Source of the DNA: an uncultured Prevotella sp. | GTDB lineage: Bacteria > Bacillota > Clostridia > Christensenellales > UBA1242 | Assembly (NCBI GenBank): GCA_964370495.1 | Contig: CAYJJH010000001.1 | Span: 5,499 to 65,897, forward strand | Direction of reading: 5' to 3' | Length of the DNA: 60,399 nucleotides | Part shown: positions 1 to 60,399 of the stretch, in pieces | How positions within the stretch are numbered: position 1 is the stretch's first letter | How the letters are laid out: the number at the start of each line of letters is the position of its first letter | Made by a program: the position numbers and the translations under genes | Notes under the pieces: generated by a model | Told to the model about the DNA's origin: nothing | The model's database searches: none | Seen by the model: only the letters and a program-made list of their open reading frames with translations

Positions 1-588
1 ATAGATATTATAAATAGTGAAATCACTTCTGTATTAAACGGAAATGAACCTTGGTTTACCGCTAACCCGTCACTTGGCTCTTTGGTTCAACTTATGCTTG
101 TATATCAAGAATCAAATCTTATAACTAAAAGTCAACATACTATTGCCACCACAATAGAACTTGAAAACGGTAATTCTATTCCTGCAATAAATATTCCGGT
201 TTTGTTTATGCCATACGAACAAGATAAAGATATTATGACAATTAATGGAATTTTAGACATTTATGAATCTCGCACTGATTATGAATCAGATAGATCCAAT
301 AGTGACGACGAAAACTACGAGAAAATTGCTATAGGGCTTGATTTCAATAAAGATAATAATTTAAGTTATTTAGCCCGCAGCAAGAAATTTAATACTGGGA
401 TAGATAATTATATTTTCGAATCAACAAAAACAGGTGAATATAACGAGATTACAATACCACTTGATAGCTCTGGTACCCCTTATGGTGAAATAAGTGCCAG
501 CAATAAATTAGACTGCACAGACACAGAGTATCTTAATCTTTATATGCCAAATGGTATGGGAGCAGTAATTAAAGTTGTGAATAAGTAA
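1..588 (+). CDS. hypothetical protein, 5' end outside window
   Basis: Frame 1 is open from nt 1, with no stop before the listed ORF at 82, and ends at TAA 586-588. No motif recognised. Confidence 0.45.
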   Translation: MDIINSEITSVLNGNEPWFTANPSLGSLVQLMLVYQESNLITKSQHTIATTIELENGNSIPAINIPVLFMPYEQDKDIMTINGILDIYESRTDYESDRSNSDDENYEKIAIGLDFNKDNNLSYLARSKKFNTGIDNYIFESTKTGEYNEITIPLDSSGTPYGEISASNKLDCTDTEYLNLYMPNGMGAVIKVVNK

Positions 589-642
589 TATAAAGTTACT
601 TACAATTTATTTGTTAATAACTTATTGTCGAAAAGTTTTTAA

Positions 643-1125
643 ATGCAGGTATTTAGACTTGCATATATATTTAGTATGTCAAAGAAAACACTTACTTTTA
701 TGACCGCAATATTTTTTGCTATTTTGCTTGTTCTTGCAATATTTTCTGCGGCAAATATAATTACGCCTTTACAAGACACTATCAGTCAAGATAAACAGTT
801 ACTGGCTATTACCATCAATGATGATTTAAAGATACACCTCATTCAAAATATTAGCGAAAATGAAACCAGCAGAAATTCTTTTATACTTGTACACTTAACC
901 GCCATATTCTTTTCAATTTACATGATTTATGTTCGCATCTACAATCTTCTAAAAAAACAAGTATCAAAACTGGCGCTCCCAATTATTGCCTTAACAAATA
1001 TACTTTTATTATCCATTGCCTGGATTATTGGGTCAGTATATTTAACACCAACTTTCTTTACTATCGCAGCCCCTTTATTGTTTTTTGGGATTTTACCCTT
1101 TATTTCTGGCTTAAATCATTTGTGA
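643..1125 (+). CDS. hypothetical integral membrane protein
   Basis: 160-aa ORF with several long hydrophobic segments. An alternative start is Met12 (nt 676). Confidence 0.5.
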   Translation: MQVFRLAYIFSMSKKTLTFMTAIFFAILLVLAIFSAANIITPLQDTISQDKQLLAITINDDLKIHLIQNISENETSRNSFILVHLTAIFFSIYMIYVRIYNLLKKQVSKLALPIIALTNILLLSIAWIIGSVYLTPTFFTIAAPLLFFGILPFISGLNHL

Positions 1126-1217
1126 TAATTTTACATTAATATTATAATTTATATAGATTTACTTTCCATAGTAAAAATTTTTTGGGGGCGGGCCCAAATT
1201 AAAAGGAAGTAAAAAAT

Positions 1218-1691
1218 ATGAATTTTATAAAAGAGAATTGGTCAAGATTTTCTATGGCTCTCCTTTATTTGCTAGGTGGCGCTTTGGGTATAATTATGTT
1301 TATAAGCTACGGCTTTGCAGACATATTCGAAGCAAAAAACTTCGCTGATGCATTTTTGATTTTGGTTCCTGTTTTATCATTCCTTGTATATTTCTTTGGA
1401 ATGGTTGCATTGCTAATAACAAAATGTGTTGCAAGCAAAAAAGTAAGTAGCATTTTGTATATGGCAATTGGCGGATTCATCGCTTTATTAAATTTAGTTA
1501 CATTTGTGGTTTTCTCAAGTGAATTAAATCTTGCAGGCGCTGTTGATTTCAATACATTGTTTGTATATGTTGTACCTATGATAGTATTTGGATTCTATCC
1601 ATTATTAAAAGGGATTACAAGATTCATCGAAGCAGAAGTTGTTGCTGTTAAAGCAAAAGCACCTGCTAAGAAAGAAGTTGCTGCTAAATAA
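1218..1691 (+). CDS. hypothetical integral membrane protein
   Basis: 157-aa ORF with about 4 hydrophobic helices and a Lys/Ala-rich tail. An SD (AAGGAAG) lies about 8 nt upstream of the ATG. Confidence 0.6.
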   Translation: MNFIKENWSRFSMALLYLLGGALGIIMFISYGFADIFEAKNFADAFLILVPVLSFLVYFFGMVALLITKCVASKKVSSILYMAIGGFIALLNLVTFVVFSSELNLAGAVDFNTLFVYVVPMIVFGFYPLLKGITRFIEAEVVAVKAKAPAKKEVAAK

Positions 1692-1712
1692 AATAACTTA
1701 AATTATTTTTCT

Positions 1713-1743
1713 AAAAAACCGTGGATTATCTGCGGTTTTTTTA
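1713..1743 (+). terminator. putative rho-independent terminator
   Basis: AAAAAACCG..CGGTTTTTTT hairpin plus T-tract directly after the stop at 1691. Confidence 0.45.
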
Positions 1744-1756
1744 GTATTATTATTTA

Positions 1757-2791
1757 ATGTATATCAAGAGCATATCTTTAACAAATTTCAGAAATCATAT
1801 TGATACCAAAACGAATTTGGATAAAGGTATAAATATTTTACTTGGACAAAATGCACAGGGTAAAACAAACCTGCTTGAAGCTATTTACTTATCCTGCGTG
1901 GGCCAGGGTTGGAGAGCAGGAAGAGATAGCGAAATGATAACCTTTGATAAGGATTTTTCATTGGTGAATGTAAAAGCGCAAAAAGAATTTGGAGAAATTG
2001 ACATCGCAATAAAATTAGGCAAAGGGACAAAAAAGTCTATTTCATTAAATCAATTGCCTATATCAAAAGTATCCGAGCTTATGGGTCAAATCAACTGCAT
2101 ATTTTTTTCGCCCGATGAATTAAGAATAATAAAAGAAGCGCCCGCAGATCGCAGACGCTTTCTTAACATTGATATTTCACAAATTGATAAAAGTTATTTT
2201 TATGCACTACTCCGCTATAACAAAATTTTATCACAACGTAACGCCTATTTAAAAAACAATACTGACCTAAGGGAGCTTTCTATTTGGGATGAACAGTTAA
2301 TTAAGGTTGGTAATATTATAATTCAAAAAAGAGCAAAATTTTTACAAGAACTGTCTCCATACATAAAAGACACACACGGACGGCTTACAGACAATAAAGA
2401 AAATATTTCCATAAGCTATGAAACCCCTGCAGACTTTGAATCTGAACTGTTAAATTCCAGGGAACGCGATCTAAGGCTTAGAACGACTACTGTTGGGCCA
2501 CACAGGGATGATATAGAGATTTTAATAAATGGTAAAGATGTTAGACTATACGGAAGCCAGGGGCAACAACGCACCGTTTCCCTGTCTATAAAATTAGCCG
2601 AACTTGAGTTATTTAAAAAGATTACTGGCGAGACTCCGATACTTCTACTTGACGATGTATTTAGCGAGCTAGATAGCAGTCGCCAATCGAGACTGCTAAC
2701 TTCGTTAGAAAATATCCAGACCATAATTACCACAACAGAAAAACCGTCTTTTGGTAAAATTATTAATATTAAAAATGGTAAAATTATTTAA
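1757..2791 (+). CDS. recF: DNA replication and repair protein RecF
   Basis: N-terminus MYIKSISLTNFRNH, Walker A GQNAQGKTNLLEA, a signature-like GSQGQQRT and Walker B LLLDDVFSELD. Confidence 0.9.
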   Translation: MYIKSISLTNFRNHIDTKTNLDKGINILLGQNAQGKTNLLEAIYLSCVGQGWRAGRDSEMITFDKDFSLVNVKAQKEFGEIDIAIKLGKGTKKSISLNQLPISKVSELMGQINCIFFSPDELRIIKEAPADRRRFLNIDISQIDKSYFYALLRYNKILSQRNAYLKNNTDLRELSIWDEQLIKVGNIIIQKRAKFLQELSPYIKDTHGRLTDNKENISISYETPADFESELLNSRERDLRLRTTTVGPHRDDIEILINGKDVRLYGSQGQQRTVSLSIKLAELELFKKITGETPILLLDDVFSELDSSRQSRLLTSLENIQTIITTTEKPSFGKIINIKNGKII

Positions 2792-3354
2792 GCCGTCAAC
2801 GCGCCGGATACAGCATTAATAACAAAGTCAAAAGCGCTTTCTGCCAATGGAAATAAATGAAGTTGAAATATGTTAAACAAGTGAGCGGCAAAGTTACTTC
2901 CGCTTTGTGTAGTTAGTTGCAACATATCCACCCAACCAAAAGTATCTATCAGCATAAAAACAATTACAAGAGATACAGTAGCTAGAAACAATCCAAAGAA
3001 CATTCCAAAAAACCTATCAACCGTATTAACCATTGGCAAGTTTTCTTTTACTGTTATAAGCCACTTATCAAGTATTAGTAATATCAACCTTGATAAAATA
3101 AATAGAACCGCTGCACTAATCAACCAAAGCATTGTTGCTCCAGGAATTAACACCGAAGATACCCAACTGTCCATAACAAGAGCAAGCCCATAGTTTGTAT
3201 CCAAAAACTCTGCGAAATTTCCAGCAAAAAGGTAAACAACACCTAATGCTATAAATGTAGACAAGTATTGTAGCACGCTGCGAATAAAGCCACGCTTAAC
3301 ACCAACTACGGTACAAATAATAATAAACAATGCAACAACGATGTCTGCTATCAT
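2788..3354 (-). CDS. cvpA: CvpA family membrane protein
   Basis: N-terminus MIADIVVALFIIICTVVGVKRGFIRS is typical of CvpA, and the protein has 4-5 TM segments. Confidence 0.7.
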   Translation of the reverse strand: MIADIVVALFIIICTVVGVKRGFIRSVLQYLSTFIALGVVYLFAGNFAEFLDTNYGLALVMDSWVSSVLIPGATMLWLISAAVLFILSRLILLILDKWLITVKENLPMVNTVDRFFGMFFGLFLATVSLVIVFMLIDTFGWVDMLQLTTQSGSNFAAHLFNIFQLHLFPLAESAFDFVINAVSGALTA

Positions 3355-3467
3355 TTATTTCCTCCTTTGTTTTTCCAATTTAAAATTAGCATACATATTA
3401 TATATTGTCAATTACATTAAATTGTTTATCACAGTACATCAAACTTTTTTGTCCGAAATATAAAAAA

Positions 3468-3483
3468 TGTTTAACGTTAAACA
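3468..3483. promoter_or_regulatory. parS-like palindrome TGTTTAACGTTAAACA (copy 1)
   Basis: Perfect 16-bp palindrome upstream of parB. It matches the canonical parS TGTTNCACGTGAAACA at 14 of 16 positions, with symmetric changes. Confidence 0.6.
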
Positions 3484-3530
3484 TTTTTAAATAAGAAAAC
3501 ATACTCTGGGCATATTAAAACAGCTTAAAT

Positions 3531-3546
3531 TGTTTAACGTTAAACA
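3531..3546. promoter_or_regulatory. parS-like palindrome TGTTTAACGTTAAACA (copy 2)
   Basis: Identical 16-mer 63 bp from copy 1. Confidence 0.6.
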
Positions 3547-3567
3547 TTTTGCAAAAAAATAATTTAA

Positions 3568-3596
3568 TTGCATTTTAATATCAAAAGATATATTAT
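3568..3596 (+). promoter_or_regulatory. putative sigmaA-type promoter of parB, leaderless geometry
   Basis: TTGCAT, 17 nt, TATTAT. The ATG at 3603 lies 6 nt after the -10 and there is no SD. Confidence 0.4.
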
Positions 3597-3602
3597 ATTT
3601 AC

Positions 3603-4517
3603 ATGACAGAAAAACTTGGAAAAGGATTAGGTGCTTTATTCGGAGATTTTTCGTTTGACGACGAAGAACCAACAAAATCTGCACCCGCGCCAACAAAGGC
3701 AAAAGAGGAAAATAAAAATGATGTCCAGAAGATTGCTTTATCTTTAATCGACAACAACATTGATCAACCTCGAAAAATTTTCGACCCAAAAGCGTTAGAA
3801 GAACTTGCGGAAAGTATTCGTAATCATGGAGTAATTCAACCAATACTTGTAACCCCCGTAGGTAATCGTTACATGATCGTAGCAGGAGAACGCCGTTGGA
3901 GAGCTTCTAAACTAGCAGGGGTTACAGAAATACCCGCAGTTGTAAGAATGTTTAACGTTAAACAAATTGCAGAAATAGCAATTATAGAAAACCTACAGCG
4001 CGACGATTTGAACGACATGGAGCTTGCATATGGTATTAAAAGACTTATGGAAGAGCATGCGCTTACACAAGAAAAAGTTGCGGAGAGATTATCCAAGCCA
4101 AGAAGTACAGTTGCAAATATGTTAAGGCTTTTAGTTTTGCCAAGCGCAATTAAAAGAATGATAGAACTAAAACAATTGACCTCGGGTCACGCCATCAGAT
4201 TACTATCTTTATCAAGCGAAAACGAGCAACTAGATTTCGCCAAGAAAGCCGTAGAAGAAAACTTGTCTGTTAGAGCGTTAGGTGATTTAATAGACGGGAA
4301 AGGAAAAGCATTTGATTTCAGTCAGCTATCAAAGTCCAGCAAGAGCAAAGAAATCAAAGCACCAGAGATAGTAGAACAAGAAAAAGAGATGTCCAGAAAA
4401 ATTGGAACCAAAGTAAAAATCGAAGGGTCCACGCAGTCCGGAAAGGTAATTATCGCTTATCATTCAGCACAAGAGCTTAATAGAGTGGTAGAATACATCA
4501 AAAACCACAAGATATAG
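3603..4517 (+). CDS. parB: chromosome partitioning protein ParB/Spo0J
   Basis: LGKGLGALF N-terminus, ParB-box GERRWRAS and an HTH region (LTQEKVAERLSKPRSTVANMLRLL). Confidence 0.9.
   Translation: MTEKLGKGLGALFGDFSFDDEEPTKSAPAPTKAKEENKNDVQKIALSLIDNNIDQPRKIFDPKALEELAESIRNHGVIQPILVTPVGNRYMIVAGERRWRASKLAGVTEIPAVVRMFNVKQIAEIAIIENLQRDDLNDMELAYGIKRLMEEHALTQEKVAERLSKPRSTVANMLRLLVLPSAIKRMIELKQLTSGHAIRLLSLSSENEQLDFAKKAVEENLSVRALGDLIDGKGKAFDFSQLSKSSKSKEIKAPEIVEQEKEMSRKIGTKVKIEGSTQSGKVIIAYHSAQELNRVVEYIKNHKI
3949..3964. promoter_or_regulatory. parS-like palindrome TGTTTAACGTTAAACA (copy 3, inside parB)
   Basis: Identical 16-mer within the parB ORF (codons RMFNVKQ). An intragenic parS in spo0J is a known arrangement in B. 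subtilis. Confidence 0.6.
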
Positions 4518-4565
4518 TGGTATAAATAATTAAATATACAACATATTGTATAAAAAGGAGAAATT

Positions 4566-5333
4566 ATGGGAAGAATCGTAGCAATTACTAATCAAAAAGG
4601 CGGAGTTGGCAAAACTACCACCTGTATAAACCTTTCAGCTTACCTTGCAACACTTGGTAAAAAGGTTTTAATCGTGGATATGGATCCACAAGGAAACGCA
4701 ACCAGCGGTATAGGTATAGTCAAGGAACCAAAGATGGCTACAATCTATAATGCAATGTGTGACCAGGTTGAAGCAAGCGAGGTTGTTCAACTTACATCTG
4801 TAAAAGGATTAGAAATAATCCCAGCAACCGTGGATCTTGCGGGTGCGGAAATAGAATTAGTAAGAATGAACGGCAGAGAGAGAATATTACGCAACGTGCT
4901 TGAGAAAGTAAAAGACAGCTACGACTTTATCTGTATAGATTGTCCGCCAAGTTTAGGGTTGCTTACGGTAAATGCATTAACAGCAGCAGACGGAATTATC
5001 ATTCCAATTCAATGTGAATTCTTTGCTCTTGAAGGCGTAAGCCAACTTATAAAAACTGTACGACTTATAAAAAAACAAGGGCTTAACCCAAACATAGATA
5101 TCGAAGGCGTACTTACAACAATGATGAGCAGAAGCGGATTGACCGAGCAAGTAAATGCAGAACTTCTTAAATTCTTTGGGAAAAAAGTTTACTCTACCAA
5201 AATTCCAAGAAACGTAAGATTGGCAGAAGCACCAAGTCACGGCAAACCAATATGTATTTATGACCACAAATGCCCAGGCGCAAAAGCATACAAAGAACTT
5301 GCTATGGAATTTATGAAGAGGCAACCAAGATGA
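4566..5333 (+). CDS. parA: chromosome partitioning ATPase ParA/Soj
   Basis: Deviant Walker A NQKGGVGKTTT. Strong SD AAGGAG upstream. Confidence 0.9.
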   Translation: MGRIVAITNQKGGVGKTTTCINLSAYLATLGKKVLIVDMDPQGNATSGIGIVKEPKMATIYNAMCDQVEASEVVQLTSVKGLEIIPATVDLAGAEIELVRMNGRERILRNVLEKVKDSYDFICIDCPPSLGLLTVNALTAADGIIIPIQCEFFALEGVSQLIKTVRLIKKQGLNPNIDIEGVLTTMMSRSGLTEQVNAELLKFFGKKVYSTKIPRNVRLAEAPSHGKPICIYDHKCPGAKAYKELAMEFMKRQPR

Positions 5334-6346
5334 ACACCCAGATAAAATCTTTATATAGAATTTATCGACCAAAAAACTTTAACGAAGTTGTTGGACAAGA
5401 ATTCGTAACCAAGACATTATGTAATCAAATAACCAGTGACAAAATTGGACACGCATATTTATTTTGTGGAACCAGAGGCACAGGAAAAACCAGTGTTGCA
5501 AAAATTTTTGCTAATGCTGTAAATTGTGAAAAATTTGATAACGGTAAAGTTTGTGGAAAATGTGAATGGTGTAAAAACCAAAATAAAAATCTTGATCTTT
5601 ATGAAATTGACGCAGCCAGCAACAACGGGGTAGACGCAGTAAGAGAACTTATAGATACAGCCAAATATCCACCTGTCGTAGGGAAATATAAAGTTTATAT
5701 AATTGACGAGGTGCATATGTTTTCTGGTTCAGCATTTAATGCTTTACTTAAAACCTTGGAAGAACCACCTTCGCACGTGCTTTTTATTTTAGCAACTACC
5801 GAACCACATAAATTACTTCCCACTGTGCAAAGCAGATGTATGAAATTTAATTTCAGAAATGTATCTGATAAGGACATCGCCTCTTTGTTAAAAAAAGTAT
5901 TTCAAAAAGAAAGCATTACAGCAAACGACGAAGCAATTGCACAAATTGCCAAAGAAGGAAAGGGCAGCGTGCGAGACGCTTTATCATTTGCTGATACAAT
6001 TGCGGCATATTCTAAAAATAAAGAAATTACACTTAATGATATAAATAACGTAATCGGCGGTGTGGATTTTAAATTATTTGAAAAACTTGTAGACGACATA
6101 GAAAAAACTGATGCGGGATCAATACGAAAAAATATAGACGCGATATTTAATATTTCAAGCGCGACAGACAGAATAATATCCAACACATTATCTGCAGTTA
6201 AAAATAAATACATAAAGGCTCCGAATAGCAAACTGGCTAGTATGCTTAAAATATTTGCTAAACTTGAAATGAATATAAAATACTCTGCTAATCCAAAAGA
6301 ATATTTTGAAACTGCTTGTATGGTTGCATCCACAGAGGGTTTATAA
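5330..6346 (+). CDS. dnaX: DNA polymerase III subunit gamma/tau, clamp-loader domains I-III only
   Basis: Start chosen at the ATG overlapping the parA stop (ATGA). Motifs HAYLFCGTRGTGKTS, a Zn module CxxCxxC and a DEVHM Walker B. The protein ends at 338 aa at an in-frame TAA. Confidence 0.85.
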   Translation: MNTQIKSLYRIYRPKNFNEVVGQEFVTKTLCNQITSDKIGHAYLFCGTRGTGKTSVAKIFANAVNCEKFDNGKVCGKCEWCKNQNKNLDLYEIDAASNNGVDAVRELIDTAKYPPVVGKYKVYIIDEVHMFSGSAFNALLKTLEEPPSHVLFILATTEPHKLLPTVQSRCMKFNFRNVSDKDIASLLKKVFQKESITANDEAIAQIAKEGKGSVRDALSFADTIAAYSKNKEITLNDINNVIGGVDFKLFEKLVDDIEKTDAGSIRKNIDAIFNISSATDRIISNTLSAVKNKYIKAPNSKLASMLKIFAKLEMNIKYSANPKEYFETACMVASTEGL

Positions 6347-6640
6347 TTGGGAAAAGTCTGGGCAAAAATATTAGAGCAACTGCGGTCAGGTAACAACTTT
6401 TCATTATTCGGACTTATCAGTTCAATTGATAATATAACATTTGAAGAAAACAAAATTGTCATACACACAACAAGCGATTTGGAATTTACCACTCTTCAAA
6501 AAAATAAAAAGCATCTGGAAGAATTAGCAGGTGGTGTAATTATAGAAATAGAAAAAAGTATAGCGCAGGCATCTGGACATACACACGAGTACATCGAAAA
6601 ATTGGAAAATTTATTTGGCGACAAACTTAAAGTTTTGTAA
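6347..6640 (+). CDS. DnaX C-terminal-domain-like ORF, same frame as dnaX and directly after its TAA
   Basis: VWAKILEQLRS..SLFGLISS..ITFEENKIVIHT resembles the C-terminal domain of Firmicute tau. A GAGGG SD-like element lies 7 nt before the TTG at 6347. Confidence 0.5.
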   Translation: MGKVWAKILEQLRSGNNFSLFGLISSIDNITFEENKIVIHTTSDLEFTTLQKNKKHLEELAGGVIIEIEKSIAQASGHTHEYIEKLENLFGDKLKVL

Positions 6641-6652
6641 TATACTTTTTAT

Positions 6653-6958
6653 ATGGCAAAATTTGGAATGAATGCTGGCGGTGGGCAAATGGCCCAACTT
6701 ATGAAGCAAGCAGAAGAAATGAAAAAGAAAATAGACCAAACCAAGGCAGAGTTAGCAGAAACCGCTATTGACGCAACGGTAGGTGGCGGAATGGTTACCG
6801 CATCTATGTCGGGAAATTACGAACTTCTTGATCTTAAAATCAAGCCCGAAGCAATAGATCCAGATGACATTGAAACCACAGAGGATTTGGTTATTGCAGT
6901 AATAAATGAATGTTTAAGACAGGTAACGGAATTAAGAGATGAAAAACTGCCAATGTAA
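6653..6958 (+). CDS. ybaB: nucleoid-associated protein YbaB/EbfC
   Basis: 101 aa with QLMKQAEEMKKKIDQTKAEL..GGGMVTASMSGN. The position after dnaX is typical. Confidence 0.9.
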   Translation: MAKFGMNAGGGQMAQLMKQAEEMKKKIDQTKAELAETAIDATVGGGMVTASMSGNYELLDLKIKPEAIDPDDIETTEDLVIAVINECLRQVTELRDEKLPM

Positions 6959-8378
6959 ATCTTATAGAATAGCACCCAGCCCAACGGGGTATGTCCACAT
7001 TGGAACAATTGGGATGGCTATTGTAAATTCTTATTTAGCAAAACAAAATAATGCCGACTTTAATTTACGAATAGAAGATACGGATAATAAAAGATTGGTC
7101 GAAGATGCAAAAGATAAAATGCTGGAAACATTTGAATATTTTGGGTTAAAGTTCGATAATACCTTTATTCAAACAGAGCGACTAGATATTTACAAGCAAT
7201 ATGTTAATAAGTTACTTGATGAGGGCAAAGCATATTATTGTTTTTGCACAGAAGAAGAATTAACAAAAACAAGGGAAACACAATTAGCAAATAAAGAAAA
7301 AACTGGGTATTATGGCAAATATGCTAAATGTAAAAATCTAACCAAAGAAGAAACCCAGAAAAAAATTGCAAGTGGTGTGAAATATGTAGTGCGTGCAAAT
7401 TTTTCATATAAAGACTGGGGCGACAGAATAACCTTTGTTGATGGAGCTAAAGGAGAGATATCTTTACCGCCTGAAATAAATGATCCAATAATTCTTAAAG
7501 CTAATGGAATACCGCCATATAATTTTGCGCATGCGGTAGACGATACACTTATGGGAACAGAGCATATTGTACGTGGGGAAGAGTGGCTTATATCTACAGC
7601 TGAGCATATGCAACTGTGTGATTTGCTTGGCTTTGAAAGATTTAATTATATTCATATGCCAACGATAAATATCGAAGATCAAGGCAAGAAAAGAAAACTT
7701 TCAAAACGCAAAGACAAAATGGCTCTTGTAATGAATCTTATAAATGACGAAACCATGGGGTATCCAAAAGAAGCAATTATAGAATATCTGCTTACCATTT
7801 ATAATACAGATTTTGAATTATGGAGAATAGCCAACCCCGATGCTGATGTAAAAGATTTTATATTCAGAATAGAAAAAATAGGCAGCAATAATCCACTTTT
7901 AGATATTCCAAAATTAAATGACATATCAAAAAATATATTAGCCAAAATGACACACAAAGAAATCGTATCAAGTTTCAATAACTGGGTATGGGAAAAGATT
8001 CCAAATATGAACAAAGAAACAAAAAACAGAATAGAACAAATGTTGAATGTTGAAAGAGGTGGAGAACGACCAAGAAAGGATTTAACTAAATTTGGTGATA
8101 TAGCAAATCTTTACAGTTACCTATTCGATAACTTTACAGTTGATAAATCTGATCTTAATAAAGATATCTTAGCAAGATATGCCGAGATCTATAACGAAAA
8201 AGATACAAAAGAAGAATGGTGGGACAAAATAAAATCAATGACCCAAGACAAAAAAGAATTGCGAACTATTGCACATAATATAAGATTTGCAACAACAGGA
8301 AAAGAAAATACACCTGATCTTTGGTCTATTCTTAGAATCTTGGGTGAAGATAAAGTTAAAGAGAGGCTGATGCGATAG
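6939..8378 (+). CDS. gltX: glutamate--tRNA ligase
   Basis: RIAPSPTGYVHIGT (HIGH motif) and KLSKRK (KMSKS motif). Class I catalytic core. Confidence 0.9.
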   Translation: MKNCQCKSYRIAPSPTGYVHIGTIGMAIVNSYLAKQNNADFNLRIEDTDNKRLVEDAKDKMLETFEYFGLKFDNTFIQTERLDIYKQYVNKLLDEGKAYYCFCTEEELTKTRETQLANKEKTGYYGKYAKCKNLTKEETQKKIASGVKYVVRANFSYKDWGDRITFVDGAKGEISLPPEINDPIILKANGIPPYNFAHAVDDTLMGTEHIVRGEEWLISTAEHMQLCDLLGFERFNYIHMPTINIEDQGKKRKLSKRKDKMALVMNLINDETMGYPKEAIIEYLLTIYNTDFELWRIANPDADVKDFIFRIEKIGSNNPLLDIPKLNDISKNILAKMTHKEIVSSFNNWVWEKIPNMNKETKNRIEQMLNVERGGERPRKDLTKFGDIANLYSYLFDNFTVDKSDLNKDILARYAEIYNEKDTKEEWWDKIKSMTQDKKELRTIAHNIRFATTGKENTPDLWSILRILGEDKVKERLMR

Positions 8379-8997
8379 CCAACAGTTTTACGCTTTTGGC
8401 TTTGAACTTTTTAAGAATCTTAATACATTCATTAGCGGTAGCACCCGTAGTAAAAACATCATCTATAAGTAAAATATCTTTGCCTTTGATTGCTTCTGCA
8501 TTATGCACGTCAAAGGCATTTTTAATGTTTTCCAGCCTTTGCTCTAATGTCATCTTTTTCTGTGGTGCCGTTTTCTTTATTCTTATCAAAATATTACTTA
8601 TTACTGGCAACCCCAAATATTCGCCGACCTCGTTTGCTAATAACTCGCTTTGATTATACCCACGCTCTTTGTACCTTTCTTTGCATAGCGGTACGGGTAT
8701 AATTATATGATTCTTTTTATTTTTGATGTGTTTTATATAAACAGCCGCCATATATGGAGCGATCGCCCTTGCACAAAATGCATTATCACTATATTTAAGT
8801 TTTAATATTAAAGAACGGATAGGCTCTTCATAAAGAAATGGGGCAAAGTGTATTTCTGTCATATCTACGTTAAATGGCAGTTTATCTATGCATTCATCAC
8901 AAATATAAGCGTTAGCAGAGTTTTGGATCTCTGCGCCACAAGTAACGCATGTATAATTTGGAAACCACAGGTCTAACAGTTTGTTTACTTTCGCCAT
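8356..8997 (-). CDS. comFC: ComF family phosphoribosyltransferase-domain protein
   Basis: N-terminal CxxC..CxxC zinc ribbon and a PRPP-binding LLIDDVFTTGAT motif. Confidence 0.8.
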   Translation of the reverse strand: MAKVNKLLDLWFPNYTCVTCGAEIQNSANAYICDECIDKLPFNVDMTEIHFAPFLYEEPIRSLILKLKYSDNAFCARAIAPYMAAVYIKHIKNKKNHIIIPVPLCKERYKERGYNQSELLANEVGEYLGLPVISNILIRIKKTAPQKKMTLEQRLENIKNAFDVHNAEAIKGKDILLIDDVFTTGATANECIKILKKFKAKSVKLLAIASASL

Positions 8998-9018
8998 AAA
9001 TAATTATACAATAAACTT

Positions 9019-9555
9019 GTGGAAATACTAAAACACAATATGATAAAACAAGCCGTTAATATTATTAAAGACGGTGGTGTGCTGGTTTATCCCACAGATA
9101 CGGTTTGGGGATTGGGTTGTGATGCACTTAATAAAAAAGCTGTATCAAATCTAATCAAGGCTAAAAAGAAACCCGAAGACGCAAAACTTATCTGGCTATT
9201 CCCTTCCATTAAAATGGTAAAGATTCATTTTCCAAAATTAACCAAAGAAGAAGAGAGTCTACTTAATAAAAAAAGAACTACAGTAATTATAAATAACCAA
9301 GCAATTAGAGTGGTAAAAAATGGCTGGCTTAATAAATTTTTATCAGCATGCCAAACACCATTAACTTCTACCAGCGCCAACATTCATGGAAAACCTGTTA
9401 TAAAAAAATGGACGCAGGCACTTAAAGAATTTAATAACATAAATGCTGTAATAAAGGGCAGACATATAATAAACCCTAAACCCAGCACAATTGTAAAAGT
9501 CGAAAACCAACAAATTAAAATATTACGCAAAGGGGGAGGCATATCTATAAAGTAA
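9019..9555 (+). CDS. tsaC: L-threonylcarbamoyladenylate synthase (YrdC/TsaC family)
   Basis: VLVYPTDTVWGLGCDA and TSTSANIHG motifs. An alternative ATG start is at 9040. Confidence 0.8.
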   Translation: MEILKHNMIKQAVNIIKDGGVLVYPTDTVWGLGCDALNKKAVSNLIKAKKKPEDAKLIWLFPSIKMVKIHFPKLTKEEESLLNKKRTTVIINNQAIRVVKNGWLNKFLSACQTPLTSTSANIHGKPVIKKWTQALKEFNNINAVIKGRHIINPKPSTIVKVENQQIKILRKGGGISIK

Positions 9556-10454
9556 TGGACGATATATTATATAATTATCTTGTACATATTTGCGGAGAAG
9601 AAAATATTCTACTTAATGAGCCTCTCTCTAAATGGACGACCTTTCGCGTTGGGGGGCCTGCAAAATATTTCGTTACTGTAAAAGATAAAGAGATACTGGG
9701 AAAATTACTTTCCGCACTTAAATTTTTGGAACAAAAATATTTTATCTTGGGTATGGGAGCAAATGTTCTTGCCAGTGACAAAGGCTATGATGGCGTAATT
9801 ATTAAACTGGGGTTCAAAGAAATTACACATACAGATAATTTTATTTACGCAGACGCAGGTGCAAAATTAGGTGTTGTTGTAAATTATGCAAAAGACAATG
9901 GTATGTCGGGGTTAGAGTGGGCAACCGGAATACCCGCAACAATTGGTGGCGCCGTATATATGAATTGCGGTGCATATGGCAAACAAATGCAGGACGTAGT
10001 CGTAATGGTGGATATTATTCAAGATGGGGAACTTAGCACAATTTCAGTAAACGATATTAATTATGGATATAGACACTCTGTTTTCCAAGAGCAAGATATA
10101 ACAATCTTAGGCGCTTATTTAAGACTTGAAAAAGGCGATACCCAAACCATTCAAAATGCTATGCGTGAAATTATTGTTAAAAGAAGCACGCATCCAAAAC
10201 AACCAAGCGCAGGCAGTGTTTTCAAACGCCCAAAAGATGGATTTTATGTATCCAGAACTATTGATGAGTTAGGCTTAAAAAACTATACCGTGGGCGGAGC
10301 CAGAATAAGTGAAAAGCACGCGGGTTTTATTGTTAATGATGGCGGTGCAACCTGTGATGATATTTTAAATGTAATTTACAAGGTTCAAGACGAAATTGAA
10401 AAAGCTACGGGTGTTATGCTTGAAACCGAATTAATATTTTTAGGAGAGATATAA
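9555..10454 (+). CDS. murB: UDP-N-acetylenolpyruvoylglucosamine reductase
   Basis: TTFRVGGPAKYF, GMGANVL, GSVFKRP and HAGFIVN motifs. Confidence 0.9.
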   Translation: MDDILYNYLVHICGEENILLNEPLSKWTTFRVGGPAKYFVTVKDKEILGKLLSALKFLEQKYFILGMGANVLASDKGYDGVIIKLGFKEITHTDNFIYADAGAKLGVVVNYAKDNGMSGLEWATGIPATIGGAVYMNCGAYGKQMQDVVVMVDIIQDGELSTISVNDINYGYRHSVFQEQDITILGAYLRLEKGDTQTIQNAMREIIVKRSTHPKQPSAGSVFKRPKDGFYVSRTIDELGLKNYTVGGARISEKHAGFIVNDGGATCDDILNVIYKVQDEIEKATGVMLETELIFLGEI

Positions 10455-11090
10455 ATGGATAAATTACAAAAGTATAATGATCTGTTAGTTGAGAAAAATA
10501 AAGTTGTTAATATAACGGCACACAAAACAAAAGAAGACAGTTGGCACAAAAACATAGAAGATAGTCTTTTATTTTCAAAAGAGTTTGCAGAGCTTGGCAA
10601 AGTCAAGGTTCTTGATATTGGGTCGGGCGCCGGATTACCCGGAATGCCACTGGCTATTCAACATGAAAATTTAGATATTACAATGATTGACAGTGTGAAT
10701 AAAAAAGTACAATTCATTAATGAAGCAATATCCGAACTTGGCATAAAAAATGCCAGAGCAATTCATACCCGAATAGAAGATCTTAAAATTTTTGACTTTG
10801 ACATAGTAATATCAAAAGCGGTTGCCTCTTTGCCCATACTTATTGAATACGCTCTACCATTTTTAAAAATAGGCGGAAGGCTGTTAGCATTCAAGGGGCA
10901 AAACTATATGGAAGAAATTGCTTTATCAAAAAAAGCCCTATCATTACTTAATTGCGAAGTAGAGCGAACAGAATCCAAAATACTAGATGAAGAAATTACA
11001 AGATATCTTGTAGTTATAAAAAAACTCCGTGCTACCGACAAAAAGTATCCACGCAAAAAAAATTTGCCAAGAACAAGCCCTTTGGTATAA
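10455..11090 (+). CDS. rsmG: 16S rRNA (guanine527-N7)-methyltransferase
   Basis: VLDIGSGAGLPGMPLAI SAM-binding motif and GidB-like length. Confidence 0.9.
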   Translation: MDKLQKYNDLLVEKNKVVNITAHKTKEDSWHKNIEDSLLFSKEFAELGKVKVLDIGSGAGLPGMPLAIQHENLDITMIDSVNKKVQFINEAISELGIKNARAIHTRIEDLKIFDFDIVISKAVASLPILIEYALPFLKIGGRLLAFKGQNYMEEIALSKKALSLLNCEVERTESKILDEEITRYLVVIKKLRATDKKYPRKKNLPRTSPLV

Positions 11091-11120
11091 AATTAGTATA
11101 ATTATTGGGGGATAATCTTT

Positions 11121-12452
11121 TTGGACGAACTAGTTAAAATCTTAGAACCTGCATTTCCATATTTTACAAATATGGTATGGATTATTGTGGCCCTTTCTCT
11201 TATGGGACTTTTGCTTATTCTTTGGGTCTCTGGAACAATAAAAAAAATCAGTCATCAAAAAGCAATTGGAATTCCACTTATTGAAGAAATAATTCATGTT
11301 TGTAAAAAAGCCAGCTATATCCCAGAAGACAAAAGAGATTTTGAAGTAATAACATTATACAAAGAGTTTGCAAATAAAATAAGAAGCTCTATGTCTTTGT
11401 TCCCATTATATATAAAAAACAATGGTATCCGCGTAATGTCAAAAAGCGAATACGATTATGCAACAAGACAAAAACCTGTAAGCACTTTCTCATTTCTTAT
11501 ATTTCTATTAGCAATATTATATGGCGGCGTCTGCGTGCTAGCCAACCTTAACAACTTAACTGTAGGGCTGCTTGGAATTTTAACTATTCCAGCTGTGCAA
11601 ATTTTATTATCTATGTTTGTAGGCGTTTTAATAAAAGCTAAAAATTCTTATAGACTTAAAATGTTTGCTTTACTAAAAAACAATACATCTGATTTCTTAT
11701 TACTTGCAAAACCTTATATTCTAGTAGATGCTTATCCACATAAGTTTGGCAAGAAGCAAGGACCACTTTACAGACAAAACGGAGATTTAACAGAAGAGCA
11801 AGTTAATGACATCACAGAATTTTTAACTGCGCAACAAACACTTCTTTCTATGTTAAATAACCCAACAGAAACACCTGCACAAAATGAAACTGTCGTAGAT
11901 AATGAAATTACACAGATGCAGCCTGCTGCTCCTGTGCAAGAATACCAAGAGCCAGTTATTCAACAAGAACCAGCTAACGAAGAAGTTTCAACAGGTCCAA
12001 CAGCATTTGAAAGATTAAACGAACTAGCTGCTAAATCACCAAAACCCGCAGCTAAGCCAAGACCATTAAGAAAAAGACCTGTGGAAGTTGAACCCGTAGC
12101 CGAAACAGAGGTACCAGCACAAGAAGCAGAACAACCAGTAACAGAACAATCAAATCAAGTAGCTCAAGAAGAAGTTCAATCAATACCAGAGCCAGTTATC
12201 ACAGAAGCAGAACCAGTTAGAGAAACTGAAGAAGTTTCTATTGCAGATAATACCCAAGCAGAGGAAGCTCAATCAAATGAAATTAATGAAGAAGTAATTG
12301 CTCAACCTGTTCAAGCCGTAGTAGAAGAAGAGCAAGTGCCAGTTACAGAAATCAAAGAAAACACCCAAGAACCTCATGATGAATTTTCATTAGATGCAAT
12401 TGATCTTGCTCTTGATCAAGAACTTGAAAGTCGAAAGAAAAAACTTTCTTAA
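11121..12452 (+). CDS. membrane protein with acidic Pro/Glu/Gln-rich low-complexity C-terminal half
   Basis: TTG start with GGGGG 8 nt upstream. TM segments in the N-terminal half and EPV/QE-rich repeats from about residue 245. Confidence 0.55.
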   Translation: MDELVKILEPAFPYFTNMVWIIVALSLMGLLLILWVSGTIKKISHQKAIGIPLIEEIIHVCKKASYIPEDKRDFEVITLYKEFANKIRSSMSLFPLYIKNNGIRVMSKSEYDYATRQKPVSTFSFLIFLLAILYGGVCVLANLNNLTVGLLGILTIPAVQILLSMFVGVLIKAKNSYRLKMFALLKNNTSDFLLLAKPYILVDAYPHKFGKKQGPLYRQNGDLTEEQVNDITEFLTAQQTLLSMLNNPTETPAQNETVVDNEITQMQPAAPVQEYQEPVIQQEPANEEVSTGPTAFERLNELAAKSPKPAAKPRPLRKRPVEVEPVAETEVPAQEAEQPVTEQSNQVAQEEVQSIPEPVITEAEPVRETEEVSIADNTQAEEAQSNEINEEVIAQPVQAVVEEEQVPVTEIKENTQEPHDEFSLDAIDLALDQELESRKKKLS

Positions 12453-13568
12453 TTAGATTGCGACAAAATCAATATATATTGCATAGCCTTTATTTGGATC
12501 GTGACTCATCGCATGGGTTAGTGCGCCGACCAGATGTCCATCTTGAATTATTGGACTGCCACTCATACCGTGAATTATTCCACCTGTTCGATTAAGCAAT
12601 CTTTTATCAGTAATTCTTATTATCATTGATTTATCTGCTTTGTTTTCTTGGAATCTTGTTTTTAATATCTGGCAATCAAACTCCTCTATGGTTACACCAT
12701 CAAGACTTGTCCGAAGTATAGCCTTGCCGGGTTTAACATTATATCGCGATGCGATTGGCATAGTCGTTGTCATACTTTGAAGAATTTCACTGTTGGCTGT
12801 AAGACAGCCCGTAACACCGAATTTTGTACCTTTGGTAATATCGCCCTGGACCTGGGTATTATTTTGTATCGAGCTTTTAATAACGCCTGTTTTGCCTTTT
12901 TTCGTTTTCTCTATCCCAAAAGTATTTACCGACTTAATTTCACCACCTCTTAAATTAACAGAAGCGCCCGTATTAAAATCTCCCATTTGATGCCCCAGTG
13001 CAGAGAAGTTATTATTTTCCGGATTTACCAGGGTAATTATGCCAACGCCTTCCGTTGTATCTCTGATGCTTATGCTGGCAGGCTTGGGGATTTTTTTTGT
13101 TATTTCTTTATCTTTTCTTAAAAAAGTAATTTCGGCTTGTTCCTTATTTTTTGTTAGATTAAAAAAATCATTTATATCACTTACTTTATTATTGTCAATT
13201 TTTGTAACCACATCGCCACGCTTGATATTCTTATTATTATAATCTTGGGTCACCAAAACCCCATCTATGTCACCACATATCCCAATTGGCGTACCTCCAA
13301 CCAAGACTGTTTCAAATGGTAAAATATTAACAGCTACTTTTTTTATGGGAATAAATCCAAACAGTTTTAATGTTATATATTTTTTATCATCTAAATTATT
13401 ACTAACGGGCGAATCTATATCTTTGTTTGATATTTCCAAATATTCGCTTTCGGTCAATGATATTTCTTCCGGGTGTATTATAACCTTTACAATGGGTGCC
13501 AAGACAAAGTTTAATGCAAGTAAAATTACAATAAACAAAAAAGAGAACCTAATTATACTTAGCTTCAT
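12453..13568 (-). CDS. spoIVB: SpoIVB peptidase (S55 family)
   Basis: HGMSGSPIIQDGHLVGALTH catalytic-Ser motif, a PDZ-like region and an N-terminal signal anchor. Start set at MKLSIIRF (ATG 13568) rather than the longest ORF. Confidence 0.8.
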   Translation of the reverse strand: MKLSIIRFSFLFIVILLALNFVLAPIVKVIIHPEEISLTESEYLEISNKDIDSPVSNNLDDKKYITLKLFGFIPIKKVAVNILPFETVLVGGTPIGICGDIDGVLVTQDYNNKNIKRGDVVTKIDNNKVSDINDFFNLTKNKEQAEITFLRKDKEITKKIPKPASISIRDTTEGVGIITLVNPENNNFSALGHQMGDFNTGASVNLRGGEIKSVNTFGIEKTKKGKTGVIKSSIQNNTQVQGDITKGTKFGVTGCLTANSEILQSMTTTMPIASRYNVKPGKAILRTSLDGVTIEEFDCQILKTRFQENKADKSMIIRITDKRLLNRTGGIIHGMSGSPIIQDGHLVGALTHAMSHDPNKGYAIYIDFVAI

Positions 13569-13582
13569 ACTGCATTTATCAT

Positions 13583-14242
13583 TTGCAATTTTCATATAAA
13601 TTATTAAATATGGGGATGCAAGCCTTGCTTTGGGCAAAAGATAGTCTGCAAGTAAATTTCAAGATTCATAAAAAATTAATTTTATGGTTAAGTCTTTTTT
13701 TTGTAATTGGAATAATAATAGCTATTGTAACCGTATCAACACAGACTATTGACATTGACCAAATTAATATTTATTTCATAGACAACAACATTATTAATTC
13801 TGCCAGCATAAAAAAGAACTTTTTTTCTTTTATATGGCACAGAGTAAATTCTGTTCTATTACCGCTTACCATTATTTTTTTATTTGCATCGTTATCTATT
13901 CGTCTGGGACATGCCGCAAGCATAGCTTTTATTACAATGCATGGTTACTGGATAACGGTTTCTATTTGGTGGATATTTGTTTACTTTGAAATATCTGCTT
14001 GGCTACTTGGAATCTTTTATATTATATGGCTGTTAATTTTATCAATAATTTTTATTTTCAGTATTGTATGGTTGTTAAAAATAACTCAGCCAATATGCAG
14101 GATGGGTATAAAAAACGGGTGTGATTTTAATGAATTACTTAAAGGCGGACTTATAATTGTATTTTACTCTTTGATACTTGGGTTGCTAGAATATTTCACC
14201 TATTGGATTATTTTAGGTCGTATAGTGTATAAAAGCGTATAA
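13583..14242 (+). CDS. polytopic membrane protein, possibly SpoIIM-like
   Basis: About 5 TM helices and a size like SpoIIM, sitting next to spoIVB and a dac gene. No diagnostic motif; the start is uncertain (13583, 13610 or 13616). Confidence 0.35.
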   Translation: MQFSYKLLNMGMQALLWAKDSLQVNFKIHKKLILWLSLFFVIGIIIAIVTVSTQTIDIDQINIYFIDNNIINSASIKKNFFSFIWHRVNSVLLPLTIIFLFASLSIRLGHAASIAFITMHGYWITVSIWWIFVYFEISAWLLGIFYIIWLLILSIIFIFSIVWLLKITQPICRMGIKNGCDFNELLKGGLIIVFYSLILGLLEYFTYWIILGRIVYKSV

Positions 14243-14260
14243 ACTACAAAAAATATTATT

Positions 14261-15484
14261 ATGAAAAATAAGTTTTTAATTATGGCATTAACAACAGCAA
14301 GTCTGTTTTCTTTTATGGGCAACGCGCAACCCCCAGAAGAGCCAAATGAAATTACAAAAGAAAAGACTGTGCCTGTAATGGCGGAACCTATGCAAAATAA
14401 TGTTTCTTATGAAGATGCACCCAAGGTCACAGCAAAAGCAGGTTTTCTTCTTGAAGCCAATAGTGGTGAAGTTTTATTTGAACATAATGCAGATGACAGG
14501 TTGCCAATTGCATCTATGACAAAAATTGCTACACTGGGTGTTATATATGACGAAATATCCAAAGGCAATATAACAATGGATGACAAAGTTCTTGTAAGTC
14601 AAAATGCAGCATCAATGGGAGGCAGTCAAGCTTTCCTGGATGCTAACAGCGAATACACAGTAAAAGACTTGGTTCAATCTATTGTGGTTGCATCTGCGAA
14701 TGATTCTTGCGTAGCTATGGCAGAAAAGCTTTTCGGAACCACGGAAAAGTCTGTAGAGAAAATGAATGAGCTGGCTAAAAAAGTCGGGGCCACAAATACT
14801 AACTTTGTAAACCCAACCGGATTACCCGCGGTTGGCGCATATTCATCAGCCAGAGATATTGCAAAGATTTATGCCTATATAATGCAATCACCACATTATA
14901 ATGATTTTAACAGCGTGTGGATGTATGATCTAACACACCCAAGTGGCAGAGTAACAGGACTGACAAATACTAATAAATTGGTTAAATTCTTTGATGGTTG
15001 TATGGGTGGAAAAACGGGCTTCACAACCGAAGCAGGGCATTGCATAACAGTTACCGCTAAGAAAAACGATATCAACCCAATTGCAGTAATAATTGGTGCA
15101 GACAACAGCAAGACAAGATTTGCTGAAAGTTCTAATCTTATGAACTTTGCATTGAATGGTTTTGAAAACAAACTTATAGTAGACAAAACCTTGCCAATCA
15201 AAACATTAAAGGTTCGTGGAGCCGTGGATAATATAGCGGATTTATACCCAGCTGAAAATTTTTATAAACTTACAAAAAAAGGTAGCGACAGCAAAATCGT
15301 GGTTACAAGTGAAATTCCCGATAACGCAAAAGCACCAATTAAAGCATGTGATAGCATGGGCAAAATCTATATTATGCAAGAAGGTAAAGTTATAAAAGAA
15401 ATAGATGTAAAATCCACAAAAGACATAAACTCTGCTTCATATATTGAAACCATCAAAAAAATCATAAAAAATGCACAAATTTAA
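14261..15484 (+). CDS. D-alanyl-D-alanine carboxypeptidase (S11 PBP)
   Basis: Signal peptide, SxxK (SMTK), SxN (SAND) and KTG (GGKTGFT) motifs, and a C-terminal PBP5-like domain. Confidence 0.85.
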   Translation: MKNKFLIMALTTASLFSFMGNAQPPEEPNEITKEKTVPVMAEPMQNNVSYEDAPKVTAKAGFLLEANSGEVLFEHNADDRLPIASMTKIATLGVIYDEISKGNITMDDKVLVSQNAASMGGSQAFLDANSEYTVKDLVQSIVVASANDSCVAMAEKLFGTTEKSVEKMNELAKKVGATNTNFVNPTGLPAVGAYSSARDIAKIYAYIMQSPHYNDFNSVWMYDLTHPSGRVTGLTNTNKLVKFFDGCMGGKTGFTTEAGHCITVTAKKNDINPIAVIIGADNSKTRFAESSNLMNFALNGFENKLIVDKTLPIKTLKVRGAVDNIADLYPAENFYKLTKKGSDSKIVVTSEIPDNAKAPIKACDSMGKIYIMQEGKVIKEIDVKSTKDINSASYIETIKKIIKNAQI

Positions 15485-15537
15485 TTTATATTAAAACTTA
15501 TTTACAAAGATAATGTAAGCAATATGCCTGCGGTCTC

Positions 15538-15566
15538 TTTACAAGATAATACATATATTATATATT
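15538..15566 (+). promoter_or_regulatory. putative promoter of tRNA-Leu
   Basis: TTTACA, 17 nt, TATATT, ending 11 nt before the mature tRNA 5' end. Confidence 0.4.
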
Positions 15567-15577
15567 ATTACTGTCAA

Positions 15578-15662
15578 GCGACCGTGGCGAAATTGGCATA
15601 CGCTCAGCACTAAGGATGCTGTATCGCAAGATGTGGAGGTTCAAGTCCTCTCGGTCGCACCA
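15578..15662 (+). tRNA. tRNA-Leu, anticodon AAG (class II, long variable arm, encoded CCA)
   Basis: Hand fold: acceptor GCGACCG/CGGTCGC, D arm GCG-AAATTGGCATA-CGC, anticodon stem CAGCA/TGCTG, loop C-T-AAG-G-A, variable arm TATCGCAAGATGT and T arm GGAGG-TTCAAGT-CCTCT. Confidence 0.8.
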
Positions 15663-15700
15663 AAATAATTATTTTCAATTAAAGAAGCAACAGGAGGTCT

Positions 15701-16252
15701 ATGAAAAAAGGTGTTATTATTGCAGGCTTTGCTGGCATTGGGAAAACTTTTTGCGGAGCTCGTTATAGAAATTGCATAGACCTTGAAAGTTCTCCTTATA
15801 AATATATTTATGATAGGGGTTCTAGAATTCAAATTGAAAAAATGAAAGGTGCACCTAACAGAATACTTAACCCTGATTATCCCCAAAATTATATTAATGC
15901 AATTAAAGAAGCTGTTAGTAAATACGATGTGGTTTTTGTTCAACTTCAACCACTAGACATAAATCTTGAATATGACAAAAATCATTTAGACTATATTTGT
16001 ATATTTCCTAACCTTAATACAAAAACAAAATTAAGGAACATCTATCTTGATCGGGGAAATAATGATGCATTTGCAGATAAATGTATCGAGGCACTTAATA
16101 AGTTTTATGACATATGTAACGAAAGAGATTATAACGTAATTGAATTAGAAGAAGGAGAATTTATTGAAGACTATCTAAAAAATAGCAATCTTAATATTCC
16201 ACTTCTGCCATTAGATACAGAAAACTATAATTTTGAACCTAAACAATATTAA
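15701..16252 (+). CDS. hypothetical P-loop NTPase
   Basis: Walker A GFAGIGKT at the N-terminus. SD GGAGG upstream. Confidence 0.5.
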   Translation: MKKGVIIAGFAGIGKTFCGARYRNCIDLESSPYKYIYDRGSRIQIEKMKGAPNRILNPDYPQNYINAIKEAVSKYDVVFVQLQPLDINLEYDKNHLDYICIFPNLNTKTKLRNIYLDRGNNDAFADKCIEALNKFYDICNERDYNVIELEEGEFIEDYLKNSNLNIPLLPLDTENYNFEPKQY

Positions 16253-16257
16253 TAATA

Positions 16258-17058
16258 TTAGTTTTCCCAGATCTTTTTTCTGTGTTTTAATTGATAGATC
16301 ATATTATGCGTGGTATAGGTTTTGTCTTTTCTGTAACGCAGCTTTTCTAGATAATAGAAGCCTGTCATAACCGCAATCCCAATTACAATTAAGGATATAG
16401 AATAAACAACGTTTATTTCAAACCAGCCATATGTAAGTGTAAAGGCATCATTGTATAAGAATTCAAATGGAATACCTTTGGAATCAAATATATAAAAGTA
16501 ATTTATTCCTTGCCCTAATATGTTTCTGAAATATGGGTTAAGAATAAATACTGGTATTAATGTTACAGCCAAAGCGCCCAAAGATATCAAGAAACTTTTT
16601 TTATCAAATTTTACAATTTTGAATACAACCATATATAACGCACAAAGCACAATCAACAAATGACCCCAGAAATATGCTTGCGCTCTTATTTCCCAGAAAC
16701 TTCCGTAATTTGCCAAACTGTCAGCGACAACTAATGATGCAAACGCACCAATTAAATTAAGATTCCAAAGTACACAACCGGCAATTTTACTTCTGAATAC
16801 AAGTGCAATAAATCCCATAATGTTACCAAAATGGCAGACCTGTAATGGTATTATTTCTCCACTAAAACTGGTCATATTATTTGCTATATCAATATTTCTT
16901 ATAAGAAGAACCAATAATGATATACTTCCCAAAATAGCTCCTACAATGTATTTTGTTTTTTCTGATCTATTTCTTAATACAAAAAATAGAATTGTAATTA
17001 TTATCGCTGGTGACAAGATGTACAAATAATGTAACATACTCCACATTTCAAACTTCAT
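16258..17058 (-). CDS. integral membrane protein (YwaF/TMEM164-like?)
   Basis: About 7 TM helices. Start set at the ATG at 17058, preceded by an AGGGGG SD. Confidence 0.45.
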   Translation of the reverse strand: MKFEMWSMLHYLYILSPAIIITILFFVLRNRSEKTKYIVGAILGSISLLVLLIRNIDIANNMTSFSGEIIPLQVCHFGNIMGFIALVFRSKIAGCVLWNLNLIGAFASLVVADSLANYGSFWEIRAQAYFWGHLLIVLCALYMVVFKIVKFDKKSFLISLGALAVTLIPVFILNPYFRNILGQGINYFYIFDSKGIPFEFLYNDAFTLTYGWFEINVVYSISLIVIGIAVMTGFYYLEKLRYRKDKTYTTHNMIYQLKHRKKIWEN

Positions 17059-17197
17059 AATAATCCCCCTAATTACTGACAATGTAACAATTTTTTAATA
17101 ACCCTGTCAAAACCTTTACTGCTTCATTATATTTTAGCTGTTTGCTTAAAGAATATTTTTATGCTACTTTTTCTATAAGTTATATAGGAGAAAAAAT

Positions 17198-17698
17198 ATG
17201 AATGCAATTTTCACAAGAAGAAGCGTAAGAAGATTTTTAGATAAAGAAGTGGAAAGTGAGAAAATCACAAAACTGCTTCAAGCAGGGATGCAGGCACCAT
17301 CTGCAAAAAACCAACAACCTTGGGAATTTGTAGTAGTGCAAAACAAAGAGAAACTAACAGAGCTTTCAAAGTTCAGTAGGTATTCCAGCTGCTTGGAAGG
17401 AGCCGCAGTAGGGATTGTGGTTCTTGCAAATAAAGACAGAATGACAATGCCAGAATATTGGCAACAAGATCTTGGCGCAGTTACACAAAATATTCAATTG
17501 CAAGCTGTTGAACTTGGCCTTGGGTCGGTGTGGTTTGGAACCGCACCAAGCGAAGAGAAAATGCAAACTGTAAGAAATATATGTGAATTGGGTGAAAATC
17601 TTTTGCCATACAGCGTGCTAGCCGTGGGCTATCCACTGGACGAAAATGCAAATCGTTTTATTGATAGATTTGATGAAAGCCGTATAAAGTATATCTAA
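17198..17698 (+). CDS. nitroreductase family protein
   Basis: FTRRSVRRF..PSAKNQQPWEFVVV motif. Confidence 0.85.
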   Translation: MNAIFTRRSVRRFLDKEVESEKITKLLQAGMQAPSAKNQQPWEFVVVQNKEKLTELSKFSRYSSCLEGAAVGIVVLANKDRMTMPEYWQQDLGAVTQNIQLQAVELGLGSVWFGTAPSEEKMQTVRNICELGENLLPYSVLAVGYPLDENANRFIDRFDESRIKYI

Positions 17699-17755
17699 AT
17701 AAAATTATTTATGTTATAATTCATTTATTAAAACAACAAGGAGTAAAAATATAAA

Positions 17756-19012
17756 ATGGATCCCGCTCAGATAGGATTATTAATAACACTTATTATATTA
17801 GTCATAATGAGTTCATACTTTAGTAGCACGGAAACAGCATTTTCCGTGGTAAACAGTGTAAGATTAAAGACACTTGCAAAAAAAGGAAATAAAAGCGCAG
17901 CCAAAGTTTTGAAGATGCTTGAAAACTATGATGGTTTACTTAGTACAATTTTAATTGGTAACAATATTGTAAACATTGCATCGGCAACCATTGCCACTGT
18001 ATTTTTTACAAACTTATTGGTATCCGGCGAACAATATGGAGCTATTGTTAGTACAGTTGTAATGACCATTGTCGTTCTTATATTCGGGGAAGTAGTACCA
18101 AAAACAATTGCAAAACAACACAGCGAGTCCTTTGCATTGGCAACATGGCCAATATTAAAATTTTTTACAATCATATTATTTCCACTAGATATATTTCTTT
18201 TGCCTTTCAAAAAATTGGTAAACAAATTATTTAAAAACAAAAAAACAGTAACCGTAACAGAAGACGAGCTAAAAGCCTATGTTCAAACTGCAACAGAGGA
18301 AGGTGGAATAGAAGAACACGAAGGCAAGTTAATACATTCAGCCATAGAATTTGAGGATCGTTGTATCCGAGACATTATGTGTCCAAGGGTAAGCGTTGTG
18401 GGCGTAAATATAAATGATCCAGTTGAAACAATAACAAATAAATTTTTTGAGACAGGGTTTTCCAGACTGCCGATTTATTGTAATAATATTGATGACATTA
18501 TCGGTGTAATTCATCAAAAAGACTTTTATAAACTTATGGATAAAAATAAGTCCGATAACATAGACTTGTCCAGCATTGTTAAAGATGTAAGTTGCTTATC
18601 ACCAAGTATTACAATAAGTTCGTGCCTACGCGAAATGCAAAAAAATAAATCACATCTTGCAATTGTTGTTGATGAATTTGGCGGGACTAATGGCATTGTT
18701 ACATTAGAAGATATCATCGAAGAATTAGTGGGCGAGATTCTTGATGAGCACGACAAAGATGAAGTTCTTTTTAAACAAACAGGGGACAAGACCTATGCAG
18801 TAAGAGGTTCATGTAGTATTCAATATTTATTCAAGAAATTTAAATTTGATATGTCAGAAGATATTAACAGCACAACGGTAAGCGGCTTTCTTTCCGAGCA
18901 AACGGGCAAAATACCAAAAGTTGGAGAAATAATAAAATATAAAAATCTAGAATTTAAAATTGAAAACGCAACAAACAAATTTGTAACAGACATAACAATC
19001 AAGGTTTTATAA
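17756..19012 (+). CDS. hemolysin/CNNM family protein (DUF21-CBS pair-CorC_HlyC)
   Basis: N-terminal 4-TM DUF21 domain (SSTETAF), a CBS region and a C-terminal transporter-associated domain. Confidence 0.85.
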
Positions 19013-19066
19013 CTTTGTGTTGCTATATTCAACATTGATATAGTATATAATTAAAGGGGTAATCAA

Positions 19067-19378
19067 ATGAAATACGAAGAAGAATTTAAGTCATTGCTAG
19101 AAACATGGGGAGAAGAATCTCAACATACTTTGGCAATAGAAGAGATGAGCGAATTAACAAAAGAACTTTGTAAATTGCAAAGATATAAAAATAGCGAAGA
19201 CAAAGAAAAAGTTTCAAAAATAAAAGAGAATATTATTGAAGAAATTGCAGACGTATTAATCGTTGTAAAGCAATTGGCCAGAATTTATGGCGAAGAGAAA
19301 GTCGATGAGATACGAGAGCAGAAAATAAAAAGAGCAATGGACGGAGTTGCAAAAATAAAAAACAAAAACCTAGGATAA
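19067..19378 (+). CDS. small MazG-like nucleotide pyrophosphohydrolase
   Basis: EEMSELTKEL and EEIADVLIV motifs typical of all-alpha NTP-PPases. Confidence 0.65.
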   Translation: MKYEEEFKSLLETWGEESQHTLAIEEMSELTKELCKLQRYKNSEDKEKVSKIKENIIEEIADVLIVVKQLARIYGEEKVDEIREQKIKRAMDGVAKIKNKNLG

Positions 19379-19395
19379 TTATCTTAGGTTTTTTA
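19365..19395 (+). terminator. rho-independent terminator
   Basis: CCTAGGATA/TATCTTAGG hairpin followed by TTTTTT. It overlaps the stop codon. Confidence 0.6.
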
Positions 19396-19410
19396 TTATA
19401 AAAAAAGCAT

Positions 19411-19453
19411 TTGATTAACCCCGTTAGACATGTTATATTGCTAACTAGGTTAA
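19411..19453 (+). promoter_or_regulatory. putative marR promoter with flanking inverted repeat (candidate MarR operator)
   Basis: TTGATT, 17 nt, TGtTATATT. Inverted repeat TTAACCccGTTAG (19415-19427) / CTAACtaGGTTAA (19441-19453) brackets the -10. Confidence 0.45.
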
Positions 19454-19474
19454 GTAATTAAAAGGGGTTATCTT

Positions 19475-19927
19475 ATGGCAGATCAAGTACAAATCAACAA
19501 AGTTATAAGTTTATTAGAAAGCAATAAACCTATTCGTGTTTTTGACAAAATCATGAGTCTTGATTTTGGTACTTTTGGTGTATTAAAGTTTTTATACGAA
19601 AAAGAGCACGGAGCCATAAGCAAAGAAGTTTGCAAACATCTTAATGTAAGTTCTGCGCGAATGGCTATTATTGTTAAAAAACTTCTAAGCAAAGGACTTA
19701 TACAAAAACAAAATGTAGAAAATGATGCCAGAGCAACCCGAATACTTCTTACACAGCGTGGCATAAATATTTGTAAAAGGTGTCAAGAGAAGAAAGCAGA
19801 AAAAGCAGAGCAGTTACTTGAACTATTTGATTTCGAACATCTATCACAAATGTTTAGTGATATGAAGAAAGTTGGTGAGATAATGCACAAAGATTTATTT
19901 GATTTGGAGGGAATAAAAGTTGATTAA
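19475..19927 (+). CDS. MarR family transcriptional regulator
   Basis: Winged-HTH region (ISKEVCKHLNVSSARMAIIVKKLLSKGLI). Overlaps the downstream ABC gene. Confidence 0.8.
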   Translation: MADQVQINKVISLLESNKPIRVFDKIMSLDFGTFGVLKFLYEKEHGAISKEVCKHLNVSSARMAIIVKKLLSKGLIQKQNVENDARATRILLTQRGINICKRCQEKKAEKAEQLLELFDFEHLSQMFSDMKKVGEIMHKDLFDLEGIKVD

Positions 19928-21677
19928 AATATTTAAAAATTTAGGGATAAAGGAGTTTGTTTTATTGGTCATTGTTATTGCATTGACCGTAGCTCAAACT
20001 TTTCTTGATTTAACCTTGCCAGATTATATGAGCGAAATAACTTTGCTTGTGCAAACCCCTGGCAGTTCAATGACAGAAATATTAATAGCTGGTGGAATGA
20101 TGCTGCTGTGCGCGGTAGGCAGTTTAATTACTGCAATTATTGTGGCTATACTTGCTGCAAAAATTGCATCTAATTTGTCTTATATATTAAGAAAAAAAAT
20201 GTTTGGAAAAGTAATGGATTTTTCAATGAATGAAATTAACTCTTTCTCAACATCAAGTCTTATTACACGAACAACAAATGACATTACCCAGGTTCAAGTA
20301 CTTATAATAATGGGCGCGCAAATGCTTATAAAAGCGCCACTTACCGCAGCATGGGCTATCATAAAAATAGCAGACAAAAACATGACATGGACACTTACCA
20401 CAATTATAGCAGTAGGCGTGCTGCTTGCAATTGTATCTATATGCCTGGGTCTTGCTATTCCAAAATTCAGAAGTATGCAAAAGCTTACAGACGGAATCAA
20501 TAATGTAACCAAAGAGCATCTTGATGGGTTAGCCGTGGTTAGAGCTTATAACGCAGAAGAATATCAAGAGAAAAAATTCGAAGAAGCAAACAATAACCTT
20601 ACAAAGGTAAACTTATTTTCATCAAAAACTATGGCATTTCTTATGCCAAGTATGCAAGCCATAAGCAGCGGCTTGGTATTGGCAATCTATCTTATTGGAG
20701 CTGTATTAATTAACGAAGCTGTTGGATTCCAGCAAATGATTTTATTCTCTGACATGACGGCTTTTTCGGCACTGGCTATGCAGGTAATAATGGCGTTCAT
20801 AATGCTTATTATGGTCTTTATGATATTGCCACGTGCTAATGTAGCAGCCAAAAGAATTAACGAAGTTCTAGATACTCCTTTTTCCATAGTAAGCGGAAGT
20901 GAAACATCTCCCGAAGAAAATAAGGACGGAGAAATAGAATTCAAAGATGTAAGTTTTAAATATCCTGGTGGTAATGAATGTATACTAAGTGATATTTCAT
21001 TCAAAGCCAAGAAGGGCGAAACCATAGCTTTTATCGGGTCAACAGGCTCCGGAAAAAGCACAGTCATAAATCTTATTCCAAGATTTTATGATGCAACAAC
21101 AGGCGAAGTTTTGGTTGGCGGTAAAAATGTAAAAAATTACACAAAAGAAGCATTAACAGATATGATTGGATATGTGTCACAAAAATCTATTTTATTTAAA
21201 GGCACAATTAAGAGTAATGTTACATTGGGCGAAGATGATGTTTACAACGAAAAAGGATTAGTAAGTGCAATAGGTACAGCGCAAGCAAAAGAGTTTGTGG
21301 AGAACCTTAAAGAACAAAATGAATCTTTTGTAGCACAAGGTGGTAATAATTTTTCGGGCGGACAAAAGCAACGCGTATCAATCGCAAGAGCTTTTTATCA
21401 AAATCCCGAGATTCTTATATTTGATGACTCGTTCAGTGCGCTAGATTATAAAACAGATAGGAACTTAAGAACGGCATTAAAGAAAAACTATAAAGATAGC
21501 ACAAAAATAATTGTTGGACAAAGAATAGGAACAATAAAAGACAGCGATAAAATCATAGTCCTTGAAGATGGAAAAATTGCGGGTATGGGGAAACATAAAG
21601 AGCTGCTTAAAAAATGCACTGTATATAAAGAAATAGCAGAGTCTCAATTATCTAAGGAGGAACTTGAAAATGAATAA
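19920..21677 (+). CDS. ABC transporter permease/ATP-binding protein (exporter half)
   Basis: 6-TM domain followed by Walker A GSTGSGKST, signature FSGGQKQR and Walker B ILIFDD. Confidence 0.9.
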   Translation: MIKIFKNLGIKEFVLLVIVIALTVAQTFLDLTLPDYMSEITLLVQTPGSSMTEILIAGGMMLLCAVGSLITAIIVAILAAKIASNLSYILRKKMFGKVMDFSMNEINSFSTSSLITRTTNDITQVQVLIIMGAQMLIKAPLTAAWAIIKIADKNMTWTLTTIIAVGVLLAIVSICLGLAIPKFRSMQKLTDGINNVTKEHLDGLAVVRAYNAEEYQEKKFEEANNNLTKVNLFSSKTMAFLMPSMQAISSGLVLAIYLIGAVLINEAVGFQQMILFSDMTAFSALAMQVIMAFIMLIMVFMILPRANVAAKRINEVLDTPFSIVSGSETSPEENKDGEIEFKDVSFKYPGGNECILSDISFKAKKGETIAFIGSTGSGKSTVINLIPRFYDATTGEVLVGGKNVKNYTKEALTDMIGYVSQKSILFKGTIKSNVTLGEDDVYNEKGLVSAIGTAQAKEFVENLKEQNESFVAQGGNNFSGGQKQRVSIARAFYQNPEILIFDDSFSALDYKTDRNLRTALKKNYKDSTKIIVGQRIGTIKDSDKIIVLEDGKIAGMGKHKELLKKCTVYKEIAESQLSKEELENE

Positions 21678-23505
21678 AGAAAGATCACATAACAAAAACA
21701 GTTCCGGGGCAATGGGACGCGGACCAGGTTCTACAAACGTAGGCGAGAAAGCAAAAAACTTCAGAGGCACCATAAAAAAATATTTTAGTTTTGCAAAAAA
21801 ATACAGAGTGCTTTTTGCTATAGCATTATTGTTTGCAGCTATTGGATCCGTGCTCACACTTATTGGGCCAGATCAAATATCAAAAATAACTGACACTGTT
21901 TTATCTGGGATAAGGGATAACAAAGGTGTTATCGATTTAGACACAATTTTTAATGTCGGTATTTTTCTTGGCTCTGTGTATATTTTAAGTTATATATTTT
22001 CAATTTTACAGGGTGTATTTATTGCACACATTGTACAAAACACAGGCAGAAGTTTGCGTCAAAATATTTCAAGAAAAATCAATAAACTGCCTATGGGATA
22101 TTTTGCAAAAGTAAGCAAAGGAGATATTTTATCCAGAGTTACTAATGACTCGGATACTATTGAACAAACCTTCTCACAATCTATGAGAGTGCTTATACAA
22201 GGCATAGTTTTGCTTCTAGGCTCTGCTTTGCTTATGTTCATCACAAATGTCTGGCTGGCAATTACAGCCATCCTAAGTACTATTATTGGCTTTGTTTTTA
22301 TGATTATCATCATGAAAAAATCTCAGGGATACTTCATATCTCAACAAAAAGACTTAGGGAATATTAACGGAAATATCGAAGAAATGTATGCCGGACATAC
22401 AGTGCTTAAAGCATATAATGCTGAAAATAATGCGAAAGAAGAATTTGATAAACTCAATAAAAATTTAAAGACCTCTGTGTTCAAGGCGCAATCTTTATCT
22501 GGCCTTATGATGCCGATGATGAGCTTCATTGGTAATTTTGGTTACGTATGTGTTTGTATTGTAGGCGCATTGCTTGCACTGGGCGGAAGTATATCTTTTG
22601 GAACCGTTGTTGCATTTATGATTTACGTAAGATTATTTACACAACCTTTTGGTCAAATTGCACAAGGTATGCAGAATCTTCAATCTGGCGTAGCTGCAGC
22701 AGAAAGGGTTTTTGAATTTCTTGATGAAAAAGAAATGGAGAGCGAAGAGCATAAAGCCAGTCTTCCAAATAATATAAAAGGAAATGTTGAATTCAAAAAA
22801 GTCCATTTTGGATATGACAAAAATAAAATCATTATAAATAACTTTACCGCCAAAGCGAAAGCGGGGCAGAAGGTTGCCATCGTTGGCCCAACTGGTGCGG
22901 GCAAAACAACTCTTATAAATTTATTAATGCGATTCTATGATGTTAACAGTGGAGATATTCTTATTGATGGTGTATCTATTAACAAGGTAAAACGTGATGA
23001 TGTTCATAATAAATTCAGTATGGTTCTTCAAGATACTTGGATTTTTAATGGTACACTTCGAGAGAACTTAGTTTACGCTAGTCAAGGTATTGATGACGAA
23101 AAAATAGATATTGCCTGCAAAGCTGTGGGACTTGACCATTTTGTTAAAACACTACCAAACGGATACGATACTATTCTAGATGACAAACTACAATTATCTC
23201 AGGGTCAAAAACAACAAATCACAATTGCACGTGCAATGATAGATAACAAACCAATGATAATTTTGGACGAGGCTACATCAAGCATAGATACACGAACCGA
23301 AATACTTATTCAAAATGCTATGGATAAACTTATGCACGGACGAACCAGTTTCGTCATAGCACACAGACTATCTACTATAAAAAACGCAGATTTGATTTTA
23401 GTTATGAAAAATGGTGATGTAATCGAAAAAGGAACACATAAAGAACTGTTAAAAGAAAATGGCTTCTATGCAGAACTTTATAACTCTCAATTTGATTCAA
23501 AATAA
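21670..23505 (+). CDS. ABC transporter permease/ATP-binding protein (exporter half)
   Basis: ATG 10 nt after AAGGAGG. Walker A GPTGAGKTT, signature LSQGQKQQ and Walker B IILDEATS. Likely a heterodimer with the upstream gene. Confidence 0.9.
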   Translation: MNKERSHNKNSSGAMGRGPGSTNVGEKAKNFRGTIKKYFSFAKKYRVLFAIALLFAAIGSVLTLIGPDQISKITDTVLSGIRDNKGVIDLDTIFNVGIFLGSVYILSYIFSILQGVFIAHIVQNTGRSLRQNISRKINKLPMGYFAKVSKGDILSRVTNDSDTIEQTFSQSMRVLIQGIVLLLGSALLMFITNVWLAITAILSTIIGFVFMIIIMKKSQGYFISQQKDLGNINGNIEEMYAGHTVLKAYNAENNAKEEFDKLNKNLKTSVFKAQSLSGLMMPMMSFIGNFGYVCVCIVGALLALGGSISFGTVVAFMIYVRLFTQPFGQIAQGMQNLQSGVAAAERVFEFLDEKEMESEEHKASLPNNIKGNVEFKKVHFGYDKNKIIINNFTAKAKAGQKVAIVGPTGAGKTTLINLLMRFYDVNSGDILIDGVSINKVKRDDVHNKFSMVLQDTWIFNGTLRENLVYASQGIDDEKIDIACKAVGLDHFVKTLPNGYDTILDDKLQLSQGQKQQITIARAMIDNKPMIILDEATSSIDTRTEILIQNAMDKLMHGRTSFVIAHRLSTIKNADLILVMKNGDVIEKGTHKELLKENGFYAELYNSQFDSK

Positions 23506-23553
23506 TTTAACACTATGCTTTATTTATATAATTGCAAAAAAAGGGGATAAGTT

Positions 23554-23742
23554 ATGACAATTAAGAAAATTAAAGGTTTTGTAATAAACCAAACAAAATG
23601 CATTAAGTGTGGATTGTGTATGAGAAAATGCTCCTTTAACGCAATTGAATTTAATAATGAAATGTATAACATAAGAAAAGACAGATGCGATGAATGTGGC
23701 GACTGTTATATCAATTGTCCTAAAAAAGCCATACAAAAATAA
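23554..23742 (+). CDS. small 4Fe-4S dicluster ferredoxin-like protein
   Basis: CIKCGLCMRKC and CDECGDCYINCP cysteine motifs. Confidence 0.7.
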   Translation: MTIKKIKGFVINQTKCIKCGLCMRKCSFNAIEFNNEMYNIRKDRCDECGDCYINCPKKAIQK

Positions 23743-23771
23743 TTTAATTATACTGATAAATACTGCTTACA

Positions 23772-23800
23772 TTGACCAAAAGCTATATTTATGTTAATAT
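23772..23800 (+). promoter_or_regulatory. near-consensus sigmaA promoter, leaderless geometry
   Basis: TTGACC, 17 nt, TGtTAATAT. The ATG at 23808 lies 7 nt after the -10 and there is no SD. Confidence 0.55.
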
Positions 23801-23807
23801 AGTTAAT

Positions 23808-24392
23808 ATGAAAAAACAGGACGACTATATAAAAATAACAATATCTTATAATGGCGATAATGATCAGGTTAAAAAATTTTATTATATAAAATTAAATAAA
23901 CTCTATACAGAAGTTATTGATTCCGAAAATGAATTAGGAGAAAATCAACCAATAGAAAAATTAACTCAGCATTGTGAGGGTTACTGTATAAGAGACGAAG
24001 AGGTTCATAAAATAAGTGGCCATATTGATAGAAATATGGATTATTCTTTATATCATTTTGAATTAGTAGAACACGGAAAGAGTGCGGAGATCGTTTATGC
24101 AAGGGTTGATAATGGAGAAATTCTTGATGCTAAACATGGCCTTCTCAAAAACAAATACATCTATGATACTAGAGATGCAGAAATTGTTTTAGAAAAAGTT
24201 GCAGAAAAAGACACAGCTTATATGCAAACATTTTTCCGTGAGAATGAACAAGAATACAAACACAGCGAACACAATGGACGCTATGATACCGTTTTAAATA
24301 TTCAAGAAAAAAAGTTTAGCCAACTAAAAGAATTTTTCACTAGAAAAACTATACCTGCTTTGAAATTAAATGAAGGAGAAATAGAAATATGA
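23808..24392 (+). CDS. hypothetical protein, paralogue A
   Basis: Start set at MKKQDDYIKITISY. Paralogous to the next ORF (shared DYIKIT.SY, GHI, ELxE blocks). Confidence 0.6.
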   Translation: MKKQDDYIKITISYNGDNDQVKKFYYIKLNKLYTEVIDSENELGENQPIEKLTQHCEGYCIRDEEVHKISGHIDRNMDYSLYHFELVEHGKSAEIVYARVDNGEILDAKHGLLKNKYIYDTRDAEIVLEKVAEKDTAYMQTFFRENEQEYKHSEHNGRYDTVLNIQEKKFSQLKEFFTRKTIPALKLNEGEIEI

Positions 24393-24961
24393 TTCAGGAA
24401 AATGATTATATAAAAATTACAGTTTCATACAAAGAGAGTGGAGAATTAAATTCTAAGAATTTTTATCTTAAGACCGAGAAGGCTTATTTGGAACAAATTA
24501 AAGCATATGAAGATGGCGAGCACATAAACGTTTTAGCATTAAAACAACCTATGAAAGGGTTTTCTGTAAATAATGGGCAGACTTACAAAGCAATGGGTCA
24601 TATTAATATGGGGATGAATAAGGCTCCTTACAAAATGGAATTAATTGAATATACCTCTCAGCCACAAATCATACATTCAAGATTCAATAAAAACAAAATT
24701 ATAGAAGCTACTCAAGGTTATATAAGCAGCAATCATCTTGTTTATGAAGTCACAAAAGCTAATATAGAAATGCAAGGTATTCCAGAATCAGAGATCAATT
24801 ATGTAAATTCTTTTTTTGAAGAATGTGAACAAAGATATAGCAACAATATACTATCAGATCAACAAACAGAAGTTATGAATAACCAAGAAGAGTCTTATAA
24901 TAAATTACGCACTAACCATAATGAACTAAATCTCTCTAATGAATCTGAAAAGGAATTGTAA
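24389..24961 (+). CDS. hypothetical protein, paralogue B
   Basis: ATGA overlap with paralogue A. Shares NDYIKITVSY..GHINMGMN..YKMELIEY blocks. Confidence 0.6.
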   Translation: MIQENDYIKITVSYKESGELNSKNFYLKTEKAYLEQIKAYEDGEHINVLALKQPMKGFSVNNGQTYKAMGHINMGMNKAPYKMELIEYTSQPQIIHSRFNKNKIIEATQGYISSNHLVYEVTKANIEMQGIPESEINYVNSFFEECEQRYSNNILSDQQTEVMNNQEESYNKLRTNHNELNLSNESEKEL

Positions 24962-25015
24962 TAAAAATACTTTATTGAAATATTGAAATATACTATACTT
25001 TATAAAGGATATTTT

Positions 25016-25654
25016 ATGAAGCAAACTTTTCGTATATTTTTAATTGTTTTAATGCTCCCATTAGTTTTTATTTTAAGCGGGTGTGGAACCTTTAATGACT
25101 TTGATTCTGATGATCTGCCAATTATTCCAACAGGGCCAGAAATAACCGTAGAGCCAGGAATTGGAACAGATACAAGCGCATTTACGCATATATTAAATAC
25201 AGGAACAATAGCCGCTGTAGATACAGAAAATAAAACCATTACATTATCAGATGGTGAAGTACTAAGTTACGACCACAGAACAATAACTAACGAATGGTAT
25301 ATGACATTTAATGCAGAGTTCAACCAAGAGAAGCAAATTTTCAAAATCACAGAAATTAAAGCTATTGATTTAATAACAATTGGTAATGATAATGTTCTTG
25401 GATTAACAGATGTATCAAACAAAGAATACTCTTATAAAGTTTCCGAAGTAACCGGCAATTTGATAAGAATAGCAGACACTTATTTTTATTTTGATGATGC
25501 ACTTTCTTTTACAGATAATACTGACCCTAATATCCAAGCCTTACTTTTAAGTAACTTGATTAATCCAGAATATAACCTTTTAACCATTGGATCAGAAATA
25601 AAATATTATGCAGATGCAAGTAACAGACTTGTGTCTGTATCAAGAGGTGTATAA
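25016..25654 (+). CDS. putative lipoprotein
   Basis: Start set at MKQTF. The signal peptide ends in the lipobox LSGC. SD AAGGA upstream. Confidence 0.7.
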   Translation: MKQTFRIFLIVLMLPLVFILSGCGTFNDFDSDDLPIIPTGPEITVEPGIGTDTSAFTHILNTGTIAAVDTENKTITLSDGEVLSYDHRTITNEWYMTFNAEFNQEKQIFKITEIKAIDLITIGNDNVLGLTDVSNKEYSYKVSEVTGNLIRIADTYFYFDDALSFTDNTDPNIQALLLSNLINPEYNLLTIGSEIKYYADASNRLVSVSRGV

Positions 25655-26559
25655 TGAATAAGGGTTGGAAAAAAGCTTTTTTTGTAATTATAGTCGTACT
25701 TGGAATTATTGGTATACTTGCCACAATTGCACTTATACAGGTTCCTACATCAAATGTACGCGCCAAAGGTCAAGATGAAATCCGTATAGTTAGTTATAAT
25801 CTTAAAAATGGTGAATCTGATCTTGATACAACTTTTAGTTCAAGAAAACAAGTCATAGTCAAACAACTACTTGCTTACGATGCAGACAGCATAGGTGTTC
25901 AAGAAGCGGATTGGCCATGGATGGATAGCGGCAGTGGATTACCAGCTTTATTAACAGGATATGATTATGTTGGCATCGGCAGAGATCCTGGTGGCAGTGG
26001 CGAATACGCAAGTATCTTTTATGATTCAGATAAGTACAATGTTATAGACAGTGGTACATTTTGGCTTTCCGAAACACCCGATCAAGTTTCCATTGGTTGG
26101 GACGCATCTACATATAGAATTTGCACTTGGGTAATATTAGAAAATAAGGTTACTGGATACCAGTATGCTCATTACAATACACACCTTGATCACGAAGGAG
26201 AAGAGGCGCGTAAAAAATCTATAGAATTGATTTTAGCAGAACTTGATAAACAAACTTTGCCTTTTGTGTTGACCGGAGATTTTAATTTCACAGAAGGATC
26301 AAGCAATTATAAAACAATAACAGCAAATTACGATGACAGCAAAAAGATTGCAAACCACAGTATGTCACATGGAACAATAAATTATTTCTTAAAATTTAAC
26401 ACATGGTTAATTAATATTGTAATAGATTTTGCATTCCTTGACGAAAGCGACTGGGGTAGTGTGGTAGAGTATCAAGTTGATAATACTTACAGACTGGACA
26501 AAAACCCCGTGTCTGATCACTTTCCTGTGATTGTGACTCTTAAACCAAAAAATCCTTAA
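25654..26559 (+). CDS. endonuclease/exonuclease/phosphatase (EEP) family protein, N-terminally membrane-anchored
   Basis: VSYNL, GVQEA, NTHLDH, LTGDFN and SDHFPV motifs. One N-terminal TM helix. Confidence 0.85.
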   Translation: MNKGWKKAFFVIIVVLGIIGILATIALIQVPTSNVRAKGQDEIRIVSYNLKNGESDLDTTFSSRKQVIVKQLLAYDADSIGVQEADWPWMDSGSGLPALLTGYDYVGIGRDPGGSGEYASIFYDSDKYNVIDSGTFWLSETPDQVSIGWDASTYRICTWVILENKVTGYQYAHYNTHLDHEGEEARKKSIELILAELDKQTLPFVLTGDFNFTEGSSNYKTITANYDDSKKIANHSMSHGTINYFLKFNTWLINIVIDFAFLDESDWGSVVEYQVDNTYRLDKNPVSDHFPVIVTLKPKNP

Positions 26560-27320
26560 TAAGCTGTCCAGCCAGCATCAGCAACCAAAACAGCGCCGTT
26601 AATAAGCGATGATTCTTCACTGGATAAAAATGATATAATATTTGCAACTTCGTTTGATGTTCCATTTTTTATTGAGGTTCCAATACCTGCCATTATTTTA
26701 TCAAGACCAAATTTACTTATTTGTGTATTACTTGAATTAATATTTGTAGCAACACTACCTGGAGCTACGGCATTACATCTTATCCCCATAGAGCCATACA
26801 TTGCCGCTGTATTCTTCGTAAGGCCGATTAATGCGTGTTTGCTTGTAACATATGTAAGCCCTCCACGACAGCCAGTAACGCCTCCTATGCTGGAAATATT
26901 TATAATGTTACCTTTTTGATTTTTAAGAAAAGTCGGCATACAGGCTCTGGCCATTTTCATAGCTCCGGTAAGATTTACTGCTATTACTTTATCCCATAAT
27001 TCGTCATCTACTTCGGCAAGTGGTTTAAAATTATCTAATATACCTGCGTTATTTACACATACATCAATTGTGCCAAAATTTTCAAGTGTTTCTTTTATAA
27101 CATTATTTATATCTGTTAATAACGCTACATTTAATTTAAGGGGCAGTGCAACACCTTTCTTTTCTTGTATCTCTTTTGCTACACTTTTTACTCCATCTTC
27201 GTTTATATCACAGACCACGACTTTTGCACCTTGAGAAGCAAGTAAAAAAGCGGTTTCTTTTCCGATACCGCTTGCTGCTCCCGTTATTATTATTACTTTA
27301 TCTTTTAATTTATTTTCCAT
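26556..27320 (-). CDS. SDR family oxidoreductase
   Basis: TGAASGIGK cofactor motif, NNAG, and a YxxxK-type site (YVTSK). Confidence 0.9.
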   Translation of the reverse strand: MENKLKDKVIIITGAASGIGKETAFLLASQGAKVVVCDINEDGVKSVAKEIQEKKGVALPLKLNVALLTDINNVIKETLENFGTIDVCVNNAGILDNFKPLAEVDDELWDKVIAVNLTGAMKMARACMPTFLKNQKGNIINISSIGGVTGCRGGLTYVTSKHALIGLTKNTAAMYGSMGIRCNAVAPGSVATNINSSNTQISKFGLDKIMAGIGTSIKNGTSNEVANIISFLSSEESSLINGAVLVADAGWTAY

Positions 27321-27366
27321 ATATTATATAAATACCATATTTATATGTTTTTATACAAAGAAAAAA

Positions 27367-27564
27367 TTATAACTCTATTTCGTATGGACAACGACCATCT
27401 GTTCTTTGCAGACATTTTTTAACTAATACATCTGCTAGGTTTCGATCCTGAGACGCTTGAGCCTCTGGGCTGTCTGTTGGTAACATATGTTGTTTAAATT
27501 TCTCATAATTTTTTAAACATTGTTGACTACAAAAATATTGTGGGTTTACTCTTTTTAATTTCAT
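27367..27564 (-). CDS. small Cys-containing hypothetical protein
   Basis: 65 aa with FCSQQC..C..C. SD GGAGGG upstream. Function unknown. Confidence 0.4.
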   Translation of the reverse strand: MKLKRVNPQYFCSQQCLKNYEKFKQHMLPTDSPEAQASQDRNLADVLVKKCLQRTDGRCPYEIEL

Positions 27565-27658
27565 ATATCCCTCCTAAAATAAAAAAATAATATCCGTAAA
27601 TATTATTTTCTTATATTACTATATATATGTTTGTAATTCAAGGTTTATGCCGTTTTTA

Positions 27659-28681
27659 TTATTTTTTATTTTTTTGAGAAAGAGCTTCGTCTGCAATTTT
27701 TCTCATAAATTCAACGGTTTCAACAGGGTATTTACCTGTTGCACTTTCTGCAGATAACATTATAGCATTTGTTCCATCATAAACAGCATTAGCAACGTCT
27801 GTTGTTTCTGCTCTTGTTGGACGTGGGCTGCTGATCATTGATTCCATCATCTCTGTAGCTGTAACAACAAATTTATTTGCTTCATTACATTTTTTAATTA
27901 TTTCTTTTTGTACTGTTGGTATTTTTTCAATTGGGAATTCCACACCTAAATCTCCACGAGCAACCATAATACCATCTGAAACTTTAATAATTTCATCCAG
28001 GTTATTAAAACCTTGAACGCTTTCAATTTTTGATATTATCTTTATATCTTTACCAACTATTTCACGCATTTTAATTACATCATCTGCTTTATTAACAAAT
28101 GAAGCTGCAACTATGTCTATATTTTTAGATACACCAAATTCTAGATCAGCTTTATCTTCTTTTGATATAAAGTTAAGATTTGTGTCAACGCCAGGAACAA
28201 ATAAACTTTTTTTATTTGATAATTTTCCACCGTTAATAACTTTTGTAACTATTTCATTTTCTTTTATATCTTCAACAACACAAGATACAAGACCGTTATT
28301 AATTAAAATACTATTTCCTTTTGAAACATGTTTTGCTAAATCTTTATGTGAAATTGAAACACCGTTTTGATCACCTTCTCTTTCATCTGTGTAAAGAGAG
28401 AACATATCACCAGAATTTAAAAATACTTCGCCATTTTTAAATGTTCTTAAACGAATATCTGGTCCTTTTGTATCAAGTAAGATTTGAACATCTTTATTTA
28501 ATTCTTTTCTTAATCTGTGAATAAGATCAAATTTTTTACCGTGTTCATCAAAATCACCGTGACTAAAATTACATCTTGTAATAGTCATTCCGGCATTCAT
28601 TAACTTTGTTAATGTTTCTTCGTTCTCCGAAGCAGGTCCGATTGTACAGACAATGTCTATGTTTTTATTTATTTTCATCAT
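27659..28681 (-). CDS. pyk: pyruvate kinase lacking the C-terminal regulatory domain
   Basis: [39 protein letters not shown] and RPTRAE motifs. The protein ends at 340 aa, right after the A domain. Confidence 0.8.
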
Positions 28682-28685
28682 AGTT

Positions 28686-29243
28686 TTAACTATGTATTAA
28701 ATTGAAAATTTTGTCAATTGTTTTATCTAAATCTCTGTTTTCTACCACATAATCATAGTGTTTTGATTGCTTTATATACTCGTCATAATCTTCTAATCTG
28801 GCTTTAATATCTTCTGGTTTATCTTTTCTGTTTATTAATCTTTGTTCAATTGTTTCTTTATCTATTGTAATAAAAAAAGTTATTACATTATCAAATTTAC
28901 TTCTTAATGCTTTTACACCAACAAGATCACAATCTTTTAATGGTATTTTATTTTTATCTAAAATAGCGTTTATATATTTTTCACTCATACCTCTTTTTTC
29001 GTTATGTCTTACGGTATGTTCAAAAATATCTCCACTTGCTAACATTTTGTCAAATTCTTCATTTGAAACAAAATGATAAGGATTACCTTGGCTTTCATAT
29101 TCACGCATTGCTCTGGTTGCTACTGAAACCATTTTTTCAAATTCATTTGGATATTTTTTTATAAGTCCTGTTATGATACTATCTTTACCAACTCCACTTG
29201 GACCTTCTATAACTATAATTTTTTTGTTTTGATTATTATTCAT
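28686..29243 (-). CDS. guanylate kinase-like protein
   Basis: P-loop GPSGVGKDS and [19 protein letters not shown] (compare TTRxPRxGExxGxxYxF). Divergent from canonical Gmk in the GMP-binding YG region. Confidence 0.7.
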
Positions 29244-29302
29244 AAAATATTCTTCTTTTTATTATGTATTGTTAATATGTAAATAACTACTAACTAAAAC
29301 CT

Positions 29303-29348
29303 AGTATAAATAATTACTATTGACTAGTCAAATTTTATAATATAAGAT
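29303..29348. promoter_or_regulatory. divergent promoter pair sharing the palindrome TTGACTAGTCAA
   Basis: The 12-bp perfect palindrome at 29320-29331 gives a -35 TTGACT on both strands. Rightward: 17 nt then TAAGAT (29343-29348). Leftward: 17 nt then TATACT (complement of 29303-29308). Confidence 0.45.
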
Positions 29349-29420
29349 ATAAACTTGATTTAAATTCAATAATTTTTTAAATCTATCATAAATAAATTAT
29401 GGTAAAAAGGAAGGTATGTA

Positions 29421-30044
29421 ATGATAATCATAAAAAACCAAAAACAATTAGAAAGATTTTTTAATGAAAAGCATCAAAGCTATATATTTTTTCAAGATGT
29501 AAAAATTGATATGGATGTAATAGAAAGTGATAAAGGCGTAAAAGGTTATAATATACATGCTAATAATCTTAACGTAAACGAGCTTATAGTAAATAATATA
29601 GACGCTAAACAGATAGAAGTGATAAACAGCATAAAAGCAAATGATATTAACGCATATGATATAGAAGCATATAATATAAAAGCAAAAAACGTTAAAGCAA
29701 GTAATATAAGCGCTTTTAATTTAAGAGTAAATAATATAGAATCCGAAGTTATGAAAGTTAATGATGTAAATGCTCACGATATAAAAGCAAGTGAAATTAC
29801 AGCAAATGATATTTTAGCAAATAACATTACATCAAAAAATATAGACGCTAATGATATAGATGCTGAAAATATAATTACAGACTCGATCAAAGGCAATAAC
29901 GTAAGTACAAAAAATATAAAAGCAGATGAGTTTGATATTGTAAGTTTATCTGTGTCTGAAGCTATTACATTTAAAAAGCAAAGAATAAATATCAACACAA
30001 AAGGATTAAAAGAAATTTTAGACACGAAAGAAGAAACAAAATGA
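29421..30044 (+). CDS. 5-residue-repeat family protein P1 (207 aa)
   Basis: SD AAGGAAGG. N-cap MIIIKNQKQLERFFNEKHQSYIFFQDV, 20 consecutive in-register A-x-[DN]-[ILV]-x pentads and tail KKQRININTKGLKE. Confidence 0.8.
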   Translation: MIIIKNQKQLERFFNEKHQSYIFFQDVKIDMDVIESDKGVKGYNIHANNLNVNELIVNNIDAKQIEVINSIKANDINAYDIEAYNIKAKNVKASNISAFNLRVNNIESEVMKVNDVNAHDIKASEITANDILANNITSKNIDANDIDAENIITDSIKGNNVSTKNIKADEFDIVSLSVSEAITFKKQRININTKGLKEILDTKEETK

Positions 30045-30667
30045 TTACTATAAAAAATAGGGAAGAGTTAAAAAATTATTATGATAAAGAAACAAAATCC
30101 TATGTGTTTAATGAAGATGTAATTATTGAAATAGATAAACTATGTTTACCGTCAGATATTGTTGCAAAGAAAATAACCATTATAAATGCCTCGACAGAAA
30201 ATATAGAAGCAGAGGAGTTAAGTGGTAAAAATATATATTGTTGGGATATTAAAGCAAAAAAAATAAATATAGATAAAATTAATGCATTAGATATTGATAC
30301 AAATGTTTTAAAATCTAAAGAAGTTAATGCCCATAATATACAAGCGACAAAAATAGAAGCAGATTGTTTAAAAGCAAGAGATGTTATTTGTGAAGAAATA
30401 AACTCAATTAATGTCGCAGTAAATGATATAAAATCAAAAGATATAAATTTAATTAAAATAGAAAGTCAAAATATAGAAACAGAAAGCATAGTAGCAGATA
30501 AATTAAAATGTGATACATTGTCTGCTAACACTGTAAAAGCAAATGATATAGAAATTATGTATATGACGGAAGAGCAAGCGTTGCATTATAAAAAATATAA
30601 AATAAATATAAACACAAATGGATTCAAAGACGAGCAGGAGCAGGAATTAGAAATAAAAATTGTATGA
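30041..30667 (+). CDS. 5-residue-repeat family protein P2 (208 aa)
   Basis: ATGA overlap with P1. N-cap MITIKNREELKNYYDKETKSYVFNEDV, pentad repeats and tail KKYKININTNGFKD. Confidence 0.8.
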   Translation: MITIKNREELKNYYDKETKSYVFNEDVIIEIDKLCLPSDIVAKKITIINASTENIEAEELSGKNIYCWDIKAKKINIDKINALDIDTNVLKSKEVNAHNIQATKIEADCLKARDVICEEINSINVAVNDIKSKDINLIKIESQNIETESIVADKLKCDTLSANTVKANDIEIMYMTEEQALHYKKYKININTNGFKDEQEQELEIKIV

Positions 30668-30670
30668 TCA

Positions 30671-30699
30671 TTGACTTTTTGTTGTTTTTAATTTAATAT
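30671..30699 (+). promoter_or_regulatory. internal sigmaA-type promoter upstream of P3
   Basis: TTGACT, 17 nt, TAATAT, followed by SD AGAAGG and the ATG at 30727. Confidence 0.5.
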
Positions 30700-30726
30700 A
30701 AATTGAAAATACAAAAGAAGGTAAAT

Positions 30727-31587
30727 ATGATAACTATAGAAAGTAAAAAAGACCTTGAGCAGTATTATCACAAAAAAAGCGATAAATATATTTTTAATGA
30801 AGATGTATTTATTGACATAGACGACATAACTATTTTAAAAGATATTATTGGCGAAAATCTTTGGGCGAAAAATATTACAGCCAAAAACATTAACATAGAA
30901 AATATAGATGCAAAAAATTTAAATTGCTTAGATATTAAAGCAACAGACATAAGGCTAGATAAAGTGAAAGCTAATGATATAATGGCAGAAAATCTAAATG
31001 CTGATTCAGTAGAGGCAAATGAGATAGTTGTGGAAAAAGATATAGTGGCTAATACGCTAGAAGCCAACAGTATAACAGGAACCGAATTTTTTATACATGA
31101 CATAAAAGCTAATTCTATTGAAGGTATGGAAATTATAGCTAACAGTATTAATGTTCTAAAAATAGATATAGACGATGTCGTATCAGACAGCGTAACAGCC
31201 GAAGAAATAAACGTGGTAAATATAAAGGCTAATGACATAAAAGCCGAAATACTTATTGCTATGGGTGATATAGTTGCAAAGAATATAAAAGCAAATGAGT
31301 TTATTGGCAATAAAATAATGGCGGGCAAAGTTATTACTTCTTTAAATAAAACAACAAAAAACATAATGACAATTGGTGACATATATTCAAACGAAGTTAT
31401 TTCTGAAAGCTGTCAGCTTAAGGCTATAAAAAATATTCGTATGTTAAATATAAATACAAAAGACATAGATATAGATGAATTAATAATATCTAATAAAATA
31501 GTTTATAAAAAACATATACTTAACATAGACAAAAAAGGATTGAAAGAACAACAAAAAATATTGATCGAAAAAATGCTAGAGTATTGA
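30727..31587 (+). CDS. 5-residue-repeat family protein P3 (286 aa)
   Basis: Start set at MITIESKKDLEQYYHKKSDKYIFNEDV, matching the family N-cap. It has the longest repeat tract and tail YKKHILNIDKKGLKE. Confidence 0.8.
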   Translation: MITIESKKDLEQYYHKKSDKYIFNEDVFIDIDDITILKDIIGENLWAKNITAKNINIENIDAKNLNCLDIKATDIRLDKVKANDIMAENLNADSVEANEIVVEKDIVANTLEANSITGTEFFIHDIKANSIEGMEIIANSINVLKIDIDDVVSDSVTAEEINVVNIKANDIKAEILIAMGDIVAKNIKANEFIGNKIMAGKVITSLNKTTKNIMTIGDIYSNEVISESCQLKAIKNIRMLNINTKDIDIDELIISNKIVYKKHILNIDKKGLKEQQKILIEKMLEY

Positions 31588-31612
31588 CATTGGTATTATA
31601 CAAGCGTAAAAT
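31584..31612 (+). promoter_or_regulatory. internal sigmaA-type promoter upstream of P4
   Basis: TTGACA (overlapping the P3 stop), 17 nt, TAAAAT, then SD AGGAAGG and the ATG at 31640. Confidence 0.5.
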
Positions 31613-31639
31613 GTAAGGATAAAAAAAGGAAGGTATAAT

Positions 31640-32443
31640 ATGATAGAGATAAACAGTAGAGAAGATTTAAAAAAGTATTTTAACGAAAGCAAAGGAGAAT
31701 ATCTTTTTGAAAAAGATGTAACCATTAACATGAAATACTTGAGCGTAGAAGCAGATATTGTTGGTGAAAATATCACAGCAGGAGACCTAGCGGTTTATAA
31801 TATAGAGGCTAAAGAATTAAATACAAAAAACTTAACAGCAAATAATTTAATAGCTCAATATATTAATTCAGAAAATCTAACAGCCGCAGATGTTTATACA
31901 AACGATATAAAGGCTAAAAATATTAAAGCAACCAGTATAGTTGCTAATGACATTTTAGCAAACGACATAACCTGTGAAGATGTAAGGGTAAATAAAATAA
32001 TAGGAAATGATATTGCAATAGGCAATATAAAAGCAAGAACAGTGGTAGCAAGAGATATTGAAGCAGATGAAATATCAACCGAAGATTTAACAGCAAGAGC
32101 TGTTAAAGTAGAATATATTAAAGCAGATAAGGTTCATGTAAGTGAAATTAAATCTATAATTACAGAAGTAGATGATTTAGAAGCAAAAAAAATTCAAACA
32201 CAAAAGATCACAAGCAATAGAGTTTTAACAAAAGAAATTGCGGCAAATGAAAAGAAAATAGCTAATTTTATCTTTGTAGAAGTAAATAAAGATTGTACAA
32301 CAACTTCACATTATTCAAACGTTAATGACGAAGAAGAATTTTCTAAGGTAATGCGTCTTGATGATTTAGATGATAATGAAAAATTCTCTATGGTTAAAAA
32401 CTTTTCAGGCCTTAAATCAACAGAAGCAGACAAGGAAATATAA
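31640..32443 (+). CDS. 5-residue-repeat family protein P4 (267 aa)
   Basis: N-cap MIEINSREDLKKYFNESKGEYLFEKDV, pentad repeats and tail NFSGLKSTEADKEI. Confidence 0.8.
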   Translation: MIEINSREDLKKYFNESKGEYLFEKDVTINMKYLSVEADIVGENITAGDLAVYNIEAKELNTKNLTANNLIAQYINSENLTAADVYTNDIKAKNIKATSIVANDILANDITCEDVRVNKIIGNDIAIGNIKARTVVARDIEADEISTEDLTARAVKVEYIKADKVHVSEIKSIITEVDDLEAKKIQTQKITSNRVLTKEIAANEKKIANFIFVEVNKDCTTTSHYSNVNDEEEFSKVMRLDDLDDNEKFSMVKNFSGLKSTEADKEI

Positions 32444-32454
32444 GGGGTATAATT

Positions 32455-32997
32455 ATGATAACAATAAATAATATAAAAGATCTTGAACAATATTATAACA
32501 AAGATCAAAACGCATACATTTTTGAAGACGATGTAACAGTAACAAAACAAGGCCTAACTTTTGATTCAGATATAAAAGCTAAGACATTCAAAATAGGAGA
32601 GGGGCATAAAGATTCTTGGCTAAGAGCTAATGATATGGAATTCGAAAATCTTGAAGCAGAAGGCGTATATGTATATGCAAAAAACTTCAAAGCAAAAGAA
32701 GTAAACGCATACTGGGTAAATGCAAATGTATTCCGTGCAGAAGAAGCAACAGTTACTTTTTTAGAAGCAAGGGACGTAAAAGCAGGGGCAGTAAAATCTA
32801 ACTATATTGAATGTAAGGACATAGAAGTAGAAGAAAAACTTGAAGCGGATATAATTAAAGCAAAGCTTGCAATTGTTCCAAATGATAATAAAGTTAAAGA
32901 GTTAGGTGCAGAATATGTTATAACTCAAAAAAAGCAACAATTAGATGCAACATTTACCGGCTTGAAAGAAGATAAAGAAACAGGCATAGAGAGATAG
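32455..32997 (+). CDS. 5-residue-repeat family protein P5 (180 aa, short subfamily)
   Basis: SD AAGGGG. N-cap MITINNIKDLEQYYNKDQNAYIFEDDV, degenerate A-x-x-[VILF]-x pentads and tail DATFTGLKEDKETGIER. Confidence 0.8.
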   Translation: MITINNIKDLEQYYNKDQNAYIFEDDVTVTKQGLTFDSDIKAKTFKIGEGHKDSWLRANDMEFENLEAEGVYVYAKNFKAKEVNAYWVNANVFRAEEATVTFLEARDVKAGAVKSNYIECKDIEVEEKLEADIIKAKLAIVPNDNKVKELGAEYVITQKKQQLDATFTGLKEDKETGIER

Positions 32998-33007
32998 GAG
33001 AAATAAA

Positions 33008-33460
33008 ATGATATTTATAAATAGTGAAAAGTACCTTGGGAAATTCTATAATGAAAAACAAGGAGCATATATTTTTGATGACAATGTAATTGTTACAATA
33101 GAAAATTTAACCTTTGACGCAGATGTAAAAGGTAAAGATTTTAAAATTGGCAAGGGGTTCAAAGATTCAGTTCTTGAAGGTGATTCTATGGAATTTGAAA
33201 ACTTAGTGGCAAGTAATGTATATGCTAGATCATTGAAGGTAAAAAAGATAGAAGCATTTGAAGTAATAGCAGAGAACTTTGAAGCAGAAGAAGCAGAGGT
33301 TGATTTAATACACGCAGAAAATTCAGATATTAAAAACATAAAAGAGGTTGCTTATTTTGCTCAAAATGAAACTTCAGAAGCTAAAGAAGAAAAGCTTAAA
33401 ACACTAGATGCAAGTTTCACAGGATTGAAAGAAGATAAAGCAACAGGCATAGAGTTATAA
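33008..33460 (+). CDS. 5-residue-repeat family protein P6 (150 aa, short subfamily)
   Basis: SD GGAG. N-cap MIFINSEKYLGKFYNEKQGAYIFDDNV and tail DASFTGLKEDKATGIEL. Confidence 0.8.
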   Translation: MIFINSEKYLGKFYNEKQGAYIFDDNVIVTIENLTFDADVKGKDFKIGKGFKDSVLEGDSMEFENLVASNVYARSLKVKKIEAFEVIAENFEAEEAEVDLIHAENSDIKNIKEVAYFAQNETSEAKEEKLKTLDASFTGLKEDKATGIEL

Positions 33461-33471
33461 GGAGAAATAAA

Positions 33472-33888
33472 ATGATTACTATAAACAATATAAAAGAACT
33501 AGAGCAGTATTATAATAAAGAACAGAACGCATATGTATTCGAAGATGATGTAACTGCAGGGATAGATATAATAGTTGATTCCGATATAAAAGGTAAAAAT
33601 CTTGAATTTGCCGAAGGATATGGTCTTCTTGATGCGAATGAGATTCAATTTAAAAATCTTAGTGCCAGAGAAGTCTTTGCAAAATACTTAAAAGTAGATA
33701 CAGTAAATGCATTCCAAGTAGATGTAGACGTTTTAGATGCTGCCGAAGCAAAAGTTATATTGTTAGAGGCAAGGGCAAAAATCTTGAAACAGGTAACAGA
33801 GGGAGAACCAGAAGTAGAAAAGAAGCAAGAGTTAAGTGCAAACTTCACAGGCTTGAAAGAAGAGAAAGGGAATAGCATAGAAATATAA
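33472..33888 (+). CDS. 5-residue-repeat family protein P7 (138 aa, short subfamily)
   Basis: SD AAGGAG. N-cap MITINNIKELEQYYNKEQNAYVFEDDV and tail SANFTGLKEEKGNSIEI. Confidence 0.8.
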   Translation: MITINNIKELEQYYNKEQNAYVFEDDVTAGIDIIVDSDIKGKNLEFAEGYGLLDANEIQFKNLSAREVFAKYLKVDTVNAFQVDVDVLDAAEAKVILLEARAKILKQVTEGEPEVEKKQELSANFTGLKEEKGNSIEI

Positions 33889-33898
33889 AAGGTAATAT

Positions 33899-34435
33899 AT
33901 GATCTACATAAATCACATTGATGAATTGAGAAAGTATTATAATGAAAAGGAAGATGCCTATGTTTTTAATGAAGACATAGAAATGCATATTGATTTTATA
34001 AGTATATCAGAGAATATAAAAGGCAAGGATATAAAAGCCAAAGACATTATGGTATATAATATTTTTGCGGAAAATATATATGCAGAGAATATACAGTCAT
34101 ATGATATTTACGCAGACAATATTAAAGCGCATGATATAAATGCGCATGATATAAATTCAGCAAATATAGAAGCCGTAAATATAATTGCAAAAGATGTTGT
34201 AGCAAATGACATAAACGCAGATACGATAAATGCAAATACACTGGAATCAAGGGATATACAAGCTAACGATATTTATGTTAATAAAATAAAAGCAAACGAA
34301 GTTATAGCCAAGAACTTCAAGGCATCATCTATGTATATAAATGAATTTTATACAAAACAAGAAAAACAAATAGAAAAGCAAGAAATATTAAATAAAAAGA
34401 AATCACTTGATGGTTTTGTTAATATAATCCGCTAA
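33899..34435 (+). CDS. 5-residue-repeat family protein P8 (178 aa)
   Basis: N-cap MIYINHIDELRKYYNEKEDAYVFNEDI and very regular x-[DN]-I-x-A pentads. The family tail motif is missing and the last 33 nt overlap the glyQS 3' end. Confidence 0.75.
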   Translation: MIYINHIDELRKYYNEKEDAYVFNEDIEMHIDFISISENIKGKDIKAKDIMVYNIFAENIYAENIQSYDIYADNIKAHDINAHDINSANIEAVNIIAKDVVANDINADTINANTLESRDIQANDIYVNKIKANEVIAKNFKASSMYINEFYTKQEKQIEKQEILNKKKSLDGFVNIIR

Positions 34436-35758
34436 ATCTTTTACAGCTATTCGTTCTTGTTGCATTGTGTCTCTGTTACGCACAGTTACGCAATTATCAT
34501 TAAGAGTGTCATAATCTACGGTAATACAAAGTGGCGTTCCTATCTCGTCTTGGCGTCTGTAACGCTTACCAATAGAGCCTGCATCATCGTAGGTTACAGA
34601 AAAAGTATTTTGAAGCTCTCTATATATAGCGTCTGCTGTGTCTGTTAATCCTTTCTTTTGTAATGGCAATACACAGGCTTTGTATGGTGCAATGCTGGGT
34701 TTAAGTTTTAATACAATGCGTGTGTCGGTGTCATCAATTTTTTCTTCTGTATATGCATCGCAAAGCAGTGCAAGCAGCAACCTTTCTACACCTTGTGAAC
34801 TTTCAATTATAGTAGGTATAAATTTTTTGTTTGTAAATGGATCTAAATATTCCATAGATTTACCCGATAGGTTTTGATGATTTGTAAGATCATATACCCC
34901 ACGGTGGTGTGTCCCGTTAAGTTCCCCCCAACCAAAAGGATATTGATATTCCATATCACAAGCAGCAGAGCAATAGAAAACCAGCTTCTCGTGATCGTGG
35001 AAGCGTAAGTTTTCTTTTTTTAATCCTAATACATTGGTACAGAAATTATATTGTTTATTTTTATATTTTTCATATTCAGCAAGTGCATTTTTGTCCTCAC
35101 AAAAAAGTTGATGTTCCATTTGTTCGAACTCTATTGTTCTGAATATAAAATTACCCGGTGTTATTTCATTTCTAAATGCTTTACCAATTTGACCAATACC
35201 AAAAGGTAATTTAAGTCGCATAGAGCGTTGAACATTTTGAAAGTTTATATACTGACTTTGTGCTGTTTCAGGACGCAAATATATTTGGCTTAGTTTGTCT
35301 TGCGTTACGCCACGATGTGTTTCGAACATAAGATTAAATTGACGAATATCTGTCCAGTCCTTTTTGCCACATGTTGGACATTTTATGTTGTTCTTATTTA
35401 TATAATCAACCAAGTCTGTATTTGACCAACCATCAGCATTGATTTCTGGATTATGGCTTTCGATAAGTTTATCTGCTCTGGCTCTGGCTTTACAGGATTT
35501 ACAATCCATTAAAGGATCAGAAAAACCCGTTGCGTGTCCGCTGGCTACCCAAACATTTCGGTTTGTTAAAATACCACCGTCCAAACCTACGCTGTTTTCG
35601 TTTTTGCTTACAAATTCTTTCCACCATTCACGCTTAATGTTGTTCTTTAATTCAACACCAAGTGGACCATAGTCCCATGTATTTGCAAGTCCATCGTATA
35701 TTTCAGAACCTGGGAAAACAAATCCACGGCCTTTACATAATGAAAGTATTTTTTCCAT
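34403..35758 (-). CDS. glyQS: glycine--tRNA ligase (homodimeric type)
   Basis: RGFVFPGSEIYDGLANTWDYGPLG N-terminus and class II motifs (FRNEITPG, GxGxGxERL-like GVERLLLAL). Confidence 0.92.
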   Translation of the reverse strand: MEKILSLCKGRGFVFPGSEIYDGLANTWDYGPLGVELKNNIKREWWKEFVSKNENSVGLDGGILTNRNVWVASGHATGFSDPLMDCKSCKARARADKLIESHNPEINADGWSNTDLVDYINKNNIKCPTCGKKDWTDIRQFNLMFETHRGVTQDKLSQIYLRPETAQSQYINFQNVQRSMRLKLPFGIGQIGKAFRNEITPGNFIFRTIEFEQMEHQLFCEDKNALAEYEKYKNKQYNFCTNVLGLKKENLRFHDHEKLVFYCSAACDMEYQYPFGWGELNGTHHRGVYDLTNHQNLSGKSMEYLDPFTNKKFIPTIIESSQGVERLLLALLCDAYTEEKIDDTDTRIVLKLKPSIAPYKACVLPLQKKGLTDTADAIYRELQNTFSVTYDDAGSIGKRYRRQDEIGTPLCITVDYDTLNDNCVTVRNRDTMQQERIAVKDLADYINKTIK

Positions 35759-36088
35759 TTATGCTCCTTTACCTGATCTATCCCCATAGCCTGACCATTT
35801 TTCCCCGTGTCTGGCTTTTAATTTATCTATGTTGATTTGTGCAACTTCGTTTAGATCAAAATCAAAATAATCTGCGATTGCGGATACATACCACAAAACA
35901 TCACCAAGTTCTTTTTTAAGATCTTCAACAACTATTTTTTTAGAACCGATAGAGTTCTTTTTTATTATTTCTGTAACTTCGCCAGCTTCACCAGCAAGGC
36001 CAAGTCCATAATAAGATAATTCTAAATCTTTATTCTCCCAAGGTTTTTTTGTTCCCTTTGCTAAATTTTTGTAATCATTAAATTCCAT
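35759..36088 (-). CDS. MazG-like nucleotide pyrophosphohydrolase
   Basis: LAGEAGEVTEIIKK and ELGDVLWYVSAIADYF motifs. The stop abuts the glyQS start. Confidence 0.75.
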   Translation of the reverse strand: MEFNDYKNLAKGTKKPWENKDLELSYYGLGLAGEAGEVTEIIKKNSIGSKKIVVEDLKKELGDVLWYVSAIADYFDFDLNEVAQINIDKLKARHGEKWSGYGDRSGKGA

Positions 36089-36091
36089 ATT

Positions 36092-37375
36092 TTATTTCCT
36101 TTTAATAACGGTTATACCGTGCATATATTTATGTAGAGCAGTTGGGACGTTTATGCTGCCGTCCTCATTTTGAAATTGCTCTAAAATGGCGGGAATCAAG
36201 CGAGATGTCGCAAGTCCCGAAGCATTTAGTGTGTGTAGGAAAATGTTTTTTCCTTTCTCGTCTTTTGTTCGTATGCCGGCTCTTCTTGATTGATAATCAA
36301 TAGCATTAGACACAGAAGATACTTCTTTGTATCCATTCATGCTTGGAATATAAACTTCTATATCATATGTTTTTGCCATAGCAGCTGAACAGTCTCCCGC
36401 AGCAAGAGCAACGGTTTGGTAATGAAGCCCAAGGCCTTCTGCCAATTTCTGTGCATTGCGAACCAACTCTTCAAATAACTTTGTGCTTTGCTCTGGGGCA
36501 GAGTAGATAAACATTTCAATTTTATTAAATTGATATCCGCGAATCATACCGCGTTCATCTGTTCTGTATGATCCTGCTTCCTTACGGTAACATGGTGAAT
36601 ATCCGAAATACTTAATTGGTAATTCAGCAGGGTTTATATGTTCGTTTCTGTGTAAATTAAGAAGTGCGGTTTCTGCTGTAGGTAGCAAAAATTTACTTTT
36701 CTTTGGGTCTTTGTCAAAATCTGTAACAAAAACATCATCCATAAATTTTGGAAATTGACCAGCAGCATAACCACTTTCATAATTAAGTAAGTGGGGTGGC
36801 ATAATGAACTTATATCCGTTTGCTATGTGGAAGTCCACGAAGTAATTAAGTAATGCCCATTCAAGCATAGCGCCCGCGCCCGTGTATACCCATGTTTTAG
36901 ATCCACTAATCTTAGCTCCGCGTTCATAATCAATAAGTCCCAAACTGGTGGCCAACTCTACATGGTCTTTTAATTTGAATGAGGGATTTTGTTTTTTACC
37001 AAAAGTATTGATAACTTTGTTGTTTTCTTTTCCGCCTGCTACAACTTCGGGTTGTGGAATGTTTGGTAGAGCAGAAAGAAAATCAAATATTTGTTTTTCT
37101 ACAACGGCTAATTCCTTGTCGCAGTTTGCAATCTTATCGCTGATACTCTTCATCTCTTGGATTTGCTTAGAGGTATCCTTACCGTCTTTTTTTAACTTTG
37201 TAATTACGTTGTTGTTTTCGTTTTTCTTTTTTCTTCGTTCTTCGTTTTTATGTAATAACTCTTTGCGTTTATTGTCTAATTTTATTACTTGCGAAAAATC
37301 TACTTTATCAATTCTTTTAAGCAGCTGTTTTTTGACCCAATCGGTCTTTTCTTTTATTAAGTTAATGTCTAGCAT
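36092..37375 (-). CDS. serS: serine--tRNA ligase
   Basis: N-terminal coiled-coil arm (MLDINLIKEK..) and class II motifs (CYRKEAGS, TLNASGLATSR). Confidence 0.92.
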   Translation of the reverse strand: MLDINLIKEKTDWVKKQLLKRIDKVDFSQVIKLDNKRKELLHKNEERRKKKNENNNVITKLKKDGKDTSKQIQEMKSISDKIANCDKELAVVEKQIFDFLSALPNIPQPEVVAGGKENNKVINTFGKKQNPSFKLKDHVELATSLGLIDYERGAKISGSKTWVYTGAGAMLEWALLNYFVDFHIANGYKFIMPPHLLNYESGYAAGQFPKFMDDVFVTDFDKDPKKSKFLLPTAETALLNLHRNEHINPAELPIKYFGYSPCYRKEAGSYRTDERGMIRGYQFNKIEMFIYSAPEQSTKLFEELVRNAQKLAEGLGLHYQTVALAAGDCSAAMAKTYDIEVYIPSMNGYKEVSSVSNAIDYQSRRAGIRTKDEKGKNIFLHTLNASGLATSRLIPAILEQFQNEDGSINVPTALHKYMHGITVIKRK

Positions 37376-37383
37376 AATTTTTA

Positions 37384-38085
37384 TTATAACGCACTAAGTG
37401 GCTTTTGTGCAATCACAGATTTTATCTTTTCCTTTAATTCGCTTTCGTGGAATACGTGTCTCTCTTCTTCCCAGGTATAACTTAGGTCATAGTTGTCGGT
37501 AAGTTCAAATGTTTTAAATTTAAGTCCTTGCATATATGCAATCATTTTTATTGTTGGTTTTAATATACGCTTTGCTCTTTCGGGCAGGGCAGCGATATAT
37601 TTTTCAGAGAAGTCTATTTTATATGGCTTACCATTATTGTCAGTTGTAAATATAACGTTCTTTGTAAACTTTTGTATTTCAAGCATACATATAGATTGGT
37701 ACATGCTGTCTAGTCCCATTTTTTCGGTTTTGCTAAGTTGTAATGATAAATGAGGTTTGATTTTGCTTAACTCTGTTTTAATTAAAGGATCAAGAGAATT
37801 ATTACCAACTTCGGTTTTGAAGTAAGCAGATATTTGTGGGAATATAATTTCAACCTTGCTTTCGTCGATGCTGGAGCTGCTTATTACCGTATCTTTTTTT
37901 GCAAGTATTTTTTTTCTTATTTTATTTATTTCTCGTTCGGTTATATCTTTGAAAAATAGGTTTGTAAAAACATAAGCGCGTTCAAGAGAATTTCTTACAA
38001 TCATTTCAGATTTTGGGCAGACAACATCGCCGTTCTCAGTTATTTTGAAACTTGCATCTATTGCTAAACAACTTCTATAATCCAT
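37384..38085 (-). CDS. hypothetical protein embedded in the dnaA-dnaN operon
   Basis: 233-aa ORF with a GGGGGA SD. It lies 24 nt after dnaN and 8 nt before serS. No recognised motif. Confidence 0.55.
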   Translation of the reverse strand: MDYRSCLAIDASFKITENGDVVCPKSEMIVRNSLERAYVFTNLFFKDITEREINKIRKKILAKKDTVISSSSIDESKVEIIFPQISAYFKTEVGNNSLDPLIKTELSKIKPHLSLQLSKTEKMGLDSMYQSICMLEIQKFTKNVIFTTDNNGKPYKIDFSEKYIAALPERAKRILKPTIKMIAYMQGLKFKTFELTDNYDLSYTWEEERHVFHESELKEKIKSVIAQKPLSAL

Positions 38086-38109
38086 TTATAATCCCCCAAT
38101 TATTTTTAT

Positions 38110-39216
38110 TTATCCCAAACGCACAGGCAGTACAAGGAATAAATAGTCTTCTTTTTTTGCACCTGTAATAACGCATGGTGCAAGCGCCCCGTTAAATGAA
38201 ATTGTAATAAAATCATCTGTAATAGTATTTAACGCATCAAATAAATATTTTGCGTTAAATGCGATTTTAATATCTTGACCATCAAGATTTGCTGGTACGC
38301 GTTCGTTAATTTTACCCATTTCATTATTTGCGTTAATTTCAACTTGTTTATCTTTTGTTGATAGTGTAAGTACATTGACTTTGCCAACACCATACAATAA
38401 ACCAGCACGTCCAACCGCAGCACGGAAAGGTGCAGTTTCAACCACGATGTTTGAATTAAAAGCAGTAGGTATAATTTGTTTATAATTTACAAATTCTCCG
38501 TCAATTAATCTGGAAGCGAAAACTGTTGATCCAACCTGGATTTGTACAAATTTATTTTCAATGATGATATTGATAATGTCATTATCATCAATGATCATAC
38601 GCTTCATTTGATCAAGCGCGCTTGCAGGAATAATTATTTTTGCTGTTGTTTCGGCTTTAATGATTGGTTTAACCAATTTTGAAAGACGGAAACCATTAAG
38701 ACTTACAGTTGTTAAAGTATTGCTGGTAGCATCAATTTGGAATAATGTACCTCTTAAAACTGGGCGTGAATTGTCAGTAGATGTAAATGGTGTGCTTTTT
38801 GTAATTACATCACGAAGTTCGCCAGCTTTAATTGAAAAACTAGGTTTAGCAGATAAATTAACAAGATCAGGATATTCTTTAATAGGTAAGCAAGAAAAAT
38901 TACCATTGTTAGCATCTCCATGCTCGATAACTGCTGTATCATTGCTGCTTGTGAAAGTAATTTGTCCGTCTGTTACTTTGGCAATATATTCGCCAAATAA
39001 TTTGCCCGGTAAAACAGCTGATCCTTCTTCTTTTACTGTTGCGTGAATAGTGCTTCTTATATATAGCTCTAAATCAGTTGCAAAAAAAGTAACTTGGTCT
39101 TTTTCTGCCACTATTTTAATACCTTCTAAAATAGGGTTAAGTGTTCTGCCGTTTGCTGCGTGTGAAACGGTAGAAATCGCATTTTTTAGGTCACTGCCTT
39201 CACATATAAATTTCAT
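38110..39216 (-). CDS. dnaN: DNA polymerase III subunit beta
   Basis: MKFICEGSDLKNAISTVSHA start, three-domain length and an LPVRL C-terminus. Confidence 0.92.
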   Translation of the reverse strand: MKFICEGSDLKNAISTVSHAANGRTLNPILEGIKIVAEKDQVTFFATDLELYIRSTIHATVKEEGSAVLPGKLFGEYIAKVTDGQITFTSSNDTAVIEHGDANNGNFSCLPIKEYPDLVNLSAKPSFSIKAGELRDVITKSTPFTSTDNSRPVLRGTLFQIDATSNTLTTVSLNGFRLSKLVKPIIKAETTAKIIIPASALDQMKRMIIDDNDIINIIIENKFVQIQVGSTVFASRLIDGEFVNYKQIIPTAFNSNIVVETAPFRAAVGRAGLLYGVGKVNVLTLSTKDKQVEINANNEMGKINERVPANLDGQDIKIAFNAKYLFDALNTITDDFITISFNGALAPCVITGAKKEDYLFLVLPVRLG

Positions 39217-39248
39217 AAAAAAAATATATCATACTATCGGGGCAGTGT

Positions 39249-40601
39249 CTATTTGTTTAGTTGCGCCATTATGTCATCTATGGCTGTTTTAAGCTTTTCA
39301 TCCTTCTTCATTTGGGTTGCAATTTTATCACGAGAGTATATAACGGAAGCATGTGTTCTGCCGCCCAACATTTCGCCAACCTCGGTTAATGGTACATCAT
39401 TAAGTTTCTCTGTCATGATATAAGCCGCAACCATTCTTGGATAAGCTAATTCATCTGTACGTCTTTTACCTGTTAAATCATCTGGTGCAATGTTAAAGTA
39501 TGAACCTACGGTTGCAATGATTCTGGAACCGCTGTCAGTAAGTGAATTATAGTTATCTTCATTTGCAAGTGCGGACTTGCAATCTTCTAAGGTCGGGATA
39601 GTGCGATCGTTTAATTCTGCATAGAAAATTATTTTGAACAATCTACCTTCCATATCTCGTATATTTTCATTTATATTAAAAGAATGCTCTGCAATTATAG
39701 ATGCTATATCATCGGGTAAAAATTTACCTTCTAATTTAGATTTCTTTTGCAATATTGCAATTCGTGTTTCAACATCTGGGTTTCGTATATCTTGAAGTAA
39801 TCCGCCCTTAAATCTTGATTTCATTCTTTCTGCTAAGGTAGCAATTTCGTTTGGGTGGCGGTCACTGGTAATTATTATTTGTCTGTTGTGTTCGAATAGG
39901 TCATTAAAGGTATGAAAGAACTCTTCCTGTGTTGCTTGCTTGTTTGTAATTTCTTGCATATCATCAACCAACAATACATCGGCATTTCTGTACTTTTCAC
40001 GGAAAGCAGAGAAGTCACCTTTTTGACGAATAATCTCTACATAATCTTTTGTGAATTTTTGTATAGAGGTTAATATGATTTTAAGCTCAGGTTGGTTTTC
40101 CATAATATGGTTTGCAATAGCATTAAGCAAATGTGTCTTGCCAAGTCCAGATCGTCCATATATAAATAGAGGGTTGATTTTTTTACCTGGTTGTTTTGCT
40201 GTGAATTCTGCTGCGGCTGCAACCTCTTGATTAGACCTGCCGACTATGAAATTTTCAAATGTTTGTTGTGGGTTAATTGTATTATGTCTAACGATTTGAT
40301 CGGGCAATTGTACGGCTTCAGGTTCTTTATCTTTGTTCTCTCGTTTCTCTTTTTCTATTGCGTCTATTATAGTTATTTTTTCAACAATAGGCGCAACCGT
40401 TTTAACCGCATAATCAATATGTGGAAAATGTCTTTCATTATTTGCATAATTGGCATCTCGGGTAGAATTTGCAGATAATATAAAAGCCCCGTCTTCGAAT
40501 GCTTCCGGCATCAATGGTTTAATATACAAATCAAAAGATATGCTACTAACATTGTTTTCAATAATAGGCATAGCCTTCTTCCAAATTTCTTTTACGTCCA
40601 T
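39249..40601 (-). CDS. dnaA: chromosomal replication initiator protein DnaA
   Basis: NPLFIYGRSGLGKTHLL Walker A, LLVDDMQ, and a domain IV DnaA signature (HASVIYSRDKI). Confidence 0.95.
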   Translation of the reverse strand: MDVKEIWKKAMPIIENNVSSISFDLYIKPLMPEAFEDGAFILSANSTRDANYANNERHFPHIDYAVKTVAPIVEKITIIDAIEKEKRENKDKEPEAVQLPDQIVRHNTINPQQTFENFIVGRSNQEVAAAAEFTAKQPGKKINPLFIYGRSGLGKTHLLNAIANHIMENQPELKIILTSIQKFTKDYVEIIRQKGDFSAFREKYRNADVLLVDDMQEITNKQATQEEFFHTFNDLFEHNRQIIITSDRHPNEIATLAERMKSRFKGGLLQDIRNPDVETRIAILQKKSKLEGKFLPDDIASIIAEHSFNINENIRDMEGRLFKIIFYAELNDRTIPTLEDCKSALANEDNYNSLTDSGSRIIATVGSYFNIAPDDLTGKRRTDELAYPRMVAAYIMTEKLNDVPLTEVGEMLGGRTHASVIYSRDKIATQMKKDEKLKTAIDDIMAQLNK

Positions 40602-40634
40602 AACTAAATTACATTATAAGTTACTTACAATAAA

Positions 40635-40643
40635 TTGTCCACA
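40635..40643 (+). promoter_or_regulatory. DnaA box TTGTCCACA (8/9 match to TTATCCACA)
   Basis: The only DnaA-box-like 9-mer I can find in the 105-bp dnaA-rpmH intergenic region. Confidence 0.45.
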
Positions 40644-40669
40644 ATCTAAAACAAAATCAAAAGTTAGTG

Positions 40670-40699
40670 TTGACTACTTCGCCTAACATAATATATAAT
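40670..40699 (+). promoter_or_regulatory. putative rpmH promoter, leaderless geometry
   Basis: TTGACT, 18 nt, TATAAT. The ATG at 40707 lies 7 nt after the -10 and there is no SD. Confidence 0.5.
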
Positions 40700-40706
40700 T
40701 ATCTTT

Positions 40707-40844
40707 ATGAAAAGAACTTGGCAACCTAGTAAAATTAAAAGAGTCCGTACAGTAGGTTTTCGTAAAAGAATGAAAACAGCAGGGGGGCGTAATGTTTTGC
40801 GCCGTCGTAGAGCAAGAGGACGCAAAAAACTTATTAACCTATAA
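40707..40844 (+). CDS. rpmH: 50S ribosomal protein L34
   Basis: Not in the ORF track because it is short. Translation: [45 protein letters not shown]. Confidence 0.92.
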
Positions 40845-40846
40845 TT

Positions 40847-41179
40847 ATGTTACCTATTAAATATAGACTTAAAAAAAGAAAGACTTTTAATTACATTTAT
40901 AGAAATGGCAAACGATTAAGCGGCGACTTCGTTAATATTTTTTATTGCCCTACGGGTGGTATGAAAATTGGATTTAGTGCAAATAAAAAAGTTGGCAACA
41001 GCATAGTTCGTCATAGGGCAGTAAGACTTATGCGTGAAGGGGTTAAACCGTTACTTAATAAATTAAATACAAAAAATAATTATATTTTTATTGCAAAAGA
41101 AGGCTTGCAAAAACAACACCTTCTATATATAACATTAGATATTGAAAAGACTTTGAAAAACTCTAACCTTGTGATATAG
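40847..41179 (+). CDS. rnpA: ribonuclease P protein component
   Basis: Starts 3 nt after rpmH. Basic 110-aa protein with KYRLKKRKTFNYIYRNGKR. Confidence 0.85.
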   Translation: MLPIKYRLKKRKTFNYIYRNGKRLSGDFVNIFYCPTGGMKIGFSANKKVGNSIVRHRAVRLMREGVKPLLNKLNTKNNYIFIAKEGLQKQHLLYITLDIEKTLKNSNLVI

Positions 41180-41187
41180 TATACGCT

Positions 41188-42294
41188 ATGGATGTAGTTT
41201 TTCCGTCTACCGATAATTGGATAATAGAATTTGTTTACTGGATGATAGAAAGCATTTTAAGTTGGGGCTGGCTATCCTATGGATTTGCTATCATATTTAT
41301 GACCTTGTTCATAAAGTTGATAATGTCTCCGCTTGATTTCTTGAACAGATATTTTACAAGAAAAAATCAATTAAGAATGCAGGAGTTCGCGCCCGAAGAA
41401 GAAAAGCTTAAAAAGATATACGCAAATGATCCTATGGCTTATATGAAAGCAAGATCTGAACTTCACCGCAGAGATGGTAATGGCGGCAGCGGTGGGATGG
41501 CATTGGTAATGCTAACTAGTGTAGTTTTAAGTATGATAGTTTTTTTTAATGTGTTTGGTGCACTTGGTGATATATCTAATGCTAACTTAAATCAACAATA
41601 TGCAAAGTTGGAAGCAGTATATGATCAATATAGTGCAAGTGGAGAAGAGACATTAAAAGCCGAACTTAATGAAGAATTTGATAATACGACCACTCCATTT
41701 TTATGGGTAAAAAACATATGGCGATCCGATAGCATGTGGACAGATTCAGTTATGACATTTGAAGAGTACCAAGACAGTTTTGCAGATGGCGTAATTGCAG
41801 ATTCTGAAAAAGCCAAATACGAAGAAATATATGGATACATAGATGCAGACAAAAAAGGTATGAATGGTTGGTTGATACTTGTAATAATGGTTGCTTTAGC
41901 CAGCTGGGGAAGTATGAAATTGACTACCTATATGACCAGCAAAAATGCACCAAAGAAAACAACAACGGAAGCAGAAAAGGTTGAACCAATTATTACCTAT
42001 TCATTAAGAGATGCAAAAGAGCAATCAAGTGATGTGCCAAACATAGATCCTGCTCAGGTAGGAAATATGATGCAGGTTATTATGCCTGTAATATTAATCT
42101 TCTTTGCTATTGGACAAACCGCTGCATTTGCTGTGTATATGATTTCGTCTTCTGTTATTACAACAGGTCTTAATATGCTTTACTCTTGGGCAACCAATTT
42201 AATGCTTAAAAATCAAAAGCCCAAGGTTAAAATAGGTGGGTTTGATTCTAACATAATAAATCCACACGCAAAATACTTTAAGGGAGGAAAATAA
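41188..42294 (+). CDS. yidC: membrane protein insertase YidC/Oxa1 family
   Basis: Position after rnpA. TM core with IKLIMSPL and a C-terminal amphipathic/TM region. Confidence 0.8.
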   Translation: MDVVFPSTDNWIIEFVYWMIESILSWGWLSYGFAIIFMTLFIKLIMSPLDFLNRYFTRKNQLRMQEFAPEEEKLKKIYANDPMAYMKARSELHRRDGNGGSGGMALVMLTSVVLSMIVFFNVFGALGDISNANLNQQYAKLEAVYDQYSASGEETLKAELNEEFDNTTTPFLWVKNIWRSDSMWTDSVMTFEEYQDSFADGVIADSEKAKYEEIYGYIDADKKGMNGWLILVIMVALASWGSMKLTTYMTSKNAPKKTTTEAEKVEPIITYSLRDAKEQSSDVPNIDPAQVGNMMQVIMPVILIFFAIGQTAAFAVYMISSSVITTGLNMLYSWATNLMLKNQKPKVKIGGFDSNIINPHAKYFKGGK

Positions 42295-42295
42295 T

Positions 42296-43066
42296 ATGAA
42301 GTCAGTAGAAATTTTGGCGAAGTCAATTGATGAAGCTATAACAAAAGGATGCGAAGAACTTGGCGTAGATATAAGCGAAGTTGATTTTGACATCTTGGAA
42401 GAAGCAGGGCTTTTCCGTAAAATGAAGGTTAAGATTTCGCTTAAAAAAAGCGACGAGCCAGCACCAGTTAAAGAAATTGCAGATGAACCTGTAAAAGAGG
42501 AAGAGGTAAAAACCTCGGATGTTGAAGAGTTTGAAATGGGTGGAGCAGTAAAAAGCGAAAAACCAAAAAAAGAAAGAGTAGAACGACCAGTTACAGAATT
42601 TGATGAAAAGTGTCCAAAGTTTGTTAAGACACTTGAATTTGCTACAAAATTCTTTGCCGAGATGGACAGCAGTTTGAAGATAACAACTTCACACAATGAC
42701 AGAGAGTTTATAATTTCTGTTGATGGCGAAGAAGTATCCAGATTGATTGGAAAAGAAGGTAAAACATTGGCTGCTATAAATACATTGGTAAGCAGCGTTG
42801 CAATAAGCAACAGCAATGGCGAACCAAGAAGAGTAATCGTAGATATTGCTAATTACAGAGAAAAAAGAAAAGAAAGCCTTATCGCTCTTGCGAAAAGAAA
42901 AGCTGAGTATGTAAAAGAAAGCGGCAAAGCTGTTAAACTTGAACCTATGCCAGCCAGAGAAAGAGTAGTTGTGCATATGACTTTGCAAGATATCGAAGGC
43001 ATAATTACACAAAGTGAAGGCAATGAACCACACCGTTATTTAGTAATAAAACCAGGCGCAAGATAA
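42296..43066 (+). CDS. jag: Jag/KhpB RNA-binding protein (Jag_N-KH-R3H)
   Basis: Jag_N start MKSVEILAKSIDEAITKGCEELGV, an acidic linker, a KH-like region (IGKEGKTLAAIN) and an R3H-like C-terminus. Confidence 0.85.
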   Translation: MKSVEILAKSIDEAITKGCEELGVDISEVDFDILEEAGLFRKMKVKISLKKSDEPAPVKEIADEPVKEEEVKTSDVEEFEMGGAVKSEKPKKERVERPVTEFDEKCPKFVKTLEFATKFFAEMDSSLKITTSHNDREFIISVDGEEVSRLIGKEGKTLAAINTLVSSVAISNSNGEPRRVIVDIANYREKRKESLIALAKRKAEYVKESGKAVKLEPMPARERVVVHMTLQDIEGIITQSEGNEPHRYLVIKPGAR

Positions 43067-43086
43067 GTATATTTTACCTAAAATCG

Positions 43087-43116
43087 TTGCCTTTAAGGGG
43101 GCTTTTATGCTATAAT
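43087..43116 (+). promoter_or_regulatory. putative gyrB promoter with extended -10
   Basis: TTGCCT, 18 nt, TGcTATAAT. The ATG at 43125 lies 8 nt after the -10. Confidence 0.45.
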
Positions 43117-43118
43117 AG

Positions 43119-45071
43119 ATGATTATGGCTATTGACAAAAATAAAGGCGCTAGCGCCCCTAAAGGCGCAGCAAAAAATGAATATGGAGCAAAAGATATCA
43201 CAGTTCTTGAGGGTTTGGACCCTGTAAGAAAAAGACCGGGTATGTACATCGGATCAACCGATGTGCGCGGGTTACATCACCTTGTAGTCGAAGTTGTTGA
43301 TAACAGTGTCGACGAAGCTTTGGCGGGGTATTGTAAAGAAATCAGTGTAGATATTCAAAAAGACGGTTCAGTTTCTATCACAGATAACGGCCGTGGTATT
43401 CCAACAGGTATTCACCCAACAGAGAAGGTTTCTGCCGTGCAATTGGTTTTAACAAAACTGCATGCTGGTGGTAAATTTGGAAAAGGTGGATATACAATCT
43501 CGGGTGGTTTGCATGGTGTTGGTGTGTCTGTTGTTAATGCTTTATCAGAATGGTTGGACGTAGAGGTTTGGCAAGATGGAAAAGCTTTTAAGCAAACATA
43601 TAACCGTGGTGTTCCACAAGCAGCGTTAAAGGAAACAGGTAAAACCGATAAGCGCGGAACAAAAATAACATTTTATCCAGATGATGAAATTTTTGACACA
43701 ATAGATTTTAACTATGAAACAATGAAAGTTAGACTTCGTGAGGTTGCTTTCCTTAATAAAGGATTGGTAATCAAAGCAAGTGATGCAAGACCAGGTAGAG
43801 AGCACAAAGACGTTTTCTGCTATAAAGGCGGTATAATTGAGTTCGTTGAAAGTTTGAACAAAGGTAAAACCTTGGTTGTGCCAGAAATTATTTATATAAA
43901 TAAAAAGAACAAAACAAATGAAGTAGAAGTCGCTTTCCAATGGAATGATGGTTACAGCGAAAACATACATGCTTATGCTAATAACATCAACACAGAAGAA
44001 GGTGGTGTGCATTTAATAGGTTTCAGAAATGCATTATCCAAAGCAATCAATGATTATGGTAAAAAAGTAAACCTACTTAGAGATTCTGAAAAACTTTCTA
44101 TTGAAGACGTGCTTGAAGGTATCGTTGCAATTATATCTGTTAAATTGGAAGAGCCACAATTTGAAGGTCAAACAAAAACTAAGCTTGGTAACGCTTATAT
44201 GCGTGGTGAAGTAGAAAAGGTTGTCCAAGAAAGATTTGGAGAGTTCCTGGAAGAAAATCCTAAATATGGTAAAGATCTTATTGTTAAATGCCAAACAGCA
44301 AAAAATGCCAGAGAGGCAGCAAGAAGAGCAAAAGATCTTATTCATAAAAAAGGATCATTTGAAAACACTACATTGCCAGGTAAGTTAGCAGATTGTACAG
44401 AAAGAGATCCAAAACTATGTGAAATATATATTGTTGAGGGTCAATCTGCGGGCGGAACAGCAAAGCAAGGAAGAGATAGAAGGTTCCAGGCTATATTGCC
44501 TCTTCGTGGTAAAATACTTAACGTAGAAAAAGCAAGACTTACAAGAGTTCTTGAAAACCAAGAAATTAAAAATATGATTACTGCATTTGGTTGCGGTATC
44601 CAAGAAGATTTTGATATTACAAGATTAAGATATCATAAAATTGTAACTATGACGGATGCGGACGTGGATGGAAGTCATATCCGTGTGTTGCTACTTACAT
44701 TCTTCTACCGTTTTATGCGTCCATTGGTAGAGGGTGGATATATCTATGCTGCTCAACCACCACTTTATAAAATAACACAGGGCGGTAAAGAAAGTTATGC
44801 ATATAACGATGCCGAACTTGAAAGTATGTTAAGCAAAGGTGCCAGAGGGAAAGCAAATGTTCAACGATACAAAGGTTTGGGTGAAATGAACGCGGAGCAA
44901 CTTTGGGACACAACAATGAATCCAGAAAACAGAACATTGGTACAAATAACATTAGAAGATGCTTTTGCAGCGGATGAAATTTTCTCTACACTTATGGGAG
45001 AAAAGCCAGAACTAAGAAGAGAATATATAGAGCGTAATGCTGCGGCATTCGTATCTAATTTGGATATTTAA
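43119..45071 (+). CDS. gyrB: DNA gyrase subunit B
   Basis: VLEGLDPVRKRPGMYIG, the GHKL ATPase motifs, Toprim EGQSAGG and PLRGKILNVEKA. The start may be the ATG at 43125. Confidence 0.95.
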   Translation: MIMAIDKNKGASAPKGAAKNEYGAKDITVLEGLDPVRKRPGMYIGSTDVRGLHHLVVEVVDNSVDEALAGYCKEISVDIQKDGSVSITDNGRGIPTGIHPTEKVSAVQLVLTKLHAGGKFGKGGYTISGGLHGVGVSVVNALSEWLDVEVWQDGKAFKQTYNRGVPQAALKETGKTDKRGTKITFYPDDEIFDTIDFNYETMKVRLREVAFLNKGLVIKASDARPGREHKDVFCYKGGIIEFVESLNKGKTLVVPEIIYINKKNKTNEVEVAFQWNDGYSENIHAYANNINTEEGGVHLIGFRNALSKAINDYGKKVNLLRDSEKLSIEDVLEGIVAIISVKLEEPQFEGQTKTKLGNAYMRGEVEKVVQERFGEFLEENPKYGKDLIVKCQTAKNAREAARRAKDLIHKKGSFENTTLPGKLADCTERDPKLCEIYIVEGQSAGGTAKQGRDRRFQAILPLRGKILNVEKARLTRVLENQEIKNMITAFGCGIQEDFDITRLRYHKIVTMTDADVDGSHIRVLLLTFFYRFMRPLVEGGYIYAAQPPLYKITQGGKESYAYNDAELESMLSKGARGKANVQRYKGLGEMNAEQLWDTTMNPENRTLVQITLEDAFAADEIFSTLMGEKPELRREYIERNAAAFVSNLDI

Positions 45072-45083
45072 GGAGCAAAGTAA

Positions 45084-47561
45084 ATGAGAAAGAAAGATTA
45101 TAGCGAAGAATTATCAGAAATAGTAGATAATACTAAGTATGTAAAAGTAAAGGTCGAAGACGAAGTTCACAAGTCATTTATGTCATATGCGATGATGGTT
45201 AACATCAGCCGTGCTATACCAGATGTTCGTGACGGACTTAAACCTGTGCATAGAAGAATATTGCACTCTATGAATGAACTTGGGATTCATCATGATAAGC
45301 CATTCAAAAAATGTGCGCGTATCGTTGGTGATACCATGGGTAAATATCACCCACACGGTGATAGCTCTGTTTATGATGCATTGGTTAGACTTGCTCAACC
45401 TTTTACAATTAATATGCCTCTTATTGATGGACACGGAAACTTTGGTTCTGTGGATGATGATCCACCAGCAGCAATGCGTTATACAGAAGCAAGACTTTCT
45501 GCGGTAGCAAGCGAGATGCTTCGTGAGATAGATAAAAACACCGTGGACTTTGTTCCAAACTTTGATGAAACAGAACAACAACCATCTGTGTTGCCAGCAA
45601 GATTTCCAAACCTGCTTGTAAACGGCAGTGACGGTATCGCGGTAGGTATGGCTACAAACATACCACCACATAACCTTGGTGAAGTAATAGACGGTGTTGT
45701 TGCCTTAATTGACAACGCAGATATAGAAGTAGAGCAGTTGATGAGAATAATCCCTGCACCAGACTATCCAACGGGTGGTATCATAATGGGCAGAGCAGCA
45801 TTAAGACATGCATACAAAACAGGGCGCGGGAACATTGTTCTTCGTGCAACCACAGAAATTGAAGAAAGCCAAAACAAAAGCAGCAGAATTATAATTACTG
45901 AAATACCTTATCAAGTTAACAAAGCTAAGTTGGTTGAAAGTATTGCAAACCTTGTTAGAGAAAAGAAAATCGAAGGTATAGCAGGCATACAGGAAGAATC
46001 CGACAGACACGGTATGAGAATTGTTGTTGTACTTAAAAAAGACGCACAAGCGCAAGTGGTATTAACCAATTTATTCAAACAAACACAATTACAAATTTCT
46101 ATGGGGATTATATTCCTTGCTCTTGTTGGCAATGAACCTAAGGTACTTAATCTTAAAGAAATGCTTTATTACTATCTTGAACACCAAAAAGAAGTAATAG
46201 TTCGCAGAACAAAGTTTGATTTAGAAAAAGCCGAAGACCGCGCTCATATATTAGAAGGTCTTGTTAAAGCACTTGCTAATATTGACGAAGTTGTTAAAAT
46301 CATTAAATCAAGTAAAGACAAATTTGATGCAGGCGAAAAATTAACAAAGAAATTTGCATTAAGTGATAAGCAAGCAAACGCAATACTTGAAATGAGACTT
46401 CAAAGATTAACAAGTCTTGAAGTTGAAAAACTTAAAGCTGAGCTTGAAGAAATAAAGAAACTTATTGCAGAATTAAAATCTATATTAGCATCTCCACGCA
46501 AAGTATTAGATGTTATAAGAAAAGAAATACTTGAAATCCGTGAAAAGTATGCTATTGAACGTGTAACAGAACTTACTACGGATTACGGCGAAATAGACAT
46601 AGCAGATCTTATTGAGAAAGAAGATGTTGCTGTTTCTATGACTCACTTAGGGTATATTAAAAGATTACCACTTGGAGAATACAAATCTCAACGTCGTGGA
46701 GGCAAGGGAAGTAACAGCCACGCAACAAAAGAAGAAGACTTTGTGGAAAGAATGTTTGTAACAAATACTCACCATGATTTATTGTTCTTTACAGATGTGG
46801 GTAAAGTATATCGTATAAAAGCTTTCGAGGTTCCAGAAGCAGGAAAAGGCACAAAGGGCCGTGCAATAGTAAACCTATTACATCTTGGGAATGAAGAAAG
46901 AGTAACCGCGGTTATTCCAATCGAAGATTATGAATCTGGACACATTATGCTTGCTACTTCTCTTGGTATGATTAAGAAAACAAAATGTAGTGAATTCGCA
47001 AGAATAGTAAGAACAGGTAAAATTGCAATATCATTACACGATGGGGACAGCTTAATTGGTGCAGCAAGAACATCGGGTGCTGATGAAATTATTATGGCAT
47101 CTCAAACAGGTAAATGTATAAGATTCAGTGAAGAAGATGTTCGTGCAATGGGAAGAACTGCGGCTGGTGTTAAGAGTATGAATATTGACAAAGAATCCGA
47201 CAACATCGTAGATATGAGCGTAATTGAACCAGGTTGTGAAATACTTACAATATCTGCAAATGGATATGGTAAACGAAGCGACCCAGATGATTACAGATTA
47301 CAATCCAGAGCAGGTAAAGGAATTAAAGCGGGTGTGTTTAATGAAAAAACAGGTCCACTTGTAAACCTTAAACAAGTAAGATTAGAACAAGACATTATGC
47401 TTATAAATGACAATGGAACAATGATAAGAACAAAAGCAAGCTATATATCTAAGATAGGTAGAGATACGCAAGGTGTTCGTGTTATGAAGGTTGATACAGG
47501 TCATAAGATAGTTGGTGTTGCTGTTGCAGAACCACAGGAAGAGGAAGAAGGAGAAGAGTAA
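45084..47561 (+). CDS. gyrA: DNA gyrase subunit A
   Basis: DGLKPVHRRIL, a QRDR-like GDSSVYDALVRLAQ, the catalytic AAMRYTE, a beta-pinwheel CTD and an acidic tail. Confidence 0.95.
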   Translation: MRKKDYSEELSEIVDNTKYVKVKVEDEVHKSFMSYAMMVNISRAIPDVRDGLKPVHRRILHSMNELGIHHDKPFKKCARIVGDTMGKYHPHGDSSVYDALVRLAQPFTINMPLIDGHGNFGSVDDDPPAAMRYTEARLSAVASEMLREIDKNTVDFVPNFDETEQQPSVLPARFPNLLVNGSDGIAVGMATNIPPHNLGEVIDGVVALIDNADIEVEQLMRIIPAPDYPTGGIIMGRAALRHAYKTGRGNIVLRATTEIEESQNKSSRIIITEIPYQVNKAKLVESIANLVREKKIEGIAGIQEESDRHGMRIVVVLKKDAQAQVVLTNLFKQTQLQISMGIIFLALVGNEPKVLNLKEMLYYYLEHQKEVIVRRTKFDLEKAEDRAHILEGLVKALANIDEVVKIIKSSKDKFDAGEKLTKKFALSDKQANAILEMRLQRLTSLEVEKLKAELEEIKKLIAELKSILASPRKVLDVIRKEILEIREKYAIERVTELTTDYGEIDIADLIEKEDVAVSMTHLGYIKRLPLGEYKSQRRGGKGSNSHATKEEDFVERMFVTNTHHDLLFFTDVGKVYRIKAFEVPEAGKGTKGRAIVNLLHLGNEERVTAVIPIEDYESGHIMLATSLGMIKKTKCSEFARIVRTGKIAISLHDGDSLIGAARTSGADEIIMASQTGKCIRFSEEDVRAMGRTAAGVKSMNIDKESDNIVDMSVIEPGCEILTISANGYGKRSDPDDYRLQSRAGKGIKAGVFNEKTGPLVNLKQVRLEQDIMLINDNGTMIRTKASYISKIGRDTQGVRVMKVDTGHKIVGVAVAEPQEEEEGEE

Positions 47562-47566
47562 TCTCT

Positions 47567-49945
47567 ATGAAGGAATATGATTTCAAAAGCATAGAAAAAA
47601 AATGGCAAGAAATTTGGAAAAACGAAAAACGCTTTGAAACAAAGAATAATGTCCCAGGCAAAGAGAATGCTTATGTATTGATTGAATTCCCTTACCCAAG
47701 CGGAAAGGGACTTCATATCGGGCATATGCGAAGCTATACTGCACTTGATGCTGTGGCAAGAAGACTTCGGTTACAGGGCAAAAATGTTTTATTCCCAATG
47801 GGTATTGATGCTTTTGGATTAGAGGCCGAAAGAACGGCTATACGTGAAAAGATTTCACCACAAGCCGTAGTAAAAAGAAACACAGAAGTATTTGTTAATC
47901 AAATGAGCAGAGTGGGTCTTTCGATAGATTGGTCAAGATTTATATCTACATGTGATCCTGACTATTATAAATGGACACAATGGCAATTCCTTAAATTTTT
48001 TGAAAAAGGCATAGCATACAAGGGTACAGCTAATGTAAATTTTTGTCCATCTTGTGGGATCCTTGCAAACGAAGAAGTAGAGGACGGAAAATGCTGCCAA
48101 TGTAAATCCGAAACAATTCAAAAAAGCATACCGCAATGGATGATGAATATGACAGCATACGCAGACAGACTGATTGATGATTTAGACAAAACAAATTATT
48201 TACCGCATATAAAAACCAGCCAAATAAATTACGTAGGCAGAAGTTACGGCGTAGAAGTAGATTTTCAAATTAAGCAGGGTGGCAATTTCAAAATATTTAC
48301 AACCTGTATTGAAACGATATATGGGATAACTTTTATGGTTTTATCACCAGAGCATAGTTTAATAAATCAATTAAAAGATAAAATTCAAAACTATGACGAA
48401 GTTCAAAAATATATAAAACAAGCAGGCAGAAAATCAGAGTTCGAAAGAACGCAAACCAGCAAGGAAAAAACGGGATGTTTGCTTAAAGGGCTTACCGCAA
48501 TAAACCCTGTAAATAATAAAGAGGTGCCAATTTATATCGCGGATTTCGTGCTTGCAAATTATGGCACGGGTGCGGTTATGGCTGTGCCTGCGCATGATCA
48601 AAGAGATTATGAATTTGCAAAAGAATATAACATTCCAATGATCCAGGTTATCCAAGGCGATGTAAGTAAGCAAGCGGTAGAAAAGGCAGAGTATATATCA
48701 AAAAATAGCAAGCTTCTTAACTCTGATCAATTTACAGGATTATCAGTAAGTGATGCTAAAAAGAAGATTACAGAATTTTTAACAGAAAAAGGTATTGCTA
48801 GATCTACAAAAAATTTCAAGATGCATGACTGGGTTTTTGCAAGACAAAGATATTGGGGTGAGCCTATTCCAATTATACATTGTGATAAATGTGGAATGGT
48901 TCCCGTACCAGAAAAAGACCTGCCCGTGTTGTTACCAAAGGTAGACAATTATGAGCCGACCAAAGATGGACAAAGCCCACTTGCTAAAATAACTGATTGG
49001 GTAAATGTTAAATGTCCAAAGTGTGGGGCAGCCGCAAAAAGAGAAACAGACACTATGCCGGGCTGGGCAGGAAGTTGCTGGTACTTTATTAGATATTGTG
49101 ATCCACACAATAACAAAGAATTTGCATCCAAAGAAGCAATGAAGTCATGGCTACCTATAACCATTTACAACGGTGGAAATGAACATACAACAAGACATTT
49201 ATTATATTCAAGATTTTGGACAAAATTTTTATATGACCAAGGACTTTTGCATACGGACGAGTTTTGCCAGGAAAGAATTTCGCAAGGTATCATTTTGGGC
49301 GAAGGTGGAGTTAAAATGAGTAAAAGTTTAGGTAACACTGTGGACCCAATTGATCTTGCAAATGAATACGGCACAGATGCGCTTCGTCTTTGGGTAATGT
49401 TTATTGGTGACTATCAAGCAACAGCAGTATGGAGTGATGACGGCGTTAAGGCCTGTCATAGAATGCTTAAAAAGATTTGGAATATGCAAGAGGGTCTAGT
49501 AGAAGGCGATAAATTCAGTGAAGAGCTAAATTATATATTCAATTCATCTATTAAAAAAATCACCCAGGATATGCAAAGTATGAAGTACAATACGGCAGTT
49601 TCTCAAATAATGATTCTAGTTAATGAGATAAGCAAGGTAGGGAAGTTAAACAAGTTTGAATATAAAACATTACTTACATTACTTAATCCTTTTGCACCTC
49701 ATATAACAGAGGAATTGTGGTCAGGTATTAAAGATGCAGTATGGCCAACCGCAGACGAAAACGCGCTTAAACAAAATACAGTAGAAATAGTAGTTCAAAT
49801 AAATTCTAAAATAGTTGCAAGAATAAACATTGAAACAGAATTAAGCCAAGAAGAAACCACAGCTAAGTGTCAGCAATATATTGAAGGCAAGAACGTTAAG
49901 AAAACAATTTATGTTAAAAACAAGTTAATTAATTTTATAGTTTGA
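47567..49945 (+). CDS. leuS: leucine--tRNA ligase
   Basis: PYPSGKGLHIGH (HIGH), VKMSKSLGN (KMSKS) and a CP1 editing insertion. Confidence 0.95.
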   Translation: MKEYDFKSIEKKWQEIWKNEKRFETKNNVPGKENAYVLIEFPYPSGKGLHIGHMRSYTALDAVARRLRLQGKNVLFPMGIDAFGLEAERTAIREKISPQAVVKRNTEVFVNQMSRVGLSIDWSRFISTCDPDYYKWTQWQFLKFFEKGIAYKGTANVNFCPSCGILANEEVEDGKCCQCKSETIQKSIPQWMMNMTAYADRLIDDLDKTNYLPHIKTSQINYVGRSYGVEVDFQIKQGGNFKIFTTCIETIYGITFMVLSPEHSLINQLKDKIQNYDEVQKYIKQAGRKSEFERTQTSKEKTGCLLKGLTAINPVNNKEVPIYIADFVLANYGTGAVMAVPAHDQRDYEFAKEYNIPMIQVIQGDVSKQAVEKAEYISKNSKLLNSDQFTGLSVSDAKKKITEFLTEKGIARSTKNFKMHDWVFARQRYWGEPIPIIHCDKCGMVPVPEKDLPVLLPKVDNYEPTKDGQSPLAKITDWVNVKCPKCGAAAKRETDTMPGWAGSCWYFIRYCDPHNNKEFASKEAMKSWLPITIYNGGNEHTTRHLLYSRFWTKFLYDQGLLHTDEFCQERISQGIILGEGGVKMSKSLGNTVDPIDLANEYGTDALRLWVMFIGDYQATAVWSDDGVKACHRMLKKIWNMQEGLVEGDKFSEELNYIFNSSIKKITQDMQSMKYNTAVSQIMILVNEISKVGKLNKFEYKTLLTLLNPFAPHITEELWSGIKDAVWPTADENALKQNTVEIVVQINSKIVARINIETELSQEETTAKCQQYIEGKNVKKTIYVKNKLINFIV

Positions 49946-50658
49946 TTTTTATAATTTTCTGGCTCTGTTAGATAATGTGTAATTTCGGGATTCTCTTTTC
50001 GATACCATGTTTTCTGTCTCTTTATGAACTGCATTGTTTGATTAAATAATAATTCTTTGTATTCGGGTAATGTAATTTCTCCGTCAATATATCTTATATT
50101 TAATCTGTATTCAAGACCAAGTAAATAAAGAAATTCTTTATCAACACCCATTTCAAGCAGCTTTTTTGTTTCTTCTATCATACCATTATCAATTCTAGCT
50201 TCATTTCTTTTTCTTACGGCAGGGATCATAAGTTCTTTATCTGGCATAAGACAAATTTGCAATACATCATATTTAGGGCTATTTGGTTGCTCGTCAAAGC
50301 CATAACCAGAAATAATTGATCTGGAATAAAGCCCTGTACCTCCGACAATTAATGGTATTTTATTTCGCCCAATAATATCATCTATTATTGGATAAGCGTC
50401 ACGTAAAAAATCTGCGACAGAGTAGCGTTTATTTTTAACAGGGTCCACATTATCTATAAGGTAGTGCGGAATACCTTGCATTTCTTCTTTTGTGATTTTT
50501 GCTGTGCCAATGTCCAGATATTTATATACCTGTCTGCTATCTGCGGATATAATTTCGCAATTAAACATTTTTGCAATGTCGATAGAAAGAGCAGTTTTAC
50601 CACTGCCTGTAACCCCGCTTAGTACAATAATTTTATTTTTTAGTTTTGCCATAACCAA
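49909..50658 (-). CDS. miaA: tRNA dimethylallyltransferase
   Basis: GVTGSGKTALSIDIAK P-loop, IISADSRQVYKYLDIGTAK and GGTGLY. Rather short at 249 aa. Confidence 0.85.
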   Translation of the reverse strand: MVMAKLKNKIIVLSGVTGSGKTALSIDIAKMFNCEIISADSRQVYKYLDIGTAKITKEEMQGIPHYLIDNVDPVKNKRYSVADFLRDAYPIIDDIIGRNKIPLIVGGTGLYSRSIISGYGFDEQPNSPKYDVLQICLMPDKELMIPAVRKRNEARIDNGMIEETKKLLEMGVDKEFLYLLGLEYRLNIRYIDGEITLPEYKELLFNQTMQFIKRQKTWYRKENPEITHYLTEPENYKNQTIKLINLFLT

Positions 50659-51458
50659 CCAAAGAATGCATAATAAACAACTTCATCCCAAACTATATCA
50701 AATACAGATGTTTCGTTTGCTACAACTTTATCACAACGTCCAACATAGTATTCAATTTTTTGTGGACCAAATGAAGTGCAGTCCCAACTTTTAATAAATT
50801 CGTCATGTCCGCCTCTGTTATCTCCCATATAGAACCAATACCCCTCGGGAACTGTTAATACGCCATTTTCTATACAATCGCTGATTGGATAAGCTATCCA
50901 GTTGCTTGTGTCTGCCCATAATCCATTAAGGACATTATATAGCTGCTTAAAATTATCCGAGCCAGGGTGACCGTATATAGGATCAAGATAATCTTCGTTA
51001 AGTTTTTCACCGTTAAGGTAAATATAATAAGAGTCCCCCTCTTTAACCATTGAAATCTTGTCACCTGGTAAAGCGATTAATCTCTTGATTACGTACATAT
51101 AATTTCCATTCTCATCTTTGTTTGGATAAGTTTGGGTATCATAGGGACCGTCTCTTGTATCTTTACCATATAGTTTAGTTACTATAATGTCGCCACGCTC
51201 TGGATCGGCTACTTTATTTGTTAATACGCTGTCGGTATTTTCACCCGTAGCATTAAGTGTGGACATCATCGAAGTTCCCATAATTGGTGATAAAATGAAT
51301 ATAAAAGCAAAGGCAATAATGGCAACAGATGCAATAATGCTGAAAGTGGAAAATACCACGGTAAAGCGCATTAAAAATCTGCTAAGGGCTGTATCTTCTT
51401 TAAGACCCTTATTATTTGTTGAAACAGAATATTCTTGGCTTTGGAATTTTTTTGCCAT
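50640..51458 (-). CDS. lepB: signal peptidase I
   Basis: N-terminal TM helix, catalytic-Ser box GTSMMSTL, GDIIV, KRLIALPGD and GDNRG boxes. Confidence 0.8.
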   Translation of the reverse strand: MAKKFQSQEYSVSTNNKGLKEDTALSRFLMRFTVVFSTFSIIASVAIIAFAFIFILSPIMGTSMMSTLNATGENTDSVLTNKVADPERGDIIVTKLYGKDTRDGPYDTQTYPNKDENGNYMYVIKRLIALPGDKISMVKEGDSYYIYLNGEKLNEDYLDPIYGHPGSDNFKQLYNVLNGLWADTSNWIAYPISDCIENGVLTVPEGYWFYMGDNRGGHDEFIKSWDCTSFGPQKIEYYVGRCDKVVANETSVFDIVWDEVVYYAFFGWLWQN

Positions 51459-51548
51459 CGTAATATAAGTATTATCTTTTAATAAAAATTTGTCAATATT
51501 TTGAATATATGAAATTTACAATTTATATATCAATTTGTATATGTCTTC

Positions 51549-52280
51549 TTATTTATGCAGGATATCCTTTTTGAATGTGTGAATCAAACCTGAACTGGCG
51601 AAAGAGTAGTGATCGTTGCTTGCGAATATTATATGATCGGTAAGGTCTATGTTTAGTACGTTGAATATGCTCATTAGTTTGCGTGTTAGATTCATATCCG
51701 CGGTAGACGGAGATGGATCTTCGTTAAGATGATTATGAGATAAAATAACCGAAGCGGTTTTCACACTTAATACCATTTGAATAATGCCTCTCATATTAAG
51801 ATGTATTTTGTCTAATTCATTGCTTGTAATAGTATCCATAATTAAAACTCTACCGGCTTTGTCTAGGCATAGAATTACAAGCTGCTCTACGCTGTATGTT
51901 TTCATTAGCGGTTTAAGATAATCTATTGCTTTATCAGGTGAAGTTATTTGAGTTTGCTTTGTAGATAAGCCAGTAACATAAGTAGTGAATTGTTTAAGAA
52001 AGGATAAGAAGACAGCAGCATATTTTCCGATGCCTATAATGTTTTCAAGATCTTTTGGTGATGCGTCTATGACCTTTGTTAATGTGCCAAATTTATTTAT
52101 AAGTCTATGAGCCATGGGATTGGTATCACATCTTGGCATGGCAAAGCCCAAAGCAAATTCAAGAACCTCGCATTCATTAAAAGTTTTAAGTTCGTCTTTT
52201 ACAAATCTGGCACGCAGTTTCTTTCTGCGACCTGCATGTATTTGAGAGTGCACATCATCTTTGTCTGGAACGGCTTTCAT
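51549..52280 (-). CDS. radC: RadC family JAB-domain protein
   Basis: HhH-like region (IGIGKYAA) and a JAMM-like motif SHNHLNEDPSPSTAD. Confidence 0.8.
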   Translation of the reverse strand: MKAVPDKDDVHSQIHAGRRKKLRARFVKDELKTFNECEVLEFALGFAMPRCDTNPMAHRLINKFGTLTKVIDASPKDLENIIGIGKYAAVFLSFLKQFTTYVTGLSTKQTQITSPDKAIDYLKPLMKTYSVEQLVILCLDKAGRVLIMDTITSNELDKIHLNMRGIIQMVLSVKTASVILSHNHLNEDPSPSTADMNLTRKLMSIFNVLNIDLTDHIIFASNDHYSFASSGLIHTFKKDILHK

Positions 52281-52531
52281 TTTCCTTCAACGCTTTTATC
52301 CGCGGTTTGTTGATCTTTGTAAGCATCGCTCTCGAGATATTCAAGATTTTTTTCTGTATCATCAAGAATTTGTTGATTTGTAATATTGTCAGCTTTGATT
52401 TTCATTTTTTCTGAATTTGTATATGCTATCATTCCGAATTGAACAATAAGCCCAACTACAAGCACAGCAATAGTGCAAGTAACAACGGTAGCAAATAATC
52501 GTATTCGTTTTAATAAATCTTCTTTTTGCAT
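52277..52531 (-). CDS. small single-pass membrane protein (FtsB/DivIC-like?)
   Basis: 84 aa with one TM helix followed by a charged helical tail. ATGA overlap with radC. Confidence 0.4.
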   Translation of the reverse strand: MQKEDLLKRIRLFATVVTCTIAVLVVGLIVQFGMIAYTNSEKMKIKADNITNQQILDDTEKNLEYLESDAYKDQQTADKSVEGK

Positions 52532-52589
52532 TATTGTAAGGATAAGTCATTATTGTATTTTTGTCAAAGGAAACTCATACTATATAACT

Positions 52590-53339
52590 ATGTTATGGTA
52601 TACTGCTGTTTTCTTGGGGCTGGTGCAAGGGCTGGCTGAATTTTTGCCAATTTCGTCCAGTGGGCATTTGCTGCTATTTGGACATTTGTTTGGAATAAAA
52701 GAAGGCGGATTACTTTTTAATATTATACTTCATATCGGAACTTTGCTGGCCGTTGTTATTGTTTATTATAAACAAATATGGGAACTTGTTAAAAAGCCTT
52801 TTTGTAAATATAACCTTCTTTTAGCTTTGGCTACTGTGATAACTTGCGGCTTTGTGTTGTTGTTTAAGGATGCAATAGACAGTATGATTGATATAAGTAT
52901 ATTACCGTTTTCGTTCATTGTTACGGGCGTAGTATTGTTGCTGCCAAGCATAATTAAACCTAAGCAAAATAATAAAAGTTGGCTGCATGCTGGCATCCAG
53001 GGGCTTATGCAGGGCATAGCAGTGGTGCCGGGCTTTTCCAGAAGTGGATTTACCATTGTATCTGGACAGTTAGCCGGGATGCAAAGAAGAGAGGCCGCGG
53101 ACTTTTCTTTTCTTATGTCTATACCAATTATAATAGCAAGTTTGCTGTTTGAAATTATTTCGGGCGGTGTCGTTGTTAACATAGGCATAGGCAACTTTAT
53201 ATTAGCCTTTTTAACAGCTTTTGTTTCAGGTATTATTGCAATTAAGTTTATGTTAGTAATTATTAAAAAAGTAAAACTATATTGGTTTTCAATTTATTTG
53301 TTTATCTTGGGTGTCTTTTTGCTTTGCGCTGGGTTTTAA
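52590..53339 (+). CDS. uppP: undecaprenyl-diphosphate phosphatase
   Basis: Start set at MLWYTAVFLGLVQGLAEFLPISSSGHL. PGFSRSG motif present. Confidence 0.9.
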   Translation: MLWYTAVFLGLVQGLAEFLPISSSGHLLLFGHLFGIKEGGLLFNIILHIGTLLAVVIVYYKQIWELVKKPFCKYNLLLALATVITCGFVLLFKDAIDSMIDISILPFSFIVTGVVLLLPSIIKPKQNNKSWLHAGIQGLMQGIAVVPGFSRSGFTIVSGQLAGMQRREAADFSFLMSIPIIIASLLFEIISGGVVVNIGIGNFILAFLTAFVSGIIAIKFMLVIIKKVKLYWFSIYLFILGVFLLCAGF

Positions 53340-53672
53340 ATATTTAAGTAAATCTTTTATTGAAACACGTTCTGTTGTTTTGTGTTTGCTTTGCCATTCT
53401 GCACAAAACATAGATACGATTTCGTTTGCTTCGAATCCTGATGCTTCCGCAAGCACATACCAATTAAGAAGAGCAGATCCAAGAAACTCGGCCAGGTTTT
53501 TTCTTCTTTCTTCGCCAAATGAATGTTCGCTGAATTTAATGCCGTAAACTAACTCTGCGATGTTGCCTGTGCTTTTTGTAAGCCCAAGGCTGCCTAGCAT
53601 TAACTTTGCATTAGTTGGTAAATCTTCTTCCTCTAAAAACTTTTTTACAATATCTTTGATGCTGTTATCCAT
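53289..53672 (-). CDS. hypothetical all-alpha protein (possibly a degenerate MazG-like fold)
   Basis: 127-aa ORF with an ATGA-type overlap with the upstream phosphoesterase gene. Weak resemblance only. Confidence 0.35.
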   Translation of the reverse strand: MDNSIKDIVKKFLEEEDLPTNAKLMLGSLGLTKSTGNIAELVYGIKFSEHSFGEERRKNLAEFLGSALLNWYVLAEASGFEANEIVSMFCAEWQSKHKTTERVSIKDLLKYLKPSAKQKDTQDKQIN

Positions 53673-54423
53673 TATGTTCTCCTTGATCTTTATTTATTGT
53701 TATCCCGAAACAAGGTTCGGCGTAACTTTCTTTTCCTGGCAGGTCGAGTGCTTTCATTTTGCTTTCGAATTTTTTTCTGTTGAATTTTACATCGACACGG
53801 TAAATATCAAAATTTGGTTCTTCACCAAAAGAGTGATTTATATCAAAGTAAGTATAGAAGGTTTGCTCGCCTTTAACGCATCCCGAGCTGCCTTGCAGGA
53901 TATATGAAAATTGCTCTTCATCAATAAGTATTTTTCTTTTATGTAAATGTCCAAAAAAGACAGCATCACATTTAGATGCACGGAAAGTTTTACGTAATGT
54001 TTTTTCGCTAAAGTCTAGCTGTTCGTCTACTACCTTTCCATTTTCATCATGATGATAGTGCGTAAATAATATCTTAAAATTGTCTTTATAGGTTAATTTT
54101 CTTTCTATTGGCATTGTTTGTACAAATCGTAAGTCGTCTTTGTCCAGTGAGCTGAATACATACTCAAGATGTTGTTTGTTCGCATATGTTTGCGCTGTGG
54201 CTGTTTCGTCATACTTGCTTATTCTTTGTTCGTGGTTTCCAAGTACGCAAAGCACATTGTGTTTTTTAAGTAACTTCAAACAAGCTGAACTGTCTGGTCC
54301 AAAGACAATTGCATCTCCAAGAAAATATGTTTGCGTAATTTTCTTGTTTTTTTTGATGTGTTTAAGAATGGCTTCTAATGCCTCTAAATTACCGTGAATA
54401 TCTCCAAAAACTGCTATTGCCAT
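53665..54423 (-). CDS. metallophosphoesterase family protein
   Basis: GDIHGN, GDAIVFGPD, GNHE and GHLH motifs. Confidence 0.85.
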   Translation of the reverse strand: MAIAVFGDIHGNLEALEAILKHIKKNKKITQTYFLGDAIVFGPDSSACLKLLKKHNVLCVLGNHEQRISKYDETATAQTYANKQHLEYVFSSLDKDDLRFVQTMPIERKLTYKDNFKILFTHYHHDENGKVVDEQLDFSEKTLRKTFRASKCDAVFFGHLHKRKILIDEEQFSYILQGSSGCVKGEQTFYTYFDINHSFGEEPNFDIYRVDVKFNRKKFESKMKALDLPGKESYAEPCFGITINKDQGEHNG

Positions 54424-54435
54424 AATATAATAAGA

Positions 54436-55056
54436 TTATAAAGGTTTTGCACGTTTTTTACAAACGAAATAAACAATTAAACCTATTATTATTGTGGCTA
54501 ATATAGTAATAGCGTAATAAATTGGGCGATTAGCATAAACGTCTGTAAAAACAATCTCCTCGCCAGTGCTCCAAAAATAAACATACTGACCAGATGATTG
54601 TTCAATCATATCTGTATTTACAGATGAATGATTTCTGTCTGATGGAATGGCATAGTAATATGTAAGTTCGGTTACCTCGGGTAGTAAAGAAATAGGGTTA
54701 AATATGTTGTACGTTCGCGTTCTGAAAAATAATTCATTTTCAATTGTAATTTTTTGATCTGGAATATTGCCCAGTGTTATTTGCAGGCTATGCATATCAA
54801 GTTCTGACATTGCACTATCTGCAAGAAACTTTGGATCCGAGATCGTTACATCTCCCACCTGGGGTATGCTGTTAAGTGAAGCAATAAGATTTTGCAATAC
54901 ATCGGGCTTTGCCCCTTCGTCCAGTTTTACATAGACAATAACATCTTTTGGGTTTGATTCGGCCACTGTGCTTGTATCTGTGCCGCTGAAATTCCCGCAA
55001 GCCGAAAAGGTAACCGCGGTTAAAATCAAAATAAGTACACTAAAAAATTTAATCAT
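54436..55056 (-). CDS. putative lipoprotein with C-terminal TM anchor
   Basis: The signal peptide ends in the lipobox FSAC. Hydrophobic helix near the C-terminus. Confidence 0.6.
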   Translation of the reverse strand: MIKFFSVLILILTAVTFSACGNFSGTDTSTVAESNPKDVIVYVKLDEGAKPDVLQNLIASLNSIPQVGDVTISDPKFLADSAMSELDMHSLQITLGNIPDQKITIENELFFRTRTYNIFNPISLLPEVTELTYYYAIPSDRNHSSVNTDMIEQSSGQYVYFWSTGEEIVFTDVYANRPIYYAITILATIIIGLIVYFVCKKRAKPL

Positions 55057-55132
55057 TTACTATATAAATATTACACTGGATTATAAAGATGTCAAAACAT
55101 TACAACAGACAAAAACCGATAATATAATAAAT

Positions 55133-55207
55133 TGGCAGGGGATGCTGGATTTGAACCAACGAATGCGACAGTCAAAGTGTCGTGCCTTACCGCTTGGCGA
55201 ATCCCCT
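55133..55207 (-). tRNA. tRNA-Gln, anticodon TTG
   Basis: Hand fold of the reverse complement: AGGGGAT/ATCCCCT acceptor, GCC-AAGCGGTAA-GGC D arm, anticodon loop CT-TTG-AC, T loop TTCAAAT and encoded CCA. Confidence 0.9.
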
Positions 55208-55299
55208 TAATAAAACAAAGTATACTGCATTTTAAATTTTTTGTAAAGTCACTGATTGCTTTTTTATAAAATTTTCATAAAGGATTTTAGGGGCTAGTA

Positions 55300-55329
55300 T
55301 TGACCCTGCAATGTCAAATATGTTATATT
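55300..55329 (+). promoter_or_regulatory. near-consensus promoter, leaderless geometry
   Basis: TTGACC, 18 nt, TGtTATATT. The ATG at 55339 lies 9 nt after the -10 and there is no SD. Confidence 0.5.
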
Positions 55330-55338
55330 TTAATTGAA

Positions 55339-56769
55339 ATGGAAACAAAATTTATAAAAGAAATTCAAGAACTTAAAAAGGTAAAAAGGTTCGAGGGTTC
55401 AGGAATTATAGGCGATAGCACAGCAGATCATTGCTTTGGTATGATTGCAATTTGTCATGAACTTATGAAGGCTTATAAATTAGATTTAAATTATGAAAAG
55501 GTTCTTAAACTTATTTGTGCTCATGATATGGGGGAAATCGGATTAACATCTGACTATAATGCTTGCGTAGTTGTTGGTGACAAAAGTCTTAAAGCAGAAA
55601 AAGATCTTTATGAACAACAAATAATTGATTATTTAGCATTAAGATTTAACAAGGGTGAGCTAGCCGATTTGGTTGAAGAATATAACTTTAAAATGTCAAA
55701 AGAAGCAAGATTTGTAAAAGTAGTAGATAAAATAGAAGCAATATTTTATATAATGCAGCAAGGGGTCGAGCTTAAAAAGAATCCAGATTTTACAATAATG
55801 TCACTGGAAGAATATATAAAGGGCTTCCCAGAGATTTTGCCATTTGTTTTAGAAATCAGGGACGTGCTTAAAAAAGAGTATGATAACCTTACAGACAAAG
55901 GGCACATTGAAAGGAAAGAGGCGTACGATGCCGTTTTCAATCCTATAAACGAAGAAGAAGTAGACAAAGAATATTGCAGATTTGAAGACAAAAGTCAGAT
56001 TAGATGGAAGCCAGAATACGATGCTATCTTTACACCATTTGCAAAAGCTATTTCCCAAGGGGTAGAGATAACCCCACTGGTGCCATATTTTTTAAATTTA
56101 ATGGAATTAAAAAATGTTAAAAGAATGATGAACAGAGATAAAGAAACTGTATCAAGAAGATATGACGGACATGAAGACACAGTTGCAGAACATATTTTTT
56201 CTACAATTTTTATGGGGATAGAACTTAAAAACGAACTTAATATTGACATAGACCTTAACCGTTTTGTTGATATAGCTATAAATTCGAACCTAAGCCAAAC
56301 AAGAGCAAACTCTGCTTTCACAATGAGAGAACTATGCACAAAGTCACACTTAGCTGAAATTAAATATGACAGTGAAATAAGTATTATAAACATGCATGCA
56401 TTAAACCTAGACAGATCAGATTTAGTTAACACTTATTACGATGCTAAATATAATTACAGTAAAGAAGCTAAATTTTTCAATGCGGTTTCAAGTATGGAAA
56501 CTTCTATTCAGAATATGGAGATAGATCTTGATAACGAAGCCGACAGGGATATAATAGCTACCGGTTATTATAAGCCATTATCCAGATGCAAAGAGTTGAT
56601 TCCATTTGCCGAAGATCTAAAAGAAGATTTAAGAGATCATTATCAATTGCAAGGTTTTGAATGGAAAGAGGAGTACGAGAAAAAATTACCAAAAGCAAAA
56701 AAATCAATATTTGCGATGGTAGTAAATGGTGTCTCTAAACTTGAACAAATGGCTGAGAGAATGAAATAA
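55339..56769 (+). CDS. tandem HD-domain protein (YfbR-like 5'-deoxynucleotidase domain plus degenerate second copy)
   Basis: Domain 1 has ADH..HDMGE..VDKIE (H..HD..D). Domain 2 keeps VAEH, but NSNL replaces HD. Confidence 0.65.
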   Translation: METKFIKEIQELKKVKRFEGSGIIGDSTADHCFGMIAICHELMKAYKLDLNYEKVLKLICAHDMGEIGLTSDYNACVVVGDKSLKAEKDLYEQQIIDYLALRFNKGELADLVEEYNFKMSKEARFVKVVDKIEAIFYIMQQGVELKKNPDFTIMSLEEYIKGFPEILPFVLEIRDVLKKEYDNLTDKGHIERKEAYDAVFNPINEEEVDKEYCRFEDKSQIRWKPEYDAIFTPFAKAISQGVEITPLVPYFLNLMELKNVKRMMNRDKETVSRRYDGHEDTVAEHIFSTIFMGIELKNELNIDIDLNRFVDIAINSNLSQTRANSAFTMRELCTKSHLAEIKYDSEISIINMHALNLDRSDLVNTYYDAKYNYSKEAKFFNAVSSMETSIQNMEIDLDNEADRDIIATGYYKPLSRCKELIPFAEDLKEDLRDHYQLQGFEWKEEYEKKLPKAKKSIFAMVVNGVSKLEQMAERMK

Positions 56770-56813
56770 ATAACAACTTTATTTTTATTAAACAATCTTT
56801 TATAATTTTATAA

Positions 56814-57461
56814 ATGACTAAACAAGAACTTAAAAACGAATATGATAAACTGCAAACCCTATATGGAAGCATTAAATATAATTCTGTTTATTTTGGTGGT
56901 TGTGAAGACAAACCCGATGTTGCGCTTGTATTTATGAATCCCACAGCAAAAAACATTGCTACCGAAAAGAATTGGAAAGGCATACGTACACAATGGCTTG
57001 GAACAAAGACAATATGGAAGTTCCTAGCAGCTGCGGGACTTTTCAGTAAAGAGTTAAATGAAGAAATTCAAAAAAAACGCCCAGAAGATTGGACGCCGGA
57101 ATTTTGTGTGATTGTATATAAATGGCTTGAAGAACATAAAATCTATATGACAAATTTGGCGAAGTGTACACAAGAAGACGCAAGGCCTTTACCAGACAGA
57201 GTTTTTAAGGCGTATAAAGAATTACTTACATATGAACTGGAAATAATTAAACCAAAGAAAATAATTTTGTTTGGGAATCAGGTTTCCAGCATTATGCTGG
57301 ATTCTAAAATAAGCGTAACACAGTGTAGGAAGCAAAAATTCAGCTTACAAATAGGTGAACAAATTATACCTTGTTATCCCGTTTATTATCCTGTGGGGAA
57401 TAACATTTTTAACGGCCCGAAGGCCGTTGAAGATATTATTTGGATAATGAATAATCATTAA
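56814..57461 (+). CDS. uracil-DNA glycosylase superfamily protein
   Basis: LVFMNPTAKN resembles the G(I/M)NPG motif A of UDG families. Size and LFGNQV fit a UDG fold. TATAAT lies 7 nt before the ATG. Confidence 0.55.
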   Translation: MTKQELKNEYDKLQTLYGSIKYNSVYFGGCEDKPDVALVFMNPTAKNIATEKNWKGIRTQWLGTKTIWKFLAAAGLFSKELNEEIQKKRPEDWTPEFCVIVYKWLEEHKIYMTNLAKCTQEDARPLPDRVFKAYKELLTYELEIIKPKKIILFGNQVSSIMLDSKISVTQCRKQKFSLQIGEQIIPCYPVYYPVGNNIFNGPKAVEDIIWIMNNH

Positions 57462-57478
57462 TGTATATTAATGGGAAT

Positions 57479-57552
57479 AGGCGTGTCGCCAAGTGGTAAG
57501 GCAAATGGCTCTGACCCATTCATCGTAGGTTCGAATCCTGCCACCCCTGCCA
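57479..57552 (+). tRNA. tRNA-Gln, anticodon CTG
   Basis: AGGCGTG/CACCCCT acceptor (C4:C69 mismatch), GCC-AAGTGGTAA-GGC D arm, anticodon loop CT-CTG-AC, T loop TTCGAAT and encoded CCA. Confidence 0.8.
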
Positions 57553-57557
57553 AATTT

Positions 57558-57773
57558 TTATCTGGTTACGCCTGCGTCAGCAAATACGCCTGTTGGCTGT
57601 GATTTTTGTGCATATAGTTTCATTTCTAATTTGAAAATTTCATCTGCGCAGATATCATACTCTCTTTGTTCTCTTGGGTTTGGTCGGCTTCTTAAAGATC
57701 TTTCACGGCTTGCTTGCTGTGATTTCAAATATTGTATTCTTTCTTTTAATCGTTGTGCATCTAAATGACTCAT
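57558..57773 (-). CDS. small hypothetical protein
   Basis: 71-aa charged helical ORF with a GGAGGGG SD upstream. Confidence 0.45.
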   Translation of the reverse strand: MSHLDAQRLKERIQYLKSQQASRERSLRSRPNPREQREYDICADEIFKLEMKLYAQKSQPTGVFADAGVTR

Positions 57774-57852
57774 AATTAATCCCCTCCTTTAAGATGATAA
57801 TAATACCATACTTATATGCATATTGTCAAATTTGAATGCAGGTAACGGGGTT

Positions 57853-59046
57853 TTAGCTGTTTTTGTTATTATATTGATCAATGATTTCTAAGTAAGTGTT
57901 GTATGTATCTTCAACAACAGTATCCCAATAATGATATATTCTTTCAAAAGCACCTTGTCTAACTTTGTTATATAATTCTTCATTTGTAAGTGCTTTTATA
58001 ATTTTGTCCGCATACGCCCTTGGACAGTTATTAGCAATAAATCCACATACTTCGTCTTCTGCATTTGATGAAGCCAATGTATCTTTAAGATATACAGTTG
58101 GTGTTGATTGACTGGCTGCTTCAATTTGAACAAGTCCATTTGTGTCGTAAGAAGAAGGAAATAAAAATAACTTAGCCCTAGCGTAAATTTTTGCAAGCAA
58201 CTCTCTGTCTCCTATTTTCCCCGTATAAATTACATAGTCTTCTAACCCTTTTTTAGCTACGTGTTTTTTCAACTTTGGCATGTCTTTGCCGTCACCAACA
58301 AACATCATTTTGAAAGGGATTCCTTTGTCTTTAAGAAACTTTAATGAATCCACAATAAACAAAATATTTTTAAGAAGAGTTATTCTGCCAACAAAAAGTA
58401 AAACGGTATCGGTTTCTGATAGATTAAATTGTTCATTTATAAGTTTATTTGATTCTTCGCGGTTTTCAATTGGTAACATATCTGTTGCATTGTACATAAC
58501 GCCAGGAAGTCTTTTAGCTTTGTATTCTTTATAATACAGTTGGCTTACGCCTGGATTAACTGCAAAACATTCTGTGCATCCGTTAAAAACGCGCATCATT
58601 GTTTTCATAATAAAGTAAGTTAGAATACCTAATTTAGCATGACGTTTAATATCTTTTTTGAATTGTGTATGCATCGTAGCTATCACGGGAATATTCTTCA
58701 TTTTACCGTATTTAAGTGCGGCCTTCCCCATTGGGAAAGGGGAGTGAGTGTGAATAATATCAAAAGTTTCATTTTTAAGAATTTCCTGAAAGGCTTTGTC
58801 TTTTTTTGGTTTTGCAAAGTCATAGTCCATAAACCATATTTTATTGGCTTTTACACGAACCACTCTAAAAGGGAAATCATCCACGTATTCTGGATGCCTA
58901 ACGCTTTCTGGAACGAATACTGTTACATCCGCCCATTTGCTCATCCTTGTTGCATAGTTTGTCATTACTTGTAACACGCCGTCTTGCATAGGTAGAAACG
59001 AGTCATTAAAGAAGGCGATTTTTATTCTTTTTGGTTTCTTTTTCAT
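57853..59046 (-). CDS. glycosyltransferase family 4 (GT-B fold)
   Basis: IAFFNDSFLPMQDGV N-terminus and a C-terminal EX7E-like region (PSSYDTNGLVQIEA). Confidence 0.85.
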   Translation of the reverse strand: MKKKPKRIKIAFFNDSFLPMQDGVLQVMTNYATRMSKWADVTVFVPESVRHPEYVDDFPFRVVRVKANKIWFMDYDFAKPKKDKAFQEILKNETFDIIHTHSPFPMGKAALKYGKMKNIPVIATMHTQFKKDIKRHAKLGILTYFIMKTMMRVFNGCTECFAVNPGVSQLYYKEYKAKRLPGVMYNATDMLPIENREESNKLINEQFNLSETDTVLLFVGRITLLKNILFIVDSLKFLKDKGIPFKMMFVGDGKDMPKLKKHVAKKGLEDYVIYTGKIGDRELLAKIYARAKLFLFPSSYDTNGLVQIEAASQSTPTVYLKDTLASSNAEDEVCGFIANNCPRAYADKIIKALTNEELYNKVRQGAFERIYHYWDTVVEDTYNTYLEIIDQYNNKNS

Positions 59047-59141
59047 ATGTTTTTTGGTGCTCCTTTGATAGCATAATATAGCAAGGAATAAATAGCAAAT
59101 ATATACAACCTATGTTATTATATTTCAGGAGGATATAAATT

Positions 59142-59558
59142 ATGTTTGATGTATTTAAAGAATATTGGTGGATTTTTGTAGCCGCTGGTGCAGTAATTAT
59201 TTTGGGAGTATTGATTTTAGCTTTAAGAAAGCCAAGAGTATTAAAGGAACAAGCGGGCAAAGTCTTTATGAAAAAGGGCGAGCGTTTCACAAAAGATAAA
59301 AATATATTGGTTGATGGTGAAGTAAATATTACATATAATCCAAAAGACAAGGCGCTTGAAAAAGGTGAAGTATACCGTGTGGGTAAGGGCAAGTTTGTTG
59401 TACCTGGTAAATATACTGTTTTATCTGCGGATAAAAACACAGATAGCTTTAATATAAGAATTGGTGGTGTAGTGCGTGAATACCTACATGCAACCGAAGT
59501 TGTATTGGCAGAAGGCGATGAAATATCTCCACGTTCACATAATATTATTTTAAGGTAA
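59142..59558 (+). CDS. hypothetical membrane-anchored protein
   Basis: One N-terminal TM helix. SD AGGAGG upstream. Confidence 0.5.
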   Translation: MFDVFKEYWWIFVAAGAVIILGVLILALRKPRVLKEQAGKVFMKKGERFTKDKNILVDGEVNITYNPKDKALEKGEVYRVGKGKFVVPGKYTVLSADKNTDSFNIRIGGVVREYLHATEVVLAEGDEISPRSHNIILR

Positions 59559-59565
59559 CAAGTTA

Positions 59566-60273
59566 ATGCACATAAAATTATCATGTGAATATATTGGTAC
59601 TAATTTTTTTGGGTTTCAAAAGCAACCAAAGGGGCGCACGGTACAGGGTGAGTTAGAAAATGCAATATCAAAATATTTCGGCAGCGAAGTAAAAATAGTT
59701 GGCAGTGGGCGAACGGATTCGGGCGTGCACGCAAGAATGCAGGTCATATCTTTTTTATGTCCATGGGAAGAAGTAAATTTGCATAAAATGATGATGGCTA
59801 TAAACTGCTTTCTGCCTGAAGATGTGTCTGTAAATTCAGTAGAGATTATGCAAAAATTTAATGCCAGAGCCGAAGCCAAAATTAAAACCTATGTTTATAA
59901 CTGTTATGTCAGCGCAACAAGAAGCGCAACCAGAGACGCAACCTTTCATCAAATATATAAACCACTGGATATAGTCGAGCTTAGAAAGCAAGCAGCCGAA
60001 TTTATTGGTACTCATGATTTTACAAGCTTTTGCAGCGAATTAGCCGGTAAAAACCCAAACCGAACAATATATAGCTTTGATGTAGATCAAAATCAAGATG
60101 AAATTAAATTCACCGTGCGCGGCGCCAGTTTCCTAAAAAATATGGTGCGTATTATGGTGGGGACTTTGCTGGGTGGTGGAGATGTCAAAGAAATATTGAA
60201 AAAAAGAAATCGAAAGTTTGCGGGGAAAACCGCACCTGCTAAAGGTCTAACTTTGTACAGTGTGGAATATTAA
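59566..60273 (+). CDS. truA: tRNA pseudouridine(38-40) synthase
   Basis: GFQKQP and GSGRTDSGVHA (catalytic Asp) motifs. Confidence 0.9.
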   Translation: MHIKLSCEYIGTNFFGFQKQPKGRTVQGELENAISKYFGSEVKIVGSGRTDSGVHARMQVISFLCPWEEVNLHKMMMAINCFLPEDVSVNSVEIMQKFNARAEAKIKTYVYNCYVSATRSATRDATFHQIYKPLDIVELRKQAAEFIGTHDFTSFCSELAGKNPNRTIYSFDVDQNQDEIKFTVRGASFLKNMVRIMVGTLLGGGDVKEILKKRNRKFAGKTAPAKGLTLYSVEY

Positions 60274-60323
60274 AATCAATATTTTGTTTTCTTAGGTAAT
60301 ATGATATATTATACTTTTTTTAT

Positions 60324-60398
60324 CGGGGCGTAGCGTAGTGGTATCGCGCAAGTCTGGGGGGCTTGAGGTCGTGGGTTCAATTCCCGCCGCTCCGACCA
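60324..60398 (+). tRNA. tRNA-Pro, anticodon GGG
   Basis: CGGGGCG/CGCTCCG acceptor, anticodon stem CAAGT/GCTTG, loop CT-GGG-GG, T arm GTGGG-TTCAATT-CCCGC and encoded CCA. Confidence 0.85.
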
Positions 60399-60399
60399 A

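Follow-up and report, generated by a model that had tools for sequence, protein, structure and literature searches.

Eight paralogous genes for predicted capped solenoid proteins with rare phage relatives, apparently acquired as a single insertion in a gut Clostridia genome

The 60,399-nucleotide stretch of DNA analysed here (hereafter "the window") belongs to an uncultured, low-GC gut Clostridia genome and carries an array of eight co-oriented, closely packed plus-strand genes (positions 29421-34435) coding for paralogues of 138-286 aa, named P1 to P8. Comparison with related genomes indicates that this array was acquired as one 5.1-kb insertion, absent from the closest relatives compared, while its products share an N-terminal cap and a five-residue repeat tract, predicted to fold as a capped β-solenoid, with rare proteins of phages and prophages. 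We consider it very probable that family identity, architecture, and insertion hold jointly.

All eight consecutive reading frames of the original prediction were recovered at identical coordinates and lengths. P1 (29421..30044, 207 aa) consists of the N-cap, ~29 pentapeptides, and a predicted disordered tail with KKQRININTKGLKE; P2 (30041..30667, 208 aa) overlaps the P1 stop with its start (ATGA); and P3 (30727..31587, 286 aa from its ATG) has the longest solenoid, with register shifts in the repeats. For P3, an alternative TTG at 30703 is also open, and the ATG at 30727 is preceded by GAAGG. In P4 (31640..32443, 267 aa), the C-terminal region is acidic and extended, with FSGLKS as its last residues. 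A short subgroup comprises P5 (32455..32997, 180 aa; degenerate repeats and tail KKQQLDATFTGLKED), P6 (33008..33460, 150 aa), and P7 (33472..33888, 138 aa; N-cap 1-37, solenoid 38-105, disordered tail 112-137), and P8 (33899..34435, 178 aa) shows the most regular repeats of the eight, with a tail cut by the insertion junction. Largely as had been claimed, genes are either overlapping or preceded by a Shine-Dalgarno sequence: ATGA joins P1 and P2, and a purine-rich, Shine-Dalgarno-like stretch lies just upstream of six of the seven other genes; that of P8 is weak (AAAGG). The products are acidic (pI 4.45-5.2, net charge -6 to -15) and, in line with the predicted lack of transmembrane helices, their maximum 19-residue Kyte-Doolittle window does not exceed 1.12 in any of the eight, against 2.37 for a YidC control.

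The possibility, raised at the outset, that these frames reflect spurious translation of AT-rich repeat DNA is contradicted by the codon pattern of the N-caps and by the tandem repeats in the array, which are short and weak at the DNA level. Across the eight gap-free N-caps, codon positions 1, 2, and 3 differ at 0.39, 0.24, and 0.47, respectively, i.e. the second position is the most conserved, and identical residues are encoded by different codons in 32% of pairs; this combination argues that P1-P8 are real genes. Mutual identity ranges from 22 to 54%, which points to old, diverged paralogues. For five of the eight products, the public protein collection contains no exact sequence; P5 is included in it as P0001.

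The N-terminal cap spans 37 aa and is conserved in all eight proteins, with M1, I2, I4, L10, Y21, and F23 invariant across P1-P8 (alignment A1); a shared cap had been anticipated from the first reading of the sequence. The repeat tract that follows has a five-residue unit with consensus [ILV]-x-[A]-x-[ND], in which position i is I (38%), V (13%), or L (13%), i+2 is A (37%), i-1 is N/D/E, and i-2 is N/K/E/D (W/Y/R/K in the phage relatives). Identity at multiple-of-5 lags is mostly 2-6x the off-lag background, and weakest in P5-P7. A left-handed hexapeptide-repeat β-helix ([LIV]-G-x-x-[STAV]-x) was rejected given this period of 5, an identity at lag 6 that equals background, and Foldseek TM scores of ~0.2. 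Solenoid length is ~29 repeats in P1 and ~13 in P7, with roughly a dozen to 40-odd across the eight proteins. The C-terminal motif proposed for seven of the eight proteins stood in part: a common G-[LF]-K is found in P1-P7, but the motif as written is exact only in P1, P2, and P5, and P8 has a degenerate copy (KQEILNKKKSLDG).

High-confidence AlphaFold2 predictions agree with the earlier proposal of a β-solenoid whose length is set by repeat number, both for P1 (pLDDT 89, pTM 0.81, unbroken β over residues 39-184) and for P7 (pLDDT 97-98 over residues 1-100, <50 over 112-137). Cap and repeats together are confidently predicted to form a capped β-solenoid, with an α/β cap. The C-terminal "cap" of the original prediction is instead modelled as a disordered tail (pLDDT <50) bearing a short conserved motif, and a motif so placed does not form a cap. 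In Foldseek, the closest neighbours of the two models were triangular β-helices, namely the antifreeze protein CfAFP-501 (spruce budworm, 15 residues per coil), left-handed hexapeptide-repeat enzymes (GlmU, LpxA, gamma-carbonic anhydrase), bactofilin, and tapirin, and all were weak (E>=1e-3 for P1, E>=0.58 for P7; TM mostly ~0.2, best 0.57 for tapirin). The window proteins have a sequence period of 5, not 6, and lack an enzymatic or ice-binding motif. Structural neighbours in BFVD were uncharacterised Caudovirales proteins.

The insert measures 5,137 bp (29279-34415) and lies in the extreme 3' end of glyQS (34403..35758, minus strand), with the array on the opposite strand; it splits the terminal part of this essential tRNA-synthetase gene. 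In the relatives L011 and L013, glyQS, gmk, and pyk are directly adjacent, without the array, and DNA homology to relatives breaks at ~34457 and resumes at 29288. A 10-bp direct repeat, TTGTTAATAT, matches exactly at the left (29269..29278) and right (34416..34425) insertion junctions, these being two of its three exact matches in the window, vs ~1 expected. What remains of the ancestral 3' end of glyQS (29240..29288, minus strand) is near-identical to the sequence of L011 and L013 (GTTATTAACATATTAACATCCTATAATAAAAAGAAGAATATTTTATGA); it still overlaps the gmk start codon and is now severed from glyQS. GlyRS ends in ..KDLADYINKTIK*, 11 aa short of the L011 and L013 protein (..KDLPQKVINILTSYNKKKNIL*), and insert DNA encodes part of this C-terminus; conversely, the last six residues of P8 (FVNIIR*) are read from antisense glyQS. 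GlyRS identity to the closest relatives compared is 76-79%. The local tandem amplification initially suggested is not supported: the whole block is one insertion, absent from relatives, of paralogues that are already old. GC3 of the array genes (0.16-0.25) falls inside the host range (0.12-0.32), and composition therefore gives no sign of a foreign origin.

None of the eight proteins obtained a significant model in Pfam, NCBIfam, PHROG, or PADLOC, as expected from the earlier failure to assign them. Even with the threshold relaxed to E<=1, PF00805, PF13599, PF13576, and PF04519 failed to match any of these proteins, the first three likewise matched none of 9 phage relatives, and no PADLOC-DB 2.0 defence model matched at or below E 0.05. 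An exhaustive profile search returned 7,819 proteins, of which the best 150 were nearly all 700-5,400 aa long and matched at profile positions ~40-170 only. Giant proteins resembling phage fibres commonly carry this type of repeat. These giants (phrog_26466, phrog_32822; sub-threshold PF25296 'Decapeptide repeat region') have the same A-x-x-I-x register as the window proteins, and are annotated in ways that point to components of virions or fibres. However, they are huge and without N-cap and tail, whereas P1-P8 are small stand-alone proteins with a cap. The family provides a link to these very large and poorly understood repeat tracts.

The family is not confined to this genome: its N-cap and repeats are homologous to those of rare phage and prophage proteins. 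Searches yielded 15 small homologues with the same N-cap, plus further ones, for a set of ~30 rare relatives sharing N-cap and repeats (including P0004-P0011 and P0017; loci L001, L005-L010, L015, and L018-L027). The HMM from A4 scores P1-P8 at 1e-18 to 1e-22, and hhalign connects the window family to the relatives with 99.3% probability (E 9e-21) over cap and repeats only, the C-termini remaining unaligned. The relatives resemble the window proteins in their N-cap (MITINNxxELxxYYxxxxNxYxFxDDV), in A-x-[ND]-I-x repeats directly after it, in size, in variable repeat number, and in tandem or multiple copies, often two or three; the only N-cap-sharing relatives found are rare, small, unnamed proteins. 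Every relative with readable context maps to phage or prophage DNA, in most cases to a stretch of early, DNA-replication, or recombination genes. These contexts include a T4-like contig with gp21 and gp23; a neighbourhood of YqaJ, DnaB, primase, methyltransferase, and resolvase; a prophage in which integrase, protease, repressor, and an HTH gene precede the family gene, followed by Sak4, SSB, and an ERCC4 nuclease; a gene adjoining RtcB and an HNH endonuclease; and three copies on a contig without cellular marker genes. Except for the double-module P0012, relatives with a readable C-terminus all end in a Cys/His-rich cap, probably metal-binding (IS[YF]YAxCxAYxxxKCxSxxGxRxNxx[HC]x[HC]LD), whereas the window proteins end in the KKxxLxxxxxG[LF]K[ED] tail, predicted to be disordered. 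The corresponding pattern, C-x7-C-x10-11-[HC]-x-[HC], is absent from all eight window proteins (P1, P6, P7, and P8 have no Cys at all), and the window-type tail was not found in IMG/VR. Given this difference in C-terminal module, what the phage relatives do need not apply to P1-P8.

We propose that members of this family are phage accessory proteins that would work inside the cell as rigid, acidic binding rods. Such a rod may compete as a mimic or decoy, its target being a nucleic-acid-handling or defence protein, in the manner of DNA-mimic anti-restriction proteins and Qnr/MfpA-type solenoids, with specificity set by outward-facing repeat positions and by repeat number. The eight versions in the cassette would then form a diversified panel, and their common tail motif would dock all of them to one shared partner. 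Taken as a whole, mechanism included, this reading of the insert as a phage-type cassette of capped solenoids acting as acidic cytoplasmic binding or mimic rods in phage-host conflict is the most likely of those considered and plausible, if somewhat short of an even chance; the mimic or decoy mechanism of the family, drawn by analogy, is tentative and rather doubtful. Ocr and ArdA are small acidic anti-restriction DNA mimics of phages and mobile elements, made early during entry (PMC7261183, PMC2731889). Their likeness to the window proteins is a working analogy only, with no sequence or fold kinship, and the charge density of the latter is much lower, their acidity being moderate rather than extreme. 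As a functional class, DNA mimics bind and inhibit a DNA-binding enzyme and carry surface charges patterned after DNA phosphates; the charge figures given above for P1-P8 are bulk values. A bolder and unlikely extension is that N-cap solenoids represent an unrecognised class of phage intracellular mimics or inhibitors built on a new β-helix geometry (a small residue at i+2 and possibly three pentapeptides per coil, cf. the 15-residue antifreeze helices). In this view, the cassette would have been captured and diversified, now serving the host as decoys for proteins of phages or competitors, and the shared tail motif would recruit a common host partner. If the proposed role is true, the family would provide a new scaffold for phage-host conflict, a capped pentapeptide solenoid with a consensus unlike that of classical pentapeptide-repeat proteins, and the insert would be a clean case in which a bacterial chromosome has taken up a phage-type cassette of several genes. 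In any case, with ~140-290 aa and no name in existing libraries, these proteins are a compact, defined, and confidently foldable target.

Alternatively, the paralogues could be self-assembling structural proteins whose solenoids stack head-to-tail or laterally, with the tail motif docking on a neighbour's cap, into a cytoskeletal or spore-associated filament or sheet comparable to bactofilins. A solenoid core with a disordered terminal tail, the length variation among paralogues, the presence of bactofilin among the non-significant Foldseek neighbours, and a SpoIVB-type peptidase encoded in the host genome, which makes the host a probable spore-former, would all fit. This explanation is nevertheless improbable: none of the nearest relatives has the array, not even L012 and L014, which also carry SpoIVB, homologues sit among early and DNA-metabolism phage genes rather than structural modules, PF04519 (whose lone match was a phage-type relative, P0016, at E 0.09) is unmatched in all eight, and a solenoid capped or tailed at both ends is normally blocked from end-to-end growth.

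Still less likely is that P1-P8 are canonical pentapeptide-repeat proteins of the Qnr/MfpA/AlbG type, shielding DNA gyrase or topoisomerase IV by DNA mimicry. Pentapeptide-repeat proteins have at least eight contiguous five-residue repeats, with consensus [STAV][DN][LF][STR][G], a small residue at i-2, and Leu/Phe at i (PMC8145042). Their fold is a right-handed quadrilateral β-helix in which each coil comprises four repeats. The eight proteins do contain at least eight contiguous repeats, and share with PF00805 proteins (Qnr, MfpA, AlbG, Np275/276, and DotG repeats) the period of 5, an Asp/Asn-preceded hydrophobic centre, a β-solenoid rod (predicted here), an acidic and cytoplasmic nature, and a weak-to-moderate profile similarity, with PDB pentapeptide solenoids matched by profile search (DotG at 4.9e-8, synthetic RFR designs at 1e-4); in addition, gyrB and gyrA are close by. 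However, the small hydrophobic residue is an Ala at i+2 and not at i-2, which is polar or aromatic, the centre is Ile rather than Leu/Phe, the N-cap is distinct, no Qnr-like loops are evident, and none of the three pentapeptide models matched. Further, no quadrilateral RFR structure was found among the 50 best Foldseek matches of either the P1 or the P7 model, the weak triangular helices being nearest. Judged by repeat consensus and Pfam matches, P1-P8 are not canonical pentapeptide-repeat proteins.

Small acidic cytoplasmic proteins that have diverged and are encoded in tandem are typical of immunity islands. The layout of this horizontally acquired array would suit an orphan set that neutralises different polymorphic toxins of competitors, yet neither a toxin gene, or a fragment of one, nor a gene for a secretion system lies in the insert, no known immunity family was matched, and homologues lie in phage early regions, not toxin loci, which leaves this explanation little probability. 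Finally, a functionless, phage-derived remnant drifting without selection in its host could account for a block seen in a single genome, the clipped P8 tail, and the five products without an exact public counterpart, but is unlikely given eight intact frames at such divergence, the retained cap and tail motifs, ribosome-binding sites on most genes, and second codon positions that are the most conserved.

Besides the eight paralogues, the insert contains only a short promoter-like leader, and no partner or mobility gene. In this non-coding left end (29279..29420, plus strand), each strand can draw a -35 hexamer, by consensus match only, from the palindrome TTGACTAGTCAA (29320-29331). The promoter scan, likewise limited to consensus matches, pairs it with TAAGAT on the plus strand (29320-29348, towards P1) and with TATACT on the minus strand (29331-29303, towards gmk); the insert appears to bring its own divergent promoters. 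Elsewhere in the window, gyrB and gyrA are located ~9 kb from the array. A putative internal promoter upstream of P4 (31584..31612, plus strand; TTGACA-17-TAAAAT, 11/12) is, as a consensus match only, the best sigma-70-like match in the region.

The eight consecutive plus-strand paralogues P1–P8 (29421–34435) constitute a cassette of old paralogues that was acquired horizontally; outside the window, their family is found in phage and prophage DNA. Each is an acidic, cytoplasmic protein with an N-terminal cap, a predicted solenoid of varying length and a conserved motif in a disordered tail. All eight open reading frames of the original prediction were recovered in the ORF list, flanked by gmk/pyk and glyQS/mazG/serS, all on the minus strand. 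Neighbouring genes are spaced by −4 to 59 nt, and P1 and P2 are joined by an ATGA overlap. Each gene had been credited with a Shine–Dalgarno (SD) sequence or an overlap; besides the P1/P2 overlap, a purine-rich SD-like stretch lies close upstream in six of seven cases, that of P8 being weak. Spurious translation of repeat DNA had been raised as a concern, but the codon pattern identifies P1–P8 as genuine genes: across gap-free codons of the N-terminal cap (N-cap) in all 28 paralogue pairs, codon positions 1, 2 and 3 differ at 0.39, 0.24 and 0.47, and where residues are identical, the codons differ in about 32% of pairs. DNA tandem repeats within the genes are short and imperfect (period 15, 2–3.6 copies). 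Open frames antisense to the repeat tracts, S/I/F/L-rich and up to 204 aa long (30768–31382, minus strand, and others within 29774–33878), are most likely artefacts mirroring the sense-strand repeat codons, not genes.

The proteins share 22–54% mutual identity, and the predicted common N-terminus holds for all eight, with M1, I2, I4, L10, Y21 and F23 invariant in their alignment. The shared C-terminal motif held for P1–P7 as G-[LF]-K after a basic, Ile/Leu-containing stretch, the P8 copy being degenerate. All are acidic (pI 4.45–5.2), and none has a hydrophobic segment, in keeping with the anticipated lack of transmembrane helices (maximum Kyte–Doolittle 19-residue mean of 1.12 across P1–P8 vs 2.37 for YidC). 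The proposed 5-residue repeats appear as identities at lags 5, 10, 15 and onwards that are mostly 2–6 times those at other lags, weakest in P5–P7, and the lag identities gave no clear signal of a 15- or 20-residue super-period. The repeat consensus is [I38 V13 L13]-x-[A37, then V/I/S/T]-x-[N/D/E], compared with [STAV][DN][LF][STR][G] in classical pentapeptide-repeat proteins (PRPs), which carry a small inward-facing residue at i-2 (PMC8145042). In the register of the profile alignment to PDB pentapeptide solenoids, the P family has Ala at i+2 and a polar or aromatic residue at i-2.

In line with the original view that the family could not be assigned to anything characterised, scans of Pfam, NCBIfam, PHROGs and PADLOC with all eight proteins and with their phage relatives gave nothing above threshold; within Pfam, neither a pentapeptide model nor bactofilin was matched by the eight even at E ≤ 1. 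Literature searches covering pentapeptide repeats in connection with phage or anti-defence, decapeptide repeats, and beta-solenoid phage paralogues yielded no characterised relative. A sequence profile against the PDB finds pentapeptide solenoids (DotG repeats, 4.9e-8; synthetic designs of the quadrilateral pentapeptide-repeat fold, RFR, 1e-4), and a profile of the N-cap by itself had no PDB match (best E 0.24). Of the 7,819 proteins retrieved by an exhaustive HMM search, the best 150 are almost all 700–5,400 aa long and match the repeat part only; these giants dominate the best 150, and cap-bearing members are not countable from that search. Sampled giants contain A-G-T-I-T/A-E-K-I-A tracts, as is typical of fibre-like giant phage proteins, and the giant repeat proteins match PF25296 below threshold. 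P1–P8 and their phage relatives weakly match two large PHROG families, one of which bears a virion structural protein annotation. The repeat type is thus a common one; the family-defining feature is the cap.

An AlphaFold2 model of P1, built from the eight-paralogue alignment (pLDDT 89, pTM 0.81), comprises a small alpha/beta cap at residues 1–37 (strand, helix, three strands) and continuous beta structure over residues 39–184 (pLDDT 91–98), with the last ~20 residues below 50; that of P7, from a 23-sequence alignment, reaches 97–98 over residues 1–100 and falls below 50 over 112–137. Because the C-terminal ends of both models fall below pLDDT 50, the region first described as a C-terminal cap is instead a predicted disordered tail with a conserved short motif. 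In Foldseek, neither model had a significant match in the PDB, and P1 had no convincing fold match in BFVD. The best, non-significant PDB neighbours are triangular beta-helices, namely GlmU/LpxA/LpxD, tapirin (TM 0.57), the budworm antifreeze protein with 15 residues per coil, gamma-carbonic anhydrase and bactofilin; no RFR structure is among the best 50 matches of either model. The P proteins are neither bactofilins nor hexapeptide-repeat proteins, but a pentapeptide-type beta-solenoid, distinguished by the cap, the shifted consensus, the phage link and a clean insertion into an essential gene.

The family, which the original prediction had described from this genome, is not confined to it. 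Among 5.8 billion proteins, a profile search found 17 matches: P5 and P6 themselves, and 15 small proteins (101–298 aa) that share the N-cap (MITINNLEEMKKYY..TNTY.F.DDV) and whose A-x-[ND]-I-x repeats are cleaner. All but one of these 15 end, unlike P1–P8, in IS[YF]YAxCxAYxxxKCxSxxGxRxNxx[HC]x[HC]LD, in which the conserved Cys and His residues suggest metal binding; in the exception, P0012 (298 aa), the cap-plus-solenoid module is duplicated internally. Profile–profile comparison of the window and phage sets (99.3% probability, E 9e-21) covered the cap and repeats and not the C-termini. By cap and repeats, P1–P8 do belong to an unnamed phage family, without its C-terminal cap.

All readable contexts of the relatives are phage-like. 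They include a T4-like contig that encodes prohead protease and gp23 and has two adjacent copies; a contig with YqaJ, DnaB, primase, methyltransferase and resolvase; a viral contig with the family gene near an RtcB ligase and an HNH endonuclease; and a contig with three copies and no cellular marker genes. In a Clostridia MAG prophage, the family member is preceded by an integrase, an ImmA-like protease, a repressor and an HTH gene, and followed by a replication-terminator-like gene, Sak4, SSB and an ERCC4 nuclease. Phage contigs carry tandem pairs or three dispersed copies (L001, 9496–10477; L007, 459–1654; L023, 1362–2034; L015, 389–6948), and some phage copies have C-terminal extensions (L007, 249 aa; L010, 207 aa). 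A tail-fibre assembly chaperone was discarded as a candidate, with no identifiable fibre gene beside the family gene in the readable phage contexts. Three further loci came from 185,579 species-representative genomes, two from IMG/VR and ten from JGI metagenomes, while tblastn against GenBank phages yielded nothing with P5 and a single weak match with the phage type; hence, the family is real but rare.

GyrB and GlyRS, with best non-self identities of 88% and 79%, place the genome among uncultured gut MAGs of Clostridia, Eubacteriales or Christensenellaceae-like type. Of the relatives with usable contigs, the two closest (L011 and L013) have glyQS, gmk and pyk directly adjacent and co-oriented, the glyQS stop overlapping the gmk start. 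Aligned to L011 by blastn, the window loses homology at ~34457 and regains it at 29288. Upstream of gmk, 29240–29288 is a relic of the last 15 codons of ancestral glyQS (L011/L013 counterpart VINILTSYNKKKNIL), and the window GlyRS stops early with a new C-terminus (..KDLADYINKTIK), which leaves it 11 aa shorter than its counterparts in relatives. Both junctions (29269–29278 and 34416–34425) carry the 10-bp direct repeat TTGTTAATAT as exact copies; it occurs three times in the 60-kb window vs about one expected. Together, these features delimit a 5,137-bp insert (29279–34415), consisting of a 142-bp leader and the eight genes, in which no integrase or transposase was found; the last six residues of P8 are an antisense reading of glyQS. 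Because the ancestral site already holds a tandem ATTAACAT, the direct repeat may be either a true target-site duplication or microhomology. Composition was rejected as evidence of foreign origin, as cassette GC3 (0.16–0.25) overlaps that of the host; its low GC overall is an effect of amino-acid composition. We hold the family identity and the insertion with high confidence. In a third relative, L014, the glyQS|gmk junction (11529–13100) holds an unrelated 523-aa polytopic membrane protein, and the junction may thus be a recurrent insertion site.

The cassette leader contains a perfect 12-bp palindrome, TTGACTAGTCAA (29320–29331), with a −35 hexamer on both strands and −10-like hexamers 17 nt away, one pair directed towards P1 and one towards gmk. 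The pair directed towards P1 spans 29320–29348, and another predicted promoter lies at 31584–31612. Judged by sequence, the palindrome could be an operator or a pair of divergent promoters that came with the insert; on these consensus matches, the promoter facing gmk would restore gmk–pyk transcription after its separation from glyQS.

As to function, we tentatively propose that the family could act as a rigid intracellular binding or mimic rod against a nucleic-acid-handling or defence protein, an idea drawn from the location of relatives in phage early or DNA-metabolism regions, from the multiple diverged copies expected in arms races, and from the precedents set by Qnr and MfpA, which are acidic solenoids, and by the small acidic phage proteins Ocr and ArdA (PMC7980463, PMC7261183, PMC2731889). 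That P1–P8 carry a common tail motif in place of the Cys/His cap suggests that they may all dock to a single partner. Rival explanations are self-assembling structural proteins, canonical PRP gyrase protectors, an array of orphan immunity genes and functionless cargo. Of the four PRP-defining features tested, consensus and Pfam model are missing and so, provisionally, is a third, the fold.

The G[LF]K tail occurs in none of the family members found outside the window; a P5–P7 profile and a degenerate FTGLKE[DE]K DNA pattern gave chance matches only in IMG/VR, where a scan for the KEFN subgroup found none. The tail segments QQLDATF and QELSANF resemble QL[SD]LF, and dnaN is nearby; a beta-clamp-binding motif was rejected, as P1–P3 have ININT/LNIDK there and the common part is just G[LF]K.

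Elsewhere in the window, minus-strand dnaA and dnaN meet plus-strand yidC, jag, gyrB and gyrA (38110–41188), a strand switch that marks a likely replication origin at ~40.6–41.2 kb. The cassette lies at a distance of 6–11 kb and its transcription runs towards this origin; provided that the origin is placed correctly, it is thus head-on to replication. At Rfam gathering thresholds, the whole window contains four tRNAs only, with no T-box leader upstream of glyQS, serS, leuS or the class I Glu/Gln-type tRNA synthetase gene; such absence is unusual for Clostridia. The remark that this organism is a spore-former gains support from a SpoIVB-type peptidase gene in the window. A conserved 233-aa gene without a Pfam match (37384–38085, minus strand) lies between dnaN and serS, and has the same position in L011, L013 and L014 (234–238 aa). 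Pyruvate kinase (27659–28681, minus strand) is just 340 aa, the barrel domain alone without the C-terminal regulatory domain, a short form also present in relatives (340–342 aa). Beside pyk, relatives carry another tandem array of 174–371-aa paralogues (L013, 13347–19649; L014, 14733–16341; both minus strand), missing from the window. These paralogues share the conserved motif LPFHTRDxAWL, match nothing in Pfam and may represent a second uncharacterised paralogue family in this lineage.
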